64,000 nucleotides of DNA from Blastocatellia bacterium (GCA_016789725.1 JAEUQN010000008.1:9638-73637); one strand, 5' to 3'. Counted from the stretch's first letter, positions 1 through 64,000 are shown. Program-made: numbers and translations. Notes: a model not told the origin generated them from the letters alone.

Positions 1-331
1 GTGGCTTGCGCGTACTTTCAATGGCGAGCAGCAAGCCCTGATGACGACGGTGGCTGCGCGTGAGTGTCGTCTGCAAGCTTTCGCCGTGATAGTCCGATTG
101 TGTGAACGTGCGCGGACGCGTGGGGTACAGGCGCGTGAAATACTTTTCATCCAGCGGGACAGCATCTGCCGCTGGAATGATATGCCATTCGAGATTGAAG
201 CGCGCCAAGTGTGCGGCTACGGTTGACGATACATCGGGAATGGGCGCATCCTCTCGACGTAATGGCACATTTGGTGCGAGAGCAAAAAACTGACGCAAGG
301 TCGCTTCTCGTTCGTGTAGTTCAGGTAGCAT
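1..331 (-). CDS. hypothetical protein, N-terminal part; the gene runs off the left edge of the window
   Basis: ATG at 331-329 has GGAGG about 7 nt upstream. The frame stays open to position 1 (MLPELHEREATLRQFFALAPNVPLRRED...). It is absent from the ORF track because no stop lies inside the window. No family was recognised by eye. Confidence 0.4.
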   Translation of the reverse strand, partial: MLPELHEREATLRQFFALAPNVPLRREDAPIPDVSSTVAAHLARFNLEWHIIPAADAVPLDEKYFTRLYPTRPRTFTQSDYHGESLQTTLTRSHRRHQGLLLAIESTRKP

Positions 332-428
332 AGGTGAGCCTCCTTTGAGGCTAAAGATTACGCCGCTACGTGCGAAAGGCAAGACGCTTCCAGCGAAATG
401 CTCCAAAAGTTCCTGGCATTTTTACAAT

Positions 429-1598
429 ATGAAACATCATCTTTCCCAAAAAGTCTTACGCTTCACAAAATCCATCATCCGCGATATGTCGCGACAGGCA
501 ATGCAGCACGGCGCAATCAATTTGTCGCAAGGTTTCCCGGATTTTCCGACCTCCGACGAAATCAAACACGCGGCTATCGCGGCGATTGAAGCGGATCACA
601 ATCAATACACGATGACGTGGGGAACCAAGCGATTGCGCGATGCGATTGCCGCGAAGACGGCGTGGAGTATGGGCCTGGAATTCGATCCCGAACGCGAAAT
701 TGTCGTCACCGTTGGCTCGACCGAAGCAATGATTGCAACCTTGATGGCGGTCGTGAATCCGGGCGATGAAGTGATTGTCTTTGAGCCGTTTTTTGAGAAC
801 TATAATCCCGACACGATCCTGACCGGCGCGACGATTCGCCACGCGACGTTGTACGCGCCGGATTGGCATTTTGATCGTGACGAATTGCGCGTGCTTTTTA
901 ATGACAAGACCAAAGCCATCATCATCACGACGCCGCACAATCCGACGGGCAAAGTCTTCACGCGCGACGAACTGCGCTTCATCGCGGATTTGTGCATCGA
1001 ACACGATGTGCTGGCGATCACCGACGAAATTTACGAACACATCTGGTATCCCGATCCCGCGCGCAACGTGCATCACGTTTCGATGGCGACGCTCGACGGT
1101 ATGCGCGAACGCACAATCACGATCAACAGCTTGTCGAAAACCTACGAAGTTACGGGCTGGCGCATTGGCTACGCGATTGCGCATCCTGATCTGATTGATG
1201 GCATTCGGCAGGTGCATGATTTCCTGAGTGTCTGCGCCGCCTCGCCGTTGCAGGAGGCGGGCGTGACGGCGCTCGGAATGCCGCGTGAATACTACACGAA
1301 ATTGCAAAGCGCGTATTTGCGGCGGCGCGATTATTTGGTGGGTGCGCTGAAGGCGGCGGGCTTTCAATGCGTGAAGCCGGACGGCGCGTATTACGTGATG
1401 GCAGACATCTCAGCATTCGGCTTTGCGAATGATTTTGCGTTTGCGGAATATTTGATTCGGGACATTGGCGTTGCCGTCGTACCGGGCAGCAGCTTTTACA
1501 GTCGGCCTGAACTCGGCGCGCAGCAAGTGCGATTTTGTTACTGTAAACGCGATGATACCTTGCAGGCGGCGGCAGAGCGATTGTTGCGTTTGAAGTGA
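429..1598 (+). CDS. PLP-dependent aminotransferase, class I/II (YbdL / kynurenine-aminotransferase-like)
   Basis: NLSQGFPDF near the N-terminus and the PLP-lysine motif SLSKTYEVTGWRIGY. An internal ATG at 429 (MKHHLSQ...) gives a typical 389 aa; the track start at 345 is a TTG extension. Confidence 0.9.
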   Translation: MKHHLSQKVLRFTKSIIRDMSRQAMQHGAINLSQGFPDFPTSDEIKHAAIAAIEADHNQYTMTWGTKRLRDAIAAKTAWSMGLEFDPEREIVVTVGSTEAMIATLMAVVNPGDEVIVFEPFFENYNPDTILTGATIRHATLYAPDWHFDRDELRVLFNDKTKAIIITTPHNPTGKVFTRDELRFIADLCIEHDVLAITDEIYEHIWYPDPARNVHHVSMATLDGMRERTITINSLSKTYEVTGWRIGYAIAHPDLIDGIRQVHDFLSVCAASPLQEAGVTALGMPREYYTKLQSAYLRRRDYLVGALKAAGFQCVKPDGAYYVMADISAFGFANDFAFAEYLIRDIGVAVVPGSSFYSRPELGAQQVRFCYCKRDDTLQAAAERLLRLK

Positions 1599-1606
1599 AG
1601 AAAGGC

Positions 1607-1684
1607 GAGATTACGGAACAGACGGAAAAATTAAGGCGAAGCCAATTTCGTTTGTTATGTTTTTTTCGTCTGTTTCGTAATCTC
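1607..1684. repeat. long-range inverted repeat IR1 between convergent genes
   Basis: Arms are GAGATTACGGAACAGACGGAAAAA (1607-1630) and TTTTTCGTCTGTTTCGTAATCTC (1662-1684), with about 2 mismatches and a ~31-nt spacer. It lies between the aminotransferase stop and the PEP-CTERM gene stop. Confidence 0.7.
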
Positions 1685-1691
1685 TCTCCGA

Positions 1692-2297
1692 CTAGCTTCC
1701 CATCATGCGTTGCTTGCGCCTCCGTTTGATGCCTGACGCAAGACCCGCCAGCCCCGTTCCCAATAACAACAACGTTGTCGGTTCCGGTACAGGAGCCGTT
1801 AAGCCCGGCGCAGTAATGTTAACGGTCAAGCGATCTTGCGTTGCGCCAGTGATTACATTCAAGTTTCCTATCGAAGTTCCGGTTCCGGTCGCGCCCGCAA
1901 AGATACCTGTGCCGCCCGTAATAATGTAGCTCAAGGTGTATGTCGTATCTCCCGCTTGCGTGGCCTGCTGGATTGAACCCGCGAAAGTTCCTGAAAAGGC
2001 GCTTCCATTGGGGCCAGTAACCGTGAACGTCCCTTTGTTGGGATTGGAACCATCAGGATTGAGTACGGTGATGGCGACGGAGCCTAATGCATTGATCGCC
2101 AATGCTCCCAGCGGACTATCGTAGTTGCCTTTGAAATTGAAATCGAGTTGGGTGGGAGTGGGTGGCCCCGTTGGTACTGAGATGCCAAGCCCTGTCACGC
2201 TAAATGAAACCGTATCAGCCTTGACCGCAGGTGCAATTCCGATGAGCAAGACCATCGTGGCAATACCGGCAAGGCTGAGTTTTCGCACATAGATCAT
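1692..2297 (-). CDS. PEP-CTERM sorting-domain secreted protein
   Basis: The C-terminus VPEPTTLLLLGTGLAGLASGIKRRRKQ is a PEP motif, TM helix and basic tail. The signal peptide MIYVRKLSLAGIATMVLLIGIAPAVKA follows the internal ATG at 2297, which has an AAGGAAA SD. The body is Gly/Thr-rich. Confidence 0.8.
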   Translation of the reverse strand: MIYVRKLSLAGIATMVLLIGIAPAVKADTVSFSVTGLGISVPTGPPTPTQLDFNFKGNYDSPLGALAINALGSVAITVLNPDGSNPNKGTFTVTGPNGSAFSGTFAGSIQQATQAGDTTYTLSYIITGGTGIFAGATGTGTSIGNLNVITGATQDRLTVNITAPGLTAPVPEPTTLLLLGTGLAGLASGIKRRRKQRMMGS

Positions 2298-2490
2298 AAA
2301 GTTTTCCTTTCCGAGTAAGGTCAGATTTGATGTCTGACGGAGGTGAATAGAAACCCTCATGGACACCAATCGGTACGGCTGCTTGATGTGTGAGGTTGCC
2401 GGCTTTTGACTGCAAAAAATTGATTCGCTGAGCGGAGAAATTCTCTGCCCAGCGAATCGAAGCAACGATTGCTATGAGTGAAGTTTGAGT

Positions 2491-3342
2491 TTACTGCGAA
2501 CGGGTGGCGAGACCGTGGACATTTGTGCCCGGATCCGCGCCTTGCAAATAAATCTGGTTGCCGCCGTCTACGACCATAAACACATAATTGATCGTGTTGC
2601 CAAGCGAGTCCCCATAATTTCCCGTGCCGGTGCAATCGCTGTTGATCTTGAAGGTGCCTTGCGAACTGCGCGGCAAAATTTGCCCGTTGAAGCTGTTCGT
2701 ATCGAAGGCGCTCATTTTCCCATTTACTCTATCGTAGGGCGTGTGTGTGAAATATCCCACGGAAGCCAGGTTCGGGACGCCGGGAATATTGCCTTCTAAC
2801 CGATAGCTATAATGTCCTGCGATCATGCGGCTATCGCAATTCGGACGGCGTCCGGCCAGGGCAATGCGGCGGCCCACACCCTGCAATGCGATACCGGGAT
2901 TGGTGTTCAGAATATCAAGCTGATTGCCACCATCGGTCACGACGAAATAATATGTAATGAACCCTAAGGCCGGGGTGAGAAATTTGCCTGTCCCCGTGCA
3001 ATCGTCATTGGTGGTGAAGGTGCCGGTTGCCTCAACCAAATCAATCTGCCCATTGATGGTGCCATACGCGTGGATGCGTGTTGTACCATCTGGGTTATGC
3101 ACAAAGTACCCATTGACCAGAAATGGACCGAGGCCAATGATAGTGCCGTTCATTCGATACCCATAAGTGCCGCTGGCCGTACGATTGGAACAGCGAGGAC
3201 GTTGTGGTGGCGCGTGATTTTCTGATTGTGCCTGGTCCGCTTGCGCGCGGGCCGTGTTGTGATGGGAGAACTGGTTGCCTGCGACCACGAATAATCCGAT
3301 AGTCAGGCAGAACGAAAACGTGGCGATAATGATGCGTTTCAT
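2491..3342 (-). CDS. secreted protein of unknown function with two tandem ~115-aa homologous domains
   Basis: Signal peptide MKRIIIATFSFCLTIGLFVVAG follows the ATG at 3342 (SD GGAGAG). The two halves share C..R...G.Y.YR..G........GYF.H.P............G.........GTF....DCTGTG....................V.DGGNQ. Confidence 0.7.
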   Translation of the reverse strand: MKRIIIATFSFCLTIGLFVVAGNQFSHHNTARAQADQAQSENHAPPQRPRCSNRTASGTYGYRMNGTIIGLGPFLVNGYFVHNPDGTTRIHAYGTINGQIDLVEATGTFTTNDDCTGTGKFLTPALGFITYYFVVTDGGNQLDILNTNPGIALQGVGRRIALAGRRPNCDSRMIAGHYSYRLEGNIPGVPNLASVGYFTHTPYDRVNGKMSAFDTNSFNGQILPRSSQGTFKINSDCTGTGNYGDSLGNTINYVFMVVDGGNQIYLQGADPGTNVHGLATRSQ

Positions 3343-3583
3343 CTGGACTCTCCTGTTGCGGTGTTTTGGGTTGGCTGCAAAGTTACGGGGTACACCACAC
3401 CCCCAACAGATTTGCTGTTCGCGGAACTTCACAGTTGGGTTGAGAACAGAGTGGCTGGGACGCGGGTGCTCTTCGCCTCATCCACCGCGCTGTTCTCGCT
3501 ACGATGATTGCAATTTCCTTTTTCGTTTACTTCTTCGTGTGTGCTTGCCAAAGCAAGCCTTGGCAAGGTTTGACTACGCGCAG

Positions 3584-3599
3584 ACATCTTCATAGATGT
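3584..3599. promoter_or_regulatory. palindromic 16-mer ACATCTTCATAGATGT (copy A) inside a conserved 22-nt block
   Basis: Half-sites ACATCT / AGATGT are separated by 4 nt. The flanking GCGCAGAC is shared with copy B at about 5975-5998. The site lies about 250 nt upstream (gene sense) of the 3342 start. Confidence 0.35.
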
Positions 3600-4102
3600 G
3601 CCAAAACTCCAATTCTGCCAGCCGTGCGATTTCCAATTGTTCCAGATGGTATGGCGTGAAGGGACTGGGCGCTTGATGCACACCACCTCCTGTTTCTTCT
3701 GCGATTCTTCTGCGAAGATTGCCACACGATCTGAAACTCTTTGGCGTGCCATCGAATTGTAAGAAGCCGGAGACCAGACTGCGCCTGATCTCCGCTGCAA
3801 ACTATCGAATTGAGGTTGAAGCTGTAACTTTTCCAAAAGGCAAATCCATCGCCTTGACTACGCAAATATGGTTGGAGATACGAGGCCAATAGCTCTGAAT
3901 CTTGAGAGACTCATTGCCGTTCTTTTCTCTCCTATTTCTACAGGCGCGATTGCCAGGCAAAACCTGCCATGCAATGAAAAAGTTTTTGGCGTGGGATCAG
4001 GACACAACGAATAGGAAGCTCAGAAGAGCCTGATTGCCACTGCCGAAGGCTGAGTTGAAGTTGTAGAAGATACGAAATAAGCCGTAGTTCGTATTGTTGC
4101 GA

Positions 4103-4504
4103 TCAGCTTTCGGTGGCGGCATAGATGATCCACAGCACCAGGAATACCGCGCCAATTCCGGCTAGAACGCCAATTGCAATCTTGGCCCCCGTCGACATAT
4201 TTTGCCCCGTCGCTTTTGCAACATTGGGGTAGGGTACATTGGTTTCAGCCTTTGTTTCCGGGTCTGTAATCACAAACGAGTCTGTTCCGACCTGGCTGAT
4301 GTAGCCTTTCAATTTGGTCTTGTCACGCAGCTTCACTTCGATGCGTGCATCTGGTCCTGTGCCGAGTTTGGCGATGTTGGTTTTTACTTTCGCCGCAAAT
4401 TCTGCTGCCTTTTCAGCCTTTGATTTAGCCGCGACATTCGGTACGCCGACAACCAACAAACACAAAGCAACGGTGAGAACATAAACGGTAGTTTTTCTAA
4501 ACAT
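4103..4504 (-). CDS. small bitopic protein, paralog A (signal peptide or N-terminal TM, conserved ~70-aa core, C-terminal TM helix)
   Basis: 133 aa, MFRKTTVYVLTVALCLLVVGVPNVAA...KLGTGPDARIEVKLRDKTKLKGYISQVGTDSFVITD...IAIGVLAGIGAVFLVLWIIY. SD GGAGGAA lies 5 nt upstream. It is one of three paralogs in 2.4 kb. Confidence 0.75.
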   Translation of the reverse strand: MFRKTTVYVLTVALCLLVVGVPNVAAKSKAEKAAEFAAKVKTNIAKLGTGPDARIEVKLRDKTKLKGYISQVGTDSFVITDPETKAETNVPYPNVAKATGQNMSTGAKIAIGVLAGIGAVFLVLWIIYAATES

Positions 4505-4558
4505 AGGTTCCTCCTGAAAAAATAAACGTCTGAGTAAAGACCGTATCCACAGCCAGCG

Positions 4559-4951
4559 TTAGCTGTGATACCAGGCTGCCACAATAAGTGCGATGAGCGC
4601 GCCTGCGCCTGCCAGAGCGGAGAGGAGAATGACCTCTCCATTTGACATCCGGGTCTTGAGTTGTGTGACGTTGGGGTACAAAACAGTCGTTTCCGCATTG
4701 GTTTTAGGATCGGTCATCGCAAACGAATCTTCGCCGATTTTGCTGACATACCCTTTCAGCTTGGTCTTGTCCTGCAATTTCACTTGGAGCTTGGCCTCCG
4801 GGCCGGTGCCAAGCTTGGCAACGCGTTTTTTCACTTCAGCCGTGAACGCCGCCGCTTTTTCCTCTTTTGATTGTGCGACGATGGATGGCACGCTGATGAA
4901 CGACAAAAATAATGCACTGACTAAAAGGTAGGTGATGGGTTTCCTGAACAT
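4559..4951 (-). CDS. small bitopic protein, paralog B
   Basis: The internal ATG at 4951 (MFRKPITYLLVSALFLSF...) has a GGAGGAAAC SD. The protein is collinear with paralogs A and C. The track's N-terminal extension to 5047 reads through a 24-bp hairpin and was rejected. Confidence 0.75.
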   Translation of the reverse strand: MFRKPITYLLVSALFLSFISVPSIVAQSKEEKAAAFTAEVKKRVAKLGTGPEAKLQVKLQDKTKLKGYVSKIGEDSFAMTDPKTNAETTVLYPNVTQLKTRMSNGEVILLSALAGAGALIALIVAAWYHS

Positions 4952-4992
4952 AGTTTCCTCCTGCTTTGGGTAGTGGCGAAGTCCGGTGGGAT

Positions 4993-5047
4993 GTGTCAGT
5001 AGCCCGCGTGTCAGCCCAGCCCTGGCTGACGCGCGGGCTACTGACAC
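4993..5047. repeat. tight 24-bp-stem hairpin downstream of the OMP gene
   Basis: GTGTCAGTAGCCCGCGTGTCAGCC (4993-5016), a 7-nt loop, then GGCTGACGCGCGGGCTACTGACAC (5024-5047), with one mismatch. No U-tract follows on either strand. Confidence 0.7.
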
Positions 5048-5121
5048 GGAATTTGATCCCTATCCCACCTGATTTACCCGCTACCATCTTTTGAATGAAA
5101 ATACGGGCGAGTGAGTTGGTG

Positions 5122-5664
5122 TTATCGAAATGTCACCCCAACACGAGCGTTGAGGTAATGAACAAAATCATTTCCGCCACTGGTGCTGTACCGAAAGACG
5201 TTGTCTCGAAATTCGAGGCGAAGCCCCACGCGATCCTTGAACCAGTGATTGACCCCGACGCCAAAATTGAATCCACTGTCTCCGCCCCCACCGCGAAAGA
5301 TGCCGGTATATCCTCCCGTGACGAACGGCACTGTTTTGCCGGAACGGCTTGCATTCTTGAAGTGGTAGCCGCCATTCAAAGAGAACACCCCGAAGCCAAC
5401 GTCAAACTGTTCCATTGGCCCCAAAAACCCTAATTCCGCGCCGACGCTGCCCCCACCCGAAAAGACGTATTCGCCGCCTCCGCCAAGGTGGAGCGTGGCA
5501 TCATCTGTGGTGCGACCACCCGGTGCTGCAAACGCATAGCCGTAGCCTCCTGTTCGGCTTGCTTGTCGCGCCACTTGCGTTGCTGTTTGGGCTTTTGCGG
5601 CTGCAACTGTGACGAGCAGCGCGAGTGAAAAACTAAAGAGAGACAACCAGGTTTTCCGTCTCAT
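5122..5664 (-). CDS. small outer-membrane beta-barrel protein (OmpA-like TM / OmpW-type porin family)
   Basis: Signal peptide MRRKTWLSLFSFSLALLVTVAAAKAQ, alternating Gly/aromatic beta-strand pattern, and a C-terminal ...ARVGVTFR. Confidence 0.7.
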   Translation of the reverse strand: MRRKTWLSLFSFSLALLVTVAAAKAQTATQVARQASRTGGYGYAFAAPGGRTTDDATLHLGGGGEYVFSGGGSVGAELGFLGPMEQFDVGFGVFSLNGGYHFKNASRSGKTVPFVTGGYTGIFRGGGGDSGFNFGVGVNHWFKDRVGLRLEFRDNVFRYSTSGGNDFVHYLNARVGVTFR

Positions 5665-5974
5665 AAAATCCTCCTTATAGACCTTTTCCTTACTTCCTCA
5701 GGTGACTTTGAGAAACTACATTTGTCATCTGAATTAAAATGTTTGCGGTGCAGAGCTAACAATCTTGTTTTGCAATATGGCAAGATTCGTGCCAGGCAAT
5801 GTATCCTCGCGCAAGCCTTGCAGAATGCAGTCTTAACTGCGTTTTCAAGGACCTTGTCGGATTGATCTGACACCTGGCAGTGCCAGATTTTTCTGACGGG
5901 TGAAAGGCTGAACTGCTGTCAACTCAAAGACTGGCCGCCACTGTTTTATTTCTGAATCGCGCAAAGCATTCACT

Positions 5975-5998
5975 GCGCACAGACATCTTCATAGACGT
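5975..5998. promoter_or_regulatory. conserved block GCGCACAGACATCTTCATAGACGT (copy B of the palindromic motif)
   Basis: It matches copy A at about 20 of 22 positions. It lies about 310 nt upstream (gene sense) of the OMP start at 5664. Coordinates are +/-2 nt. Confidence 0.3.
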
Positions 5999-6130
5999 AC
6001 GAGCATTTCAACCGCTGAGTAAAGAACCGGATATGACGAAAGCCGCGCGCGGCTCCAGCTTGATCTTCGGATCACATCATCAACGTGACCATCATCACAC
6101 CTCTCTTGCCGGGCAAAGCAAAAGACCTGG

Positions 6131-6526
6131 TCAACTGTTGTACTCGTACCAGTTTAAGAAAACGATAATGCCGATTAAGACGGCGGCGGTGACTCCAATG
6201 GCAATCCACTGACCTTTGGTTAAGTGCTTCCCTTTGGCCTGCGTGACATTGGGATAGGCCATTTCAGTTTCGACGCCAGTTTTCGCATCGGCAATGACAA
6301 ATGATTCTTCCCCGACTTTGCTTATATAACCTTTGAGCTTCGTCTTGTCGCGCAGCTTCACTTCAATGCGTGCTTCCGGGCCGGTGCCGAGTTTGGCGAT
6401 TTCGGTTTTTACCTTCGCGGCAAGTTCAGCGTCTTTTTCTTCTTTGGTTTTGGCGAATGTAGGCAGCACAACTAAAGAGATCAGCAAGGCGCTGACTAAA
6501 ACGGGAACGATGGGTTTTCGGCACAT
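6131..6526 (-). CDS. small bitopic protein, paralog C
   Basis: 131 aa, MCRKPIVPVLVSALLISLVVLPTFA...KLGTGPEARIEVKLRDKTKLKGYISKVGEESFVIAD...WIAIGVTAAVLIGIIVFL. A GGAGGAA SD is present. Confidence 0.75.
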   Translation of the reverse strand: MCRKPIVPVLVSALLISLVVLPTFAKTKEEKDAELAAKVKTEIAKLGTGPEARIEVKLRDKTKLKGYISKVGEESFVIADAKTGVETEMAYPNVTQAKGKHLTKGQWIAIGVTAAVLIGIIVFLNWYEYNS

Positions 6527-6562
6527 AAATTCCTCCTGAAAGTTTGGGTTAGAAATAAAACT

Positions 6563-9145
6563 TTAGCGCAAATGGATTCTGACCGGGTTAGCCGCTTTGC
6601 CATCCACGGTCAACACGACATCCACTTCGCCTCGCCCAGACAAGCTACGCGGGAGTTTGATATTGACTTGATCCAAACCGACAAAAGTGGGCTGTGCGCT
6701 CGCAAACGTCACGGGCACGGCTTCGCCGCCGACAGTGACTGCGACATTCGCCAAGCCGCTGTGATTGCGAATGCCAGTGCCATACAACTCCACAAACACT
6801 TCATCGGCGGAGTTCAGGTCTATCGGGCGCGGCACGCAATTCTGTCCGTTGGCATCGCACGCCGTGTTTGGCTCGGAGCGCCTATTCGTGCCACTCACAA
6901 ACACGATGTTGGCGGCAGCGGCTCCGCGTCCGTTTTGATTCGCGGCAAACAAGCCGGGCGCGACGGCGGCGATTTGCACCTTGCCGAAAGCGGAGCTGCC
7001 ATCGCCACTCACAATGATGATCGTCGCTTCGCCGATTGCCGTGCTGGATCGGATTTGATAGTTGACTTGTGTCGGAGAAACATAAAAAAGCAGGGCGCGG
7101 GTTTCTGCGCCGGTGCTGTCGCGCACAAAGACGCGCGTGCCTTGAATTCCTACCGGCAGCGATGGTGGCGTGGCGGCGAGCGTATCAATCGCCAGCGCCG
7201 TCCCAAAGGCCGAAACGATGGAGTCACGCGCCAACACGGGTTCGGTGCTATAACTGGCGGCAGAGACATTCGCCAAATTGGCTGGTTGCAATTGTGGGTT
7301 GGTGGCGGCGTAAACCCCGCGCCCGTTCGTGCCTGCCAACACGGTTTCGCCTTTCACGGCGATGGCGTTAATCGTGCGTGTAGGCAAGCCTGCATTGAAG
7401 GGCGTCCAGTTGCTCCCATTCGTGGAAAAACAGACGCCATCGTTGAAAGCCGAGGCATAGAGCGCGTTGCTGCTAAAGGCGAATCCACTCATCGCCAGGT
7501 AAGACTGCGAGGTGGTAAAGCTCTGCCCATCGTTGGTGGAGAAAATGACCCGAGCGTTCCCGCTCACGGCTCCGGTAAAGTAGACACTGTTACCGCGCGT
7601 GGCGATAGCCGCTGTTCCACCGAGCGTGACGCCGAGATTGACAGGCGCGAAGGTTGCCCCGCCATCCGTCGAGCGCAACAAGCTGGTGTTCGTTAGGGCG
7701 TAGACACTAGCCCCGTTGGCTGCCAGACGAGTGGTCGCCGATAGCAGGGGTGGATCGCCTTGCCACGTCCGCGACCAAGCCTCGCCACTGGCGTCCAGCT
7801 TGTAAAGAAAGGCTGCCGAGAGCGCGTAAACATCCGTCTCGCTCGCCGTCAAATCGGTAATGGGCGGAGAGGTTCCAGGCAGTCCGTTGTTGAATGGAAT
7901 CCAGTTGGCCCCGTTATCAATAGAGCGGTAAATGCCGCCACTGCTGGCCGCATAAACTGTGTTTCCTTTTACCGCCAAAATCGAAACGGGGAACAAGCGT
8001 CCGCCCTCGCTACTCAGTCCAACACCACGCACCCAGCTTTGCCCCTCGTCAGTAGAGCGATAAAGACCGCTGGCATTGGCGCTGGCGATGATGGCGTTGC
8101 CGCTGACCGCGAGCGCATTGACACTCGCTGCCGTCAAGCCACTGTTGCTGGCTGTCCAGCGTTGCCCGTCTAGCGCATAAACGCCGCCTGTTGTGCCCAG
8201 CAACGTCGCGCCGCTCCCGCGCCAAAGGAAGTTGACGCCAACTCCATCCGGCAACCCACTGTTCCCTAAATATTCGCTCCACGCTTGCCCCTCGAAAACA
8301 GCCGCCCCGAAAGCCGTCAGCGCATAGATGTTCGTCCCCTCAAAAGCGAGCCTGGAAACGCCTGGGAAACCGGTAGAACCAGCCAAGCGGAAGCTGATTG
8401 CATTGCCAACCGCCGCCCAACTTTGCCCGTTGTCGGTCGAACGATAAACCTGTGGCAGTTCCTGATTGGAAGCATCGCGGTAGAGATTCGTGCCAGCGTA
8501 CAGCACACCATTGTTAACGCTTAGCGAGAGAACGATAGGCAAGGCGTTATTTGGCAATCCGGCACTCACGGCTGTCCAGTTCTGCCCCTGATCAGTCGAG
8601 CGAAAAACGCCGCGCGAGGTTCCGGCAAAAAGCGATTCGCCCAACGTAGCCAGTGCTTGGATGGATGGGCGATTTGTGATGATGCCGCGTTCTACCCAGC
8701 TTTGCCCCTGATCGGTGGAACGATAGACGCCACCTGCACCGTTCGCAAAGACCACGCCGTTGCTTACTTCCAGCGCGCGTACGACCTGATTCCTGCCCAC
8801 AGCGGTCATCGTCCAACTTTGTCCGCCATCTGTAGAACGATAGACGCTGTTGTTGGTCGCGGCCAGTACGGCTCCACCCACCGTCGCCAGCGCGTTGATG
8901 ACCAGATTGCCCAATCCATTGCTGGCCGCGCGCCACGTCTTGCCGTTGTCGCTGGAAGTAAAAATGCCTGTCGTCGAAGTCCCGGCATAAATCACGCCAT
9001 CTTTTTCCAGCAGTGCATTCACTGTCCCACCTTCCAGCGGTGCAAGCGAGCGCCATTGATTCCCGCTCTGTGCGTGGGACAGGACTGTCAGATAAGACAG
9101 CAATAGCCATACGATCAGTCCATTAAGCCTACGTTTCTTCGCCAT
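6563..9145 (-). CDS. secreted multi-BNR/Asp-box beta-propeller protein with a TIGR03437-like (Solibacter-type) C-terminal domain
   Basis: A signal peptide is followed by at least 10 repeats of (Y/F)RSTD.GQSW. The C-terminal ~200 aa (APGLFAANQNGRGAAAA...YGTGIRN...VTVGG..VPVTFA.AQP.FVGLDQVNIKLPRSL.GRGEVDVVLTVDG) matches the uncharacterised Acidobacterial C-terminal domain. Confidence 0.8.
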   Translation of the reverse strand: MAKKRRLNGLIVWLLLSYLTVLSHAQSGNQWRSLAPLEGGTVNALLEKDGVIYAGTSTTGIFTSSDNGKTWRAASNGLGNLVINALATVGGAVLAATNNSVYRSTDGGQSWTMTAVGRNQVVRALEVSNGVVFANGAGGVYRSTDQGQSWVERGIITNRPSIQALATLGESLFAGTSRGVFRSTDQGQNWTAVSAGLPNNALPIVLSLSVNNGVLYAGTNLYRDASNQELPQVYRSTDNGQSWAAVGNAISFRLAGSTGFPGVSRLAFEGTNIYALTAFGAAVFEGQAWSEYLGNSGLPDGVGVNFLWRGSGATLLGTTGGVYALDGQRWTASNSGLTAASVNALAVSGNAIIASANASGLYRSTDEGQSWVRGVGLSSEGGRLFPVSILAVKGNTVYAASSGGIYRSIDNGANWIPFNNGLPGTSPPITDLTASETDVYALSAAFLYKLDASGEAWSRTWQGDPPLLSATTRLAANGASVYALTNTSLLRSTDGGATFAPVNLGVTLGGTAAIATRGNSVYFTGAVSGNARVIFSTNDGQSFTTSQSYLAMSGFAFSSNALYASAFNDGVCFSTNGSNWTPFNAGLPTRTINAIAVKGETVLAGTNGRGVYAATNPQLQPANLANVSAASYSTEPVLARDSIVSAFGTALAIDTLAATPPSLPVGIQGTRVFVRDSTGAETRALLFYVSPTQVNYQIRSSTAIGEATIIIVSGDGSSAFGKVQIAAVAPGLFAANQNGRGAAAANIVFVSGTNRRSEPNTACDANGQNCVPRPIDLNSADEVFVELYGTGIRNHSGLANVAVTVGGEAVPVTFASAQPTFVGLDQVNIKLPRSLSGRGEVDVVLTVDGKAANPVRIHLR

Positions 9146-9695
9146 AAAATTTCCCCCTTATCCTTCTCTCACTTCTTCAGGCGCGTTTGTCCTGTCTCAA
9201 CTGCTATCCCGCATGAATTTTTTGTATGCTGGATGTCCCATCGGTTGAGCTTCATTGTTTGGTGACGTACACTCCGCGCTGGGTACTTTGGCGGGGCGGT
9301 TTAATCTAATTCACAAGCGCGATAAGTTTTTTTGCCGGATCGTATTTTCCCCGTGAAATAGATTGAGCGTTTTTGCCATACCCATTTGGAACGTCACGCC
9401 ACAGAACAATTTGAGTAAAACTTTTTTGGCCGAAGGGTAAGCCGAAATCGATGGAGCTTTGTGCCATGCCGCATGCTGAATGTTGTCCAATCGCTTGCGG
9501 CATGGCTGGAACAGAAATACAAACCCAATGAGCTTTTCCCAAAGCGACTGGGTTTGTGTCTCTGGACATTTTCAGTTGTGCTGAATGTCAGGTGTACCAA
9601 TAGCGGAAACGCGCAGCAGAAGTCCTTACAAAATTCTGGGAATCGGCAAACACAGGCAAAAAGTTCTTACCAAATTCTTACAGTGAGGTAAGACG

Positions 9696-11165
9696 ATGAC
9701 AGACCCGCACATTTACGCTTTTGGCGCGTTCCAACTTGATGCCCAACAAAAGATTTTATTGCGCGACGGTGAACGCATACCACTCCATCCCAAAACTTAC
9801 GCAACGTTACTGGCCCTGCTGGAGCAGCGCGGCGCAGTCATCACCAAAGATGAACTGCTCGGAAAAGTCTGGCCCGGCACGTTTGTCGAAGAAAGCAGCC
9901 TGACGAAAAACATCTCAATCCTGCGCAAAGCCCTCAGTAACGGACACGACCATTCCGACTACATCGAAACGATTCCGACGATTGGCTATCGCTTTGTCGC
10001 AGAAGTTCGACAGCCCACGAATGGCGAAGCGGTGCCAATGACTGCTTCTGTTTTCGCCCCAGACGTAGCCGCCACAACGGAGAGGCTATCTAATGACGAA
10101 CCCGTTGCTGCTTCGCCTGTGCGGTCTCGTCGTTCCTGGCTCGTAGCCGCAGGCATTCTCAGTTTTGGTCTGGTGCTGTTGTTGCTCTGGAGCTTCCGTC
10201 ATCCACGTCAACCTAATGATGCAGATGCCGTACGCAAGCTGTATACAAGTGGTCGCGCGTTTTGGAACCAGCGCACGATAGAAGGCTTTCGGCAGGGTTT
10301 GACCTGTTTTGAGCAGGCTCTCACCATTGATCCCAAGTATGCCCCGGCGTGGGCGGGGGTGGCGGATTCGTGGAGTTTGTTGACGGAATACGACTTCGCT
10401 TCGGCTGACGAAGGCTATCCCAAAGCCAAGGCCGCTGCGTTGCGGGCATTAGAACTGGATGCCAACCTTGCGGAAGCTCACGCAACATTGGCCACGATTA
10501 AAGCCTATTACGAATGGGATTGGTCTGGCGCGGAAAGTTCTTTTCGGCGGGCGTTGGAGTTGCAGCCCAACTATGCCACCGCACATCAATGGTATGCCGA
10601 ATTTCTGGCTGGGCAGGAGCGCCCGCAAGACGCGCTGGCGGAAATTGCCCGCGCCTGCGAACTTGATTCTGATTCGTTGATTATTCACGCCACAGAAGCG
10701 CGCATTCATTCGATGGCACGCGACTATGATGGTGTGATCGCCAAGTGTCAGGAACTATTGCAGCACAATCCCAATTTTGCCGAAGTGTACTCGTACCTGG
10801 GAGCCGCCTATGAACACAAGCAGATGTTTCGAGAAGCAATGGATGCGTATGAGAAACGTAGCGTGATGATGGGGGACAACACGCCAACGGCATCGGCGCT
10901 GCGCACGTCCTCTATTCGAGATGTGCGTGATTACTGGGAAAAACGCTTACGCCTGGAAGAAGTCAAATTGTATGGCAGTCCGTTTGCTACCGCGCAGGCA
11001 TTGGCACAACTAGGAAAAGTCGAAGAAGCGATCACTTTGCTGGAACGAAGTTGCACCAAAGGTAATGCCAGCGTCGCTTTCTTAAAGATCAACCCCAATT
11101 ACGATTCATTACGCGGCCATCCGCGCTTCCAATCCTTGCTACGGCGTGCGCATCTGATGCCGTAA
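9696..11165 (+). CDS. membrane-anchored winged-helix (OmpR/PhoB-type, CadC-like) transcriptional regulator with a TPR domain
   Basis: The N-terminus FGAFQLD...L.RDGERIPL.PKTYATLLALLE..G.V..KDELL..VWP..FV.E..L...I..LRKAL...IETIP..GYRF is a trans_reg_C domain. The TM segment is WLVAAGILSFGLVLLLLW. The C-terminal half is TPR-like (AL.LDPN.A.A). Confidence 0.8.
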   Translation: MTDPHIYAFGAFQLDAQQKILLRDGERIPLHPKTYATLLALLEQRGAVITKDELLGKVWPGTFVEESSLTKNISILRKALSNGHDHSDYIETIPTIGYRFVAEVRQPTNGEAVPMTASVFAPDVAATTERLSNDEPVAASPVRSRRSWLVAAGILSFGLVLLLLWSFRHPRQPNDADAVRKLYTSGRAFWNQRTIEGFRQGLTCFEQALTIDPKYAPAWAGVADSWSLLTEYDFASADEGYPKAKAAALRALELDANLAEAHATLATIKAYYEWDWSGAESSFRRALELQPNYATAHQWYAEFLAGQERPQDALAEIARACELDSDSLIIHATEARIHSMARDYDGVIAKCQELLQHNPNFAEVYSYLGAAYEHKQMFREAMDAYEKRSVMMGDNTPTASALRTSSIRDVRDYWEKRLRLEEVKLYGSPFATAQALAQLGKVEEAITLLERSCTKGNASVAFLKINPNYDSLRGHPRFQSLLRRAHLMP

Positions 11166-11348
11166 TGGTTTTTAGTTCCGCTCACAAGTTGCCATCCGCA
11201 CATACATCATCGGCACTTGTCACATCGGACAATACTCCGCCTGCAAATCTTCCAGCGCGAAATTGTGCTACACGCGAAAGCCGAGCGGCGCGCGCGCCAG
11301 TGGGGAATGAATGCAGTGGATGGGTGACGCAGGTCGTGGTAACACCGC

Positions 11349-12893
11349 TCACGGCTTAATCAGCTTCGTCGCATCCATCCCCGCATTGATTTTGTATTCA
11401 CGCATGACCACCACGCCTTTCTGTCCATTGCCGTTGATGGTCGCTTTGAAAGGGAGCTTGATGCCGTCTACCGTGCGCCAATCTTCATACAGAACATCAT
11501 CTCCGCTTGTTTGTACGCTCCGGCTGAGCAAATGTGTTTGTTGATCGAAGCTGAGAAAATACTGATGGGAATCAATCAGCAAGACCACCATATCAACTGG
11601 CTTTCCATTTAGCTCACGTTCCCCTAGCGCCAACACCTCTCCCGTTTTTCCGGGGAATCCCTGCAATGTGAACAGCCACCATACCTGCTGCCACCAACCA
11701 AGGTATTGCTGTGGTGATGCTGTCGTTGTTCTGTCACTCCTTTGTACCCAAACGCTTTTGCCATCCGAAACGGTCAGTCTCGTTTGTGCCGGATTTTCGT
11801 AGATCATTTCTTGTCGGAATTGAAGCTGCGAGGAAAGGAAAAGTTTATTGGAAGCTACCCCAGTACTTTCTGTCAGCGTAGAGTTGAATTGCACATCACG
11901 AATGGCTTTGAGTTTTTCCAATCCACCCTTGGCGGCATACGCCGCCGATAAAATTTGTGCGGCACGCGTTTTGGCTTCATCAAGGTTGAGCTTTTTAAAG
12001 CGTCCCTCGCCCGCCGGAGTCTTAATGATCAACTCGCTTATATTGCCTTTGTCATCCTTGACGAACGTCGAACTGCCCGCCATGCCTCTGGGAAAAAATT
12101 CATTTTCGGAAAGTGGCTGAATGACATTTTTTCTGAAGCCCGCATCCAGCGTTAACTTGCCTGCCTCAAGCGCCACGATGAGCAAAGCCCCATTGCGGCT
12201 CACGTAATAGCCGGTCAGCGTCGCATAAATCGCGGGATCAATCGCCACCGGTTTGCGAATCGGATTGGCCCCGCCTTCAAAATCGAGATTTAGTGGTTGG
12301 GGCGGCAACTTGGCATTCGCCAGCCCACTGTTATTGCGCGCCTGATTTATCGCTTCGGGCGAAAGTGTATTTGTCACCGCAACGTCATTGCCGACGATCT
12401 CCAGGCTAAAATCATCCACCCAAATGGTTCCCTGATTGAACGACATCACACCGAACACCATCGCCACCACATCGTCCGGCACATCCAGCACCAAATCATA
12501 TTTCTGCCAATCCGTAATGCCTTTGATCGGACGGTTGCCCATATTGTCAAAGCCGGGCATTCGCGTTGGTGCGTCTAGTCGGAACCAGAGCTGCGCGTGA
12601 CTGTCGGGCGATTTCGTTTTGACCCAGGCCGACAGTCGAACCCGCTTGCCACGATAGGCATCGGCTTTGATCGTTTGATTGAAAGTGACGAACCCTGCAT
12701 ACATCTCTGCGATAAAATCAATGCGCGTGCTTGCTTTGCCCGCGTGTTTGACCTTCTCATCTACGACGATCTCAAAGTCCTGCGGTTTAGAACCTATCAC
12801 TTGCCAATGCAGCGGCGCGCCATCCTGGGCGAACGCAAATGGCGCGCTCAAACAAGCAATCAATAACGCCAAAATGTTCGTTGTTTTGTTCAT
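11349..12893 (-). CDS. secreted protein of unknown function (N-terminal CBM-like beta-sandwich, C-terminal LolA/lipoprotein-sorting-like region), operonic with the TonB receptor
   Basis: Signal peptide MNKTTNILALLIACLSAPFAFAQ follows the ATG at 12893, which sits 16 nt after the receptor stop with a GGAAGGA SD. GTIWVDDFSLEIV resembles carbohydrate-binding-module ends. Function is not established. Confidence 0.6.
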   Translation of the reverse strand: MNKTTNILALLIACLSAPFAFAQDGAPLHWQVIGSKPQDFEIVVDEKVKHAGKASTRIDFIAEMYAGFVTFNQTIKADAYRGKRVRLSAWVKTKSPDSHAQLWFRLDAPTRMPGFDNMGNRPIKGITDWQKYDLVLDVPDDVVAMVFGVMSFNQGTIWVDDFSLEIVGNDVAVTNTLSPEAINQARNNSGLANAKLPPQPLNLDFEGGANPIRKPVAIDPAIYATLTGYYVSRNGALLIVALEAGKLTLDAGFRKNVIQPLSENEFFPRGMAGSSTFVKDDKGNISELIIKTPAGEGRFKKLNLDEAKTRAAQILSAAYAAKGGLEKLKAIRDVQFNSTLTESTGVASNKLFLSSQLQFRQEMIYENPAQTRLTVSDGKSVWVQRSDRTTTASPQQYLGWWQQVWWLFTLQGFPGKTGEVLALGERELNGKPVDMVVLLIDSHQYFLSFDQQTHLLSRSVQTSGDDVLYEDWRTVDGIKLPFKATINGNGQKGVVVMREYKINAGMDATKLIKP

Positions 12894-12909
12894 GGTTGGT
12901 CCTTCCAAT

Positions 12910-15900
12910 TTAAAAATTGACTCGCAAGGCAAATTGAATTTGGCGGTTGGGGCTGAACGATCCAGTGATGCGCCCAAAGTTGGTCGCCGTTGCTGTACCG
13001 ATTGGAGTCGAGAAGATGGTGTTATTGAGCAATTGGAAAAAGTCCGCGCGAAATTCCAGTTTACCTGCTTCGCCTATCCACCGCAGCGGTATTCGCTTAG
13101 CTACTGCTAAATCCCAGCGGAACTGATTGGGGCCACGAAAGACGCTGCGCCCGCTGGTTCCCATCAATCGTCCACTGCCGCCAGGGCTGATGGTGTAGGT
13201 TTGATCGCCGGGGCCTTCGACCGGGGAAAGCGGGCCAAAGCTGGTTCCTGCAGTGAGCAGCGGTGAGGTTTGTACGCAGGCAAAATTCAGATAGCCATCC
13301 AATCGTTCTTTGGTGCTGCCTTTCGTATATAAATCACACCCCGGAATCAGACTGGCGCGTCCGCCTGAACCAGACAATGAGGAAGTGCCGATGCTTTGAA
13401 ACACGCTGCCCGGAAAACCCGATTGCCAAATTGTCATGCCGCTCAGCGACCAATCGCCGAGCACATATTTGAGCAGGTTCTGACGCGGCGTGGGAAGGTC
13501 ATAGACATAGGTCAAAATCAGACGATGCTTGATGTCATGCTCCGATAGTCCCTTGTTCAGTTGAGGCAGAAATTGATTGTGATTCACTGTGCCAATATCG
13601 AAATCAATCCCAGCAGAATTATTATCCATTGACTTTGAGAAGGTGTAGGCCGCTTTTAGAAACAGGCCCCGCGAAAAGCGCCGATTGACTGTCAGCAGGA
13701 GTGCGTTGTAGGTGGAACTGCCCGCGCCGGTAATCATTCCAATTCCTGAGGTAGAAAAGCCTACAATCGGTACCCTGGCATCACGATTGACGGATGCGTT
13801 GGTTGTCAGGCCCAGTGCGCCAGGGTTGTTCGCATTGCGCAGCAACGCATTGTTGATAACCTGTGCATTGTAAAGCTTGATTGTGTGCGAACCGAGGTAG
13901 CCTAATTCTAAGGTCCAGTTCGGCAGAAATTCATATTGCGTCGTCAGGTTCCATTGCTGTGAATAAGGTGTGCGCAAATTGCGATCAAACGCGATGACGC
14001 TCAAAGTCAGGCGATCAAAGATCGGCGCACCGCTGGCAGCAAATCCCGTTAATCGGGGCGGCGTTGGCAAAATCGGAAAATCGCTGGGCAAAGCCAGTGT
14101 CGGAAACGGGTTTTTGAGAATGCCATAGCCAAAGGAACCTGTTTGCGAGAACTGCTGATAATACGGCGGCTGGCTAGTAAGTTGTAACGTTGGAATCGCA
14201 GAAACACGAATAAAATACAGGCCATACCCGCTTCTAATCGCTAGTTTGCCGTTGCCTAATATGCCCCAGGCAAACCCCACACGCGGAGCAAAGTTGTTTT
14301 TGTCTTCGCCAAAAAGGGTAGTGTTTTTCACTCCTGGCGTTCCGAAGCTGGGCAAGTCTTCAGGCGCAATAAATCCTTTGAGTAGCCCTGTGCCTCCTGT
14401 GAGTCTCGCCTCCGCCGGAACCAACGACGGATCGAAATTCCCCAACTTATTCCGCTTTTCGCTGACATTGCCAAGGAAGTCATAGCGCAACCCCAGATTC
14501 ACCGTCAGCCTGCGCGCGAAGCGATAATCATCCTGAAAAAATGCTGCGCGATCTACGGCACGGAAAGCGCGATCCGGTGTGCCACTGGCAATAAACATGC
14601 TGATTGGCGCGCCTACCAGAAAATCACGGATGGATAAATCATCTATGCCTGCGGGTGGCTTGCCATACCGTTGCGAGGCGAACGTGTTGGAAAACGATAG
14701 GCTGCCTTGTTGCCCATAAAACTGCGCGTAGTTGAATTGATAAAAGCGTAACTCTCCGCCGATACGCAAACTATGCCGTCCTTTCAAATACGTCACCATA
14801 TCGCGGATCGTCACCGAAGGCGTATGTTGACGTGGGCCGGCATTGAGATTCGGCCCCAAGCCGCCAAGCTGATCAACAAAACTGAAGCTGGGAATTTTGT
14901 CGAAGACACTTTGATTGAATCGTGTCATCCCGATTTGTTGCACGGTGGGAGCATTGACGCCGTTGTTGCCATCAGTAATGTTGATTGTCGTGCCGAGCGT
15001 CAATTCATTCAGCAACTGCGAATTAAAGGTGTGCGTATCGCTGATGGCATAGCTATTGTAGCTGGAATCAAACACTGATCCCGAACTAAACCCGGCGTTG
15101 CCACCGATGGGATTGCGGGAACGGTTGTTGCTAAAAAACGCTGTACCTGTGAGGTGGTTAATGTCGTCTCCTAATTTGAATTCATGATCCAGTCGTGTCG
15201 TTCCCTGATCCGAATCAAAAACAGAGCTGGTAGCAAATACAAACCGCCCTTGTTTGCCGACGGCTGTGCCTGTTCCGCTGGGCATTAACAGACCGTTGAA
15301 TGGGCCGGGCAAGTTCAAGAGATTAACTGCCACTGGATCAATTGCCGCGAGAGGCAAGCCGAACGCCGTCGCCAGCGTAGCCGCATCACGCTTTTCCGGC
15401 AGCACCGGCATAAAGCCTGAAAGCGAGGCGATGTTACGTTGTCGTGAGCCTTCATAATTCACAAACCAAAAACTTCGTTGCCCCGGAAATGCCCCGCCCA
15501 GCGATGCGCCAAAATGATTGCGGAGCAAAAAGGGCTTGGGCTGATTGGCACGATTGGAAAAGAAGCTGTTGGCCGCGAGCGCACTATCGCGGTGATACCA
15601 GAGCAAGTTGCCGTGCAATTTGCTGGTTCCGGCCCGCGTCATCAACGTAATATTGGCACCGGAACCGCGCCCGGTTGTCGCGTCATATAAACTCGTCTGG
15701 GTGCGAAATTCCTGCACCGCGTCGGGATTCGGCGTCGGCACACTGCCCAGACTGTTCCACTCAAAGTTATTTGCATCTACGCCATTCAGCACATAGTTAT
15801 TCATGGTACTGCGATTACCTGCGACGAAGAGGATCGTCGTGCCTTGCACGGAAACAACGCCTGCATCGGTTGCCAGCAATTGTAACGGATTGCGTGTGTT

Positions 15901-16341
15901 GAGCGGCAGCGAGGAAATGACTCTGGCCGTGAGCGTATTGCCGAGTGTGGGATTGGTGGTTTGTACAGGCTGCGAATCGCTGGTGACGGTAATCGCTTCA
16001 TTGGTTGTGCCAATAGCTAACTGCACATTCGCAACGGCAGTTTCTGTTACATTCACCGTAAGGTTCTCAACTACGCGGCGCTGGAATCCATTGGCTTCGA
16101 CCATAACTTGATAGCCCTCTGCCGGTTGTATCAAGGGAAACACAAAAGTTCCATCGCCAAGCGTCGTAGTCTTACGCTGCATAGCAAACGTTGGATTCAT
16201 TAAGGTCACCACTGCCCCGACAATCACGGCTTTGTTGGGATCAAGGACAGTTCCTTGGATCGCACCAGTCGCTTGGCTGACCTGTGCGATGGTTGCAAAA
16301 GAATAGAAGAAAAGGAAGAGAAGAATAGCTACTGTTTTCAT
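12910..16341 (-). CDS. TonB-dependent outer-membrane receptor with an N-terminal carboxypeptidase-regulatory-like domain
   Basis: 1143 aa with a signal peptide. The CarboxypepD_reg region is G.IQGTVLDPN.AVI.GA.VTL.N......T....G.F.F. A plug-like region and a long beta-barrel follow, and the protein ends ...QFALRVNF with a terminal aromatic residue. Confidence 0.85.
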   Translation of the reverse strand: MKTVAILLFLFFYSFATIAQVSQATGAIQGTVLDPNKAVIVGAVVTLMNPTFAMQRKTTTLGDGTFVFPLIQPAEGYQVMVEANGFQRRVVENLTVNVTETAVANVQLAIGTTNEAITVTSDSQPVQTTNPTLGNTLTARVISSLPLNTRNPLQLLATDAGVVSVQGTTILFVAGNRSTMNNYVLNGVDANNFEWNSLGSVPTPNPDAVQEFRTQTSLYDATTGRGSGANITLMTRAGTSKLHGNLLWYHRDSALAANSFFSNRANQPKPFLLRNHFGASLGGAFPGQRSFWFVNYEGSRQRNIASLSGFMPVLPEKRDAATLATAFGLPLAAIDPVAVNLLNLPGPFNGLLMPSGTGTAVGKQGRFVFATSSVFDSDQGTTRLDHEFKLGDDINHLTGTAFFSNNRSRNPIGGNAGFSSGSVFDSSYNSYAISDTHTFNSQLLNELTLGTTINITDGNNGVNAPTVQQIGMTRFNQSVFDKIPSFSFVDQLGGLGPNLNAGPRQHTPSVTIRDMVTYLKGRHSLRIGGELRFYQFNYAQFYGQQGSLSFSNTFASQRYGKPPAGIDDLSIRDFLVGAPISMFIASGTPDRAFRAVDRAAFFQDDYRFARRLTVNLGLRYDFLGNVSEKRNKLGNFDPSLVPAEARLTGGTGLLKGFIAPEDLPSFGTPGVKNTTLFGEDKNNFAPRVGFAWGILGNGKLAIRSGYGLYFIRVSAIPTLQLTSQPPYYQQFSQTGSFGYGILKNPFPTLALPSDFPILPTPPRLTGFAASGAPIFDRLTLSVIAFDRNLRTPYSQQWNLTTQYEFLPNWTLELGYLGSHTIKLYNAQVINNALLRNANNPGALGLTTNASVNRDARVPIVGFSTSGIGMITGAGSSTYNALLLTVNRRFSRGLFLKAAYTFSKSMDNNSAGIDFDIGTVNHNQFLPQLNKGLSEHDIKHRLILTYVYDLPTPRQNLLKYVLGDWSLSGMTIWQSGFPGSVFQSIGTSSLSGSGGRASLIPGCDLYTKGSTKERLDGYLNFACVQTSPLLTAGTSFGPLSPVEGPGDQTYTISPGGSGRLMGTSGRSVFRGPNQFRWDLAVAKRIPLRWIGEAGKLEFRADFFQLLNNTIFSTPIGTATATNFGRITGSFSPNRQIQFALRVNF

Positions 16342-16554
16342 GATGAACCTCCTGATGGGGAATCTTTTTTTTCGACCTCATATCTTCAGGCGGCAAACAA
16401 ACACAAAACCTGCCATGCCCTGTGAAATATTTTGCGACTTTTCTACATATCAAAGTAGAGGATTTTGAAAAGCGTGCTAATATCGCCGCGTTCATTATTT
16501 ATCCAATCCAATAGTAGTATCCAGATCGTAGCTTACGGCTTGTGAGGTCTATCC

Positions 16555-17133
16555 ATGACGAACGCGCAGCCTCAGGAAGTCACCCAACTGCTTAGGGCCT
16601 GGAACGAAGGTGACCATGTTGCTTTTGAGCAATTAGTCCCGCTCGTGCAGGTCGAATTGCATCGCCTTGCCCAAAATTACATCCACCACGAACGTCCCGG
16701 ACATATTCTGCAAACGACAGCTCTGGTCAACGAAGCGTGGGTCCGCCTGATTGATTGGCAAAGCGTCAGTTGGCAAAATCGCGCCCATTTTTACGGGGCT
16801 GCTGCTTCAATCATGCGGCGCATCTTGGTGGACGAAGCGCGGCATCGCCACCGACAAAAACACGGAGGTGGTGTCTTACAGGTTTCCCTGACGAATGCAG
16901 AAAACATCAGTCAGGAGAAAACGACGGACCTTATTGCGCTGGATGATGCGCTCAACAGTTTGGCGGAGTTGGACCCCCGCAAAAGCCGGATTGTCGAATT
17001 ACGTTTTTTTGGCGGCTTGAGCGTTGAAGAAACCGCCGAAGTGTTGAAGCTGTCGGTGCGCACGGTGGCGAGAGAATGGAGCGTTGCACAGGCTTGGCTC
17101 TTTCGTGCGTTGAATGGAGGCGACCGTGCCTAA
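16555..17133 (+). CDS. ECF-type RNA polymerase sigma factor (TIGR02999 / kinase-associated ECF group)
   Basis: The N-terminus VTQLLRAWNEGDHVAFEQLVPLV... is characteristic of this ECF subgroup. Region 2 (HILQTTALVNEAWVRL) and region 4 (IVELRFFGGLSVEETAEVLKLSVRTVAREW) are recognisable. The 3' end overlaps the kinase gene. Confidence 0.85.
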   Translation: MTNAQPQEVTQLLRAWNEGDHVAFEQLVPLVQVELHRLAQNYIHHERPGHILQTTALVNEAWVRLIDWQSVSWQNRAHFYGAAASIMRRILVDEARHRHRQKHGGGVLQVSLTNAENISQEKTTDLIALDDALNSLAELDPRKSRIVELRFFGGLSVEETAEVLKLSVRTVAREWSVAQAWLFRALNGGDRA

Positions 17134-20100
17134 TCGTTGGCAACAAATTCAAGGCATCTATTTGGACGCGTTGGAGGTTGATTCGCAGGCGCGTGCGGCC
17201 TACCTGACTGAGGCCTGTGCGGGCGACGATGAATTGCGCCGCGAGGTGGAATCGTTGCTCAACGCGCACGAAGATGCGGGAACCTTTTTGCAATCTCCTG
17301 CCGTGATTGTTGCGGCTCAGGAAATCAAGCGAAGTGGCGAAGCCGCGCCGACCCCGACGTCCCCTTTGGGCAATCAGCTCAGTCATTACAAAATCCTCTC
17401 GGCCCTCGGCGCAGGCGGAATGGGCGAAGTCTATCTGGCCGAAGACACGCGGCTGCGGCGTAAAGTTGCGTTGAAACTCCTGCCCGAAAAATTCACGCAG
17501 GACATTGAGCGGATCGTGCGTTTTGAGCAGGAAGCGCGCGCCGTGTCGGCGCTGAATCATCCGAACATCATCACCATTTACGACATCGGTCAGCAAAACA
17601 ATCTCTGGTTTATGGCGACGGAGTTTGTGGATGGTGGCACCTTGCGACAGCGCATCGCAAACAATACCGCGCTGCCTTTGTCGGAGGTGTTGGGAATTGC
17701 TGAGCAAGCGGCCAATGCCTTAGCCGCCGCGCATTCCGCCGGCATCGTTCACCGCGACATCAAGCCGGACAATGTGATGCTGCGACGCGATGGCTATGTC
17801 AAAGTGTTGGACTTTGGTCTCGCCAAGCTGACGGAAAAGGGAGACTCTGAAAACGATGCCACGCTGCGCAAAAGCATCACGGATTCCGGCACGATTATGG
17901 GGACGGTAAGTTACATGTCGCCGGAGCAGGCGCGCGGGATACGCGTGGACGCGCGTAGCGATATTTTCAGCCTCGGCGTGGTGCTCTACGAAATGATTGC
18001 GGGCCATCTCCCCTTCGATGGAACTTCGGCGAGCGATGTGATCGCTTCGATTTTGCGCAGTGAGCCATTGCCACTGGCGCGCTTTGTGGCCGAGGTGCCA
18101 GAGGAGATCAATCGCATCGTGATGAAATCGCTCGTCAAAAACCGCGAGCAACGCTATCAAACCATCAAGGATTTGGCGCTGGATTTGAAAACACTGGCGC
18201 AGGAATTGGAATTCAAATCACGGCTCGCCCGCGCGGGACAAACGCACAGAAGCGAAGACCAAGGCACGCGCATTCTTGCCGCGCAATCGCAGGCGTCTGC
18301 GCCCACCGCTTCGCAATTGATTTGCCAACAGTGTCACGAGACGAATCCGACGACGGCAAAATTCTGTTTGAATTGTGGCTCGGCGCTGATCGCGCGTTGC
18401 ACGAATTGTCAGACGGTGTTGCCGACCGGTGCAAAGTTTTGCATGAGTTGCGGGCAACAGGTCGGCGGCGCGACGACCGCAGATCGGGAACAGTTATCCA
18501 AGCTCGCCGCTGCGACGCCATCGTCCTTAGCCAATAAAATTCGCGCCGTACAACCGACCGCGGGCGAGCGCAAAGTCGTGACAGCATTGTTCGCTGATTT
18601 CTCGGTGTTTTCCACGACGGGCAAAGAAGTTGATCCCGAAGATCTTCCCGCTATCATCAATCAGGCGTTAGATCGTCTCTCGCCGACCATCTTTCATTAC
18701 GAAGGCACGGTCGCACAGGTCTTGGGGAATTCGATGCTGGCGTTTTTCGGCGCTCCGCTCGCGCACGAAGACGACGCCGTCCGCGCGGTTCGCGCCGCGC
18801 TGGAAATGGTGGCGAATGCTCGCAAGTTGGCCGATGAAATGCGCCGCAAGCAGGGCCTTGAATTTGAATTACGCATTGGACTGAACACCGGGCAAATCGT
18901 CATCGGTAACATCACGAGCCAGCTTAAATTTGAATTCACGGTCGTCGGCGACACTGTCAATCTTGCGACGCGCGCACAGGCCGCTGCGCCCACGATGTCG
19001 GTGATGATTACTGAAGACACGCATCGTCTGGTTTCATCGGTGTTTGAGTGCTCATCTCCCATTGGTTTGGGCGTGAAAGGCCGGACGGGAGAAGTGCGCA
19101 TTGCGGAGGTGCGGGAAAGCCGGACGGAATTGGACCGTGTCCACGGTCTGGCTGGATTGCAAAGCCGGATGGTAGGGCGCGACGCAGAATTGAATTCGTT
19201 GTTGCAACTGAGCATCGCCGCGCAAGCCGGGCTAGGTCGCGTGGCGGTGATTGTCGGCGAACCGGGCTTAGGCAAAACGCGCCTGATTACAGAATGGAAA
19301 GACGCCACGACCAGTGCTTTGCGGGGCAGTGCTACCGAATTGCGCTGGGCTGAAGGGCATTGTCTGTCGTATGGGCAAGGGTTGGCGTATCACTTGTTGC
19401 AAAGCCTGTTGCGCGGCTTGATCGGTGTTCCGGCGGCGGCGGAAGAAGCGCAAACACGCGCCGCGCTTTTCAAATTGACGGTGGATTTATTGGGCGAAGC
19501 GACCATTGAAGTCTATCCGTATCTGGGGCATTTGCTCTCATTGAAGCTGGAAGGTGAGGCACTTGAACGCGTGCGCCAACTTGATCCCCAGTTGCTCCAG
19601 AATCAATACCTGATGTCGTTGCGCCGTTTGTTGACGGCCTTATCCGCGCGTCAACCGCTCGGCATCTTGCTCGAAGACATTCATTGGGCTGATCCGTCGT
19701 CTGTGGAATTGCTGAATAAGCTCTTGCCGTTGGCGAGCGAATTACCGTTGCTGTTTTGCTTTGTGACGCGACCGGAGCGCGAGGTGCCGGGCTGGAAATT
19801 AGTGAACGGGGCGCGTGATTTGATGGGAGGACGGTTGACGGAAATTACCTTACGCGAACTCACCGCATCTGACAGCCAACAACTTGTCGCCAATCTGCTG
19901 GACAATGCGACGCTGCCCAAGCAAACGCACACGCTGATTCTCAAAAAAGCAGAAGGGAATCCTTTCTTTGTCGAAGAGGTGATTCGCATGTTGATAGATC
20001 ACGGCGTGCTGGAACAACAACACGGCAAGTGGATCGCCAAAGGCGAAATCGAAGCGTCAGAGATTCCCGACAATTTGCAAAGCCTCCTGCTCGCCCGCAT

Positions 20101-20197
20101 TGATCGCTTGCCCGAAGATGCCAAACGCACCTTACGCGTGGCTTCGGTGATCGGGCGTCAGTTTGCAGTGAAGGTGCTGGAAAAGGTTTTGGAATAG
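17114..20197 (+). CDS. multidomain signalling protein ending abruptly after the NTPase helical domain: ECF-partner N-terminal helix, Ser/Thr kinase, double zinc ribbon, class III nucleotidyl cyclase-like domain, P-loop STAND (AAA_16) NTPase core
   Basis: Kinase motifs are GAGGMGEVY, VALK, HRDIKPDN, DFG and SPE (about 17384-18184). Zinc ribbons are CQQC..C.NCG / C.NC...C.SCG (18320-18451). Cyclase motifs are VTALFADFSVFS...GDTVNLATR (18566-19108). Walker A is GEPGLGKT (19256-19279) and Walker B is ILLEDIHWAD (~19664-19693). GNPFFVEEV...RVASVIGRQFAVKVLEKVLE is followed by the stop. Confidence 0.9.
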   Translation: MEATVPNRWQQIQGIYLDALEVDSQARAAYLTEACAGDDELRREVESLLNAHEDAGTFLQSPAVIVAAQEIKRSGEAAPTPTSPLGNQLSHYKILSALGAGGMGEVYLAEDTRLRRKVALKLLPEKFTQDIERIVRFEQEARAVSALNHPNIITIYDIGQQNNLWFMATEFVDGGTLRQRIANNTALPLSEVLGIAEQAANALAAAHSAGIVHRDIKPDNVMLRRDGYVKVLDFGLAKLTEKGDSENDATLRKSITDSGTIMGTVSYMSPEQARGIRVDARSDIFSLGVVLYEMIAGHLPFDGTSASDVIASILRSEPLPLARFVAEVPEEINRIVMKSLVKNREQRYQTIKDLALDLKTLAQELEFKSRLARAGQTHRSEDQGTRILAAQSQASAPTASQLICQQCHETNPTTAKFCLNCGSALIARCTNCQTVLPTGAKFCMSCGQQVGGATTADREQLSKLAAATPSSLANKIRAVQPTAGERKVVTALFADFSVFSTTGKEVDPEDLPAIINQALDRLSPTIFHYEGTVAQVLGNSMLAFFGAPLAHEDDAVRAVRAALEMVANARKLADEMRRKQGLEFELRIGLNTGQIVIGNITSQLKFEFTVVGDTVNLATRAQAAAPTMSVMITEDTHRLVSSVFECSSPIGLGVKGRTGEVRIAEVRESRTELDRVHGLAGLQSRMVGRDAELNSLLQLSIAAQAGLGRVAVIVGEPGLGKTRLITEWKDATTSALRGSATELRWAEGHCLSYGQGLAYHLLQSLLRGLIGVPAAAEEAQTRAALFKLTVDLLGEATIEVYPYLGHLLSLKLEGEALERVRQLDPQLLQNQYLMSLRRLLTALSARQPLGILLEDIHWADPSSVELLNKLLPLASELPLLFCFVTRPEREVPGWKLVNGARDLMGGRLTEITLRELTASDSQQLVANLLDNATLPKQTHTLILKKAEGNPFFVEEVIRMLIDHGVLEQQHGKWIAKGEIEASEIPDNLQSLLLARIDRLPEDAKRTLRVASVIGRQFAVKVLEKVLE

Positions 20198-20199
20198 AT

Positions 20200-20303
20200 C
20201 ATTTTCCATTTTCCAATTGTCATTTGAGATTTGTCATTGGTTTGGCGCACGCGACTGCCGCCGCAATGAAAAATGACAACTGCCAATTGGGAAATGGAAA
20301 ATG
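20200..20303. repeat. long-range inverted repeat IR2 immediately after the kinase-NTPase stop
   Basis: Arms are CATTTTCCATTTTCCAATTG (20200-20219) and CAATTGGGAAATGGAAAATG (20284-20303), matching at 19 of 20 positions. An additional TTGTCATTT/AAATGACAA pairing lies inside. The right arm ends 16 nt before the nmrA-like ATG. Confidence 0.75.
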
Positions 20304-20319
20304 AAAGAAAGGTTGATTT

Positions 20320-21189
20320 ATGAACTTAGTCGTCGGTGCGACCGGATTTCTAGGCAGTGACATTTGTCGCCGCTTCTTGCAGCAAAATCAGTCTGTTCGC
20401 GCGCTGGTGCGTTCCACGTCCGATCCTGCCAAAGTTGCGGCGTTGCAAAGCCTAGGTGCGGAAATCGTCACAGGTGATTTGAAAGACCCGGCATCTGTGG
20501 CGGCTGCCTGCCAGGGCGTCAGGGCCGTGATTTCGACGGCTTCGGTGACGATTTCCCGACAAGCCGGAGATTCGATTCAGGCGGTGGATTTGGAAGGACA
20601 ACTCAATCTTCTCAACGCTGCCAAAGCGGCGGGCGTTTCTCACTTCGTCTATGTTTCATATTCTGGCAATATTGACATTGCCTGCCCTCTGAGCACGGCC
20701 AAGCGCACTGTCGAACAACGTGTGCAGGAAAGCGGTTTGACCTACACAATTTTGCGTCCGACAAATTTTATGGAAGTCTGGCTCAGTCCTGTCGTGGGCT
20801 TTGATGCGGCCAATGCCAATGTGGTCGTGTATGGTTCGGGGCAGAACAAAGTCAGTTGGATTTCGCTTGGCGATGTCGCGCAATTCGCCGTCGAGTCATT
20901 AACGAATCCGGCGGCGCGCAACGCGGTGCTGGAACTCGGTGGCCCGGAAGCCATCAGCCCGTTGGAGGTCGTCAAAATGTTGGAATCCGCTACGAGGCGC
21001 ACTTTCACCGTGCAGCACGTTCCTGAAGAAGCATTGCAGGCCCAGCTTGTTGCCGCGACCGACCCTATTCAGCAATCGTTTGCGGCCCTGATGCTGGCAA
21101 CGGCGCAAGGCGATGCGATTGATATGACGGCAACATTACAGACCTTCCCACTGCGGCTGACCTCAGTGGAAGACTTTGTCCGTCGTTAG
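20320..21189 (+). CDS. NmrA-like / atypical SDR NAD(P)-binding protein
   Basis: The N-terminal Rossmann motif is MNLVVGATGFLGSDICRRFL. Length (289 aa) and overall pattern fit the NmrA/PCBER-like family. Confidence 0.75.
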   Translation: MNLVVGATGFLGSDICRRFLQQNQSVRALVRSTSDPAKVAALQSLGAEIVTGDLKDPASVAAACQGVRAVISTASVTISRQAGDSIQAVDLEGQLNLLNAAKAAGVSHFVYVSYSGNIDIACPLSTAKRTVEQRVQESGLTYTILRPTNFMEVWLSPVVGFDAANANVVVYGSGQNKVSWISLGDVAQFAVESLTNPAARNAVLELGGPEAISPLEVVKMLESATRRTFTVQHVPEEALQAQLVAATDPIQQSFAALMLATAQGDAIDMTATLQTFPLRLTSVEDFVRR

Positions 21190-21195
21190 GCGGTT

Positions 21196-22683
21196 ATGTC
21201 CCTCCTGCGACAACTCAATACTCTCGAATCAGCGGGTCTGATCCACTTAGCGGCCCTTCAACCAGAATTGGAATACCTGTTTCGCCACGCCCTGGTGCAG
21301 GATGCTGCCTACAGTTCATTACTCAAAAATGATCGCAAACAACTACACCTCACCACCTGTCAGGCGCTTGAGAAACTTTACCCTGAACAAACGGATGATC
21401 TGGCCGCGACGCTGGCTTATCACTATGAAAAGGCCGAAGACCGCGAACGCGCGGCGCATTACTTCCGACGGGCGGGCGATCTAGCCCGGAATCGGTACGC
21501 GAATGTGGAGGCGCTGGCTTTTTATCAGGCAGCAACCAGATTGATGGCACAATCTGGCGAACTTTCAGCATCGCAGCGAGTCGCGTTAGCTCAACTTTAT
21601 GAAGACACGGGTGATCTGTTGGAAATTCTCGGCCAGCACAATGCAGCCAAAGAGCAGTATGCCGCTGCGCTCGGTTTAGTTGCGTCATCCGAAAAAATTT
21701 GGAGTGCTCGTCTTCTTCGTAAAACCGCAAATGCCAGTACCGCTCAAGATGAACGTGGAGAAGCGTTCCAAAACTATGCTGAGGCTGAAGAGGTATTAGG
21801 AATAGCGCCCGGTGAGAATGCAGATGACTGGTATCGGGAATGGCTCCAAATTCAGCTTGAGCGCAACTGGGCGTTCTATGCGTGGAGCAAGGTGGAAGAG
21901 CTGAGCGCCTCGATAGAGCGAACTCGTCCTGTGTTGGAGAGGTACGGATCGCCAGCACAGCGAGCCGCTTTTTTTCATAGCCGGGTGTATTTATCGCAGC
22001 GTCTTCACCGCTACCTGATCCCCCCTGAAGACACGGCTCACACCGAGACAGCATTGTTTGCGGCGCAACAGTCTGGCGATTTGCGTAGTATCGCGCACGC
22101 CAATTGGATTCGTGGCGTCGCTTTGTTATTGGGCAGCGATCTGGCAGCAGCGGAAGTCCATTTGCAAACCAGCTTGCGCATCGTGGAGCAAGTTGGTGAT
22201 CTGACCACCGAGATTAAATGTCTGACTTATGCCGTCGTTCTTTACCGAAGGAAAGGCAACGTCGCTGTCACACGCCAGCTTCTTCCGCGCCTCTTCCAGA
22301 TTGCGACAGACGGGAAAATGGACGGATATGTTGCTGCGGCAAAGGCCACCGAAGCGTGGCTGGCTTGGCGCGAGGGGCAAATCGCAAAGGCGTTGGAAGA
22401 AGGGAAAGCGGCACTTGAAATCTGGGAGCGAATTCCCTGGGTCTATCCCTTTCGCTGGCAAGCTCTCTGGATATTGATTGCGGGTACGCTTCGACAGGGG
22501 CAGATGGCCGAAACTGTCAACTATGCGCAGAAGCTCATGTCTCCCGAACAGATGGCTTTGCCGGATACTCTGAACGCAAATTTGGAAGCAGGCATTCGTG
22601 CCTGGGAAGCGGACCGAACAGCGGCATCGCGGCAGTATTTTGAAGTGGCTGTGAGTGATGCCACATCACAGGGGTATCTTTAA
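21196..22683 (+). CDS. orphan STAND winged-helix + TPR sensor module, paralog 1
   Basis: 495 aa. The N-terminus LLRQLNTLESAGLIHLAALQPELEYLFRHALVQDAAYSSLLKNDRKQLH...LAYHYEKAEDRERAAHYFRRAGD is the segment that follows the AAA_16 core in cyclase/kinase-STAND-TPR proteins. The rest is helical-repeat. It ends SQGYL and starts 6 nt after the previous stop. Confidence 0.8.
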   Translation: MSLLRQLNTLESAGLIHLAALQPELEYLFRHALVQDAAYSSLLKNDRKQLHLTTCQALEKLYPEQTDDLAATLAYHYEKAEDRERAAHYFRRAGDLARNRYANVEALAFYQAATRLMAQSGELSASQRVALAQLYEDTGDLLEILGQHNAAKEQYAAALGLVASSEKIWSARLLRKTANASTAQDERGEAFQNYAEAEEVLGIAPGENADDWYREWLQIQLERNWAFYAWSKVEELSASIERTRPVLERYGSPAQRAAFFHSRVYLSQRLHRYLIPPEDTAHTETALFAAQQSGDLRSIAHANWIRGVALLLGSDLAAAEVHLQTSLRIVEQVGDLTTEIKCLTYAVVLYRRKGNVAVTRQLLPRLFQIATDGKMDGYVAAAKATEAWLAWREGQIAKALEEGKAALEIWERIPWVYPFRWQALWILIAGTLRQGQMAETVNYAQKLMSPEQMALPDTLNANLEAGIRAWEADRTAASRQYFEVAVSDATSQGYL

Positions 22684-22689
22684 ATCACT

Positions 22690-24156
22690 ATGACATTACT
22701 TGTCCAACTGAACTCGCTCGAAGCAACAGGCCTGATACGGCTCTCTGCAGTGCTGCCGGAATTAGAATACTTATTTCGCCATGCGCTGGTGCAGGATGCG
22801 GCGTATGGTTCCTTACTCAAAACGGATCGTCGGCACTTGCATCAAAGCGTCGGCCAAGCACTCGAACAACTTTATCCTGAACGGCTGGCCGAAATCGCTT
22901 CGACGTTGGCCTTACATTTTGAAAAGGCGGATCATCACGACAAGGCGATTCTTTATTTCACGCTGGCCGGAGATCGGGCGCGGGCGAGCTATGCCAACAA
23001 TGAAGCAATCCAGTTTTATCAATCGGCGCTAACCCACATCGAAGCGGTTGGGAATCGGGATGAACAACGTTGTCAGCTTTACGAATCGTTGGGCGATCTT
23101 GTGAATTTGATTGGGCAGCGCGAAACCGCTCGGCAGTATTTTATGCAGGCGATTGCTGCTCTGGCTGTTCCGCTGGGACAAGCGCGGCTCTATCGCAAAA
23201 TTGCCAAGAGCCTTGTAGATGATCGCAGCTACGTTGAAGCCGAACAGAGTTTTGACAAGGGCGAAGCGATATTGCAGCGTAGTCCATCCAACGCGTCAGA
23301 GTGGCATCAGGAAAGTATCCAAAATCAGTTGGATCGTGTTTGGCTCTATTACCTTCAGGGGCAGCCCGATCAAGTCGAGAAGATTGTGCAGAAGCTGGAA
23401 CCCTGGATCGAAGCGAATGGCAGCAATCCACAAAAAGCGCAGTTTTACACCGGGCAGACGCAGGGCAGTTTGCAGCGGCGTCGGTACGAAATTACGCCTG
23501 CGCAATTGGCGCTTTCCCATAAAGGACTGGAAGCCGCCCGCGCCTCAGATGATCCAAATCTGTTGGCAGAGATGCACTTTGGCTATGGGTTTCATCTGCT
23601 TTGGTATGGTTCCTGGTCAGAAGCGGAAACAGAATTGGAGGCTGCCATGGCCTTATCCAAAAAGACGGGCAATACCGTCAATTTTGTGCGTGCCTTCACC
23701 TACCTGATTCTTCTTCATCGAGTGCGCAAAGATATTCCTAAATTGCAGGAACTCTTGCCGGAATGGCTGCGCACACTCAATGCTGCCGGGGCGAAAGAAT
23801 ACCTGCCGTATATGATTGCCATAAATGCCTGGCTTGCGTTGCAAGCTAACCGGATGGATGAGGCGGGCAAATTGGCACAGGAAGCTTTAGTCGAGTGGGA
23901 ATCCCTTCAGGGAGCCAATCCGTTTAAATGGTTAGCGCGTTGGATACTGCTCTATCTTGCCTTCCAACAAAACGATTTTTCTGCGGCGATTGAGCAGGCA
24001 AAGGCGATGCTCCTGCCCTCCCAACAAAAATTGCCGGAGGATGTGACAGCGGCACTTGAAGCTGTCGTCACAGCCGGAGAGACCGGGCAGCCTGACACCG
24101 CACAACAACCACTAGTAGAAGTGTTGAGACTCGCCACTGAAAAGAGCTATTTGTAA
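22690..24156 (+). CDS. orphan STAND winged-helix + TPR sensor module, paralog 2
   Basis: 488 aa with the same N-terminal block (LLVQLNSLEATGLIRLSAVLPELEYLFRHALVQDAAYGSLLKTDRRHLH). It ends EKSYL. The gap from paralog 1 is 6 nt. Confidence 0.8.
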   Translation: MTLLVQLNSLEATGLIRLSAVLPELEYLFRHALVQDAAYGSLLKTDRRHLHQSVGQALEQLYPERLAEIASTLALHFEKADHHDKAILYFTLAGDRARASYANNEAIQFYQSALTHIEAVGNRDEQRCQLYESLGDLVNLIGQRETARQYFMQAIAALAVPLGQARLYRKIAKSLVDDRSYVEAEQSFDKGEAILQRSPSNASEWHQESIQNQLDRVWLYYLQGQPDQVEKIVQKLEPWIEANGSNPQKAQFYTGQTQGSLQRRRYEITPAQLALSHKGLEAARASDDPNLLAEMHFGYGFHLLWYGSWSEAETELEAAMALSKKTGNTVNFVRAFTYLILLHRVRKDIPKLQELLPEWLRTLNAAGAKEYLPYMIAINAWLALQANRMDEAGKLAQEALVEWESLQGANPFKWLARWILLYLAFQQNDFSAAIEQAKAMLLPSQQKLPEDVTAALEAVVTAGETGQPDTAQQPLVEVLRLATEKSYL

Positions 24157-24184
24157 CCGGGTAACACTCGTCCGTTTTTGTTTT

Positions 24185-25687
24185 ATGCCCTTACTGAAAC
24201 AACTCAACTCGCTCGAAACCTCCGGCCTGATTCGACTCGCAGCGGTGCAGCCGGAGTTGGAATATTTGTTTCGCCACGCACTCGTGCAAGATGCGGCCTA
24301 TAGCTCCTTGCTCAAAAATGATCGCCGTCAATTGCACCAAAACGTCGGCGAAGCGTTGGAGCGGCTGTATTCGCAACAACTCAATGAAATCGCGGCGACG
24401 TTGGCGCTGCATTTTGAAAAGGCGGAGCAACGCGACAAGGCTGTGCATTATTTTCGACAGGCAGGAGATCGTGCCAGCGAAGGCTTTGCGAACACTGAGG
24501 CCCTGGCATTTTATCAATCTGCAATCGCGCAAACCGAACTCGCCTTGCAGCAAAAAAACGATGACCCGGCGCAGGCCCGGCTGGCGCAATTGCTGGAGAG
24601 CTTGGCCGATGTGCATGAGCGGATGGGGCAACACGAGGCGGCCAGAGAAGCCTATTACCGCGCGTTGGAAATACAGGCGGCGCTCTTGCTCCCGGACAAC
24701 GTGATGCAGGCGCGACTGTACCGCAAAATCGGTACGGCCCACATGATGCAACGACACTATGAAGAGGCCAGTCAGGCGTGGGCGCAGGCGGAGCAGTCTC
24801 TGGGCGATATGTCTGACCCACAACCAGATGCCGCCAGCAATGAATGGATTGATATTCAGTCGGACCGAGTGATGTATCACTACTGGAAAAACGAGCCGCT
24901 GGGGATGAAATCCATTTGTGATCGCCTCTTGCCAGTTGTTGAGCGGATAGGAACGCCGCTGCAACGAGCCAATGCATTGTACAGTTATAATCTCTATCTG
25001 TTTCGCCAGCAGCGATACGTGGTATCGGATGAGGTGATGGCGATGGTCGAAGGCAATATTCCCGTGGTGGAACAAACAGGAAAATTAACTACAATCTACG
25101 ACCATCATTTTACAGTAGGCTTTTTTCACTTCTTCCGCCGTGAAGTGGGCGAGGCGGAAAAGCATTTGTATCTGTGCCTTGAGTTGGCCGAGCGCATGGG
25201 CGATCCAGTGCGGATTTCCCGCGCGGCAAATTACCTGATGTTTGCGGCACGGGTGCGTGGGCAAATTGAGGTGACGCAGAGTTATTTTGAAACGGTGCTG
25301 AGCACAACGTGGGCTGGGCCGATGGCGGATTACACGTTTACTGTGCAATCTTGTCAGTCCTGGATCGCGTGGCGCGCCGGGAAGCTAGAAGAAGCGCGCA
25401 CGTATGGGTTGGCCGCCAGAGAAACTATCTTGGGGCCGTTTCAGCACTATCCGTTTCAGTGGGTTGTCTATTTTCCTTTGCTGGCCGTTGCGGTGACAGA
25501 AAAACAAATGACCGAAGCTTATGAATATACTCGACGCATGCTTGACCCTGAGCAAATACTTTTGCCGGACGATTTGACAGACGCGCTTGAAACGGCGGTC
25601 AAAGGGGGAGTGGCCGGAAACGATGAAGCCGCGCAACAAGCATTCGCCACCGCCCTAACATTAGCAACCACGTATGGCTACTTATAA
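24185..25687 (+). CDS. orphan STAND winged-helix + TPR sensor module, paralog 3
   Basis: 500 aa, collinear with paralog 4 and near-identical to it over about aa 66-190. It ends TTYGYL. Confidence 0.8.
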   Translation: MPLLKQLNSLETSGLIRLAAVQPELEYLFRHALVQDAAYSSLLKNDRRQLHQNVGEALERLYSQQLNEIAATLALHFEKAEQRDKAVHYFRQAGDRASEGFANTEALAFYQSAIAQTELALQQKNDDPAQARLAQLLESLADVHERMGQHEAAREAYYRALEIQAALLLPDNVMQARLYRKIGTAHMMQRHYEEASQAWAQAEQSLGDMSDPQPDAASNEWIDIQSDRVMYHYWKNEPLGMKSICDRLLPVVERIGTPLQRANALYSYNLYLFRQQRYVVSDEVMAMVEGNIPVVEQTGKLTTIYDHHFTVGFFHFFRREVGEAEKHLYLCLELAERMGDPVRISRAANYLMFAARVRGQIEVTQSYFETVLSTTWAGPMADYTFTVQSCQSWIAWRAGKLEEARTYGLAARETILGPFQHYPFQWVVYFPLLAVAVTEKQMTEAYEYTRRMLDPEQILLPDDLTDALETAVKGGVAGNDEAAQQAFATALTLATTYGYL

Positions 25688-25698
25688 GATCGCCCTTT

Positions 25699-27201
25699 AT
25701 GGCAACACTTACTCACCTCAACACGCTTGAAACCTCTGGCTTGATTCGCCTCGCCACAGTGCAACCAGAGTTGGAATACTTGTTCCGACACGCGCTGGTG
25801 CAGGATGCCGCGTATGGCTCGCTGCTGAAAAATGATCGCAAACGACTGCACCAAAGCGCGGGCGAGGCACTCGAACAACTGTATGCGGAACGGTTGGACG
25901 AAATCGCGGCGACGCTGGCGCTACATTTTGAGAAAGCCGAGCAGCACGACAAAGCAGTGCATTATTTTCGACAGGCAGGAGATCGTGCCAGCGAAGGCTT
26001 TGCGAACACTGAGGCCCTGGCATTTTATCAGTCTGCAATCGCACAAACCGAACTTACTTTGCAGCAAAAAAACGATGACTCGGCGCAGACCCGGCTGGCG
26101 CAACTGCTGGAGAGTCTGGCCGACGTGCATGAGCGGATCGGTCAACACGAAGCGGCCAGAGAAGTCTATTATCGAGCATTGGAAATACAGGCGGCGCTCC
26201 TGCTCCCGGACAACGTGATGCAGGCGCGACTGTACCGCAAGATCGGCACCGGGCACACCTTGCAGCGACAATTTGAAGAAGCCAATCGTGTGTGGGATCG
26301 TGCTGAGTTGTATCTGGGAGATATGGCACAGGCGCAGTCAAATGCCAGTGAGTCTGAATGGATAGCATTGCAAACGGAGCGGGTTCTGCATCACTACTGG
26401 ATCAATGATCCGCCAGGCATGAAAAAAATCCTAGATCGTCTGCTGCCTGTCGCGGAGCAACGAGGCACATTGCTGCAACGGGCATATGCGTTGTATGGCT
26501 ATTACCTTTACCTGTTTCGTGTGCAGCGGTATGTCGTATCAGATGAGGTGATGGCAATGGCGATGAACACGCTTCCACTTGCCGAGCAGGCAGGAAAACT
26601 AACCATCATCTTCGATCATAATTTTACGCTCGGCTTCTTTCACCTCAACCGCCGTGAATTGGGCGACGCCGAAAAGCATCTGCACACGTGCCTGACCTTA
26701 GCGGAGCGGATGGGCGATCCGATCCGCATCTCACGAGCGGCCAACTATCTGATGGTTGCGGCGCGGATGCGTGGGTTGCCAGATGTCGCGCAGAGCTATT
26801 TTGAAACTGTCCTGAGCACAACCTGGGCTGGCCCGATGGCCGATTACACCTATGTCGTGCAAGCCTGTCAGGCTTGGATTGCCTGGCGCGAAGGCCGGCT
26901 GGACGAAGCGCGAAAGCACGGCCTGGCAGCCAGAGAAGCCTTGCTGGGGCCGTTTCATCATTGGCCGTTTCAGTGGATTATTTACTTTCCCTTGCTGGCC
27001 CTTGCCACCGCAGAACAGCAAGTGATGGAAGCTATCGAATACGCCAAGCGGATGATTGATCTCAAACAGATGATTTTGCCGGAAGATTTGACGGCTGCGC
27101 TTGACAGGGCGATCCAGCTTGGAGAAGCGGAGCAATCAGACGCGGCCCTGCAAACGTTTGCCGAGGCGCTGAAGCTCGCTACTGAAATGGGCTATGTCTG
27201 A
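25699..27201 (+). CDS. orphan STAND winged-helix + TPR sensor module, paralog 4
   Basis: 500 aa. It shares a 74-nt stretch read as identical with paralog 3 (about 25947-26030 vs 24443-24516). It ends EMGYV. Confidence 0.8.
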   Translation: MATLTHLNTLETSGLIRLATVQPELEYLFRHALVQDAAYGSLLKNDRKRLHQSAGEALEQLYAERLDEIAATLALHFEKAEQHDKAVHYFRQAGDRASEGFANTEALAFYQSAIAQTELTLQQKNDDSAQTRLAQLLESLADVHERIGQHEAAREVYYRALEIQAALLLPDNVMQARLYRKIGTGHTLQRQFEEANRVWDRAELYLGDMAQAQSNASESEWIALQTERVLHHYWINDPPGMKKILDRLLPVAEQRGTLLQRAYALYGYYLYLFRVQRYVVSDEVMAMAMNTLPLAEQAGKLTIIFDHNFTLGFFHLNRRELGDAEKHLHTCLTLAERMGDPIRISRAANYLMVAARMRGLPDVAQSYFETVLSTTWAGPMADYTYVVQACQAWIAWREGRLDEARKHGLAAREALLGPFHHWPFQWIIYFPLLALATAEQQVMEAIEYAKRMIDLKQMILPEDLTAALDRAIQLGEAEQSDAALQTFAEALKLATEMGYV

Positions 27202-27206
27202 AATCT

Positions 27207-28694
27207 ATGTCATTACTGAATAATCTCAACACGCTTGAAACGTCCGGCCTGATTCGACTCGCCACAGTCCAGCCGGAGTTGGAGTATTTATTTCGGCACG
27301 CACTGGTGCAGGACGCGGCGTATGACTCACTGCTCAAAAACGACCGCAGGCACTTGCATCAAGCCGTCGGCGAGGCATTGGAATCGCTCTACCCGCAACA
27401 GTGTGATGAATTGGCTGCAACGCTGGCGCTGCATTTTGAAAAGGCGGACGCGCACGAAAAGGCATTACGTTACTTTGCGCTCGCGGCGGAGCGCGCCAGT
27501 GAAAGTTATGCGAATACGGAGGCCATCGCATTTTATGAATCCGCGATTGCGCAGGCCGCACACTTACGCAGCCCGACCAGAAATACACGCATTGCCGCGT
27601 TGCACGAAGGAATCGGCGATGTTTACAAGTGCGTCGGACAACACGAAGCGGCCCGCGCACAATATGCCCGCGCGCACGATTTGCAAGCCGCACAACCGCA
27701 ACCCGACCGGCTGTTGCAGGCGCGCATGCAGCGCAAAAGCGGCGCGACGTTGACTCCTGAGCGCCAGTTTGCCGCAGCCGATGTGATCTGGGACAACGCG
27801 GAGCAGTTGTTGGGAACGCTCTCCGATGAGAGTGACCAGGCGTTGTGGGATGAGTGGATCGAGATTCAGGTCGAGCGGACGTGGCGATATTACTGGGAAG
27901 CTTCGACAGACCAAATGGAACAGGTTTGTGATCGGGTTCTGCCTTTGGTCGAACGACGCGGCACGCCAGCGCAACGGGCGCGGGCGTTAGGGGTCTACAC
28001 CCTCTATTTTTTCCGGCGGGAACGCCTGGTTGTCTCGGATGCGACGATTGTTCTCCAGCGCAAAGTGTTGTATTACGCCCAGGAAGCCAAAAGCCCGCCA
28101 CTGGAATGCGACGCGTATTTTGGGCTGGGCTTTTATCATCTCTTCCGACGCGAATTGCCCGAAGCGGAAGAAAATTTGCGAGCTGCTTATGCGTTGGCCG
28201 AACGGATGGGATCGCCGGTTCATATTGCGCGCAGTGCGAATTACCTGATGTGCCTGGCGCGGATGCGCGGGCAAGTCGAAAAAGCAGGCACTTACTTTCC
28301 GACGATCCTCAACAACAACTGGGCTGGACCGATGGCAGATTACACCGTGCAGGTGTATGCCTGCGAAGCCTGGATGGCGTGGCGCGCTGGTGATTGGGAC
28401 ACCACGGAAGCCAAAGTGGAAGCGGCGATTGCGCGTATTGCACAAGGTTGGAAAGTCTATCCGATGAAATGGACAGCGCTCTTTCCGGCGCTTGGTGCGG
28501 CGGTCAGCAAAAAACAAGTAGAGAAAGCCGCCGAATGGGCGCAACTACTGCTCGCGCCTGACCAAATGGCACTACCTGCCGATTTGACGGCAGTTTTGGA
28601 AACGGGCATTCAACTAGCCGTGCAAGACACTGATGCCGCACTCATCGCCTTTGCTGAAGCAATTCAATTCGGGTTGGGCTATGGGTATTTGTAA
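27207..28694 (+). CDS. orphan STAND winged-helix + TPR sensor module, paralog 5
   Basis: 495 aa with the same N-terminal block. C-terminal motifs are shared with paralogs 3 and 4 (ERMG.P..I.R.ANYLM..AR.RGQ; NWAGPMADYT). It ends GYGYL. The gap from paralog 4 is 5 nt. Confidence 0.8.
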   Translation: MSLLNNLNTLETSGLIRLATVQPELEYLFRHALVQDAAYDSLLKNDRRHLHQAVGEALESLYPQQCDELAATLALHFEKADAHEKALRYFALAAERASESYANTEAIAFYESAIAQAAHLRSPTRNTRIAALHEGIGDVYKCVGQHEAARAQYARAHDLQAAQPQPDRLLQARMQRKSGATLTPERQFAAADVIWDNAEQLLGTLSDESDQALWDEWIEIQVERTWRYYWEASTDQMEQVCDRVLPLVERRGTPAQRARALGVYTLYFFRRERLVVSDATIVLQRKVLYYAQEAKSPPLECDAYFGLGFYHLFRRELPEAEENLRAAYALAERMGSPVHIARSANYLMCLARMRGQVEKAGTYFPTILNNNWAGPMADYTVQVYACEAWMAWRAGDWDTTEAKVEAAIARIAQGWKVYPMKWTALFPALGAAVSKKQVEKAAEWAQLLLAPDQMALPADLTAVLETGIQLAVQDTDAALIAFAEAIQFGLGYGYL

Positions 28695-28700
28695 CTCGCG

Positions 28701-28784
28701 GGGTCCGCACGCATCATGCATGGCAGATGGTACTGCCTCATTCATTAGGGCAACAAAACCAGTACGCAGGATGCGTGCGGACCC
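28701..28784. repeat. long-range inverted repeat IR3 after the last sensor-module gene
   Basis: Arms read as perfect 15-bp matches: GGGTCCGCACGCATC (28701-28715) and GATGCGTGCGGACCC (28770-28784). Nested GGCAG/CTGCC and GTACTG/CAGTAC pairings lie inside. An A10 run follows. Confidence 0.7.
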
Positions 28785-28940
28785 AAAAAAAAAATCGCTT
28801 CCCCATGGCAGCTTTATCTCACCAAACGCGCCTGTAGAAGTGAGACTAAAATATCCGCCAGTGGGGTAAGGCAGTTACAGTCGGGCGCTTCACTCGTCAG
28901 CAAATTGAAGCGCCCGCTGTAGCTTGAGAAAAGAGGTTCG

Positions 28941-29438
28941 ATGAGACGACTTATTACTATTTTTGCCTTATTGCTATTGGCTTCTGCCCTGTCTATGGCG
29001 CAGGACGCAAACTCCACCACCGAACAAGAAATCAAACGCCTCCTCGCCACACAGGATGAAGCAATTGTCAAAGGCGATGTGAATACACTGAAGAAACTCT
29101 CAACGGATGATTTTACGCTGGTGTCCCCCATCGGCTCCATCACAACCAAAGAGGCGTTTTTGCAATCCCTCGAAAGCCGAAGAGTCGCCTACGAAGAGCA
29201 TCACACCGAAGACCTCAAGCTGCGTATTTTTGCCGAGATGGCAGTCGCGCAAACTGTGCTGAAAATGAAGCCCGTGCTTAATGGGCAAAGTCGCGATGTG
29301 CAGATGCGCGCGACGATGGTGTTCGTCAAGGTCAAAGACCAATGGTTGCTGTATACGTTGCACTCCAGCACCATTCCGCCACCACGTCCGCCCCAACCTG
29401 TCACATCACCTGCCACACCTAAACCGCCGAGCGAATGA
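28941..29438 (+). CDS. secreted SnoaL/NTF2-like (DUF4440-type) protein with a Pro-rich tail, paralog 1
   Basis: Signal peptide MRRLITIFALLLLASALSMAQ, then ...IVKGDVNTLKKLSTDDFTLVSP.G...KEAFL.......Y.E....DLK.R....AV.......... The tail is SSTIPPPRPPQPVTSPATPKPPSE. Confidence 0.6.
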   Translation: MRRLITIFALLLLASALSMAQDANSTTEQEIKRLLATQDEAIVKGDVNTLKKLSTDDFTLVSPIGSITTKEAFLQSLESRRVAYEEHHTEDLKLRIFAEMAVAQTVLKMKPVLNGQSRDVQMRATMVFVKVKDQWLLYTLHSSTIPPPRPPQPVTSPATPKPPSE

Positions 29439-29486
29439 GGGTGGTGGCACATCGGATCGTCGCCCAATCAAAGAGGAGAGAATCGT

Positions 29487-29987
29487 ATGCAACGTAGCTT
29501 TTTTGGTCTGCTGTTCATTTTGGCCTTGACGCTCACTGGGGTGAGTCAAGGGCGTGAAAGCCGTCAGGATGAAGTGCAGCAAATCCTTGAGAAATTTGAT
29601 CAATCCATCGTCAAACGAGATGAAGCAACAGGTCGGCAACTACTGCACGACGACTTTACGTTCGTCAATCCAAGCGGTACGGTCGTAGACCGGGAGCGAT
29701 TCGTGAAATTCGCTCTTGCCGGGAACAATGTATATGAAGAACACAAGACCGAAGACCTCTCAATCCGCTTATCCGGCGATGCTGCCGTGTGCCGGGGTAC
29801 ATTGAAATTCCGCGTGAATATGAACGGGCAGGTGCGCGATTTTCAATCCCGCATCACGGTCGTCATTGTGAAGGAGAAAGGGCAGTGGCAATTGTTCACC
29901 TACCACGCCAGTTCCATTCCGCCGCCGCGTCCGGCCCAGCCCACAACGCCACCACCCACGACCAGCAAACCACCGAGCGAATTATGA
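29487..29987 (+). CDS. secreted SnoaL/NTF2-like (DUF4440-type) protein with a Pro-rich tail, paralog 2
   Basis: Collinear with the preceding gene, including the tail SSIPPPRPAQPTTPPPTTSKPPSEL. Its stop overlaps the next ATG (ATGA). Confidence 0.6.
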   Translation: MQRSFFGLLFILALTLTGVSQGRESRQDEVQQILEKFDQSIVKRDEATGRQLLHDDFTFVNPSGTVVDRERFVKFALAGNNVYEEHKTEDLSIRLSGDAAVCRGTLKFRVNMNGQVRDFQSRITVVIVKEKGQWQLFTYHASSIPPPRPAQPTTPPPTTSKPPSEL

Positions 29988-30610
29988 ACCTGCTGATCTT
30001 TGGCGCTTCGGGTGGCACCGGGCGTTGCTTACTCGAACAAGCGTTGGCGCAAGGGCATCACGTCACCGCCTTTGCGCGCAAGCCCGAAAACGTCGCGGTG
30101 CAACATCCAAGCCTCAAGGTCGTCCAGGGCGATATGCTGGATTATGATTCCGTCGCGACAGCAATGCCCGGACATGATGCTGTGCTGTCAACGCTCGGCG
30201 TATATCTTTTCAAGAAAAATACTGTGTTGTCGGATGGGACGCGCAACATCATTCGCGCGATGGAGGCCCACGGCGTCAAGCGCTTTGTGTGTGAAACGGC
30301 GCTTGGGATTAGCGACAGCCGCGATCAGTTGTCCTTGTTTGTCGAATTCATTTTTTACCCGTTCTTGCTGCGGCATTTCTTTCCCGACAAAGAACGGCAG
30401 GAGTTAGCGATTCGGCAAAGCTCTTTGGATTGGATTATTGTGCGTCCGGCGCGGCTGACGAATGGCAAGCAAACCGGACAATATCGGCACGGCTTCGGCC
30501 CGCACGAGAAAATCAAAGGCTCTGTTTCGCGCGCCGACACGGCAGAATTTATGCTGAAGCAATTGACGGATGACACCTATTTGCGAAAAACGCCCGGCCT
30601 GTCTTATTGA
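29984..30610 (+). CDS. NAD(P)H-binding oxidoreductase (BLVRB / flavin-reductase-like atypical SDR)
   Basis: The internal ATG at 29984 gives MNLLIFGASGGTGRCLLEQALAQGHHVTAFARKP. At 208 aa the length is typical. The track's upstream extension overlaps the previous gene and was rejected. Confidence 0.75.
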   Translation: MNLLIFGASGGTGRCLLEQALAQGHHVTAFARKPENVAVQHPSLKVVQGDMLDYDSVATAMPGHDAVLSTLGVYLFKKNTVLSDGTRNIIRAMEAHGVKRFVCETALGISDSRDQLSLFVEFIFYPFLLRHFFPDKERQELAIRQSSLDWIIVRPARLTNGKQTGQYRHGFGPHEKIKGSVSRADTAEFMLKQLTDDTYLRKTPGLSY

Positions 30611-30613
30611 CGA

Positions 30614-31480
30614 TTACTCTTTTTTGATGAGGGAAGCGGTGATGGTTGCGCCCGAAGCTTTCGCCTGTATTTTCACAGGCATATGCGACGCATCGTCTGT
30701 GACCCACATGAAAAACTCACCCTCGCGCGAACTTAGCCGTCCAGGGCCAAACAACTTGGGTTCAATCTTGATCGTCTTAAATTTGCCAAGGTCGGTGGCA
30801 ATCTCTTCACGCCCATGCACCAGCAACTCGAATTCTTTGCGCTCGCCTTCGTACACGAGTGGAAACTTATAGGTCTCTCCTTCTTTCGCTTCCTGCAATC
30901 GCAGCAGGTAAAACGCTGACAGCAAATCCTGCATATTAGGCTCGAGCTTGACGATCTTTTCACGCGCCGGATTTTGTGGGGCATTCAAATCTATTGTGCG
31001 GTAATCGGCTTCGTTTTTGGTGTAATCGAAAAGGCCTGTTTGCAGATTATGTTTCTTGCCTTCTTCGATCTCGCGTAGTACCGCCCGCACTCGAAAATCT
31101 TTCGCATCTACTAACGTTTCAAACCGATCATTGACGCTCAGCCCAAACAGGCGCAGCAATAAGCTTTTGGCCGTGATCGTCGCCCGTAGGTGTAACAAGC
31201 GATCTTCGGGCTGTGGCTTGAATTCGAGCTTGTCAATGGTGGGTTGCGATGAAATCCCCACGCTTTCAAACACAATGGTTCCGGCGCTGATCGAAAGCGG
31301 CACACGCGTGAAGCGCAATTCATATGTGAGTTTTTCAGTAGCCGGGAAAGGAAGTGGTTTGGCTTCCCGGCGCGGCGCAAGAACTTTGGGCACAGCCGGC
31401 GCAGCGGGGACGCGCGGCTTTGACTTGCAAGCTGGCAAGAGGCAAAAACTGAGCAACGTGAAAATCAGTAGGTTTCGCAT
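30614..31480 (-). CDS. DUF3108-like secreted protein
   Basis: A signal or lipoprotein-like N-terminus (LLSFCLLPACKS), then EKLTYELRF..VPLSISAGTIVFE and a C-terminal GEFFMWVTDDASHMPVKIQAKASGATITASL, which resemble the DUF3108 pattern. Confidence 0.5.
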   Translation of the reverse strand: MRNLLIFTLLSFCLLPACKSKPRVPAAPAVPKVLAPRREAKPLPFPATEKLTYELRFTRVPLSISAGTIVFESVGISSQPTIDKLEFKPQPEDRLLHLRATITAKSLLLRLFGLSVNDRFETLVDAKDFRVRAVLREIEEGKKHNLQTGLFDYTKNEADYRTIDLNAPQNPAREKIVKLEPNMQDLLSAFYLLRLQEAKEGETYKFPLVYEGERKEFELLVHGREEIATDLGKFKTIKIEPKLFGPGRLSSREGEFFMWVTDDASHMPVKIQAKASGATITASLIKKE

Positions 31481-31487
31481 TCGGCAG

Positions 31488-32027
31488 TTATCTCAGGACA
31501 ATTTTCAACGCCAATATCCCCACCACCACGACCACTCCAATCAAAGCACGATATTCGCGGTACTTCAAATACAAGCGTTGATCGAAGGAGGCAGTTGCCC
31601 CTTTGCTCCAGGCCGTCAATCGCGGCAAAAAGAGCGGCACGTTCTGTTCGTACTCGGCAAAATCATTCGGAAACAAAACGTGCATGTGGGCGGCTTCAGC
31701 CTGCATCACGGGCAAATATACCGCCAGAAAAAATCCGAGCAATAAAATTGCCAGCCACCAACTGTTGCCACCAATCACTATGCCAATCGCCAAAACAAAA
31801 CTGCCGAAATAGAGCGGGTTGCGTGTGTATGCATACGGCCCGCTAATGGCTAGTTCCGCATTCTTGCGCAAATGCCCCGAAGCCCACGCCCGAATCGCTA
31901 CGCCGATCAACGCGATGGGCACGCCAATGGCGAGCGTTTGCCACGAGGGTTGCGAGAAAACGAGAAACAGAATTGCGGTTACAAATCCGAGGGGGACGCG
32001 CAGGCGTTGCAGGATTGCTTTGTTCAT
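31488..32027 (-). CDS. isoprenylcysteine carboxyl methyltransferase (ICMT)/PEMT-family membrane methyltransferase
   Basis: Multi-TM protein of 179 aa with the family motif L.ISGPYAYTRNPLYFGSF. Confidence 0.7.
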   Translation of the reverse strand: MNKAILQRLRVPLGFVTAILFLVFSQPSWQTLAIGVPIALIGVAIRAWASGHLRKNAELAISGPYAYTRNPLYFGSFVLAIGIVIGGNSWWLAILLLGFFLAVYLPVMQAEAAHMHVLFPNDFAEYEQNVPLFLPRLTAWSKGATASFDQRLYLKYREYRALIGVVVVVGILALKIVLR

Positions 32028-32034
32028 AAATTAT

Positions 32035-32171
32035 TCAGCCACGAATTTACACGAATTTACACGAATTATAAAAGCCGTCATTTGCCACCAATTAGCTGGG
32101 TGTCGCAGATTACCTGCTTTCTGCACAAGGCAATCTGCCCTATCTCCCTATTCGTATAAATTCGTGGCTGA
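32035..32171. repeat. long-range inverted repeat IR4; its right arm lies inside the GT9 coding sequence
   Basis: Arms are TCAGCCACGAATTTACACGAA (32035-32055) and TTCGTATAAATTCGTGGCTGA (32151-32171), matching at 20 of 21 positions. The left arm is followed by tandem ACGAATTTAC units. The right arm encodes the last 7 codons (SATNLYE) of the heptosyltransferase. Confidence 0.75.
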
Positions 32172-33197
32172 AATTCTTTTTTGCACTTGTTGCCAAACAG
32201 CTTCGACGGGAATGTTCATGCACGATGTATGGCTGCAACTACGGCGAAAGCAACCCACGCGGCAATCCAAATCAAAACGTTCGACGATGACATCCGCCGG
32301 AGCAAACGGGCCATTACGCCGCGCTGGCGTCGGGCCGTAAATGCCGACAATCGGCGTCCCCGCCGCCGCCGCCAAGTGTAACGGACCGGTGTCGCCGCCG
32401 AGAAAGAGCCTGGCGCGTTGTGCGAGCGCAAAAAATTGCTTGAGTGTTGAGTTTAATAATTCAACCGCGCCGCTGCGTGAATGCGCGACAACTGATTGCG
32501 CCAACGCCTCTTCGCCGGGGCCATATGTCACGACCGAACGCCAACCGTAATTGTCCCACAAGCGATCCGCAATGGCGGCGAAGCCCTGGGCATTCCAAAG
32601 TTTCGTCGGCCAACCGCCGCCGGGATTGATGATGGCGACATTCCCGCCCCGCTGGTCAATTTGTTGCTCGGCGAATTGTTGCTCAGTGAACGAAATGCCG
32701 AGCGGGAATTCGTAAGCGCCTTCGATAGAAATGCCAAGGTGTGCGATTAACTGCAAGTTTTTTTTGATGATGTGATCGTGGTCGTCCACCTTCACGCGTT
32801 CGGTCATCAAATATGCGCTGGCGGGTTCGCGCAAGGCTTCTTTAGCAAAGCCGATGCGGCGCGGCGCACGCGATAGCCACATCATCATTCCCGATTTCAG
32901 CAGCCCTTGAAAATCCACCGCGACATCAAAGCCACGCAGCTTTGCTACTGCCGTTTTGATTGCTGTGCGGGTTTCGCCGCCGAGCAAGTTTTTACGCCAG
33001 CCGCGCGTGTCCACTTCGATCAATTCGTCAAGGCACGGATTATCGCGCAAGAGCTTCGCCGCGCCGCCCCGTTCGACGACCCAGGTGAGATGCGCTTCGG
33101 GCCACGCGCGCCGCATCGCTGCCAGCGCGGGCAGCGTGTGAACGACATCGCCGATGGCACCGAGTTTGACGATTAAGATTCGCATAGTGCTTTTCAT
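32148..33197 (-). CDS. glycosyltransferase family 9 (LPS heptosyltransferase I-like)
   Basis: [37 protein letters not shown], and a C-terminal [24 protein letters not shown]. Confidence 0.85.
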
Positions 33198-33291
33198 CGC
33201 AGCCGCGCAGAGGTTGCGCGGAGCTGCGCAGACTTTGTGTTCTCTCTGTGAAACTCTGCGATTCTCCTGCGTCTTTGCCGTAAAAAAAATC

Positions 33292-34398
33292 TTACTCTGC
33301 TACCACCACATAAAACTTGTCATCTGCGCTCACAAACGCGGTCGCTTTATCTTTGCCCGGCCAGGCTGTAACGATGCCTCGCTCGCCCGTGAACTTGCCG
33401 TTCATCGCGTAGCGCGCCCAATTCAGATTGCCTTTTTGTTTCCACAACAACAACACGTCGCGTTTGCGATTCGTTAGGACAAGCGGATGATTTGCGGTGC
33501 CTTCGCCTTCAGGCGCGGCAATACGCGGCGTAAAGCCGGTTGCTATTGTCTTTGCGTTTGACCAGTATACTTTGCCCTGACTCATCCAACTCAACGTCAC
33601 CTGTCCGGTTTTCTCCACGCGAAAATCTGCGCCGCTCATCGGACAGCCTTCCAGCTTCCAATTATCTTGGCTAACGCGTACGGCCTTGAAATTATTTTCA
33701 GTCTTGCGGCCTTGAAGCAAATAAAAGTCGCGGATGTTGCGATAGCCGCTGCGGAAGGCAATGTACACATCGTCGCCGCTTAACCGCGCTTCCAGGCGAC
33801 AGCAGGCGCAGGCACGTCCGGCGAAGTCGTATTTGACGATTTCATTGCGCGCAAAGCTTGCGCCGTTGTCGGTTGAGCGTGCCAGCAGAATCGGATGTGC
33901 GACCGGGTTGTCTTCTTCTTTCTCGATACGTGCGTCGAGCCAGAAGACCAAGACGTTCCCGCTCGCATCAGCGACGATTGCGGGGCTGTCGGAGCCGATG
34001 TTCGTATCTTGCACATTGCGTTCGGGCGCGAAGGTCTTGCCGCCATCGGTGCTCTGTGTGTACCAAATGCCGCCGCCTTTTTGATAATGCCCCAGCCACA
34101 CCGCGTGAATGACGCCGTCTTTGCCGAGCGCGAGTTTTACCCCACGTTCCGCGCCAACCGTGATCGTGCCTGCGCGTTGATTGATTCTGACTGGGTTGCT
34201 GAAGGTTTTGCCCCGGTCACGCGATTGCACGTAGTAACCGTCCTGCTCTTTACCGTATACCAAATGCAAGATGCCTTTTTTATCAAGCACGACTTCCGGT
34301 ACGCGACCTTGATTCGGAGTGTGAATCGTGACGATAGAAGGATTGGCCGCAACAGCAATAGAAATCAAAGTGAGAGCAAGTAAAGTGCGAATCATCAT
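33292..34398 (-). CDS. secreted BNR/Asp-box beta-propeller (sialidase-fold) protein
   Basis: A signal peptide is followed by Asp-boxes [16 protein letters not shown] and STDNGASF. Its ATG overlaps the stop of the upstream GT9 gene (ATGA). Confidence 0.7.
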
Positions 34399-35447
34399 TT
34401 CTCCAAAAGTGAAAAGGCTTTTTCTGCGACAGCCTCAACTGTAATGCGAGTCATACAGCGATGATCTATCGGGCATTCGCGGTGCATACAACGCGCGCAA
34501 TCAATGCCCTCAGCGCGAATCAGTTCCGAATGAAGGCCCAGTGGCGCGGTCTCAAATTCATTGGTTGGCCCAAAGATCGTCAGCGTGGGAATATTCAATG
34601 CGGCTCCGACGTGCGCGGGGCCGGTATCATTTGTCACCAGCAAATCGCAGCTTGCCAGCAGGCCGATCAATTCGGCAATGCTGGTTTCGCCCGCTAAATT
34701 TTTTGCGGACCGCGCCTGCTGCATTTGGGCGATGACGCGCTCGGCGTTGACACGTTCGGAACCCGCGCCAATGAAGACGATGAGCGCGTTCCATTCCGTT
34801 ATCATTTGATCCGCGAAGGCTGCAAAGCGGTCTTCCGGCCAGCATTTTGCGCGGCTATTGGTTGCGCCCACGTTGAGCGCAATGAGTTTGGGCGCGCGCG
34901 GTGGTGGCAGGAATCTGGCGGCGGCCTGGATTTGCTCGGCATTGACCAGCAAGGATGGAATTGTCATTCGTTTCGCTGTTGCTGCGCTGCCCAGACAAAT
35001 GCGCTCGGCTTCGACGACCAAATCCAGATAGTCATTTGTTTGATGGCGATTGCGATGTTCCTCACCGCGCTTGAGTTTGTGCGTCAGCAGTGCGCCGCGC
35101 CCTTGCGTGTCGTAGCCGATACGAATTTTTGCGCCGCCCAGAACTGCGAGCAGCGCGGCTTCAAAGGCGTTTTGGAAAAGAATCGCTACCTCAAACTGTT
35201 CGCGCCGCAATCGTTGCATGGCATTCAGAAAAGCGCGTTTGCCTTGTTCTTTGCGGTGATAGACAACGATTTCATCAACCTGTGCAAAACCTGTGAAAAC
35301 TTCAGCGGCACGCGGTGGCGCGAGCAAGGTGATGTGCGCTGCCGGAAAAGAATCGCGCAAACGCAACAAGGCCGGAATTGTCATCACCGCATCGCCCAGC
35401 CAGTTTGTACCGCGCACTAAGATTTTTCGGATTTCACGCGAAGGCAT
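34395..35447 (-). CDS. glycosyltransferase family 9 (LPS heptosyltransferase II-like)
   Basis: KILVRGTNWLGDAVMTIPALLRLR..FP.AHITLL, and a C-terminal NDTGPAHVGAALNIPTLTIFGPT. Confidence 0.85.
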   Translation of the reverse strand: MPSREIRKILVRGTNWLGDAVMTIPALLRLRDSFPAAHITLLAPPRAAEVFTGFAQVDEIVVYHRKEQGKRAFLNAMQRLRREQFEVAILFQNAFEAALLAVLGGAKIRIGYDTQGRGALLTHKLKRGEEHRNRHQTNDYLDLVVEAERICLGSAATAKRMTIPSLLVNAEQIQAAARFLPPPRAPKLIALNVGATNSRAKCWPEDRFAAFADQMITEWNALIVFIGAGSERVNAERVIAQMQQARSAKNLAGETSIAELIGLLASCDLLVTNDTGPAHVGAALNIPTLTIFGPTNEFETAPLGLHSELIRAEGIDCARCMHRECPIDHRCMTRITVEAVAEKAFSLLEK

Positions 35448-35467
35448 ACTTGCTCAGAAGCTCATTC

Positions 35468-36703
35468 TTACTCAAACCACTTTTTGCGCTCGGTTTTCAG
35501 CGGGTTGTGTTCCGGCTTGCGAAATCTGCGTCCGGGCTTGAGTGAGAGGTTCCAGGGTTCTGGTGGCTCTGTGTTTGGTGGACGCACGTCTGATTTTTGC
35601 AGGATGGGAGGGAGTGTGACTGGGGTGTGATTTTCAAGCCCGATCCAAACTGGCTCTGGCACCAGCGCGAGGCCGAATCGTTCCTGCACCTGGTTTTGAA
35701 TTTGTGCGACGAAGGTCAACAGCTCCGTCGCCGTCGCACTGCTGCGGTTGATAATCGCCAGTGTGTGTTTAGAGGAAATGCCAACCCGACCCCGCTCGTA
35801 GCCTTTTGGGAAGCCTGCTTTTTCAATTAACCAGGCCGCTGGGATTTTGATCTGTCCCTGCGGCATCGCAAAATGGGGAAGCGATTCATCCTCGCAGAGC
35901 AGGTTTTGCTGGCGTGCCGCCGCTTCCACTTCGGCAAACTTTGCTGCGGACACCATAGGGTTTTTGAAAAATGATCCGGCACTTTGGCAGTCGGGATCAC
36001 TGGGGACGATAATCATCCCTTTGCTGGCGCGAATCGCCAGCACAGCGTCCCGGACTTCCTGCAAACTTGGTGATTGGGATCGTTCGGCAAAGTATTTTTG
36101 CAAATCGCCGTACCTTAACGAGGGAGCGCCGTGGGGCGTTAATTTGAAAGTTACGCTGAGAACGATGTAGCGATCCCGCTCAGTCGTATTGAAAATGCTG
36201 GCGCGATAGCTGAAACGACAATCTTCGTTCGTCATTTCTGTGATCTGTTTGGTCTGACGATCAAACGCGCGCACGGAAACAATGGTTTCGCTGACTTCCT
36301 GTCCGTAGGCCCCAACGTTTTGAATCGGGGTTCCACCCACTAAGCCGGGGATCCCGCTCAAACATTCCACTCCTGCCAGCTCACGCGCCACGCATTGCCG
36401 CACAAACTTATCCCATTCCTCGCCTGCGGCGGCAGTTACTCTCGCCTCGTCTTTTTGGGCCGGATGAAAAATGATGCCTTCGTTGACGATGTGCAAAACA
36501 ACTCCAGAAAAGCCCACATCCGCAATGAGTACATTGCTGCCGCCACCCAGAACCAATACCGGGAGGCTGTTTTTTTCTGCGAAGTGTAAGGCTTCGCGCA
36601 ATTGGTCTTCATCGGTAATATCCGCAAAGTAGCGCGCAATACCGCCGATTCTGAGCGTCGTATACGGAGCTAGTCGAACATTTTCTCGAATCACACTGAG
36701 CAT
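35468..36703 (-). CDS. murB: UDP-N-acetylenolpyruvoylglucosamine reductase with a ~60-aa C-terminal tail
   Basis: LAPYTTLRIGGIARYF, LVLGGGSNVLI, GIPGLVGGTPIQNVGAYG and SAGSFFKNP. The canonical end is near ...LVPEPVWIG, after which a Pro/Lys/Arg-rich extension follows. Confidence 0.9.
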   Translation of the reverse strand: MLSVIRENVRLAPYTTLRIGGIARYFADITDEDQLREALHFAEKNSLPVLVLGGGSNVLIADVGFSGVVLHIVNEGIIFHPAQKDEARVTAAAGEEWDKFVRQCVARELAGVECLSGIPGLVGGTPIQNVGAYGQEVSETIVSVRAFDRQTKQITEMTNEDCRFSYRASIFNTTERDRYIVLSVTFKLTPHGAPSLRYGDLQKYFAERSQSPSLQEVRDAVLAIRASKGMIIVPSDPDCQSAGSFFKNPMVSAAKFAEVEAAARQQNLLCEDESLPHFAMPQGQIKIPAAWLIEKAGFPKGYERGRVGISSKHTLAIINRSSATATELLTFVAQIQNQVQERFGLALVPEPVWIGLENHTPVTLPPILQKSDVRPPNTEPPEPWNLSLKPGRRFRKPEHNPLKTERKKWFE

Positions 36704-36716
36704 AGATTGGTAGGGG

Positions 36717-37877
36717 TTAGGTCACACGTTCCAGATCGGCAGTACTGAGGGAGCCGACCAAAAAACCATCGCCGTCAATCACGGCCAGATACCGCTGAGG
36801 CGACGCGTGTAGCTTTTTGGCGGCGTGATCAATAGAAGCTTTCATGGAGACAAACAGCGAATCATCTACGGGATGCATGACGTCGCGGATAATCGTCGTG
36901 TTCCACTTGGCTTCAGGAACCGCGCGCAACTTTTCGAGGATCAGTAAACCATGCAGGCGTCCATCCTGTGCGACCGGAAAATTAGTCGTGCGGTGTTTCG
37001 ATAAGATTTCATCTATAAATTCGCTGATGCGCATCGTCGGCGCAACCGTGATAGGCGGATGTTTCATCACGGCGGCAACCGTTCCCGCCAGGGCTACTAC
37101 ATCAATTCCCGTTTGTTTGGCGTACTCGGATTGCAGCTTACGATAGCGATAATCCTCTTCTGCCGCGCGTTTGAGCATAAACGCCAGCACAATTAACCAT
37201 ACCGCTGTGAAGGGGTCGCGCCACCACAGCGCGCGGTAAATCCCGTACGACGCGAGCATATAGGCCAGGGCAACACCTAATCGTTTAGCAGTTAATGTGG
37301 CGGCCAAAATGTCTTGGTTGCGATGCCAGAGATACGCGCGCAACACGCGTCCGCCATCCAAAGGCAAGCCTGGAATCAGATTGAACATTGCCAGCGCGAC
37401 ATTGCCTGTGAACAAATACAGAAACATTTCCTGCAACGGATAACGCAGCGCGCCGGAAATCAAAAACTGTGAAACCAACAAACACAACATAAAAATCGCG
37501 CCCAGCAGAAACGACGCCACCGGCCCTGCAATGGCGATTCGCAGTTCGGCCATCGCTGTTTTGGGTTCTGCTTCTAATCGCGCGTAACCGCCAAACACGT
37601 GCAAGCGAATTTCCAGTGTGCGGATATGTTCGATCTTGGCGACCAACGCGTGCGCTAATTCGTGCGCAACAATGGAACCGAACATCAGCACGGTGAGCAC
37701 GGCCCCGAAAATAAAGGCTGTCGTCAATCCAAGGTTGCTGACACGATCTGGCAAATAAAAGATGGAGACAATACCGAAATGCAAAACCGCTACAGGCAAC
37801 CACAGATAATCCACCATCAGCGGAATGCCGGAAACGGTTGCCAGATGAAACGGTCGTAAGCGCATGGCAGCGATCAT
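36717..37877 (-). CDS. site-2 protease family (M50) membrane metalloprotease with a CBS pair
   Basis: HELAHALVA (HExxH), NLIPGLPLDGGRVL, and a C-terminal CBS-like region. The alternative start MRLRPF is at 37865. Confidence 0.85.
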   Translation of the reverse strand: MIAAMRLRPFHLATVSGIPLMVDYLWLPVAVLHFGIVSIFYLPDRVSNLGLTTAFIFGAVLTVLMFGSIVAHELAHALVAKIEHIRTLEIRLHVFGGYARLEAEPKTAMAELRIAIAGPVASFLLGAIFMLCLLVSQFLISGALRYPLQEMFLYLFTGNVALAMFNLIPGLPLDGGRVLRAYLWHRNQDILAATLTAKRLGVALAYMLASYGIYRALWWRDPFTAVWLIVLAFMLKRAAEEDYRYRKLQSEYAKQTGIDVVALAGTVAAVMKHPPITVAPTMRISEFIDEILSKHRTTNFPVAQDGRLHGLLILEKLRAVPEAKWNTTIIRDVMHPVDDSLFVSMKASIDHAAKKLHASPQRYLAVIDGDGFLVGSLSTADLERVT

Positions 37878-37989
37878 AACAAATCCATCCGCACTGGTCA
37901 GCCTGGATGGCTATGAAGATAAAGATTTTCAGGGCGAAGTACGCGCCGAACACATTGGTAAAGCCAAGAGCCGCGCTTCATCGTCCCGG

Positions 37990-40900
37990 CTACGGCTTTT
38001 TTTCGGGCGCAGTAAGTTTGTATTGCTCACCCGTTGTGTTGAATTTGCGGTAGTCCCTGAACTCAAACACGACATCCCAGTTTAAGCCGTAAAAGGCGGA
38101 GCCATCACCGTCGGCGTTGAGCCGAATCACCGTCGGAAACCATTCGCCGCTGGGCTGTTTGGTTTGCTGATACACGAGCTTTGGTTCCGGGCTGACGCGT
38201 AGCGGCTTACCGTTTTTGTCCGTACCAGGGATGACGTTTTTGGCTTCCAATCGCACCAGTATTTTGTCCACCGCATCAATCCAAATTGTGCCGGTTAAGT
38301 TGCTGACGAAGGCCTTGGCGGGGATCAACTTTTCGCCGAGGCGCGGCAGGAAATCCAGCGCGATCATTTCGCGTCCGTCCAGTATTTCAGTGCGTGGATC
38401 ACCAAAATCGCAGGCGCGCAAAAATGCAGTCGGATCAATCAACAACCCGGCAGCTTTGCCGCGATACGAACCGCTGACCGCAGCCGTCAAATAACTCGGC
38501 ACTTCGCTTTTCGTATCGCTTTCGGCACGCTCCAATTCGCCGCCCGCGCGTTTGCGTTCCTGTTCGACTTCCCAGTCGGCGAGCTTTTTGCCATTGTCCG
38601 CAATCTTAATCAACACGTGACGACCACGCACGGGATAGGCTTCGTAATCTTGAAACTCTTCTTTCGTTGGCTCGCCCGCGTCGTTCAGGACGTGATGCAC
38701 TTTGCGCAATTGATAGGTGAAGCCGAGCAGATTTTGCACGACGACGCTGCCGTTCTTTTCGACTTCGCTGAGCAAATCGGGAATGTTGATCGCAGTCGCG
38801 TTTGTGCTTTTGCTGCTGAGAGCTTTGGTCACAGTGAGCACAGCGGCACTCATCCCGACTGTCGAAATCGGCGGTGCAGCGGGGGCGACGGGCGCAGCGA
38901 CTTCAGCAGGCGCAGCGGCTTCAACCAGAGTGGGCATCGCTTCTGCTTTCGGCGCTTCTTTCTTCGTGGGATTAGGATTGAGGATTGTGAGCAAAGTGCT
39001 GTCCGCCGCTTGCACTGCGCCTTGCTTGACGATGGCGCGCGCCTGATATTCGCCGGAACCGAAGCTCTCCGCCGGTATGCTGAAGACGTGAGCGATGCGG
39101 CCTTTGTCATCGGGCGCGGGCAATTCCATCGTGGTTTGCGCAACGACTTCGCCGCTTTGCAAAAACTCCAGCGTCAACGTGGCCTGGTCTTTTGTGGGAG
39201 CGTTTGCGTTTGTGTACGCGACCAGATAAAAGCCCAACACTGTTTCCGTCGCGGCGTTCACCGCTTCACCTAAATTCGGCACGATGCGCCCGCTGGGGGT
39301 GACCAGTGGTTTGTCGTCGCTCGGTTTATTTGTGCCTGCCGCATCCAATCGTTTGATATGCGTCAGGCTGCTGACAGCGAGCGTTGATTGTAACTCCGGG
39401 ACGATGATTGGACGGCTCTGCACACTGGTTTTGCCAGAGTCGAAATCATAGACGACGGTTTGCAAATTGTATTTGCCGGGCGCGAGCGCAAAGACTTTGG
39501 TGAAATCAAGGTTGCCTTTTTTCAGACTGTCCAATCGTTCGAGCTTGCCTTGCAATGGGTAATCCTGACTGACGCGCGCGACGACTTCGCCCTTTTCGTT
39601 TTTGACAAGCGCAAGGATAGCGAAATGCGTGCTGTAGAGTTTTTTGACTTTGTCGGTTTGGAACGAAAGCTCTGCGAGCGGTAGGGTGAGCAACAACAAA
39701 TGCTGTGCTTCGCTGGTTCCGGGGGCAAAGCGCAGCACGCCCATTCGATAGGCGAAATCGCGTTTTGACGTCGTTTCATTCAATGCAGCGAGCAACGGCA
39801 TTTCGTAGCCCATCACCGCTTTGCCATCTACGGTCGGCACGGCGAAATAACCGCTGCGCGAAACGACTCTGACATCAGGACGCGCGAGCTTGATCGTGAG
39901 CTTGCGAAACTTGCCATCGAGTTCCTGCGCGGTCGGCGAATAGGAAATCGCGTAGTATGAACTGATGTCTTCAGCAACTTGCCGCATCGGTTTGCGCAGG
40001 TCGTTCGTGTTCGCAATCAACTGGCCGCCCGTGCCTTCGGCCAATTCCGCGAGTGTGCCTTGTTTGTTTTGTCGCAGGCTGCTTTCGGCAGTCTCCGCAG
40101 ATTTGAATGAACCCGCAACGGCGGACAGCGCGCCGCCTTCGTTGTAGGAAGCATTGCTGGCGTTGATGGCTTGTGCGAGTTCCGCTTTGGCGCGTTCGCT
40201 TTCGTTGTCTATTTGCAATCCGCGCGCATCAATCGAATAAATGCTGACATTCGCGCGATTGGCTTCGCTCATCGTTGTGCGCAGCAAATCTACAAGGTTC
40301 GGCGGCACAATCATTCCGGTCGAAAAATACAGCAGCGTTTTGCGCCCCAGCAATCGCTTTTGTTCGCGCACGACGTGCAGAAACGTGTACAGCGACGAAC
40401 GCGCTTTTTGCTCGGCCATCACTGCTTCCATCGCACGCATCGTGTTGAGCGTGATTTGCGCGACCGCTTTGTCAAAACCCGTGCCGCCGCGTCCGATGCC
40501 GGTTGGCGCGATGCCTGCGGGCATTGTCGGGACAGCAGGATTTGTGTTGGAAATGACGGACGCCTGTGCTGCGGCGGGAGCACCTGCGCCGGGGCCGAAG
40601 TCGGCGGAATTCGCAATGATTTCGATTTGCTCAATCATCTTGCGCGACACGTCCGGGAATTGTGCTTCGGCGCGATTCGTCGCCAGATCAATCGCGTGAC
40701 GCACCTTGTCTTTGTCGGTGGTGAACGATTGCAAAACGTAAAAGCGATTGCCGACCGAATACACCGCGACCATCACATTTTGGTGCATCCCGGTGTTGAC
40801 GAAATCCAGCGCGGCTTCGCGGGCGAGCTTGCGGCTGGAATTGTCGAGATTATCAAACACCATTGTCACCAGGTTCACCGGACGCGCGGGATCAACAGGG

Positions 40901-41169
40901 AAGCTGGGCGATTTCGATGACGTGTCGTTAACAGGTGTTTCGAGCAGGCGAAAAGAGGTAATGGTTTGCCTGACGCCGTCTTCGTAAATTTCAATTTCTT
41001 CGGGTTTCAGGTCACGCACATTGCGGCCTTTTTTGTCGCGGGCAATCACGTCCAGCAGCACCTCTTTCGCGCCGATTTTCAGCGATTGGTCGTTGGTTTG
41101 CGCAGGCGTCGGAAACGGCGTGAGGCAGACCAACAGAGCAATGAATGTGGTGATACATCGAGAAAACAT
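37990..41169 (-). CDS. large secreted VWFA-related Acidobacterial-domain (TIGR03436-like) protein
   Basis: Signal peptide MFSRCITTFIALLVCLTPFPTPAQ follows the internal ATG at 41169. The hallmark N-terminus is EVLLDVIARDKKGRNVRDLKPEEIEIYEDGVRQTITSF, then a vWA-like region. At 1059 aa it is far longer than typical members. Confidence 0.7.
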   Translation of the reverse strand: MFSRCITTFIALLVCLTPFPTPAQTNDQSLKIGAKEVLLDVIARDKKGRNVRDLKPEEIEIYEDGVRQTITSFRLLETPVNDTSSKSPSFPVDPARPVNLVTMVFDNLDNSSRKLAREAALDFVNTGMHQNVMVAVYSVGNRFYVLQSFTTDKDKVRHAIDLATNRAEAQFPDVSRKMIEQIEIIANSADFGPGAGAPAAAQASVISNTNPAVPTMPAGIAPTGIGRGGTGFDKAVAQITLNTMRAMEAVMAEQKARSSLYTFLHVVREQKRLLGRKTLLYFSTGMIVPPNLVDLLRTTMSEANRANVSIYSIDARGLQIDNESERAKAELAQAINASNASYNEGGALSAVAGSFKSAETAESSLRQNKQGTLAELAEGTGGQLIANTNDLRKPMRQVAEDISSYYAISYSPTAQELDGKFRKLTIKLARPDVRVVSRSGYFAVPTVDGKAVMGYEMPLLAALNETTSKRDFAYRMGVLRFAPGTSEAQHLLLLTLPLAELSFQTDKVKKLYSTHFAILALVKNEKGEVVARVSQDYPLQGKLERLDSLKKGNLDFTKVFALAPGKYNLQTVVYDFDSGKTSVQSRPIIVPELQSTLAVSSLTHIKRLDAAGTNKPSDDKPLVTPSGRIVPNLGEAVNAATETVLGFYLVAYTNANAPTKDQATLTLEFLQSGEVVAQTTMELPAPDDKGRIAHVFSIPAESFGSGEYQARAIVKQGAVQAADSTLLTILNPNPTKKEAPKAEAMPTLVEAAAPAEVAAPVAPAAPPISTVGMSAAVLTVTKALSSKSTNATAINIPDLLSEVEKNGSVVVQNLLGFTYQLRKVHHVLNDAGEPTKEEFQDYEAYPVRGRHVLIKIADNGKKLADWEVEQERKRAGGELERAESDTKSEVPSYLTAAVSGSYRGKAAGLLIDPTAFLRACDFGDPRTEILDGREMIALDFLPRLGEKLIPAKAFVSNLTGTIWIDAVDKILVRLEAKNVIPGTDKNGKPLRVSPEPKLVYQQTKQPSGEWFPTVIRLNADGDGSAFYGLNWDVVFEFRDYRKFNTTGEQYKLTAPEKKP

Positions 41170-41266
41170 AGCAATTGAATTGATAATTGCGAATTGATCC
41201 GTGAGAATGATTTCTTCACGCACCGCAATTTTCAACCATCAACCTTGAATTATCAATTGAACCACT

Positions 41267-42688
41267 ATGGCTACTAAAATCACTTTACCCACAGACCGCT
41301 ACTTTGATACATATCCCGCGCAAAAAGAAATCGCGCTTCAGCTCTATAACCAGGTTGCCGACAAACCGCTTGTCTGTCCGCACGGTCACGTTGATCCGGC
41401 AATGTTTGCTGACCCCAATTACTCGTTCGGTTCGCCTGCTGATTTGCTGCTGATTCCCGATCATTACATCTTCAGGATGCTGTATTCACAGGGCATTGCG
41501 CTTGAACGTTTGGGCGTGCCGCGCACCGATGGGGGCGAAGTCGAACAGGATCATCGCAAGATTTGGCAACTGTTCGCGGACCATTTCTATCTGTTTCGCG
41601 GCACGCCGACCGGTATGTGGTTGGCTCACGAATTAAAAGAAGTGTTCGGTGTTGAAGACAAATTATGCCGCGACAACGCGCAGGAAGTTTACGATCATAT
41701 CGAAGCACAATTAGCGAAGCCCGAATTTCGCCCACGCGCCATGTTTGAGCGGTTCAAGATCGAAGTGCTGGCGACGACGGATGCGGCGGCGGACACGCTC
41801 GAACACCACAAAGCGATTCGAGAATCTGGTTGGCAAGGCCGTGTTGTTCCGACCTTCCGCCCGGATGGCGTGGTCAATATTGATCGCCCGGATTGGCTTG
41901 AGCAAATTGAAGCCCTGGGCGAAACAATGGGGCACGACATCAGCAGCTATAAAAAGCTGATTCAAGCCTTGGAAGATCGTCGCGCTTACTTCAAAGCAAT
42001 GGGAGCCACCGCCACCGATCACGCCGCGCAAATCCCCGTGACGGGCGAATTGACGCCCGCAGAAGCCGACGCCATCTTTCAACGCGCGCTGGAAGGTGAA
42101 GCCGATGAAGAAGACGCGATGCTCTTTACCGCGCACATGCTCATGGAAATGGCGCGGATGAGTATTGAAGACGGCCTTGTGATGCAATTCCATCCAGGTT
42201 CGTTCCGCAATCACAACGAATTGATTTTTGATCGTTTCGGTTTTGACAAAGGTTGCGACATCCCCGTGGCCGTGGATTACACCGAAAGCCTGGAACCGTT
42301 GCTCAATAAATACGGCAACGACACACGCTTAACGCTGATTTTGTTTACGCTCGACGAAACGACCTACTCGCGCGAACTCGCACCGCTTGCCGGGCATTAT
42401 CCGGCGGTGAAACTCGGTCCGCCCTGGTGGTTTCACGATAGCTGGAACGGGATGAAACGCTTCCGCGATCAGGTGATGGAAACCGCTGGCGTCTACAACA
42501 CAACAGGCTTCAACGACGACACGCGCGCATTTCCGTCAATTCCGGCGCGGCACGATCTGGCACGGCGAGCAGACGCCAACTGGATTGCGAATCTGGTCGT
42601 GCGCGGTGTGATTGATATGGAAGATGCGAACGAGATGATTCACGACCTCGCGTATCGCTTGGCGAAGAAGGCGTATAAGTTTGAATAG
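41267..42688 (+). CDS. uxaC: glucuronate (uronate) isomerase
   Basis: 473 aa with PLVCPHGHVDP, PDHYIFRML, and C-terminal LGPPWWFHDS...FNDDTRAF.SIPARHD, matching the UxaC family pattern. Confidence 0.85.
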   Translation: MATKITLPTDRYFDTYPAQKEIALQLYNQVADKPLVCPHGHVDPAMFADPNYSFGSPADLLLIPDHYIFRMLYSQGIALERLGVPRTDGGEVEQDHRKIWQLFADHFYLFRGTPTGMWLAHELKEVFGVEDKLCRDNAQEVYDHIEAQLAKPEFRPRAMFERFKIEVLATTDAAADTLEHHKAIRESGWQGRVVPTFRPDGVVNIDRPDWLEQIEALGETMGHDISSYKKLIQALEDRRAYFKAMGATATDHAAQIPVTGELTPAEADAIFQRALEGEADEEDAMLFTAHMLMEMARMSIEDGLVMQFHPGSFRNHNELIFDRFGFDKGCDIPVAVDYTESLEPLLNKYGNDTRLTLILFTLDETTYSRELAPLAGHYPAVKLGPPWWFHDSWNGMKRFRDQVMETAGVYNTTGFNDDTRAFPSIPARHDLARRADANWIANLVVRGVIDMEDANEMIHDLAYRLAKKAYKFE

Positions 42689-42693
42689 AGACG

Positions 42694-42773
42694 TTTTCAC
42701 CGCAGAGACGCGGAGTTTACGTAGAGTTGCGCAGAGAATTCTCTGTGTTTTCTCGGTGTCTCTGCGGTGAAAA
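42694..42773. repeat. long-range inverted repeat IR5 with a nested palindrome
   Basis: Arms read as perfect 16-bp matches: TTTTCACCGCAGAGAC (42694-42709) and GTCTCTGCGGTGAAAA (42758-42773). The inner palindrome is CAGAGAATTCTCTG (~42732-42745). It lies between the uxaC stop and the SpoIID-like start. Confidence 0.75.
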
Positions 42774-42790
42774 AATGCTTGAGGACATTG

Positions 42791-44167
42791 ATGGTTAAGA
42801 TCGAACAAGAACCTGTGATCGCGGTTGGCCTGATGACGATTCCGACGGGCGCAGTGCGCATCACACTGCACGGTGATTATTTAGTAGACGATCAAGTTGC
42901 CTTTGATGCGGGGAGTTATCAAGTTCATATTGGCAAACTCTCGTCTATTGAAAATGACCTGATTCTCTTCAATGACGGAACGGGTTTTGTCACAACCGCG
43001 ACGTTAACGCCATGCGATGCAGCTAAGGCCTCCTTTACTATTCACGACGTCGTCATCGGCATCGGCTTTCATTGGGAGCGCAAGGAAGATCAATCGTTTC
43101 AGGGTGCGCTGAAGCTCAAGATTGACGGGGCGGGGAACTTGCTGGTCATCAATTCAATTCCGCTCGAACAGTACGTCACCAGCGTGATTTCGTCGGAGAT
43201 GTCCGCGACCTCGAACATCGAATTGCTGAAAGCGCATTCGATCATTTCGCGTGGTTGGTTGCTCGCACAAATCAAACCGTGGCGCATTGAGCGGCAAACC
43301 GATTTGAGCAACGGTGCGATCTTTACGAACGACGACGGCGAACAGGAATTGATTCGCTGGTATGCGAGAGAAGCGCACACCGAATTCGATGTTTGCGCTG
43401 ACGATCACTGCCAACGCTATCAGGGCATCACGAAAGCGACTGAGCCGCGCGTCTTCGAGACGATTCAATCCACCCGGGGCCTTGTCTTGAGTTACGAAGC
43501 CACGATTTGCGATGCGCGGTTCTCGAAATGCTGCGGTGGGATGGTGGAGGATTATGTTGCGGCGTGGGACAACACGAAGCTGGATTACTTGACGGTGCTG
43601 TACGACGGCGAAACGTTTCCATCGGAATATGCGTTGCCGCTGACGGATGAAGCAAACGCACGGCAATGGATTCTCGGCAATCCGCCCGCGTTCTGTAACA
43701 CGAACGACAAAGAAGTTCTCGCACGCATCTTGCCCGGCTTCGATCAGGAAACGACGGATTTTTATCGTTGGAAAGTGACGTTGCAACAAGACGAATTGCA
43801 GGCATTGTTGCAGAAAAAAGTCGGCGTGGATTTCGGCGCGATTCTGCGACTTGAACCAGTTGAGCGCGCTGAATCCGGGCGGTTGGTGAAGTTGCGGATT
43901 GTGGGTGAAAAGACGTCGCTCATCCTCGGCAAAGAGCTGGAAATCCGCCGCGCGTTTTCGCCCTCGCATTTGTACAGTTCCGCGTTTATCATCGAAGCCG
44001 ATTCTGCACCGATTCCGACTTTTTTCACGTTGCACGGCGCAGGTTGGGGACACGGCGTTGGACTTTGCCAAATTGGGGCGGCGCTGATGGCGGAGCGAAG
44101 CTATCGCTACGAACAAATTCTCACGCATTATTATCCAGGTGCGGCGTTGCATCTGCTTTACGACTGA
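42791..44167 (+). CDS. SpoIID/LytB domain protein (amidase-enhancer family)
   Basis: [50 protein letters not shown] and [14 protein letters not shown] 42791 is preferred over the GTG at 42767, which lies inside IR5. Confidence 0.8.
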
Positions 44168-44169
44168 TT

Positions 44170-44937
44170 ATGAAAGCTTCCCGCGTTGGACTCTTGTTGT
44201 TGTTCTTGTTCGTCGCACTGCCGACGCAAAGCCAGCGTATTTCGCGCCTGCCGGATTATTTTCCTGACGAAACGTCCAAGAAAAACCACGAATTCACTTT
44301 TGTGCGCATGAAATATGGTTCGTACGGGTGGGAAGGTTGGACGACCGATTATCCCAAAGCGGATTATCAATTCATCCGTGGGTTGCGTGGTTGGGCGAAA
44401 AGCTTTTTGGCGATCAACAACGAACCGAATGCCGTTGGGCTGCACGACCCGGAGCTATTCGATTATCCGTTTTTGTATGTGGTCGAACCGGGACATATGG
44501 TGCTGACAGATCAGGATGCGGCGGCGCTACGCGAATATTTGCTGCGCGGGGGCTTCATTATGCTGGACGATTTCTGGGGAACGTATGAAGGCCAGCACGT
44601 CGTCGAGCAGTTGAAAAAAGTCTTTCCTGAATATCCCATCAAAGAACTCTCGCTGGATCACCCGCTGTTTCATTGTTATTTCGATGTTAATGAAGTCGTA
44701 CAGGTGCCGCAAAACATGAACTGGATTTATCGAGGGCGTACGCACGAGCAGGACGGCTATGTGCCACATTACGAAGGCATCATGGACAACGAAGGCCGCG
44801 TTCTGGTGCTGATTGCGCGCAACACGGACAACGGTGATGCGTGGGAATGGATTGATGACCCGCGCTATCCCTTGCGTTTTGGTTTGGCCGCGTATCGCCT
44901 GGGAATGAATGCGATTGTGTATTCGATGACGCATTGA
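44170..44937 (+). CDS. DUF4159-like secreted protein, paralog 1
   Basis: The internal ATG at 44170 gives signal peptide [22 protein letters not shown]. Motifs are FTFVRMKY...[24 protein letters not shown] and [18 protein letters not shown]. Confidence 0.55.
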
Positions 44938-44958
44938 AGATACTTCGGAAAAACGACT

Positions 44959-45735
44959 ATGAAACCATCGCGCATTGGGCTTTTAGTCCTGTTATTATTG
45001 GCAACCCTGCCGACACAGAGCCAACGCCTGTCGCGTTTGCCGAATTACTACCCGGACGATTCACCACAGAAAAATCCTGAATTCACGTTTGCACGAATGC
45101 GCTACAACGGTGGCTTTGGTCGGCGCGGCGGTGGATGGGCGACGGATTATCCGAAAGCGGATTATCAATTCATTCAAGGCTTGCGCGGTTGGGTGAAAAG
45201 CCTGCTGACGATTTCTAACGAGCCGGTTGCCATTTCGCTGCACGACCCGAAACTGTACGACTATCCGTTTTTGTACTGTGTGGAGCCGGGGCGCTTGGAA
45301 TTGTCTGAACAGGACGCAGCCGCTTTGCGCGAATATATCCAGCGCGGTGGTTTTTTACTGATGGATGATTTCTGGGGCGATTACGAATGGCAAAACGTAC
45401 AGGAGCAGTTGCGGCGCGTGTTCCCTGAATATCCGATCAAGGAAATGTCGCTGGATCATCCGATCTTTCATTGCTACTTCGACATCAATGAAGTCGTGCA
45501 GGTTCCCAGTGTTGGCAATTGGGTCAATTATGGTCAAACGGCTGAGAAAGGCGGCTACGTGCCACATTACGACGGCATCGTAAACGACGAGGGCCGATTA
45601 CTGGTGCTGATTGCGCGCAACACGGACAACGGCGATGCGTGGGAGTGGATTGATGAGCCGCAGTATGCGCTGAAGTTTGGGTTGGCGGCGTATCGGTTAG
45701 GGATGAACGCGATTGTGTATTCGATGACACATTGA
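44959..45735 (+). CDS. DUF4159-like secreted protein, paralog 2
   Basis: Collinear with paralog 1 and roughly 75% identical by eye, including the shared ending [18 protein letters not shown]. Confidence 0.55.
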
Positions 45736-45852
45736 AAAAAAATAATTGCGCAAGCGGGAACTCTCCGGCGTGTGATGATCTGCGGTCAAGTCTGATCGTG
45801 CAATTTCGTTGAATTGAATTCTCGTCATCAGCCACCAGGAGGAACAGAGTTT

Positions 45853-46260
45853 ATGCGTCACTTCGAGCATTTCCGTGGGCAAAGAATCGTTCTGTCTGTG
45901 TTATTCACCCTGTTTTGTGTTTCTAGCGCGGGATTGGCACAATCGGCCAAGCCCAAAAGCAATCAGCCCGTGGTTATTGAGTTCAAAGAAGTTTCTTTGA
46001 AATCGGTCATCAAAAATCTCGCTACACAGCTCAAGCTCAACATCGTCTTTGATGAAACCTTCCGAGATGAGCCGAAATATGACCTGGAACTGAATGATGT
46101 CACGCTGGAAGCCGCGCTGAAGATTGTGCTGATTCAGAAACGAATGACGGCCCGCATCATTGAAGACAAAACGATTATCATCTTTGCGGATAATCCCACC
46201 ACGCGCGCACGATTTGAGGAATTCCCCGCCTGGCCCGCCAAATATGAGCCGAAGCGATAA
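45853..46260 (+). CDS. small secreted protein with a secretin N-terminal (STN/N0)-like domain
   Basis: ATG 45853 follows AGGAGGA. After the signal peptide comes IEFKEVSLKSVIKNLATQLKLNIVFDE......DLELNDVTLEAALKIVL......ARIIEDKTIIIF. No secretin pore domain is present. Confidence 0.5.
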   Translation: MRHFEHFRGQRIVLSVLFTLFCVSSAGLAQSAKPKSNQPVVIEFKEVSLKSVIKNLATQLKLNIVFDETFRDEPKYDLELNDVTLEAALKIVLIQKRMTARIIEDKTIIIFADNPTTRARFEEFPAWPAKYEPKR

Positions 46261-46285
46261 AGCGAAGCCGTTTACGCCTCAAGGT

Positions 46286-46324
46286 AAAAGCTCAGGCGTG
46301 TGGCTCAACTTAGCCTGAGCTTTT
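46286..46324. terminator. bidirectional rho-independent terminator between convergent genes
   Basis: AAAAGCTCAGGC (46286-46297), a 15-nt loop, then GCCTGAGCTTTT (46313-46324). The A-run and T-run flanks serve both strands. Confidence 0.7.
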
Positions 46325-46336
46325 ATACGGAATCAC

Positions 46337-47158
46337 CTACAATTCTTCTCCGCAATGTGGGCAGCAATGGCGCGCGGCCTTTTGTTTTTCCAATTCGTCA
46401 ATAAAACTTGCTCCTAAAATTCCAGTCGGCAGGGCAAACATTCCAATCCCCAAAATGGCACTAAGCCCGGCAAATACTTTTCCCAATGGCGTGATGGGAT
46501 AAATATCTCCATATCCCACTGTCGTGAGCGTTACGACTGACCACCACATCGTGGAAGGAATATCCGGGAACTTGTCCGGTTGCGCGTCGTGCTCGGCAAA
46601 ATACATCAACGATGACACGATGATAATCAATCCCAGCATCAGCACAAACGTCAGCACCAGTTCATCTTTTTTATCTTTGAAGACGCGTCCAAAAAGGCGG
46701 ATGGAAGACGAGTACCGCGTTAGTTTGGCGACGCGGAAAATCCGCAGCATCCGCAGCATCCGAATCACCCGCAGGTCAATGTAGACGAACGATAAATAAA
46801 ACGGCAGGATGGCTGCGAGGTCTACGAGCGAGAGCGGTTTGAAGATAAATCGGAGCCTGCCTGTAATCGGCTTTGCATATCGTGAATCCGTGCCGCACGC
46901 CCACACCCGGGCCAAATACTCCAGCGAGAAAACGATGACCGAAACATATTCGAAGACTTCAAAGGTCAGATGAAATCGTTGTTCGAGCGATTCCACGGAT
47001 TCCAGAATGACTGCCAGAATATTCAGGAAAATTAACCCCAGGATAAAGATGTCGAAGATTTTGCTGACGACATCTCCTGGCTTGGCGACCTCAACGATTT
47101 CCCAAACTCGGGTGCGCATGTTCATGAGATTGCTCATCAAGTGAGGGCCTGAAGCCAC
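46337..47158 (-). CDS. voltage-gated (Kv-type, 6TM) potassium channel with a short Cys-rich C-terminal tail
   Basis: The S4-like segment is RVIRMLRMLRIFRVAKLTR and the selectivity filter is TLTTVGYGD. The C-terminus is ...RHCCPHCGEEL. The start is uncertain (GTG 47158 or ATG 47137). Confidence 0.85.
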   Translation of the reverse strand: MASGPHLMSNLMNMRTRVWEIVEVAKPGDVVSKIFDIFILGLIFLNILAVILESVESLEQRFHLTFEVFEYVSVIVFSLEYLARVWACGTDSRYAKPITGRLRFIFKPLSLVDLAAILPFYLSFVYIDLRVIRMLRMLRIFRVAKLTRYSSSIRLFGRVFKDKKDELVLTFVLMLGLIIIVSSLMYFAEHDAQPDKFPDIPSTMWWSVVTLTTVGYGDIYPITPLGKVFAGLSAILGIGMFALPTGILGASFIDELEKQKAARHCCPHCGEEL

Positions 47159-47308
47159 GCATAATCAGCCTCAGGACAGTTACGAAGTGGGAATTATAAG
47201 AACCAGCGGAGAGCAGCCCGGTTCATCCAGTCGTCATCATAGTCAACAGACGGGAGGGGAATCAATTCTTAACTGCGCAAAACGTGAGAAGCGATTTAGA
47301 ATTTAAAC

Positions 47309-47336
47309 GAAAAAACGGGCAGACACCCGCCTGCCC
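47309..47336 (-). terminator. rho-independent terminator of the inositol-3-phosphate synthase gene
   Basis: The minus strand reads GGGCAG-gcgggtgt-CTGCCC followed by GTTTTTTCG, about 55 nt after the stop. Confidence 0.6.
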
Positions 47337-47391
47337 TTCGATTAGAGTACATCAATACTTAGCAGTACCCCCTGGCTGAGAGATTCTAAAA

Positions 47392-48708
47392 TTAGTCGTA
47401 ATACTCCAAGCCCAAATGCGTAATTAATTCTTCCCCACGCAAATGTCGCAGCGTGTTTTTGAGCTTCATCAACTGAATGAACAAATCATGTTCGGGATAC
47501 AGCTTCGGCGCGCACATCGGCGATTTGAAATAAAACGACAACCACTCCTGAATCCCCTTCATTCCGGTGCGCTGTGCCAAATCCATAAACAACGCCAAGT
47601 CCAACACGAGCGGCGCGGCCAGAATGGAATCCCGACAGAGGAAGTCAATCTTGATCTGCATTGGATAGCCGAGCCAGCCGAAAATATCAATGTTGTCCCA
47701 GCCTTCTTTGTTGTCACCGCGCGGTGGGTAATAGTTGATCCGCACCAGATGCGAAAAATTGTCGTAGAGTTCGGGATAGACTTGTGGCTGCAAAATGTAT
47801 TCCAGCACCGACAGCTTCGATTCTTCTTTGGTTTTAAATGAACCCGGATCGTCCAACACTTCGCCGTCACGATTGCCGAGAATGTTAGTGGAATACCAGC
47901 CGTGCAAACCGAGCATCCGTGCTTTCAAACCCGGCGCGAGCATCGTTTTCATCCACGTCTGCCCGGTCTTGAAATCCTTGCCGCACACCGCAACCCCGTT
48001 TTTATTGGCTAAATCGAGTAACGCCGGAATGTCTACCGTGAGATTCGGTGCGCCATTCGCAAACGGCACGCCGGATTTCAGCGCAGCGTAGGCATAAATC
48101 ATTGAGGGCGCAATCGCCTTGTGATTTTCACGCAGCGCCTTTTCAAAGCTCGCCAGCGTTTTGTGAACGGGATGTTCTTTAATGAACACTTCCGTCGAAC
48201 CACACCAGACCATCACGAGTCGCGCGCATTTGTTTTTGCGCTTGAATTCCGCGATGTCCTGCATTAGCTGCTCCGCCAATTCCATCTTGTTCGCACCCGT
48301 TTTGACGTGCGTGCCGTGCAATCGCTTGACGTAATTCTGATCAAAGACCGCAGACATCGGTTTGATCTTGGAGAGTTGTGGCTTGAGTTGGACAAGCAGT
48401 TCTTTTTCGAGCACGCCTGCGTGCATCGCGGCTTCGTAAGCATTGTCCTCAAAAATGTCCCACGTGCCGAACACGATGTCGTTCAAATCCGCGAGCGGGA
48501 CGAAGTCTTTGATGAGCGGCGAGCGTCCGTCAGTGCGTTTGCCCAGACGAATCGTCGCCATTTGCGTGAGCGAGCCAATTGGTTTGGCCAAATCTTTTTT
48601 GATGGCTTCGACGCCTGCAATAAATGTGGTTGTGACCGCGCCCATGCCAACGCACAACACGCCAAGCTTGCCTTTTGCGGGAGCGATTTCCGCGCCTTTT
48701 TCGATCAT
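47392..48708 (-). CDS. ino1: inositol-3-phosphate synthase (myo-inositol-1-phosphate synthase)
   Basis: 438 aa with GKLGVLCVGMGAVTTTFIAG, ...FANGAPNLTVD..., GKDFKTGQT.MK..LAP.LK.R and GWYSTNILGNRDGEVL. Confidence 0.85.
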   Translation of the reverse strand: MIEKGAEIAPAKGKLGVLCVGMGAVTTTFIAGVEAIKKDLAKPIGSLTQMATIRLGKRTDGRSPLIKDFVPLADLNDIVFGTWDIFEDNAYEAAMHAGVLEKELLVQLKPQLSKIKPMSAVFDQNYVKRLHGTHVKTGANKMELAEQLMQDIAEFKRKNKCARLVMVWCGSTEVFIKEHPVHKTLASFEKALRENHKAIAPSMIYAYAALKSGVPFANGAPNLTVDIPALLDLANKNGVAVCGKDFKTGQTWMKTMLAPGLKARMLGLHGWYSTNILGNRDGEVLDDPGSFKTKEESKLSVLEYILQPQVYPELYDNFSHLVRINYYPPRGDNKEGWDNIDIFGWLGYPMQIKIDFLCRDSILAAPLVLDLALFMDLAQRTGMKGIQEWLSFYFKSPMCAPKLYPEHDLFIQLMKLKNTLRHLRGEELITHLGLEYYD

Positions 48709-48856
48709 AAATATGAACTCCTAAAATGATGCTTGAATTGAAAAGTTGAGGCATTGTAATCGTGCAACTGAAGCCCGTCTTGCGCGATCTTGCTCAATTT
48801 TGGCGATGGCTTGCGCAATGTACGACCGACGGAAGGTCTGTTGTACCTTTTTGTGC

Positions 48857-48885
48857 TTGAGCGAGCACGCGTGCCTGTGTACAAT
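48857..48885 (+). promoter_or_regulatory. candidate sigma70-like promoter for leuS
   Basis: TTGAGC, a 17-nt spacer, then TACAAT, about 240 nt upstream of the leuS ATG. The leader contains a GCAGCGCAA/TTGCGCTGC hairpin. Acidobacterial promoter rules are poorly known. Confidence 0.25.
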
Positions 48886-49125
48886 CTGGCGTCGAGGTTA
48901 GACGCAATGAACATTATCACCAGCACGACAACTCGTATTGATCGCCATCGCATCGCGTCGTTGTACTTGCTCTCCCTTACCTAGCAGCGCAATTCATTTC
49001 TGTTGCGCTGCGCCTCCCGACATCAAATCCATTCTCTTATTAAACTGATTTTGTTATCTTCTCCGGCTTCAGTTCAGTCCTGACTGAACTCTGGTAAGGC
49101 TTGAGAGCTATCACAAGGAATTGTC

Positions 49126-51762
<2,637 letters not shown>

Positions 51763-51887
51763 CTCGACAACTCTCAAATTGAGAAAATGAAAAGCCTTGC
51801 GAAAAGAAATTCGCAGGGCTTTTCGCTTTTGCATGCAATCGGGGTTCTGCGCTAGGCTACACTCACTTTTTCAGGAGTAGCACAACT

Positions 51888-53771
51888 ATGACTCATTCTC
51901 GCCCCACACGTTTTTTCTTTGGCCTGCACGCGCAGGTTCTCATCTTTCTGCTGTTGTCTGCGGCAGTCGCAGCACAGAGCAAAATCGAATACGAAATTTC
52001 GTTCCCGAATGCCGCGCATCACGAAGCGGAAATTGTCGTGACGATCAACAATGCGCCTGCCAACAAACCGCTCGAAATGCGGATGAGCCGTTCGTCGCCG
52101 GGCCGTTACGCGGCGCACGAATTTGCGCGCAATGTGTACAACGTGCGTGCGACCGATGACAAAGGTGTGTCGCTCAACATAACGCGCCCGAATGCGCATC
52201 AATGGAATATCAATGGGCATCGCGGCAAAGTGCGTGTGAGCTATACGTTGTTTGGTGATTTGGGCAGTGGCACGTATACGGGCATTGATAATACGATGGC
52301 GCATTTGAGCATCCCGGCAACGTTTCTGTGGCCGCGAGGGATGGACGCTGCGCCGATTCAAGTGCACTTCCGATTGCCTGAGGCCAAATGGAAGATCGCC
52401 ACACAACTGGTTCCAACCTCTAACCCTGAAGTTTTTACCGCGCCACACCTGCAATATTTGATGGACTCGCCGACGATGCTGGGAGAGCTGCGGTTCCGCG
52501 AATGGCCGGTGCAATCGAATGGCAAAACGTATACGATTCGTTTAGCCATCAATGATCGTTGCAGTGACAAAGACGTGGATGATTTTGCTGAGATGGTGAA
52601 GAAGATCGTCGCCGAGCAAATCGCGGTGTTTGGTGAAGCGCCGGATTTTGATTTTGGGACTTACACCTTCATCTCCAATTACGTTCCGCAAATCGGTGGC
52701 GATGGGATGGAACATCGCAACTCGACGAGCCTCACCAGTTCGCGTTCGCTGCGAGGTGGACCGCGCGCCAATCTCGGCACGGTTTCGCACGAATTCTTTC
52801 ACGCCTGGAATGTCGAACGGTTGCGCCCTCGTTCGTTGGAGCCGTTCAATTTTGAAGATGCGAATGTCTCCGGCGAATTGTGGCTGGCAGAAGGTTTTAC
52901 GCAATATTACGGTAACCTGATTATGAAGCGAGCAGGTTTTGGTGGCGATGACGCCAATTTCGCGCGCGGTCTGGGCTTCACGCTCAATGCGGTCATCAAT
53001 ACGCCTGGACGCCGTTTGCACGGCCCTTTTGATATGAGTCAGCGTGCAGTGTTTGAAGATGGTGGGGTTACTTCGGCTCCGAACAACAGCCAAAACCTTC
53101 ATCTTTCGTACTACACGTTCGGCAGTGCCGTGGCGCTTGGGTTGGATTTAACGTTGCGCACGAGATTTCCCGGCAAAACGCTCGATAGCTATATGCGTGA
53201 GTTGTGGCAATCTTACGGGAAGCATCAGAAAAATTACGCGCCAACGAGGCCGTATACAATCGCAGATTTGAGAACTTCACTAGCGAAACTCACGGGCGAT
53301 GCGGCGTTTGCGAAAGAGTTTTTTGCGCGCTATATCGAAGGCCACGAAGTGATGGATTACGAAAGTTTGCTGGCTAAAGCGGGATTCCAATTGCGCAAAG
53401 TTCGTCCCGGCAAAATCTGGCTGGATGCGGTTGTGCGCGAACAGGGCGGCGCGTTGATGGTGGCAGCTCCGACCAACTGGCTCGGTGCAATGTATAAAGC
53501 GGGCGTGGATCGCGGCGACAAGATTCTTTCGCTTGACGGGCATGCGGTCACGATGGCAGCGGACCTACAAGCCGTACTGGAACGACACAAACCCGGCGAT
53601 ACGGTTGCCATTGAATTTGAGCAACGCGGCGTGAAAAAAAGCGCGCAAGTCACCTTCCTCGAAGACCCTCAGCTTGAAGTGGTTCCCTTTGAAAAACTCA
53701 ATCAGGAAGTGACGGAAGAGATGAAAAAGCTTCGCGCCCAATGGTTGAACTCGCTCATCGGCGGGCAATAA
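51888..53771 (+). CDS. M61 family (glycyl aminopeptidase-like) metallopeptidase with a C-terminal PDZ domain
   Basis: A signal peptide, the zinc motif [14 protein letters not shown], and a PDZ-like [12 protein letters not shown]....L. Confidence 0.8.
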
Positions 53772-53795
53772 TTGGTGAGCAAGGATAAGATTGCC

Positions 53796-54323
53796 ATGAA
53801 ACGATTTTCCCAACTGACTTTACTGGCTTTGCTGATTTTTGTGTGTGGCTTCAAGGAGTGCTACAAGCAAGTGGGCAAGGGGGAAGCATTGCCAAAGCAT
53901 ATTCAAACGCTGGCAATTCCGCCCTTTCTGAATCCGGGGTTGCGCTACAAAGTTGAGCAGCGATTTACCGCCGCCATGATTGACGAGGTGCTCCGGCGGC
54001 AACGCGCGTTGCAGGTCGTGTCGAAGCCTGAGGATGCCGACGCCGTGATGCTCGGTACGATCAAACAATTCAGCTATCGTGGCACCTTGCTGGATGATGT
54101 CGGGCGCGCGCGCGTGTTTGAAGTGACGATTATTGCGGGCGTCACGGTCAAAGATCAGACGAAAAATAAAGTCCTTTTTGATAATCAAAATTACGTCTTC
54201 AAAACGGAATACGAAGTCACAGGTGATCCGGGCAATTTCTTCAGCGAAGAAGGCCCGGCGGTCAGTCGTCTGGCGCGGGATTTTGCGAAGAGCGTGTTAA
54301 CAACTATTTTGGAAGGCTTTTGA
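53796..54323 (+). CDS. lptE: LptE-like LPS-assembly lipoprotein (tentative)
   Basis: ATG 53796 gives MKRFSQLTLLALLIFVCGF. IQTLAIPPFLN....YKVEQRFT.A...E.... fits the LptE pattern. The position between leuS and holA mirrors the E. coli leuS-lptE-holA order. The lipobox is non-canonical. Confidence 0.45.
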   Translation: MKRFSQLTLLALLIFVCGFKECYKQVGKGEALPKHIQTLAIPPFLNPGLRYKVEQRFTAAMIDEVLRRQRALQVVSKPEDADAVMLGTIKQFSYRGTLLDDVGRARVFEVTIIAGVTVKDQTKNKVLFDNQNYVFKTEYEVTGDPGNFFSEEGPAVSRLARDFAKSVLTTILEGF

Positions 54324-54326
54324 GCG

Positions 54327-54764
54327 ATGGATGAATTACTGAAAGGGTTTCCGGTCGTGGTCGAACTGCCCGTTGTTTGGGGCGAAATGGATGCGCGGCA
54401 ACACGTCAACAATGCTGTCTATTTTCGCTATTTTGAAAGCGCCCGCACCGTGTATTTTGAAAAACTTGGCGTATGGAAAATGATCGGCGACACGGGCATC
54501 GGCGTCATTCTGGCTTCGATTAATTGCCGCTTTCGGATTCCGCTGACATTCCCGGATAGAATTTCTGTCGGCGTGCGTGTCGTAAATATTCAGGAAGATC
54601 GCTTTACCGTCGAGCACCGCATCGTTAGCCATCACCACCAGAAAATTGCAGCAGAAGGCGACGGCTTGCTAGTGGCCTACGATTACAATCAGCTCAAGAA
54701 GACATTGTTGCCGGATGCGTTTCGGCAACGCATTCAGGAATTGGAACGCACGTCGCAGAGTTGA
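54327..54764 (+). CDS. acyl-CoA thioesterase, 4HBT (YbgC-like) hotdog fold
   Basis: 145 aa with VVWGEMDARQHVNNAVYFRYFESARTVYFEKLG. Confidence 0.75.
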   Translation: MDELLKGFPVVVELPVVWGEMDARQHVNNAVYFRYFESARTVYFEKLGVWKMIGDTGIGVILASINCRFRIPLTFPDRISVGVRVVNIQEDRFTVEHRIVSHHHQKIAAEGDGLLVAYDYNQLKKTLLPDAFRQRIQELERTSQS

Positions 54765-54768
54765 ATTT

Positions 54769-55821
54769 ATGGCAGTCAAAAAGCCCGCATCCGGCGATGC
54801 GCTGAAATCACAAACGGAATTTGCCCGCAATCTCCTGAGCGGCAAATTTGCGCCGATGTACCTGTTTGAGGGCAGCGAAAATTACCTGCGTGAACAAACG
54901 CTCAAGAAGCTGATTGACGCGGCAGTAGACGATGCCTTGCGCGATTTCAATGTCCACGAAATTTCCGTTGCTAAAGGCAATCTTGACGAAGCTCTGGCTA
55001 TCGCGCGGCAATATCCAATGATGTCAGCGCGGCGCGTGGTGGTGGTGACAGGTTTTGAAGCGATCAATGACGAAGACCAGTTGGAATTGCTAAAGGACTA
55101 CATTCGTGACCCCGTTCCCTCGACGGTTCTGATTTTCAATTCGCCGAATTTGGACAAGCGCCGCAACATTGCAACAATGCTGGGCAAGTTTTGCGAAGTC
55201 GTCAGTTTCGAGCCGCTCGACGAACGCGCAGCCGCACCGCGTTGGATTGAGGACTATGTGACGCGCGCGGGTGGTTCAATTGATTCGGCGACCGCTGCGT
55301 TTTTGGTCGGAATGGTCGGTACGGAATTGCAACAGCTTTCAACCGAACTCGACAAGCTGATGACCTACGTTGGTGAAGGTCGGCGCATCACGCGGCAGGA
55401 AATCGAACTATTGGTGCGATACTCGCGCGAGCATTCCAATTTTGAATTGACCGATGCCTTGCTTGAGGGCAATCGCAAACGCGCGCTAACCTTGCTCGAA
55501 CATATTTTTGAGAATGTGTCGGACAAGCAAGGCCTGGCATTGATGATTCTCGGTGCCATTGCCCGCAGCTATCGTAATCTGCTGATCTCCAAAGAACTGA
55601 TGCAGCAAAATGCGCCGAATTCCGAAGTTGCCAAGGCGGTCGGGATGTCACCGTTTGCCGTGACGCATTTGAATGAGAAAGCGCGACGCATAGACAGCAA
55701 TCGAATTCTTCAGGCTATTCAGCGGATTGCGGCAACCGACATCGCCCTGAAATCTTCGATGGGAACCCCGCGTTTGCAGATTGAGCTACTAATTTGTGAG
55801 CTTTGTTCCGCTAAAAACTGA
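54769..55821 (+). CDS. holA: DNA polymerase III subunit delta
   Basis: The internal ATG at 54769 gives 350 aa. Supporting features are PMYLFEGSENYLREQ, the length, and the position after lptE-like. Confidence 0.75.
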   Translation: MAVKKPASGDALKSQTEFARNLLSGKFAPMYLFEGSENYLREQTLKKLIDAAVDDALRDFNVHEISVAKGNLDEALAIARQYPMMSARRVVVVTGFEAINDEDQLELLKDYIRDPVPSTVLIFNSPNLDKRRNIATMLGKFCEVVSFEPLDERAAAPRWIEDYVTRAGGSIDSATAAFLVGMVGTELQQLSTELDKLMTYVGEGRRITRQEIELLVRYSREHSNFELTDALLEGNRKRALTLLEHIFENVSDKQGLALMILGAIARSYRNLLISKELMQQNAPNSEVAKAVGMSPFAVTHLNEKARRIDSNRILQAIQRIAATDIALKSSMGTPRLQIELLICELCSAKN

Positions 55822-56293
55822 AGGCTTGTCTCATTTCGACACGCTATCTTGTTGCTGCTCCGTTTTCGCAGGCTAATTTGCTACATATTGGCCGTTCCCC
55901 TCCTGATTGATTTCCTTTTGACCCGATAGTTACCAGAACTGAAGAGACGCTTGAAGGCTTCAAGACGTTTTTGCCTTAGGATAGTTTTTAAGTAAACGTT
56001 GGAATAACAATGGTTAGAGACTTTTACTGAAAAATGTGAAATCCTTGCCCCGCCCTTGCCAACTATGGCCTACAGTTTGCTATAATCCAGATGTTTTAAG
56101 GTCGCACGCCACAGCCAAGCGGTTTTAGGCTGGTCATCTAACCAGAGTTTATTATTTTACCCCGGTGAGCGCGTTCGAAATGACACACACGCTCACTCAG
56201 GCGGCGACACCTGCACTTATTGACCAAGATGCTATGCGTCGGTGCTGGGAACCTGAAAAATGATAGTTAACATTAACCAAGTGAGGAACTCGA

Positions 56294-58333
56294 ATGGCAC
56301 ACAGTCCCATTAAATATGTCGAAAAAGGCCTATCGAAATTCGCGTCGTTTGCTTTCAATGCAATCCAATCCGTGAATCAATACAAGCCTGCTCCTGCGTT
56401 TACCCCCAAATGGTCCGAAAAGCCGATACTCAAATCGTGGCAGAAATCCAAGCCGACATTAGGTTGGCCTCGCACGACCGATTCGCTTTGCCCGGCCTGC
56501 GTCAAAGAAGCACGCAAACGCATCATCGAAGATGGCGAAGACCCATTCAAAGTCATCGAAGAGCGTCCCGGCGAGATCAAAGCGCAAATCATCAACCGCG
56601 ATAACGAAATCTGGATGGTCAAGGACTGCCCGATTCATGGTCACTACGAAGATATGATGGCCGTGGATGCGAAGTTCCTGGAGCACATCGAAGGAATGTA
56701 CCCCGGACGCGACATTGACGCACACAACGACGAACGCTTGCACAAACACGGATCGTCCACCATCAAACACGGGCGCGGTTCGGTGTTGACCGTAGACCTG
56801 ACGAACCGTTGCAACATGATGTGCGACCCCTGCTTTATGGACGCGAACCAAGTCGGATTCGTTCACGAATTAAGCTGGGAAGACATTCAGGAAATTATGG
56901 ACAATGCGGTTTCAATCAAGCCGCGTCGCCAAATGTCCATTCAGTTTTCCGGCGGCGAACCAACGTTATCCCCCTACTTCCTCGACGCGGTCAAATACGC
57001 GAAGAAAGTTGGCTACAACTCGGTGCAGGCCGCCACGAACGGTATCGAGTTCGCCAAGTCGAAAGAATTTTGCCGCAAAGCCGCCGAAGCCGGATTGCGC
57101 TATGTATACCTGCAATTCGACGGTATCGGCAATGCGGCGAACGGACACCGCCAAGTCGGCAACCTGTTCGACGTGAAGCTGAAGGCGATTGACAACCTGC
57201 ACGAAGCGGGCGTCGAAATCGTGCTTGTGACGACGCTTGTCAACACGGTGAACAACGAAGAAGTCGGCCCGGTGATCCGCTTCGCGCTCGACAACCCGAA
57301 GAAGATTTCCTTCATTTCGTTCCAGCCGGTTTCATTTACGGGCCGCGATGAAGACATTACGGATGATCGCCGCATGCGCCAACGCTATACGCTCTCGCAT
57401 ATGGCGCACGACGTGAAAAAGAATATCGGCGTGACCGAACCGCACCGCGATTGGTTCCCGATTTCGATTATGTCTACGTTTGCAGATTTCGCTGACCTCG
57501 TTCACGGCCCGCAAGCCGAATGGGGACAAATGAGCTGCGGTTGCCACCCGAATTGCGGCGTCGGCACGGCGTTGATGATCAATAAGGAAACGAAGGAAAT
57601 GGCTCCCGTTCCCGGCTTCATCAACATCCCGCAATTGCTCAAAGACATCACGAAAATCACGGACGCCGGACGCGGCAAGACGATGTCGAATCTGATGATC
57701 GCGCTCGCGTTGCTCAAGAATTACGATTCCTTCGGCGCGCCCAAGTCGTTCAAGCTCACTGATCTGTTGAAGAAGTTCGACAAGACGTTTGGATTGTCGG
57801 GCAAAGACTACGGCAAAGTCGGCGACACGCGCACGAAGGAAGACATCGAGAAGCGTCGCCAAGACCCCTGGAACTTCCTGTTTGTTGCAGGTATGTGGTT
57901 CCAGGATTTATTTAATTACGACTTCCGCCGCACCGAAATGTGCATCATTCCCTACGGCACGCAGGAAGGCGAAATCAGCTTTTGTGCTTATAACACGGGC
58001 ATCGGCTGGCGCAATATTATCGAAAACATGCACCAGAACGCGACCGTGGCGAAGTGGTACAAAGAGCATGGCCGTCACGAGATTTTCGCCAACAACCATA
58101 GCGTGAAACTTGATGACGCTGCACATCGCTTGACCGTCAATGCTGCGGATGCCGCACGGGGCCGCGAAAAAGGTGTGCTACCGCAAACCGCCAAAGAAGA
58201 GCAACAGATGATGCGCAAGTTGTATATGCAATCGGTGCTGAAAGGCGATGCGCCGAAGCTGGTGCAACTTGGCGGGGTGAAAGACAAGAAAGAAGAAGGA
58301 AATGGCGCTGTGACAACCGCCGCCGCGAGCTAG
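56294..58333 (+). CDS. radical SAM enzyme, Tes/GDGT-MAS-like (candidate membrane-spanning lipid synthase)
   Basis: 679 aa. The radical SAM motif is CNMMCDPC (CX3CX2C). The N-terminal Cys/His pairs are CPAC...CPIHG, rubredoxin-like. Additional Cys clusters are CGCHPNCG and a later C..P...(n)..FCAYN. The family call rests on memory of Tes architecture, not on a search. Confidence 0.5.
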   Translation: MAHSPIKYVEKGLSKFASFAFNAIQSVNQYKPAPAFTPKWSEKPILKSWQKSKPTLGWPRTTDSLCPACVKEARKRIIEDGEDPFKVIEERPGEIKAQIINRDNEIWMVKDCPIHGHYEDMMAVDAKFLEHIEGMYPGRDIDAHNDERLHKHGSSTIKHGRGSVLTVDLTNRCNMMCDPCFMDANQVGFVHELSWEDIQEIMDNAVSIKPRRQMSIQFSGGEPTLSPYFLDAVKYAKKVGYNSVQAATNGIEFAKSKEFCRKAAEAGLRYVYLQFDGIGNAANGHRQVGNLFDVKLKAIDNLHEAGVEIVLVTTLVNTVNNEEVGPVIRFALDNPKKISFISFQPVSFTGRDEDITDDRRMRQRYTLSHMAHDVKKNIGVTEPHRDWFPISIMSTFADFADLVHGPQAEWGQMSCGCHPNCGVGTALMINKETKEMAPVPGFINIPQLLKDITKITDAGRGKTMSNLMIALALLKNYDSFGAPKSFKLTDLLKKFDKTFGLSGKDYGKVGDTRTKEDIEKRRQDPWNFLFVAGMWFQDLFNYDFRRTEMCIIPYGTQEGEISFCAYNTGIGWRNIIENMHQNATVAKWYKEHGRHEIFANNHSVKLDDAAHRLTVNAADAARGREKGVLPQTAKEEQQMMRKLYMQSVLKGDAPKLVQLGGVKDKKEEGNGAVTTAAAS

Positions 58334-58366
58334 GCGTCACAGGTTTCTTACAATCCACTCTTTTCA

Positions 58367-58408
58367 AACGGCTGTCAGGAATGCAACACTGGCAGCCGTT
58401 ATTCTTTG
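58367..58408 (+). terminator. likely intrinsic terminator after the radical SAM gene
   Basis: AACGGCTGTCAG, a 10-nt loop, then CTGGCAGCCGTT, followed by ATTCTTTGTG. The stem is 12 bp with one G-T pair. Confidence 0.55.
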
Positions 58409-58534
58409 TGGACTGATTGGAAGTTTTAAGGCAGATTTAAGATGTCGTTAACAACGAATTGATTGCTTGCCGTTAAGTTCTTAGCTTCTTGATTGTTGAT
58501 GACACTACACCCAAAATTCTTCTGACAAATTGCT

Positions 58535-59248
58535 ATGAAACCGCACGTTCTCATCATTGAAGACGACCCTGACATTGCCGAAAGCATTCGCTACAACGTC
58601 GAGCGCGAAGGCCATTACACCGCACAGGTATCACTTTCCGGCGAAGATGGCTGGAACGTTTTGCGCAGCAATGACCCGCGCAATTTAGAGCCTGCCATTG
58701 TCATTCTGGATTTGCATTTGCCGGGCATCAATGGCTTTGAGCTATGTCGCCGCATTCGCAAAGAAGAACGGCTCAAGAAGCTGCCAATCATTATGCTGAC
58801 AGCGATGGCGGACGAAAACGATAAGGTGCGTGGCCTGGAATCCGGTGCAGACGATTACATCACAAAGCCATTCAGCGTGCGCGAATTGATTGCGCGAATG
58901 CGCGCGGCATTGCGTCGCGCGGGCTTTGAGGAAGAGGAAAAAGCCTTTTACGACGACGGGCAATTGCGGATTGACTATGCGGGCTTCACCGTCACGTGCG
59001 AAGGCAAGGATGTGAAACTGACGCGTAAGGAATTTGCGTTGCTTGCCATTCTCTCGCGTAATCAAGGCCGCGTCGTGCCGCGCGAACGATTGTTGGATCA
59101 CGTCTGGGGCCTGGAATATTACGGCGAAGCGCGCACGCTCGACGTTCACATGAGCGGGTTGCGGCGCAAACTCGGTGAGTGCGGCGATTGCATCGAAACC
59201 GTCATCGGCATTGGCTATCGTTTCAAAGCCAGAGAAGTCGAAAAGTAA
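58535..59248 (+). CDS. OmpR/PhoB-family response regulator (REC + winged helix); no adjacent histidine kinase
   Basis: HVLIIEDDPDI, VILDLHLPGINGFELC, and LTAMADE...G.ESGADDYITKPFS. The C-terminus is LTRKEFALLAIL......V..RE.LL..VWG......RTLDVH...LR.KL....IETV.G.GYRF. Confidence 0.9.
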   Translation: MKPHVLIIEDDPDIAESIRYNVEREGHYTAQVSLSGEDGWNVLRSNDPRNLEPAIVILDLHLPGINGFELCRRIRKEERLKKLPIIMLTAMADENDKVRGLESGADDYITKPFSVRELIARMRAALRRAGFEEEEKAFYDDGQLRIDYAGFTVTCEGKDVKLTRKEFALLAILSRNQGRVVPRERLLDHVWGLEYYGEARTLDVHMSGLRRKLGECGDCIETVIGIGYRFKAREVEK

Positions 59249-59262
59249 CGACAACGAATATT

Positions 59263-59410
59263 TCTCCACGAAGCCACACGAAGGGACACGAAGAATTTTT
59301 CAGGCAGGATTTACAAGATTGACAAGATGGATTGAGAAGAAAAGTAAATCTTGAAAATCATGTAAATCCTGTCGAATTTCTTCGTGCTTCTTCGTGTGGC
59401 TTCGTGGAGA
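59263..59410. repeat. long-range nested inverted repeat IR6 between convergent genes
   Basis: The outer arms are about 36 nt: TCTCCACGAAGCCACACGAAGGGACACGAAGAATTT (59263-59298) and AATTTCTTCGTGCTTCTTCGTGTGGCTTCGTGGAGA (59375-59410), with about 4 mismatches. The inner pair is CAGGATTTACA / TGTAAATCCTG. The arms are built from CACGAAG words. Confidence 0.8.
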
Positions 59411-59420
59411 AGAAAACAAC

Positions 59421-60639
59421 TCACAACCATTTCTTCAGCCACGCATGCACTTCGCTGTAAAAGAAGCGGCTGTCTTCGCCCTTCAAAATCCAGTGATTTG
59501 CGTCGGGAAAGACGATCAATTTGCTCGGCACTTTCTGTCGTTGCAGCACGCTCCAGTTTTCGAGCGATTGATTCAGCGGCACGCGGAAATCGTTTTCGCC
59601 AATCGTCACGAGCATCGGCGTTTTGAAGTTCGCGGCATAGCGAATCGGATTCTGTTTGCGCCAGACTTCGCCCTGTTCCCAGACGGGGCCGCCGTTGTTA
59701 ACTTCGCGGTGATAGATGCCGTCGCTCGTACCCCATTGTGATTCCAGGTTGATGAGTCCCGCGTGCGAGATCAGGCATTTGTAGCGCGTTGTCGTCGCCT
59801 GCAACCAATTCGCCAAATGCCCGCCGTAGCTTGCGCCGCCCGCTGCTTGTCGCGTGCCGTCAATAAACTTGAATCGTTTGATCGCTTCGTCCGCCGCTTC
59901 GTTGATTTCTTCGCTAGGGCCGAGCAGTGGATCGCCCTGAATATCCTGCGCAAACTTTTCGCCAAAGCCCGTCGAACCGGTGTAATTCGTCAGCAGCACG
60001 ACATAGCCCGGAGACGCGAGCAAGTGATAATTCCAGCGCAGAAAAAACTGATCGCGCCACATCGCATGCGGCCCGCCGTGAATCACGACAAACAGCGGAT
60101 ACTTTTTGTTCTCGTCAAAGTTCGGCGGCGATTTTCTTGTTGTCTTCGTCATTCAGCGCGCCGGGAAACACGGTTGAAGTGAACAAAAGCTTTTTGCCAT
60201 CAGGAGAAAACTGCGGCGCACGCGCTCCGGTCGAGAGCATTGTGACGCGCACCGCTTCGCCACCTTCGGCAATATTCAGGATATAGATTTGATTGACGTC
60301 ATCGCCATCCCGCCGCGCTGAAAAAGCGATGCTTTTGCCGTCGGGCAGCCACGTTGCACCGCTCTCTGCGCCTTTTGTGTTTGTGATCTTGCGCGGGGCT
60401 GATTTGCCATCCGCCGCTACGATCCACAAATCCGTCACAACCTCTTTTTCATCGTACGCAGGCTCGACGACCGAGAACACTACCCACTTGCCATCGGGCG
60501 ACGGAATCGGCGCGCTAACACGTTTCATCAACCAAACGTCTTCATGCGTGATCGCATGTTTGGTTTGGGCCGCAACGAACAGCGCGCAGACCAAAATTGC
60601 CAACAGCGATATCAACCAATTGCGGCGAGTCGTACTCAT
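59421..60639 (-). pseudogene. S9 (prolyl oligopeptidase / acylaminoacyl-peptidase family) peptidase split into two overlapping frames
   Basis: ORF 60115-60639 has a signal peptide and about 2 propeller blades (SPDGKWVVFS, WLPDGKSIAFS, FSPDGKKLLFTS). ORF 59421-60152 has the alpha/beta-hydrolase domain (KKYPLFVVIHGGP, GGASYGG, GENDFRVP, PDANHW). The frames overlap by 38 nt. The combined ~410 aa is much shorter than the typical 600-700 aa. Confidence 0.55.
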
Positions 60640-60691
60640 AAGCTTGTCTCCTGAAGTTGAATGGAAAATTGCGGAGGGAATCTATCATGCT

Positions 60692-60783
60692 TTTAGCCGC
60701 GAATTCACGCGGATGACCGCGAATTCGTCAAGCACGATTCCGGTTTTCTAATTCGTGCTAATTCGTGTAAATTCGCGGCTAAA
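60692..60783. repeat. long-range inverted repeat IR7 in a divergent intergenic region
   Basis: Arms read as perfect 14-bp matches: TTTAGCCGCGAATT (60692-60705) and AATTCGCGGCTAAA (60770-60783). The interior is packed with AATTCG(T/C)G words (GAATTCACG, CGCGAATTCGTC, TAATTCGTGCTAATTCGTGTAAATTCGCGG). Confidence 0.75.
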
Positions 60784-60793
60784 GATCGAAGCT

Positions 60794-62221
60794 ATGCAAC
60801 ATCGTATTCGATTCCAACTTATTATTTTGCTATTGCTGAGCAGCGTAGCGTCGGCGCAAAGCCCGCTGCAAAAACTCCGCGATCAACTCGTGGCGACGAA
60901 TGGTTTGCGGGATCACGATGTTGTCGCTGTCCTCAGTCAACGTGCGCTGAATGACACGGCGGCGCGGATGGCGGGCCTGGAAATCACGCTCAGCAACGGC
61001 GTGGCGATGAAAATCAATTCAGTCGCATTAGAGCTGAAACCCGCTGTGGGCTTAGTAAACTTGAGCGTCGAAGTAAATCCTTCGAGCAAATTCAAGGCTG
61101 CCAAGTTTCGTTTGTCAGGCACGTTGGGCAGCGGCGAAATCCGGGGCGCGAATTTACGCTTGCCGTTTCAATTGACGAATGTTGCATTTGGCTCCGAAGA
61201 CACCAAAAGCCTGTCATTATTGAAGATTCTGCTGCGCGATTGGCTTGTGCCAACAAAATGGAACGAGGTGTTGCCGCCGCTTGAAGTCCCGTTGCAATTA
61301 AATCCGACCGTTGACATTCCCGCCGCGACGTTTGAATCGAATGGCGATCTGCCGATGACGATTGCCACGCCTGTCTATCAGCTCAAAATAGATTTTACAT
61401 TGGCCGCGTTAGCGATTTTAGACGGGCGAGCGGTAATTGCTTTGAACTTGCAACCGAAGTCCGTGCCATCGCAACCATCTTCAGGCAGCAACGAAGACGA
61501 AGCGACTTTGACCAATGAAATCGGGCGTCTGACGCAGCACCTCGCGCTCAATCATGATGTGCGCCTGCGTGTGCGCAAGAATGCCATCAACGATTTGCTT
61601 GCCAAACTTGCCGCCGCACGGGAGCTTGATTTAACGGTGAAACTGAAACAAGGCCGCGTGCGTGCTGAAGAAGTGGATGCGCTGATCGGCAAAATTTTCA
61701 ACTACACTGATGTCGAATCCGGTGATGGCAAAGCCGATGTCGCGCGCCTGGTGGTCGAAGACATTTCCGAAACGCGCGTGTCGGTGCGATTGACTGGACA
61801 GGGCGAATTAAGTACCAACGTGAAAGGCCGCGAATATGGCGTTCCGTACAGCTTGTCGCCGCGCGGGTACTTCACGATCAACAATGAATTACTGCCGCTC
61901 CAAATCCTGAGTCGCAATGATCGCATTGTTGTGCGCGCCGTTGGTGGCGCAATTGTGCCTGTTCGTGTGACGATGACAATTGATGTCATTGGGCGTCCGA
62001 TTGGCCTGACGCGCACGGTTAATTTGCGCGCTGATGAATGGCTGAAAGATTTTGAGCTACCCACGATTGTCTCGCAGGAATTCCAATTGCCGCGTCAACT
62101 GGCGCTTGGCAAAAACAACGAACTGACCGTTGTTCGCAGCGAAATCAGCCGCTACACAATTGTCAACTTGCGCGTCGAGACCAAAGACGATGCCTTGGAG
62201 ATTTTGGCGGACATCGGTTAG
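60794..62221 (+). CDS. secreted protein of unknown function
   Basis: ATG 60794 gives signal peptide MQHRIRFQLIILLLLSSVASAQ. The frame is 475 aa. No family was recognised. Confidence 0.6.
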   Translation: MQHRIRFQLIILLLLSSVASAQSPLQKLRDQLVATNGLRDHDVVAVLSQRALNDTAARMAGLEITLSNGVAMKINSVALELKPAVGLVNLSVEVNPSSKFKAAKFRLSGTLGSGEIRGANLRLPFQLTNVAFGSEDTKSLSLLKILLRDWLVPTKWNEVLPPLEVPLQLNPTVDIPAATFESNGDLPMTIATPVYQLKIDFTLAALAILDGRAVIALNLQPKSVPSQPSSGSNEDEATLTNEIGRLTQHLALNHDVRLRVRKNAINDLLAKLAAARELDLTVKLKQGRVRAEEVDALIGKIFNYTDVESGDGKADVARLVVEDISETRVSVRLTGQGELSTNVKGREYGVPYSLSPRGYFTINNELLPLQILSRNDRIVVRAVGGAIVPVRVTMTIDVIGRPIGLTRTVNLRADEWLKDFELPTIVSQEFQLPRQLALGKNNELTVVRSEISRYTIVNLRVETKDDALEILADIG

Positions 62222-62375
62222 AAATCAAAAGGCAAATCTCAAACGGCAAACAGTCGCAATTGTCGGCAAAAGGTCGGCACTTTGCTTTTTCTTTGGGTCA
62301 TTACTTTCTGATAGAGCCGCGCCGCTTTCCGAATTAACTTTTGCCTTTTGAGATTTGCCTTTTGCCTTTTGATTT
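62222..62375. repeat. long-range inverted repeat IR8
   Basis: Left arm AAATCAAAAGGCAAATCTCAAACGGCAAA (62222-62250). Right arm TTGCCTTTTGAGATTTGCCTTTTGCCTTTTGATTT (62341-62375) carries one extra GGCAAAA-type unit. GGCAAA words recur through the spacer. Confidence 0.75.
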
Positions 62376-62386
62376 TACGGTTTTCT

Positions 62387-63295
62387 ATGCGTCTTTGGCT
62401 TTCAAAAAGCAGCGACGTTCCTCTCCGCGAGCAACTGGCATCGCAAATCATTCTCGGTATCACGAGTGCTGATTTGAAGCCGGGACAACGCTTGCCCAGC
62501 ACGCGCGAGCTTGCCCGCCGCTTTCGCATTCACGCGAACACTGTGATCGCAACGTATCGAGAATTAGAGGAACGCGGCTGGATCGAACTCCGACAGGGCA
62601 GCGGTGCCTACGTGCGTGAAAAGACAACGCACAACAATCGTTCCGAAGACGGCAAGCTCGCGCTGGATCAATTGACGATGACGTTTTTACAACAGGCGCG
62701 CGGTCACGGATTTGCGATTCAAGACATCAAAGCGAGCGTGCAATATTGGCTGAACTTACAACCGCCCGATCACATTCTGGTGATTGATCCTGATGCCGCA
62801 CTCTGCGAAATCTTGATGGCCGAAATTGCCGAAGCGACGGGCTGGTGTGTGAAGGGAACCGATGTCGAAGCTTGCCGAGATGCTGAAAAAATAGCAGGCG
62901 CGCAACCCGTCGCATTGTACAGTCGCGCGGATGCGGTGCGCGCCGCATTGCCTGCGAATAAGCATTGTCACCTGCTCCATTTGAATTCGGTGATGGCGGC
63001 CATGCAGGGTCGTGAGAAACCACCGCCTGAAGCGTTGATTGCGGTCGTTTCAGGTTGGGCTGACTTTCTGCGTTGGTCGCACGCGATGTTGATTGCCGTC
63101 GGGATCGAAGAAGCAGCGTTGAATCTACGCCTGACGAATGAACCAGGATGGCAGCGTGGCTTGCGTGCCAGTGCCTTTGTAATTGCCGATACACTCACCG
63201 CCAAACAGCTTCCGAACGATTTGGACACCCGCGTTTTTCGCCTGATTGCGGATTCGTCGTTGGCCGAGTTGCGTGAATTGATACCACGTCATTGA
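62387..63295 (+). CDS. GntR-family transcriptional regulator
   Basis: ATG 62387 gives the N-terminal wHTH PLREQLASQIILGITSADLKPGQRLPSTRELARRFRIHANTVIATYRELEERGWIELRQGSGAYV. The ~230-aa C-terminal ligand domain is of unrecognised type. Confidence 0.8.
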   Translation: MRLWLSKSSDVPLREQLASQIILGITSADLKPGQRLPSTRELARRFRIHANTVIATYRELEERGWIELRQGSGAYVREKTTHNNRSEDGKLALDQLTMTFLQQARGHGFAIQDIKASVQYWLNLQPPDHILVIDPDAALCEILMAEIAEATGWCVKGTDVEACRDAEKIAGAQPVALYSRADAVRAALPANKHCHLLHLNSVMAAMQGREKPPPEALIAVVSGWADFLRWSHAMLIAVGIEEAALNLRLTNEPGWQRGLRASAFVIADTLTAKQLPNDLDTRVFRLIADSSLAELRELIPRH

Positions 63296-63297
63296 CC

Positions 63298-63433
63298 CCT
63301 GGGAGCGCAAGCGTCTCGCTTGCCCCGCGCGTGCTTCGCCAGCAAATCCCTTCTTATTTAGCGGGTTTCCTCACAACGTATGTTTGCATCGCTGACGCTC
63401 GCAAACAGCAAGCGAGACGCTTGCGCTCCCAGG
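63298..63433. repeat. long-range inverted repeat IR9 with self-palindromic arms
   Basis: Arms read as perfect 26-bp matches: CCTGGGAGCGCAAGCGTCTCGCTTGC (63298-63323) and GCAAGCGAGACGCTTGCGCTCCCAGG (63408-63433). Each arm contains GCAAGCG-N3-CGCTTGC. It lies between convergent stops. Confidence 0.85.
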
Positions 63434-63449
63434 GCTGCGCGCTCCCGGG

Positions 63450-64000
63450 TTATTTCCAATTGCCAATCAAAATAAACGGTGCCCAGTAATAGGGATGCGC
63501 GTACGGCGCTTTCGGATCAATTTTGAAGAGCGGTTGATTCGTCGGCTTGCTCGCTTCGTGCGTGATTTCGCGCGCCGCCAACGTTGCGCCCGTCACTTGC
63601 AATTCGCCGCGCAACAGCTTGATTTGCGCTTGCCGCATCGCTTCGGCTTTCGTCGTGCTGGCTTTGGCTTCGCGCAATTTGTAAAACTCCTGCATCAGGT
63701 TTTTGGTCGAGCGATCTGCGACGGGCCACAGGCTGGCGATGACGGCTTTCGCGCCTTGTCGTTGTGCGAGTACGCCAAAGCCTTCGACCTCTTTGCCCGT
63801 CGCACCGCTGCCGCCCGTAGCCGTATTGCAGGCGGAGAGCGTCAACAACTCGACGCCGCTGAAGACATTCGGCAACGACTTGATTTGCGCCAAACTCAGG
63901 AATTGTCCATCGCCGAGCAACAACGCCGAATCCGTTTCGTTGCCCGGTTTGAATTGAAAATGCGAAGCGACATGCACAACCGGCGGACGTTGTCGCAAGC
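63450..64000 (-). CDS. CHAT-domain (caspase-like) protein, C-terminal part; the gene continues beyond the window
   Basis: VHVASHFQFKPGNETDSALLLGDGQFLSLAQIK......GVELLTLSACNTA, ...GAKAVIASLWPVADRST..LM..FY and HPYYWAPFILIGNW are typical of CHAT C-termini. Confidence 0.75.
   Translation of the reverse strand, partial: LRQRPPVVHVASHFQFKPGNETDSALLLGDGQFLSLAQIKSLPNVFSGVELLTLSACNTATGGSGATGKEVEGFGVLAQRQGAKAVIASLWPVADRSTKNLMQEFYKLREAKASTTKAEAMRQAQIKLLRGELQVTGATLAAREITHEASKPTNQPLFKIDPKAPYAHPYYWAPFILIGNWK

What the first reader, a model, noticed from the sequence alone, without database searches (positions are those of the whole stretch)
16555..28694. Split STAND NTPase: one kinase-cyclase-NTPase chassis stops at the NOD/winged-helix boundary, and five downstream genes each encode the missing winged-helix + TPR half
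Seen in the sequence: the 1027-aa protein (17114-20197) carries a kinase, a double Zn ribbon, a cyclase-like domain and a P-loop core (GEPGLGKT, LLEDIHWAD, GNPFFVEEV, RVASVIGRQF). It terminates at ...AVKVLEKVLE-stop. In single-chain cyclase/kinase-AAA_16-TPR proteins, as I recall them, ASVIG..F is followed within about 15 residues by L..L...E.I.......EY.F(K/R)H.L.Q..AY..L....R..LH, then ...HYE.A.....A..Y...A and TPR repeats. That continuation is absent from the chassis gene. It forms the N-terminus of each of five tandem genes (21196-28694): LL.QLN.LE..GLI.L....PELEYLFRHALVQDAAY.SLLK.DR..LH...G.ALE.LY...........LALHFEKA. These genes are packed with 5-28 nt spacers behind an NmrA-like gene. Inference: the conserved His in FRHAL would correspond to the winged-helix His that contacts bound nucleotide in STAND proteins (the MHD equivalent). 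The lid and sensor would then be supplied in trans by any of five alternative subunits to one effector chassis that is genetically coupled to an ECF sigma factor. I know of no described signalling or defence system with a one-chassis, multiple-detachable-sensor architecture.
Basis: partly seen in the sequence, partly recalled or inferred. Interest (0 to 1): 0.9.

Follow-up and report, generated by a model that had tools for sequence, protein, structure and literature searches.

The report
Split STAND receptor with interchangeable sensors
A bacterial switch protein of the same class as animal and plant immune receptors is here cut in two inside one small domain, and one signalling half is followed by five different sensor halves, an arrangement that turns out to be widespread but that I could not find described.

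Summary
An ECF sigma gene (16555-17133) overlaps a 1027-aa kinase / zinc-ribbon / cyclase-like / P-loop "chassis" (17114-20197). An NmrA-like gene follows, then five co-directional 488-500-aa genes (21196-28694).

The break lies inside the winged-helix domain, not at its boundary. The chassis keeps three helices and strand 1. Each module supplies helix 4, the beta-hairpin wing with the FRH motif, and the TPR sensor.

The split is neither artefact nor decay. Chassis of about 1005-1045 aa persist down to 58% identity under purifying selection. Close relatives carry 1, 2, 3, 4 or 5 modules. A strain with a 99%-identical chassis has a different module set.

The same break is the norm in a large family, mostly Chloroflexota and Dormibacterota. 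There, 75 modules abut the chassis stop (most with an inferred 4-nt overlap), against 3 fused genes. An Anaerolineae locus also has five modules.

Module N-termini stay 63-85% identical while synonymous sites are near saturation. Sensor regions are mostly 27-31% identical.

Best reading: a two-polypeptide STAND receptor in which alternative sensors complete one chassis, whose kinase activates the ECF sigma. Physical assembly and ligands are untested. I class it as a new variant of a known kind.

The parts
16555..17133 (+). ECF sigma factor (192 aa), overlapping the chassis start by 20 nt
   Evidence: It matches Pfam Sigma70_ECF at 1e-56. It also matches NCBIfam TIGR02999 Sig-70_X6 at 216 bits, above the 126-bit cutoff. 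In place of the acidic DAED motif of region 2.2 it has LQTTALVNEAW. A Thr/Ser is kept there in all seven orthologues read. Compare the EcfP STTA phospho-site described in PMC8999054.
17114..20197 (+). Chassis gene (1027 aa): N-terminal helical region, Hanks kinase, double zinc ribbon, cyclase-like domain, P-loop NBD, helical domain and the first half of a winged helix
   Evidence: Translation is and Pfam hits. Orthologues of 1005-1045 aa run from 99% down to 58% identity, and all stop at the same point. dN/dS against orthologues is 0.04-0.12.
17387..18160 (+). Ser/Thr protein kinase domain (residues 92-349)
   Evidence: It matches Pfam Pkinase at 1.8e-49. HRDIKPDN, DFG and SPE motifs are intact in the translation.
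18572..19084 (+). Class III cyclase homology domain (residues 487-657), probably catalytically degenerate
   Evidence: It matches Pfam Guanylate_cyc at 2.3e-19. Aligned to CyaB 3r5g and Cya2 2w01, the second metal Asp (GD) is Asn (GN) and the adenine Lys is Gln. The second Asp is Asn in all 9 kinase-type chassis ORFs scored. 61 of all 71 chassis keep both Asp.
19169..20074 (+). STAND nucleotide-binding domain plus helical domain (residues about 686-987)
   Evidence: It matches AAA_16 at 5e-20. Walker A GEPGLGKT, Walker B LLEDIHWAD, TRPE and the GxP motif GNPFF are conserved. The AF2 chimera gives the best PDB fold match to 6mfv_A, a STAND with a TPR sensor, at E 3e-14, followed by Apaf-1 and CED-4.
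20075..20194 (+). First half of the winged-helix domain (chassis residues about 988-1027): helix 1, helix 2, strand 1, helix 3, then stop
   Evidence: In the AF2 chimera these elements are H319-329, H332-344, E347-349 and H350-357, with the chain break after residue 358. In fused relatives the break falls in a loop of 0 to about 20 residues.
20199..20304 (+). 106-nt imperfect inverted repeat filling the chassis-NmrA intergenic region
   Evidence: Its 41-nt arms are 85% complementary. The RNA fold energy is -47.5 kcal/mol, z = -5.2. It is nearly identical in L090, and different hairpin-forming sequence occupies the same place in L005 and L006. Its function is unknown.
20320..21189 (+). NmrA-like NAD(P)-binding protein (289 aa) between chassis and modules
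   Evidence: It matches Pfam NmrA at 3e-35. It sits in the same position in L005, L006, L090 and L091, next to the module on the opposite strand in L003, and is absent from this position in L007 and L008.
21196..22683 (+). Module M1 (495 aa): second half of the winged helix (about residues 1-41, nt 21196-21318) plus TPR sensor
   Evidence: Translation is. It maps to TIGR03903 positions 809-924. The orthologue in L005 is 91% identical with dN/dS 0.16. The M1-type lineage includes P0175, P0174 and P0171.
22690..24156 (+). Module M2 (488 aa); half winged helix at nt 22690-22812
   Evidence: Translation is. It has the most divergent sensor, 27-31% identical to the other modules. Its own orthologous lineage includes P0161 at 82% and P0163 at 64%.
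24185..25687 (+). Module M3 (500 aa); half winged helix at nt 24185-24307
   Evidence: Translation is. The sensor is 70% identical to M4. It matches TPR_12 at 1.7e-11.
25699..27201 (+). Module M4 (500 aa); half winged helix at nt 25699-25821
   Evidence: Translation is. The orthologue in L090 is 93% identical, with dS 0.35 against 0.11 for the chassis.
27207..28694 (+). Module M5 (495 aa); half winged helix at nt 27207-27329
   Evidence: Translation is. Orthologues are 94% (L005), 92% (L090) and 83% (L091) identical. Modelled alone, residues 1-40 have pLDDT 41-70 and no hairpin. Joined to the chassis, the same residues score 74-90 and form helix, hairpin, helix.
12910..16341 (-). Divergently oriented CarboxypepD_reg / OMP_b-brl_4 outer-membrane barrel (1143 aa). 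It is a conserved neighbour and a possible target of the sigma factor (inference only).
   Evidence: It matches Pfam OMP_b-brl_4 at 2e-169. The same type of gene lies next to the sigma-chassis pair in L003, L005, L007 and L090.

Best explanation
The locus encodes a STAND (NOD-type) signalling NTPase made of two polypeptides.

The chassis carries the outputs, an active-looking Hanks kinase and a degenerate cyclase-like domain. It also carries the P-loop NBD, the helical domain and the first half of the winged-helix domain.

Each of the five downstream proteins begins with the second half of that winged helix: helix 4, the beta-hairpin wing and the FRH motif. Each continues into a different TPR superhelix.

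Inferred steps:
1. A module completes the winged helix of a chassis molecule by fragment complementation. This gives a non-covalent NBD-HD-WHD-TPR receptor.
2. The cell therefore holds up to five receptor species that share one output.
3. Ligand binding to a TPR sensor releases autoinhibition, as in MalT and PH0952.
4. The NOD exchanges nucleotide and oligomerises.
5. The clustered kinase domains activate and phosphorylate the co-transcribed ECF sigma factor at the Thr/Ser that replaces the acidic sigma-2.2 motif. That switches on its regulon.
6. The five modules thus act as an OR gate of different inputs onto one sigma factor.
7. The module block is exchanged and resized by recombination between strains.

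Shown here: the gene and domain anatomy, the position of the split in the predicted fold, conservation and selection, variable module number, and the wide occurrence of the same split.

Inferred: assembly in trans, use of this chassis by all five modules, ligand-dependent activation, and sigma phosphorylation.
For: The two halves are complementary.
- On the single-chain profile TIGR03903, the chassis covers positions 277-798 and the modules cover 809-924.
- Fused relatives P0015, P0022, P0024 and P0028 read through the break, with a 0 to about 20 residue variable loop there.
- An AF2 model of chassis 670-1027 joined to M5 has mean pLDDT 90.4 and pTM 0.79. It shows a winged helix whose three-stranded sheet takes strand 1 from the chassis and strands 2-3 from the module.
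- The best PDB fold match is the STAND-TPR protein 6mfv_A (E 3e-14), followed by Apaf-1 and CED-4.
- In the module modelled alone, residues 1-40 have low confidence (pLDDT 41-70) and no hairpin.

The split is stable and functional.
- Truncated chassis of about 1005-1045 aa occur from 99% down to 58% identity, all ending at the same profile position.
- dN/dS is 0.04-0.16 for the chassis and for M1 and M5 against their orthologues.

The module N-terminus is constrained.
- Over its first 110 codons, pS is 0.5-0.83 and dN/dS is about 0.1. Conservation therefore reflects selection on the protein, not gene conversion.
- Sensor regions are mostly 27-31% identical.

Module number varies behind an orthologous chassis.
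- L007, L008 and L003 have one module; L005 and L006 two; L090 three; L091 four; the window five.
- L090 has a 99%-identical chassis (dS 0.11) but a different module set.
- The NmrA-plus-module block has dS 0.22-1.31, against 0.08-0.16 in the ECF, chassis, SnoaL2 and DUF3108 genes on either side.

The split is general.
- In the 89 related loci then fetched plus the window, 75 modules abut the end of a NOD ORF. The inferred start overlaps the stop by 4 nt in most of them.
- 33 further modules lie elsewhere in arrays or are solo, and only 3 genes are fused.
- An Anaerolineae locus has one cyclase-NOD chassis and five modules.
- In an exhaustive search of 1.84 billion representative proteins, about 145 of the best 150 matches start within the first ~45 residues of the protein, most at residue 1-10.

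The output is plausible.
- The kinase motifs are intact.
- The sigma has QTTA where DAED normally sits, and this is conserved. That matches the phosphorylation-activated ECF43 mechanism reviewed in PMC8999054.
Against: - No experiment or true multimer prediction shows that the two chains bind.
- The high-confidence model was a covalent chimera, and its alignment included naturally fused homologues. It was therefore likely to fold like them.
- Only 64 kb of this genome was available, so other chassis that might use some of the five modules cannot be excluded.
- Most loci in the wider family have a single module. The split itself must therefore have a function other than sensor multiplicity.
- Nothing identifies the ligands.
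- The NmrA-like gene and a stable hairpin lie between the chassis and the modules, so expression may be uncoupled.
- Sigma phosphorylation is inferred from a motif and gene adjacency alone.
Confidence: 0.6

Rival explanations
1. The architecture is split, but pairing is not one-to-many. Only one module, for example the M5 type that is the sole module in some relatives, is the true partner of this chassis. The other modules serve chassis encoded elsewhere, or act as competitive inhibitors or buffers. They would occupy the half winged helix without transmitting a signal.
For: Most loci in the family have exactly one module per chassis: 79 of 93 locus-strands. The single module of L007 is of the M5 type. 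Only 64 kb of the genome could be examined. Some retrieved loci hold modules with no chassis in the stretch fetched (L010, L012, L022, L081, L087).
Against: All five N-termini are under equally strong purifying selection and are almost identical in the half winged helix. Each module type has its own conserved orthologous lineage, and L091 keeps the window's M1, M2, M3/4, M5 order. The modules sit in one tightly spaced co-directional block behind a single chassis, both here and in the independent Anaerolineae array.
Confidence: 0.22
2. The system is an anti-phage or conflict receptor, like Avs and bacterial NLR-related proteins, rather than a metabolic or environmental signalling pathway. The module array would be a repertoire of pattern-recognition sensors diversifying in an arms race.
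For: STAND-TPR proteins include the antiviral Avs families (PMC13581612). The module block turns over much faster than its flanks, and module content differs between strains with a 99%-identical chassis. The sensor regions are highly divergent. The kinase domain matches PADLOC kinase models such as PD-T4-6 and mad6.
Against: No Avs or other STAND defence model in PADLOC matches the NOD or the modules. The PADLOC kinase matches cover only the kinase domain (chassis residues about 74-412), and I read them as generic for Hanks kinases. The output is a kinase coupled to an ECF sigma, not a nuclease or another toxic effector. The neighbours are housekeeping and envelope genes, namely an outer-membrane barrel, LeuRS and DUF3108, not a defence island. 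dN/dS in sensors between orthologues is 0.10-0.24, which indicates purifying rather than positive selection.
Confidence: 0.12
3. The split is an artefact or gene decay. It would be a frameshift or assembly error at about 20.2 kb, or a dying gene whose C-terminal fragments were duplicated. The TPR proteins would then be independent of the chassis.
For: One related locus has its chassis broken into two frames and also carries module fragments (L011). That record is titled as an uncultured Acidobacteriota MAG. Whether it shows real decay or sequencing indels was not determined.
Against: The same stop position and an ATG-initiated module recur in dozens of independent assemblies from several phyla. 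In this window a complete 289-aa gene lies between the chassis and the modules, so no frameshift could rejoin them. The chassis and modules are under purifying selection. The chassis of the independently assembled L090 contig is 99% identical at the protein level and has the same length and intergenic hairpin. M1, M2 and M3 are 100% identical to NCBI proteins (P0172, P0168, P0131) that all lie on one 75,454-bp Blastocatellia contig.
Confidence: 0.02

Closest known systems
STAND NTPases with TPR sensors of the MalT / PH0952 type (PDB 6mfv)
   Same: The model has the NBD, helical domain, winged helix and TPR superhelix order. 6mfv_A is its best structural match (E 3e-14). Walker A, Walker B and the GxP motif are intact.
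   Different: Every member I am aware of (from my own knowledge) is a single polypeptide. Here the chain is cut inside the winged helix and the sensor half is a separate gene, present in five versions. The output is a kinase with an ECF sigma, not a DNA-binding domain.
Fused kinase / cyclase / AAA_16 / TPR proteins (NCBIfam TIGR03903, 'TOMM system kinase/cyclase fusion protein') and the fused relatives P0015, P0022, P0024 and P0028
   Same: The domain order is the same. The chassis and modules map to consecutive parts of the TIGR03903 profile. The fused relatives are 56-80% identical to the chassis over the aligned region and are also preceded by an ECF sigma.
   Different: Those proteins are single chains with one sensor. 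The chassis score of 370 bits is below the curated cutoff of 705.75, so it is not a member of that equivalog. No RiPP-type domain turned up among the flanking ORFs I scanned with Pfam, although that was not a systematic search of the window.
ECF43-type sigma factors activated by a Ser/Thr kinase (EcfP-PknT, EcfK-PknS; PMC8999054, PMC13147305)
   Same: The sigma gene is adjacent to a Hanks kinase, with no anti-sigma gene between them. The acidic DAED motif is replaced by a Thr-containing motif, QTTA here and STTA in EcfP.
   Different: The characterised kinase PknS is described as a transmembrane protein (abstract of PMC13147305). Here the kinase is the N-terminal output of a cytoplasmic STAND NTPase with detachable sensors. 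The formal ECF group was not assigned.
NAIP paralogues with NLRC4, and plant sensor / helper NLR networks
   Same: Several paralogous sensors, often in tandem arrays, feed one common executor. The sensor repertoire varies between strains. This comparison rests on my own knowledge of these systems.
   Different: In those systems each sensor is itself a complete STAND protein that co-oligomerises with the executor. Here the sensors lack any NTPase and would complete a domain of the executor.
Type I restriction-modification systems with several alternative HsdS specificity subunits
   Same: One enzymatic core is combined with interchangeable specificity subunits that are encoded in arrays and reshuffled by recombination. 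This comparison rests on my own knowledge.
   Different: The protein families and mechanism are unrelated. No invertase or inverted module copies are present here, since all five modules are co-directional.

Membership tests
STAND NTPase (AAA_16 / MalT-like clade) | P-loop NBD with Walker A and Walker B | tested here: met
   GEPGLGKT and LLEDIHWAD are present and conserved across orthologues. AAA_16 matches at 5e-20.
STAND NTPase (AAA_16 / MalT-like clade) | Helical domain with a GxP motif, followed by a winged-helix domain, forming the NOD | tested here: met
   GNPFF is conserved. The AF2 chimera shows NBD, HD and WHD, and its best PDB matches are 6mfv_A, Apaf-1 and CED-4. The winged helix exists only as a composite of the two gene products.
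STAND NTPase (AAA_16 / MalT-like clade) | NOD and repeat sensor on one polypeptide, as in every member I know of | tested here: not met
   A stop codon follows helix 3 of the winged helix, and the sensor lies in separate genes.
STAND NTPase (AAA_16 / MalT-like clade) | Nucleotide-dependent, ligand-triggered oligomerisation | not testable with these tools
   This needs biochemistry.
STAND NTPase (AAA_16 / MalT-like clade) | Conserved winged-helix histidine contacting the bound nucleotide (MHD-like) | tested here: inconclusive
   FRH is invariant in all the Blastocatellia-family modules and fused relatives aligned, with H also kept in the more distant fused proteins. In the model it sits at the end of wing strand 3 (chimera residue 389). 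No coordinates or ligand were available to measure a contact.
NCBIfam TIGR03903 TOMM system kinase/cyclase fusion protein | Whole-protein score above the curated cutoff of 705.75 bits | tested here: not met
   The chassis scores 369.9 bits and the modules score 52-66 bits.
Phosphorylation-activated ECF sigma (ECF43-like) with its cognate Ser/Thr kinase | The sigma lacks the acidic DAED motif of region 2.2 and carries a Thr/Ser there | tested here: met
   LQTTALVNEAW in the window. The seven orthologues read have QTTA in five, QTSA in one and QATA in one. The criterion is taken from PMC8999054.
Phosphorylation-activated ECF sigma (ECF43-like) with its cognate Ser/Thr kinase | An adjacent Hanks-type kinase gene and no anti-sigma gene | tested here: met
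   The sigma stop overlaps the chassis start. The same pairing occurs in L001, L003, L005, L007, L008, L090 and the P0015 locus.
Phosphorylation-activated ECF sigma (ECF43-like) with its cognate Ser/Thr kinase | Phosphorylation of the sigma factor by the kinase | not testable with these tools
   This needs an in vitro kinase assay or phosphoproteomics.
Antiviral STAND (Avs) and other catalogued defence systems | A match of the NOD or sensor to a defence-system model | tested here: not met
   In PADLOC only the kinase domain matches (PD-T4-6, mad6). The modules and NmrA have no hit.
Class III adenylate/guanylate cyclase (catalytically active) | Two metal-binding Asp residues plus the Asn and Arg of the transition-state motif | tested here: not met
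   The first Asp, the Asn and the Arg are present. The second Asp is Asn and the adenine Lys is Gln. The same Asp-to-Asn change is found in all 9 kinase-type chassis ORFs scored.

The most novel reading that the evidence does not exclude
A large, undescribed class of bacterial STAND receptors is naturally split inside the winged-helix domain. A constant NTPase-effector chassis is completed in trans by exchangeable sensor cassettes. In some lineages, including this Blastocatellia genome and an Anaerolineae genome, the cassettes have expanded into strain-variable arrays of up to five sensors, reshuffled by recombination. That would give one output pathway a modular, evolvable input repertoire.
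Probability: 0.4. Interest if true: 0.85.

Novelty: new variant of a known kind. Interest (0 to 1): 0.78.

Why it matters
STAND/NLR proteins are the central switches of innate immunity and of many bacterial regulatory circuits. To my knowledge they are described and studied as single chains, in which sensor, lid and NTPase communicate within one molecule.

A natural version cut inside the winged helix would be a ready-made system for testing how the sensor and the winged helix control nucleotide exchange. It represents hundreds of sequence clusters, and a sister lineage apparently re-fused with the module's start Met retained (P0015).

It would also show that receptor specificity can be diversified cheaply, by duplicating and swapping about 500-aa sensor cassettes against one constant chassis. 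That suggests a design for engineering modular biosensors.

For Acidobacteriota it links a poorly understood class of kinase-coupled ECF sigma factors to a defined cytoplasmic sensing device.

Tried and rejected
**Look-ups that found nothing**
- Exact look-ups of the window chassis and of P0131 found no record. The source was instead inferred from proteins P0172, P0168 and P0131. They are 100% identical to M1, M2 and M3, all lie on one 75,454-bp contig, and P0168 and P0172 carry the NCBI tags JNM09_03560 and JNM09_03555 of a Blastocatellia MAG.
- A sequence search of the PDB with the NOD-TPR part of P0015 found only designed TPR proteins. Fold search was needed.

- The word-indexed homologue search with M5 did not return the fused relatives already known. 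It could not be used for a fused-to-split ratio. The genome scan plus HMM classification and the exhaustive representative search replaced it.

**Failed modelling attempt**
- I tried to mimic a trans complex with a 50-residue Gly-Ser linker and an unpaired alignment.
- MAFFT misaligned the non-overlapping chassis and module rows.
- As a control I modelled the module alone instead.

**Scans at chance level**
- The promoter and terminator consensus scan of 16.2-29 kb was at chance level.
- The hairpin motif at 20.2 kb occurs nowhere else in the window, so it is not a repeated mobile element here.

**Ideas rejected**
- Gene conversion as the cause of N-terminal similarity is rejected, because synonymous sites are near saturation.
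- A programmed frameshift that rejoins the halves is rejected for this locus, because a complete NmrA gene lies between them.

**Literature**
- Six full-text searches found no description of a split STAND or of sensor arrays.
- The 2026 STAND census mentions "split proteins" only once, in its methods.

Full report
**1. What is in the window**

- A 192-aa ECF sigma gene lies at 16555-17133. It overlaps by 20 nt a 1027-aa gene at 17114-20197.
- That gene encodes Pkinase (92-349), a double zinc ribbon (404-447), a class III cyclase homology domain (487-657) and AAA_16 (686-881).
- All quoted motifs are present, and the protein ends ...RVASVIGRQFAVKVLEKVLE-stop.
- A 106-nt inverted repeat fills the next intergenic region. 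Its RNA fold energy is -47.5 kcal/mol, z = -5.2.
- A 289-aa NmrA-like gene follows at 20320-21189. Five co-directional genes of 488-500 aa then span 21196-28694, separated by 5-28 nt.
- The first 110 or so residues of the five modules are almost identical. The rest is mostly 27-31% identical; M3/M4 are 70% and M5 versus M3/M4 about 45%.
- At DNA level the 5' ends form a five-copy 300-nt direct repeat with a 1.5-kb period.
- The surroundings are ordinary chromosomal genes: an outer-membrane barrel, LeuRS, an M61 peptidase and DUF3108.
- M1, M2 and M3 are 100% identical to NCBI proteins P0172, P0168 and P0131, which all lie on one 75,454-bp contig. P0168 and P0172 carry tags JNM09_03560 and JNM09_03555 of a Blastocatellia MAG, which identifies the source lineage.

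**2. The modules are the missing continuation of the chassis**

Three independent results show this.
- On the single-chain profile NCBIfam TIGR03903 (1267 positions), the chassis matches positions 277-798. Residues 5-120 of each module match positions 809-924.
- Fused relatives of 1461-1550 aa exist at 56-80% identity and read straight through the break. P0015 has ...VKVLEQV-MTLLDQLNTLE..., even keeping the module's Met. P0022, P0024 and P0028 have a 5-25 residue variable linker there.
- An AlphaFold2 model of chassis 670-1027 joined to M5 is confident (mean pLDDT 90.4, pTM 0.79). Its best PDB match is the STAND-TPR protein 6mfv_A (E 3e-14), followed by Apaf-1, CED-4 and further down ZAR1.

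**3. Where the cut falls**

In that model the winged helix consists of helix 319-329, helix 332-344, strand 347-349 and helix 350-357. The chain break comes next. Then follow helix 362-370, hairpin strands 374-379 and 382-387, and helix 390-399.

The chassis therefore holds the first half of the winged helix. The module holds helix 4, the wing and the invariant FRH.

The domain would have to be rebuilt from two chains, with an intermolecular three-stranded sheet.

When M5 is modelled alone, residues 1-40 drop to pLDDT 41-70 and are drawn as helices with no hairpin. The TPR body stays above 87. That fits a segment that folds only with its partner.

Caveat: the chimera was covalent, and its alignment contained fused homologues. 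It shows compatibility, not binding. A linker-plus-unpaired-alignment test could not be run.

**4. Not an artefact, not decay**

- Chassis orthologues of about 1005-1045 aa run from 99% to 58% identity, and all stop at the same place.
- I read the flanks of ten of these loci. Each has ECF sigma, chassis, then one or more modules starting M-x-L-[LI]-x-x-L-N-x-L-E.
- Spacers vary among them: 2 nt in L003 and 26 nt in L001.
- dN/dS against orthologues is 0.04-0.12 for the chassis and 0.10-0.16 for M1 and M5.
- Among the five paralogues, the N-terminal 110 codons have nearly saturated synonymous sites (pS 0.5-0.83) but dN/dS of about 0.1. Their similarity is therefore maintained by selection on the protein, not by gene conversion.

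**5. A variable array behind a constant chassis**

Module number behind orthologous chassis:

| Locus | Modules |
|---|---|
| L007, L008, L003 | 1 |
| L005, L006 | 2 (orthologues of M1 and M5) |
| L090 | 3 |
| L091 | 4 (order M1, M2, M3/4, M5) |
| Window | 5 |

Each module type has its own orthologous lineage in other metagenomes.

L090 is the most telling case.
- Its sigma and chassis are 99% identical to the window's (dS about 0.10-0.11).
- Its array is a novel module plus M4 (93%) and M5 (92%).
- Between the two strains, the ECF, chassis, SnoaL2 and DUF3108 genes on either side have dS 0.08-0.16.
- NmrA has dS 1.31, the modules 0.22-0.35, the first 110 codons of M4 0.87, and the first SnoaL gene 0.41.

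The NmrA-plus-module block thus has a separate history, which I read as recombinational exchange.

**6. The split is widespread**

- A scan of 185,579 species genomes with the module motifs gave at least 586 relatives.
- I classified the best 80 of those loci, the nine loci fetched earlier and the window with HMMs of the NOD and of the module N-terminus. 75 modules start exactly where a NOD ORF ends. The inferred start overlaps the stop by 4 nt in most of them, consistent with an ATGA stop/start overlap.
- 33 more are further array members or solo, and 3 genes are fused.
- These loci are mostly Chloroflexota (Anaerolineae, Limnocylindria) and Dormibacterota, with a few Actinomycetota, Verrucomicrobiota and Acidobacteriota.
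- Their chassis are mostly cyclase-NOD, or zinc-ribbon-cyclase-NOD, without a kinase.
- One Anaerolineae contig has a chassis ending ...RVASVIGRQFSVRVLEEVLGKS-stop, followed by five modules of 481-594 aa.
- An exhaustive profile search of 1.84 billion representative proteins found 45,965 hits at E <= 1e-3, 14,478 at E <= 1e-10 and 357 at E <= 1e-30.
- In about 145 of the best 150, the match starts within the first ~45 residues of the protein, most at residue 1-10.

So the window is a kinase-bearing, five-module member of a large split family. Multi-module arrays are a recurrent minority: 12 of 93 locus-strands had two or more modules.

**7. Output**

The cyclase domain.
- Aligned to CyaB and Cya2, the second metal-binding Asp is Asn and the adenine-binding Lys is Gln.
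- All 9 kinase-type chassis ORFs scored share the Asp-to-Asn change. 61 of all 71 chassis keep both Asp.
- I infer that in Blastocatellia the kinase took over as output and the cyclase became a structural or dimerising domain.

The kinase and sigma.
- The kinase has intact HRD, DFG and SPE motifs.
- The sigma matches TIGR02999.
- It carries LQTTALVNEAW where canonical ECFs have the acidic DAED motif. A Thr/Ser is conserved there in all seven orthologues read.
- This matches the ECF43 mechanism, in which EcfP is inactive until PknT phosphorylates the second Thr of STTA (PMC8999054).

**8. Mechanism proposed**

A module completes the winged helix of the chassis to give a non-covalent STAND receptor. 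Ligand binding to the TPR releases autoinhibition. The NOD exchanges nucleotide and oligomerises, the kinases activate, and the sigma factor is phosphorylated and recruits RNA polymerase. Five modules give five inputs to one output.

All steps after the anatomy are inference. The main rival is that only one module pairs with this chassis (section 9).

**9. Rivals**

- Only one module pairs with this chassis, and the rest pair elsewhere or act as decoys. This cannot be excluded with 64 kb.
- The system is a defence receptor. Fast turnover of the module block supports this. The absence of defence-model hits for the NOD and modules, the sigma output, the housekeeping neighbourhood and purifying selection in the sensors argue against it.
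- Artefact or decay. This is contradicted, as shown in section 4.

**10. Comparison with what is known, and novelty**

The fold and logic are those of MalT/PH0952-type STAND proteins, and the sigma-kinase pair resembles ECF43 systems.

The new elements are:
- the break inside the winged helix;
- its conservation as the dominant state of a large family;
- arrays of alternative sensor cassettes behind one chassis.

Six literature searches found no description. The 2026 census of bacterial STAND receptors mentions "split proteins" only in its methods.

Functionally similar designs exist in unrelated systems, namely NAIPs with NLRC4, plant sensor/helper NLRs and multiple HsdS subunits. The principle of one executor with many sensors is therefore not new. 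I classify the finding as a new variant of a known kind, with high interest.

Noticed in passing
window 20199-20304: A 106-nt imperfect inverted repeat starts two bases after the chassis stop and ends 15 nt before the NmrA start. Its arms are 41 nt, its RNA fold energy is -47.5 kcal/mol and z is -5.2. It is nearly identical in L090. In L005 and L006 the same gap holds different sequence that also forms hairpins. It could be an attenuator, a terminator or an RNA stability element that uncouples chassis and module expression.
   Followed up: partly
window 18572-19084; chassis ORFs of L001, L003, L005, L007, L008: The cyclase homology domain has Asn in place of the second metal-binding Asp in all 9 kinase-type chassis ORFs scored. 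61 of all 71 chassis keep both Asp. This suggests the enzyme became a pseudo-enzyme once a kinase was added.
   Followed up: yes
window 20320-29435 compared with L090 7536-13642: Between two strains with 99%-identical sigma and chassis, the NmrA gene is only 78% identical (dS 1.31). The modules and the first SnoaL-like gene have dS two to four times that of the flanking genes. The first 110 codons of M4 (dS 0.87) differ more than the rest of M4 (0.25), which points to a mosaic origin through recombination.
   Followed up: partly
L019 1387-6200 and L025 8096-13200; proteins P0186, P0191, P0208, P0227: Some Chloroflexota modules are about 835-850 aa. In the database proteins of that size (P0186, P0191, P0208, P0227) a SpoIIE/PP2C phosphatase domain is recorded. 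L019 and L025 each carry two modules of that length behind one cyclase-NOD chassis. A module can therefore bring an output domain as well as a sensor.
   Followed up: no
protein P0015 (locus without DNA): The fused relative P0015 keeps a Met exactly at the junction (...VKVLEQV-M-TLLDQLN...) and has no extra modules downstream. This looks like a secondary re-fusion of a split pair rather than the ancestral state.
   Followed up: partly
L011 (uncultured Acidobacteriota MAG, contig of 558 kb), about 3900-13000: The chassis NOD is broken into two overlapping frames, and two module fragments precede two intact modules. This is either real decay of one such locus or indel errors in the assembly.
   Followed up: no
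window 28941-30610: Two SnoaL-like/DUF4440 genes and a second, shorter NmrA-like NAD(P)-binding gene follow the module array. The same trio follows the modules in L090 and L091, and one SnoaL-like gene plus the short NmrA-like gene follows them in L005-L007. They may be part of the same operon or regulon.
   Followed up: partly
window 9696-11165: A 489-aa protein combines an OmpR-type DNA-binding domain (Trans_reg_C) with TPR repeats. Trans_reg_C proteins also lie near the sigma-chassis pair in L001 and L007.
   Followed up: no
window 37990-41235 (- strand) and 11349-12977 (- strand): Two long ORFs of 1081 aa and 542 aa have no Pfam match at E <= 1e-4.
   Followed up: no
chassis residues 1-90 (window 17114-17383): A conserved helical region precedes the kinase (W..I..+Y..AL......R..+L...C..D..LR.EVESLL) and is shared by all orthologues. 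It is a candidate docking site for the sigma factor, but this was not tested.
   Followed up: no
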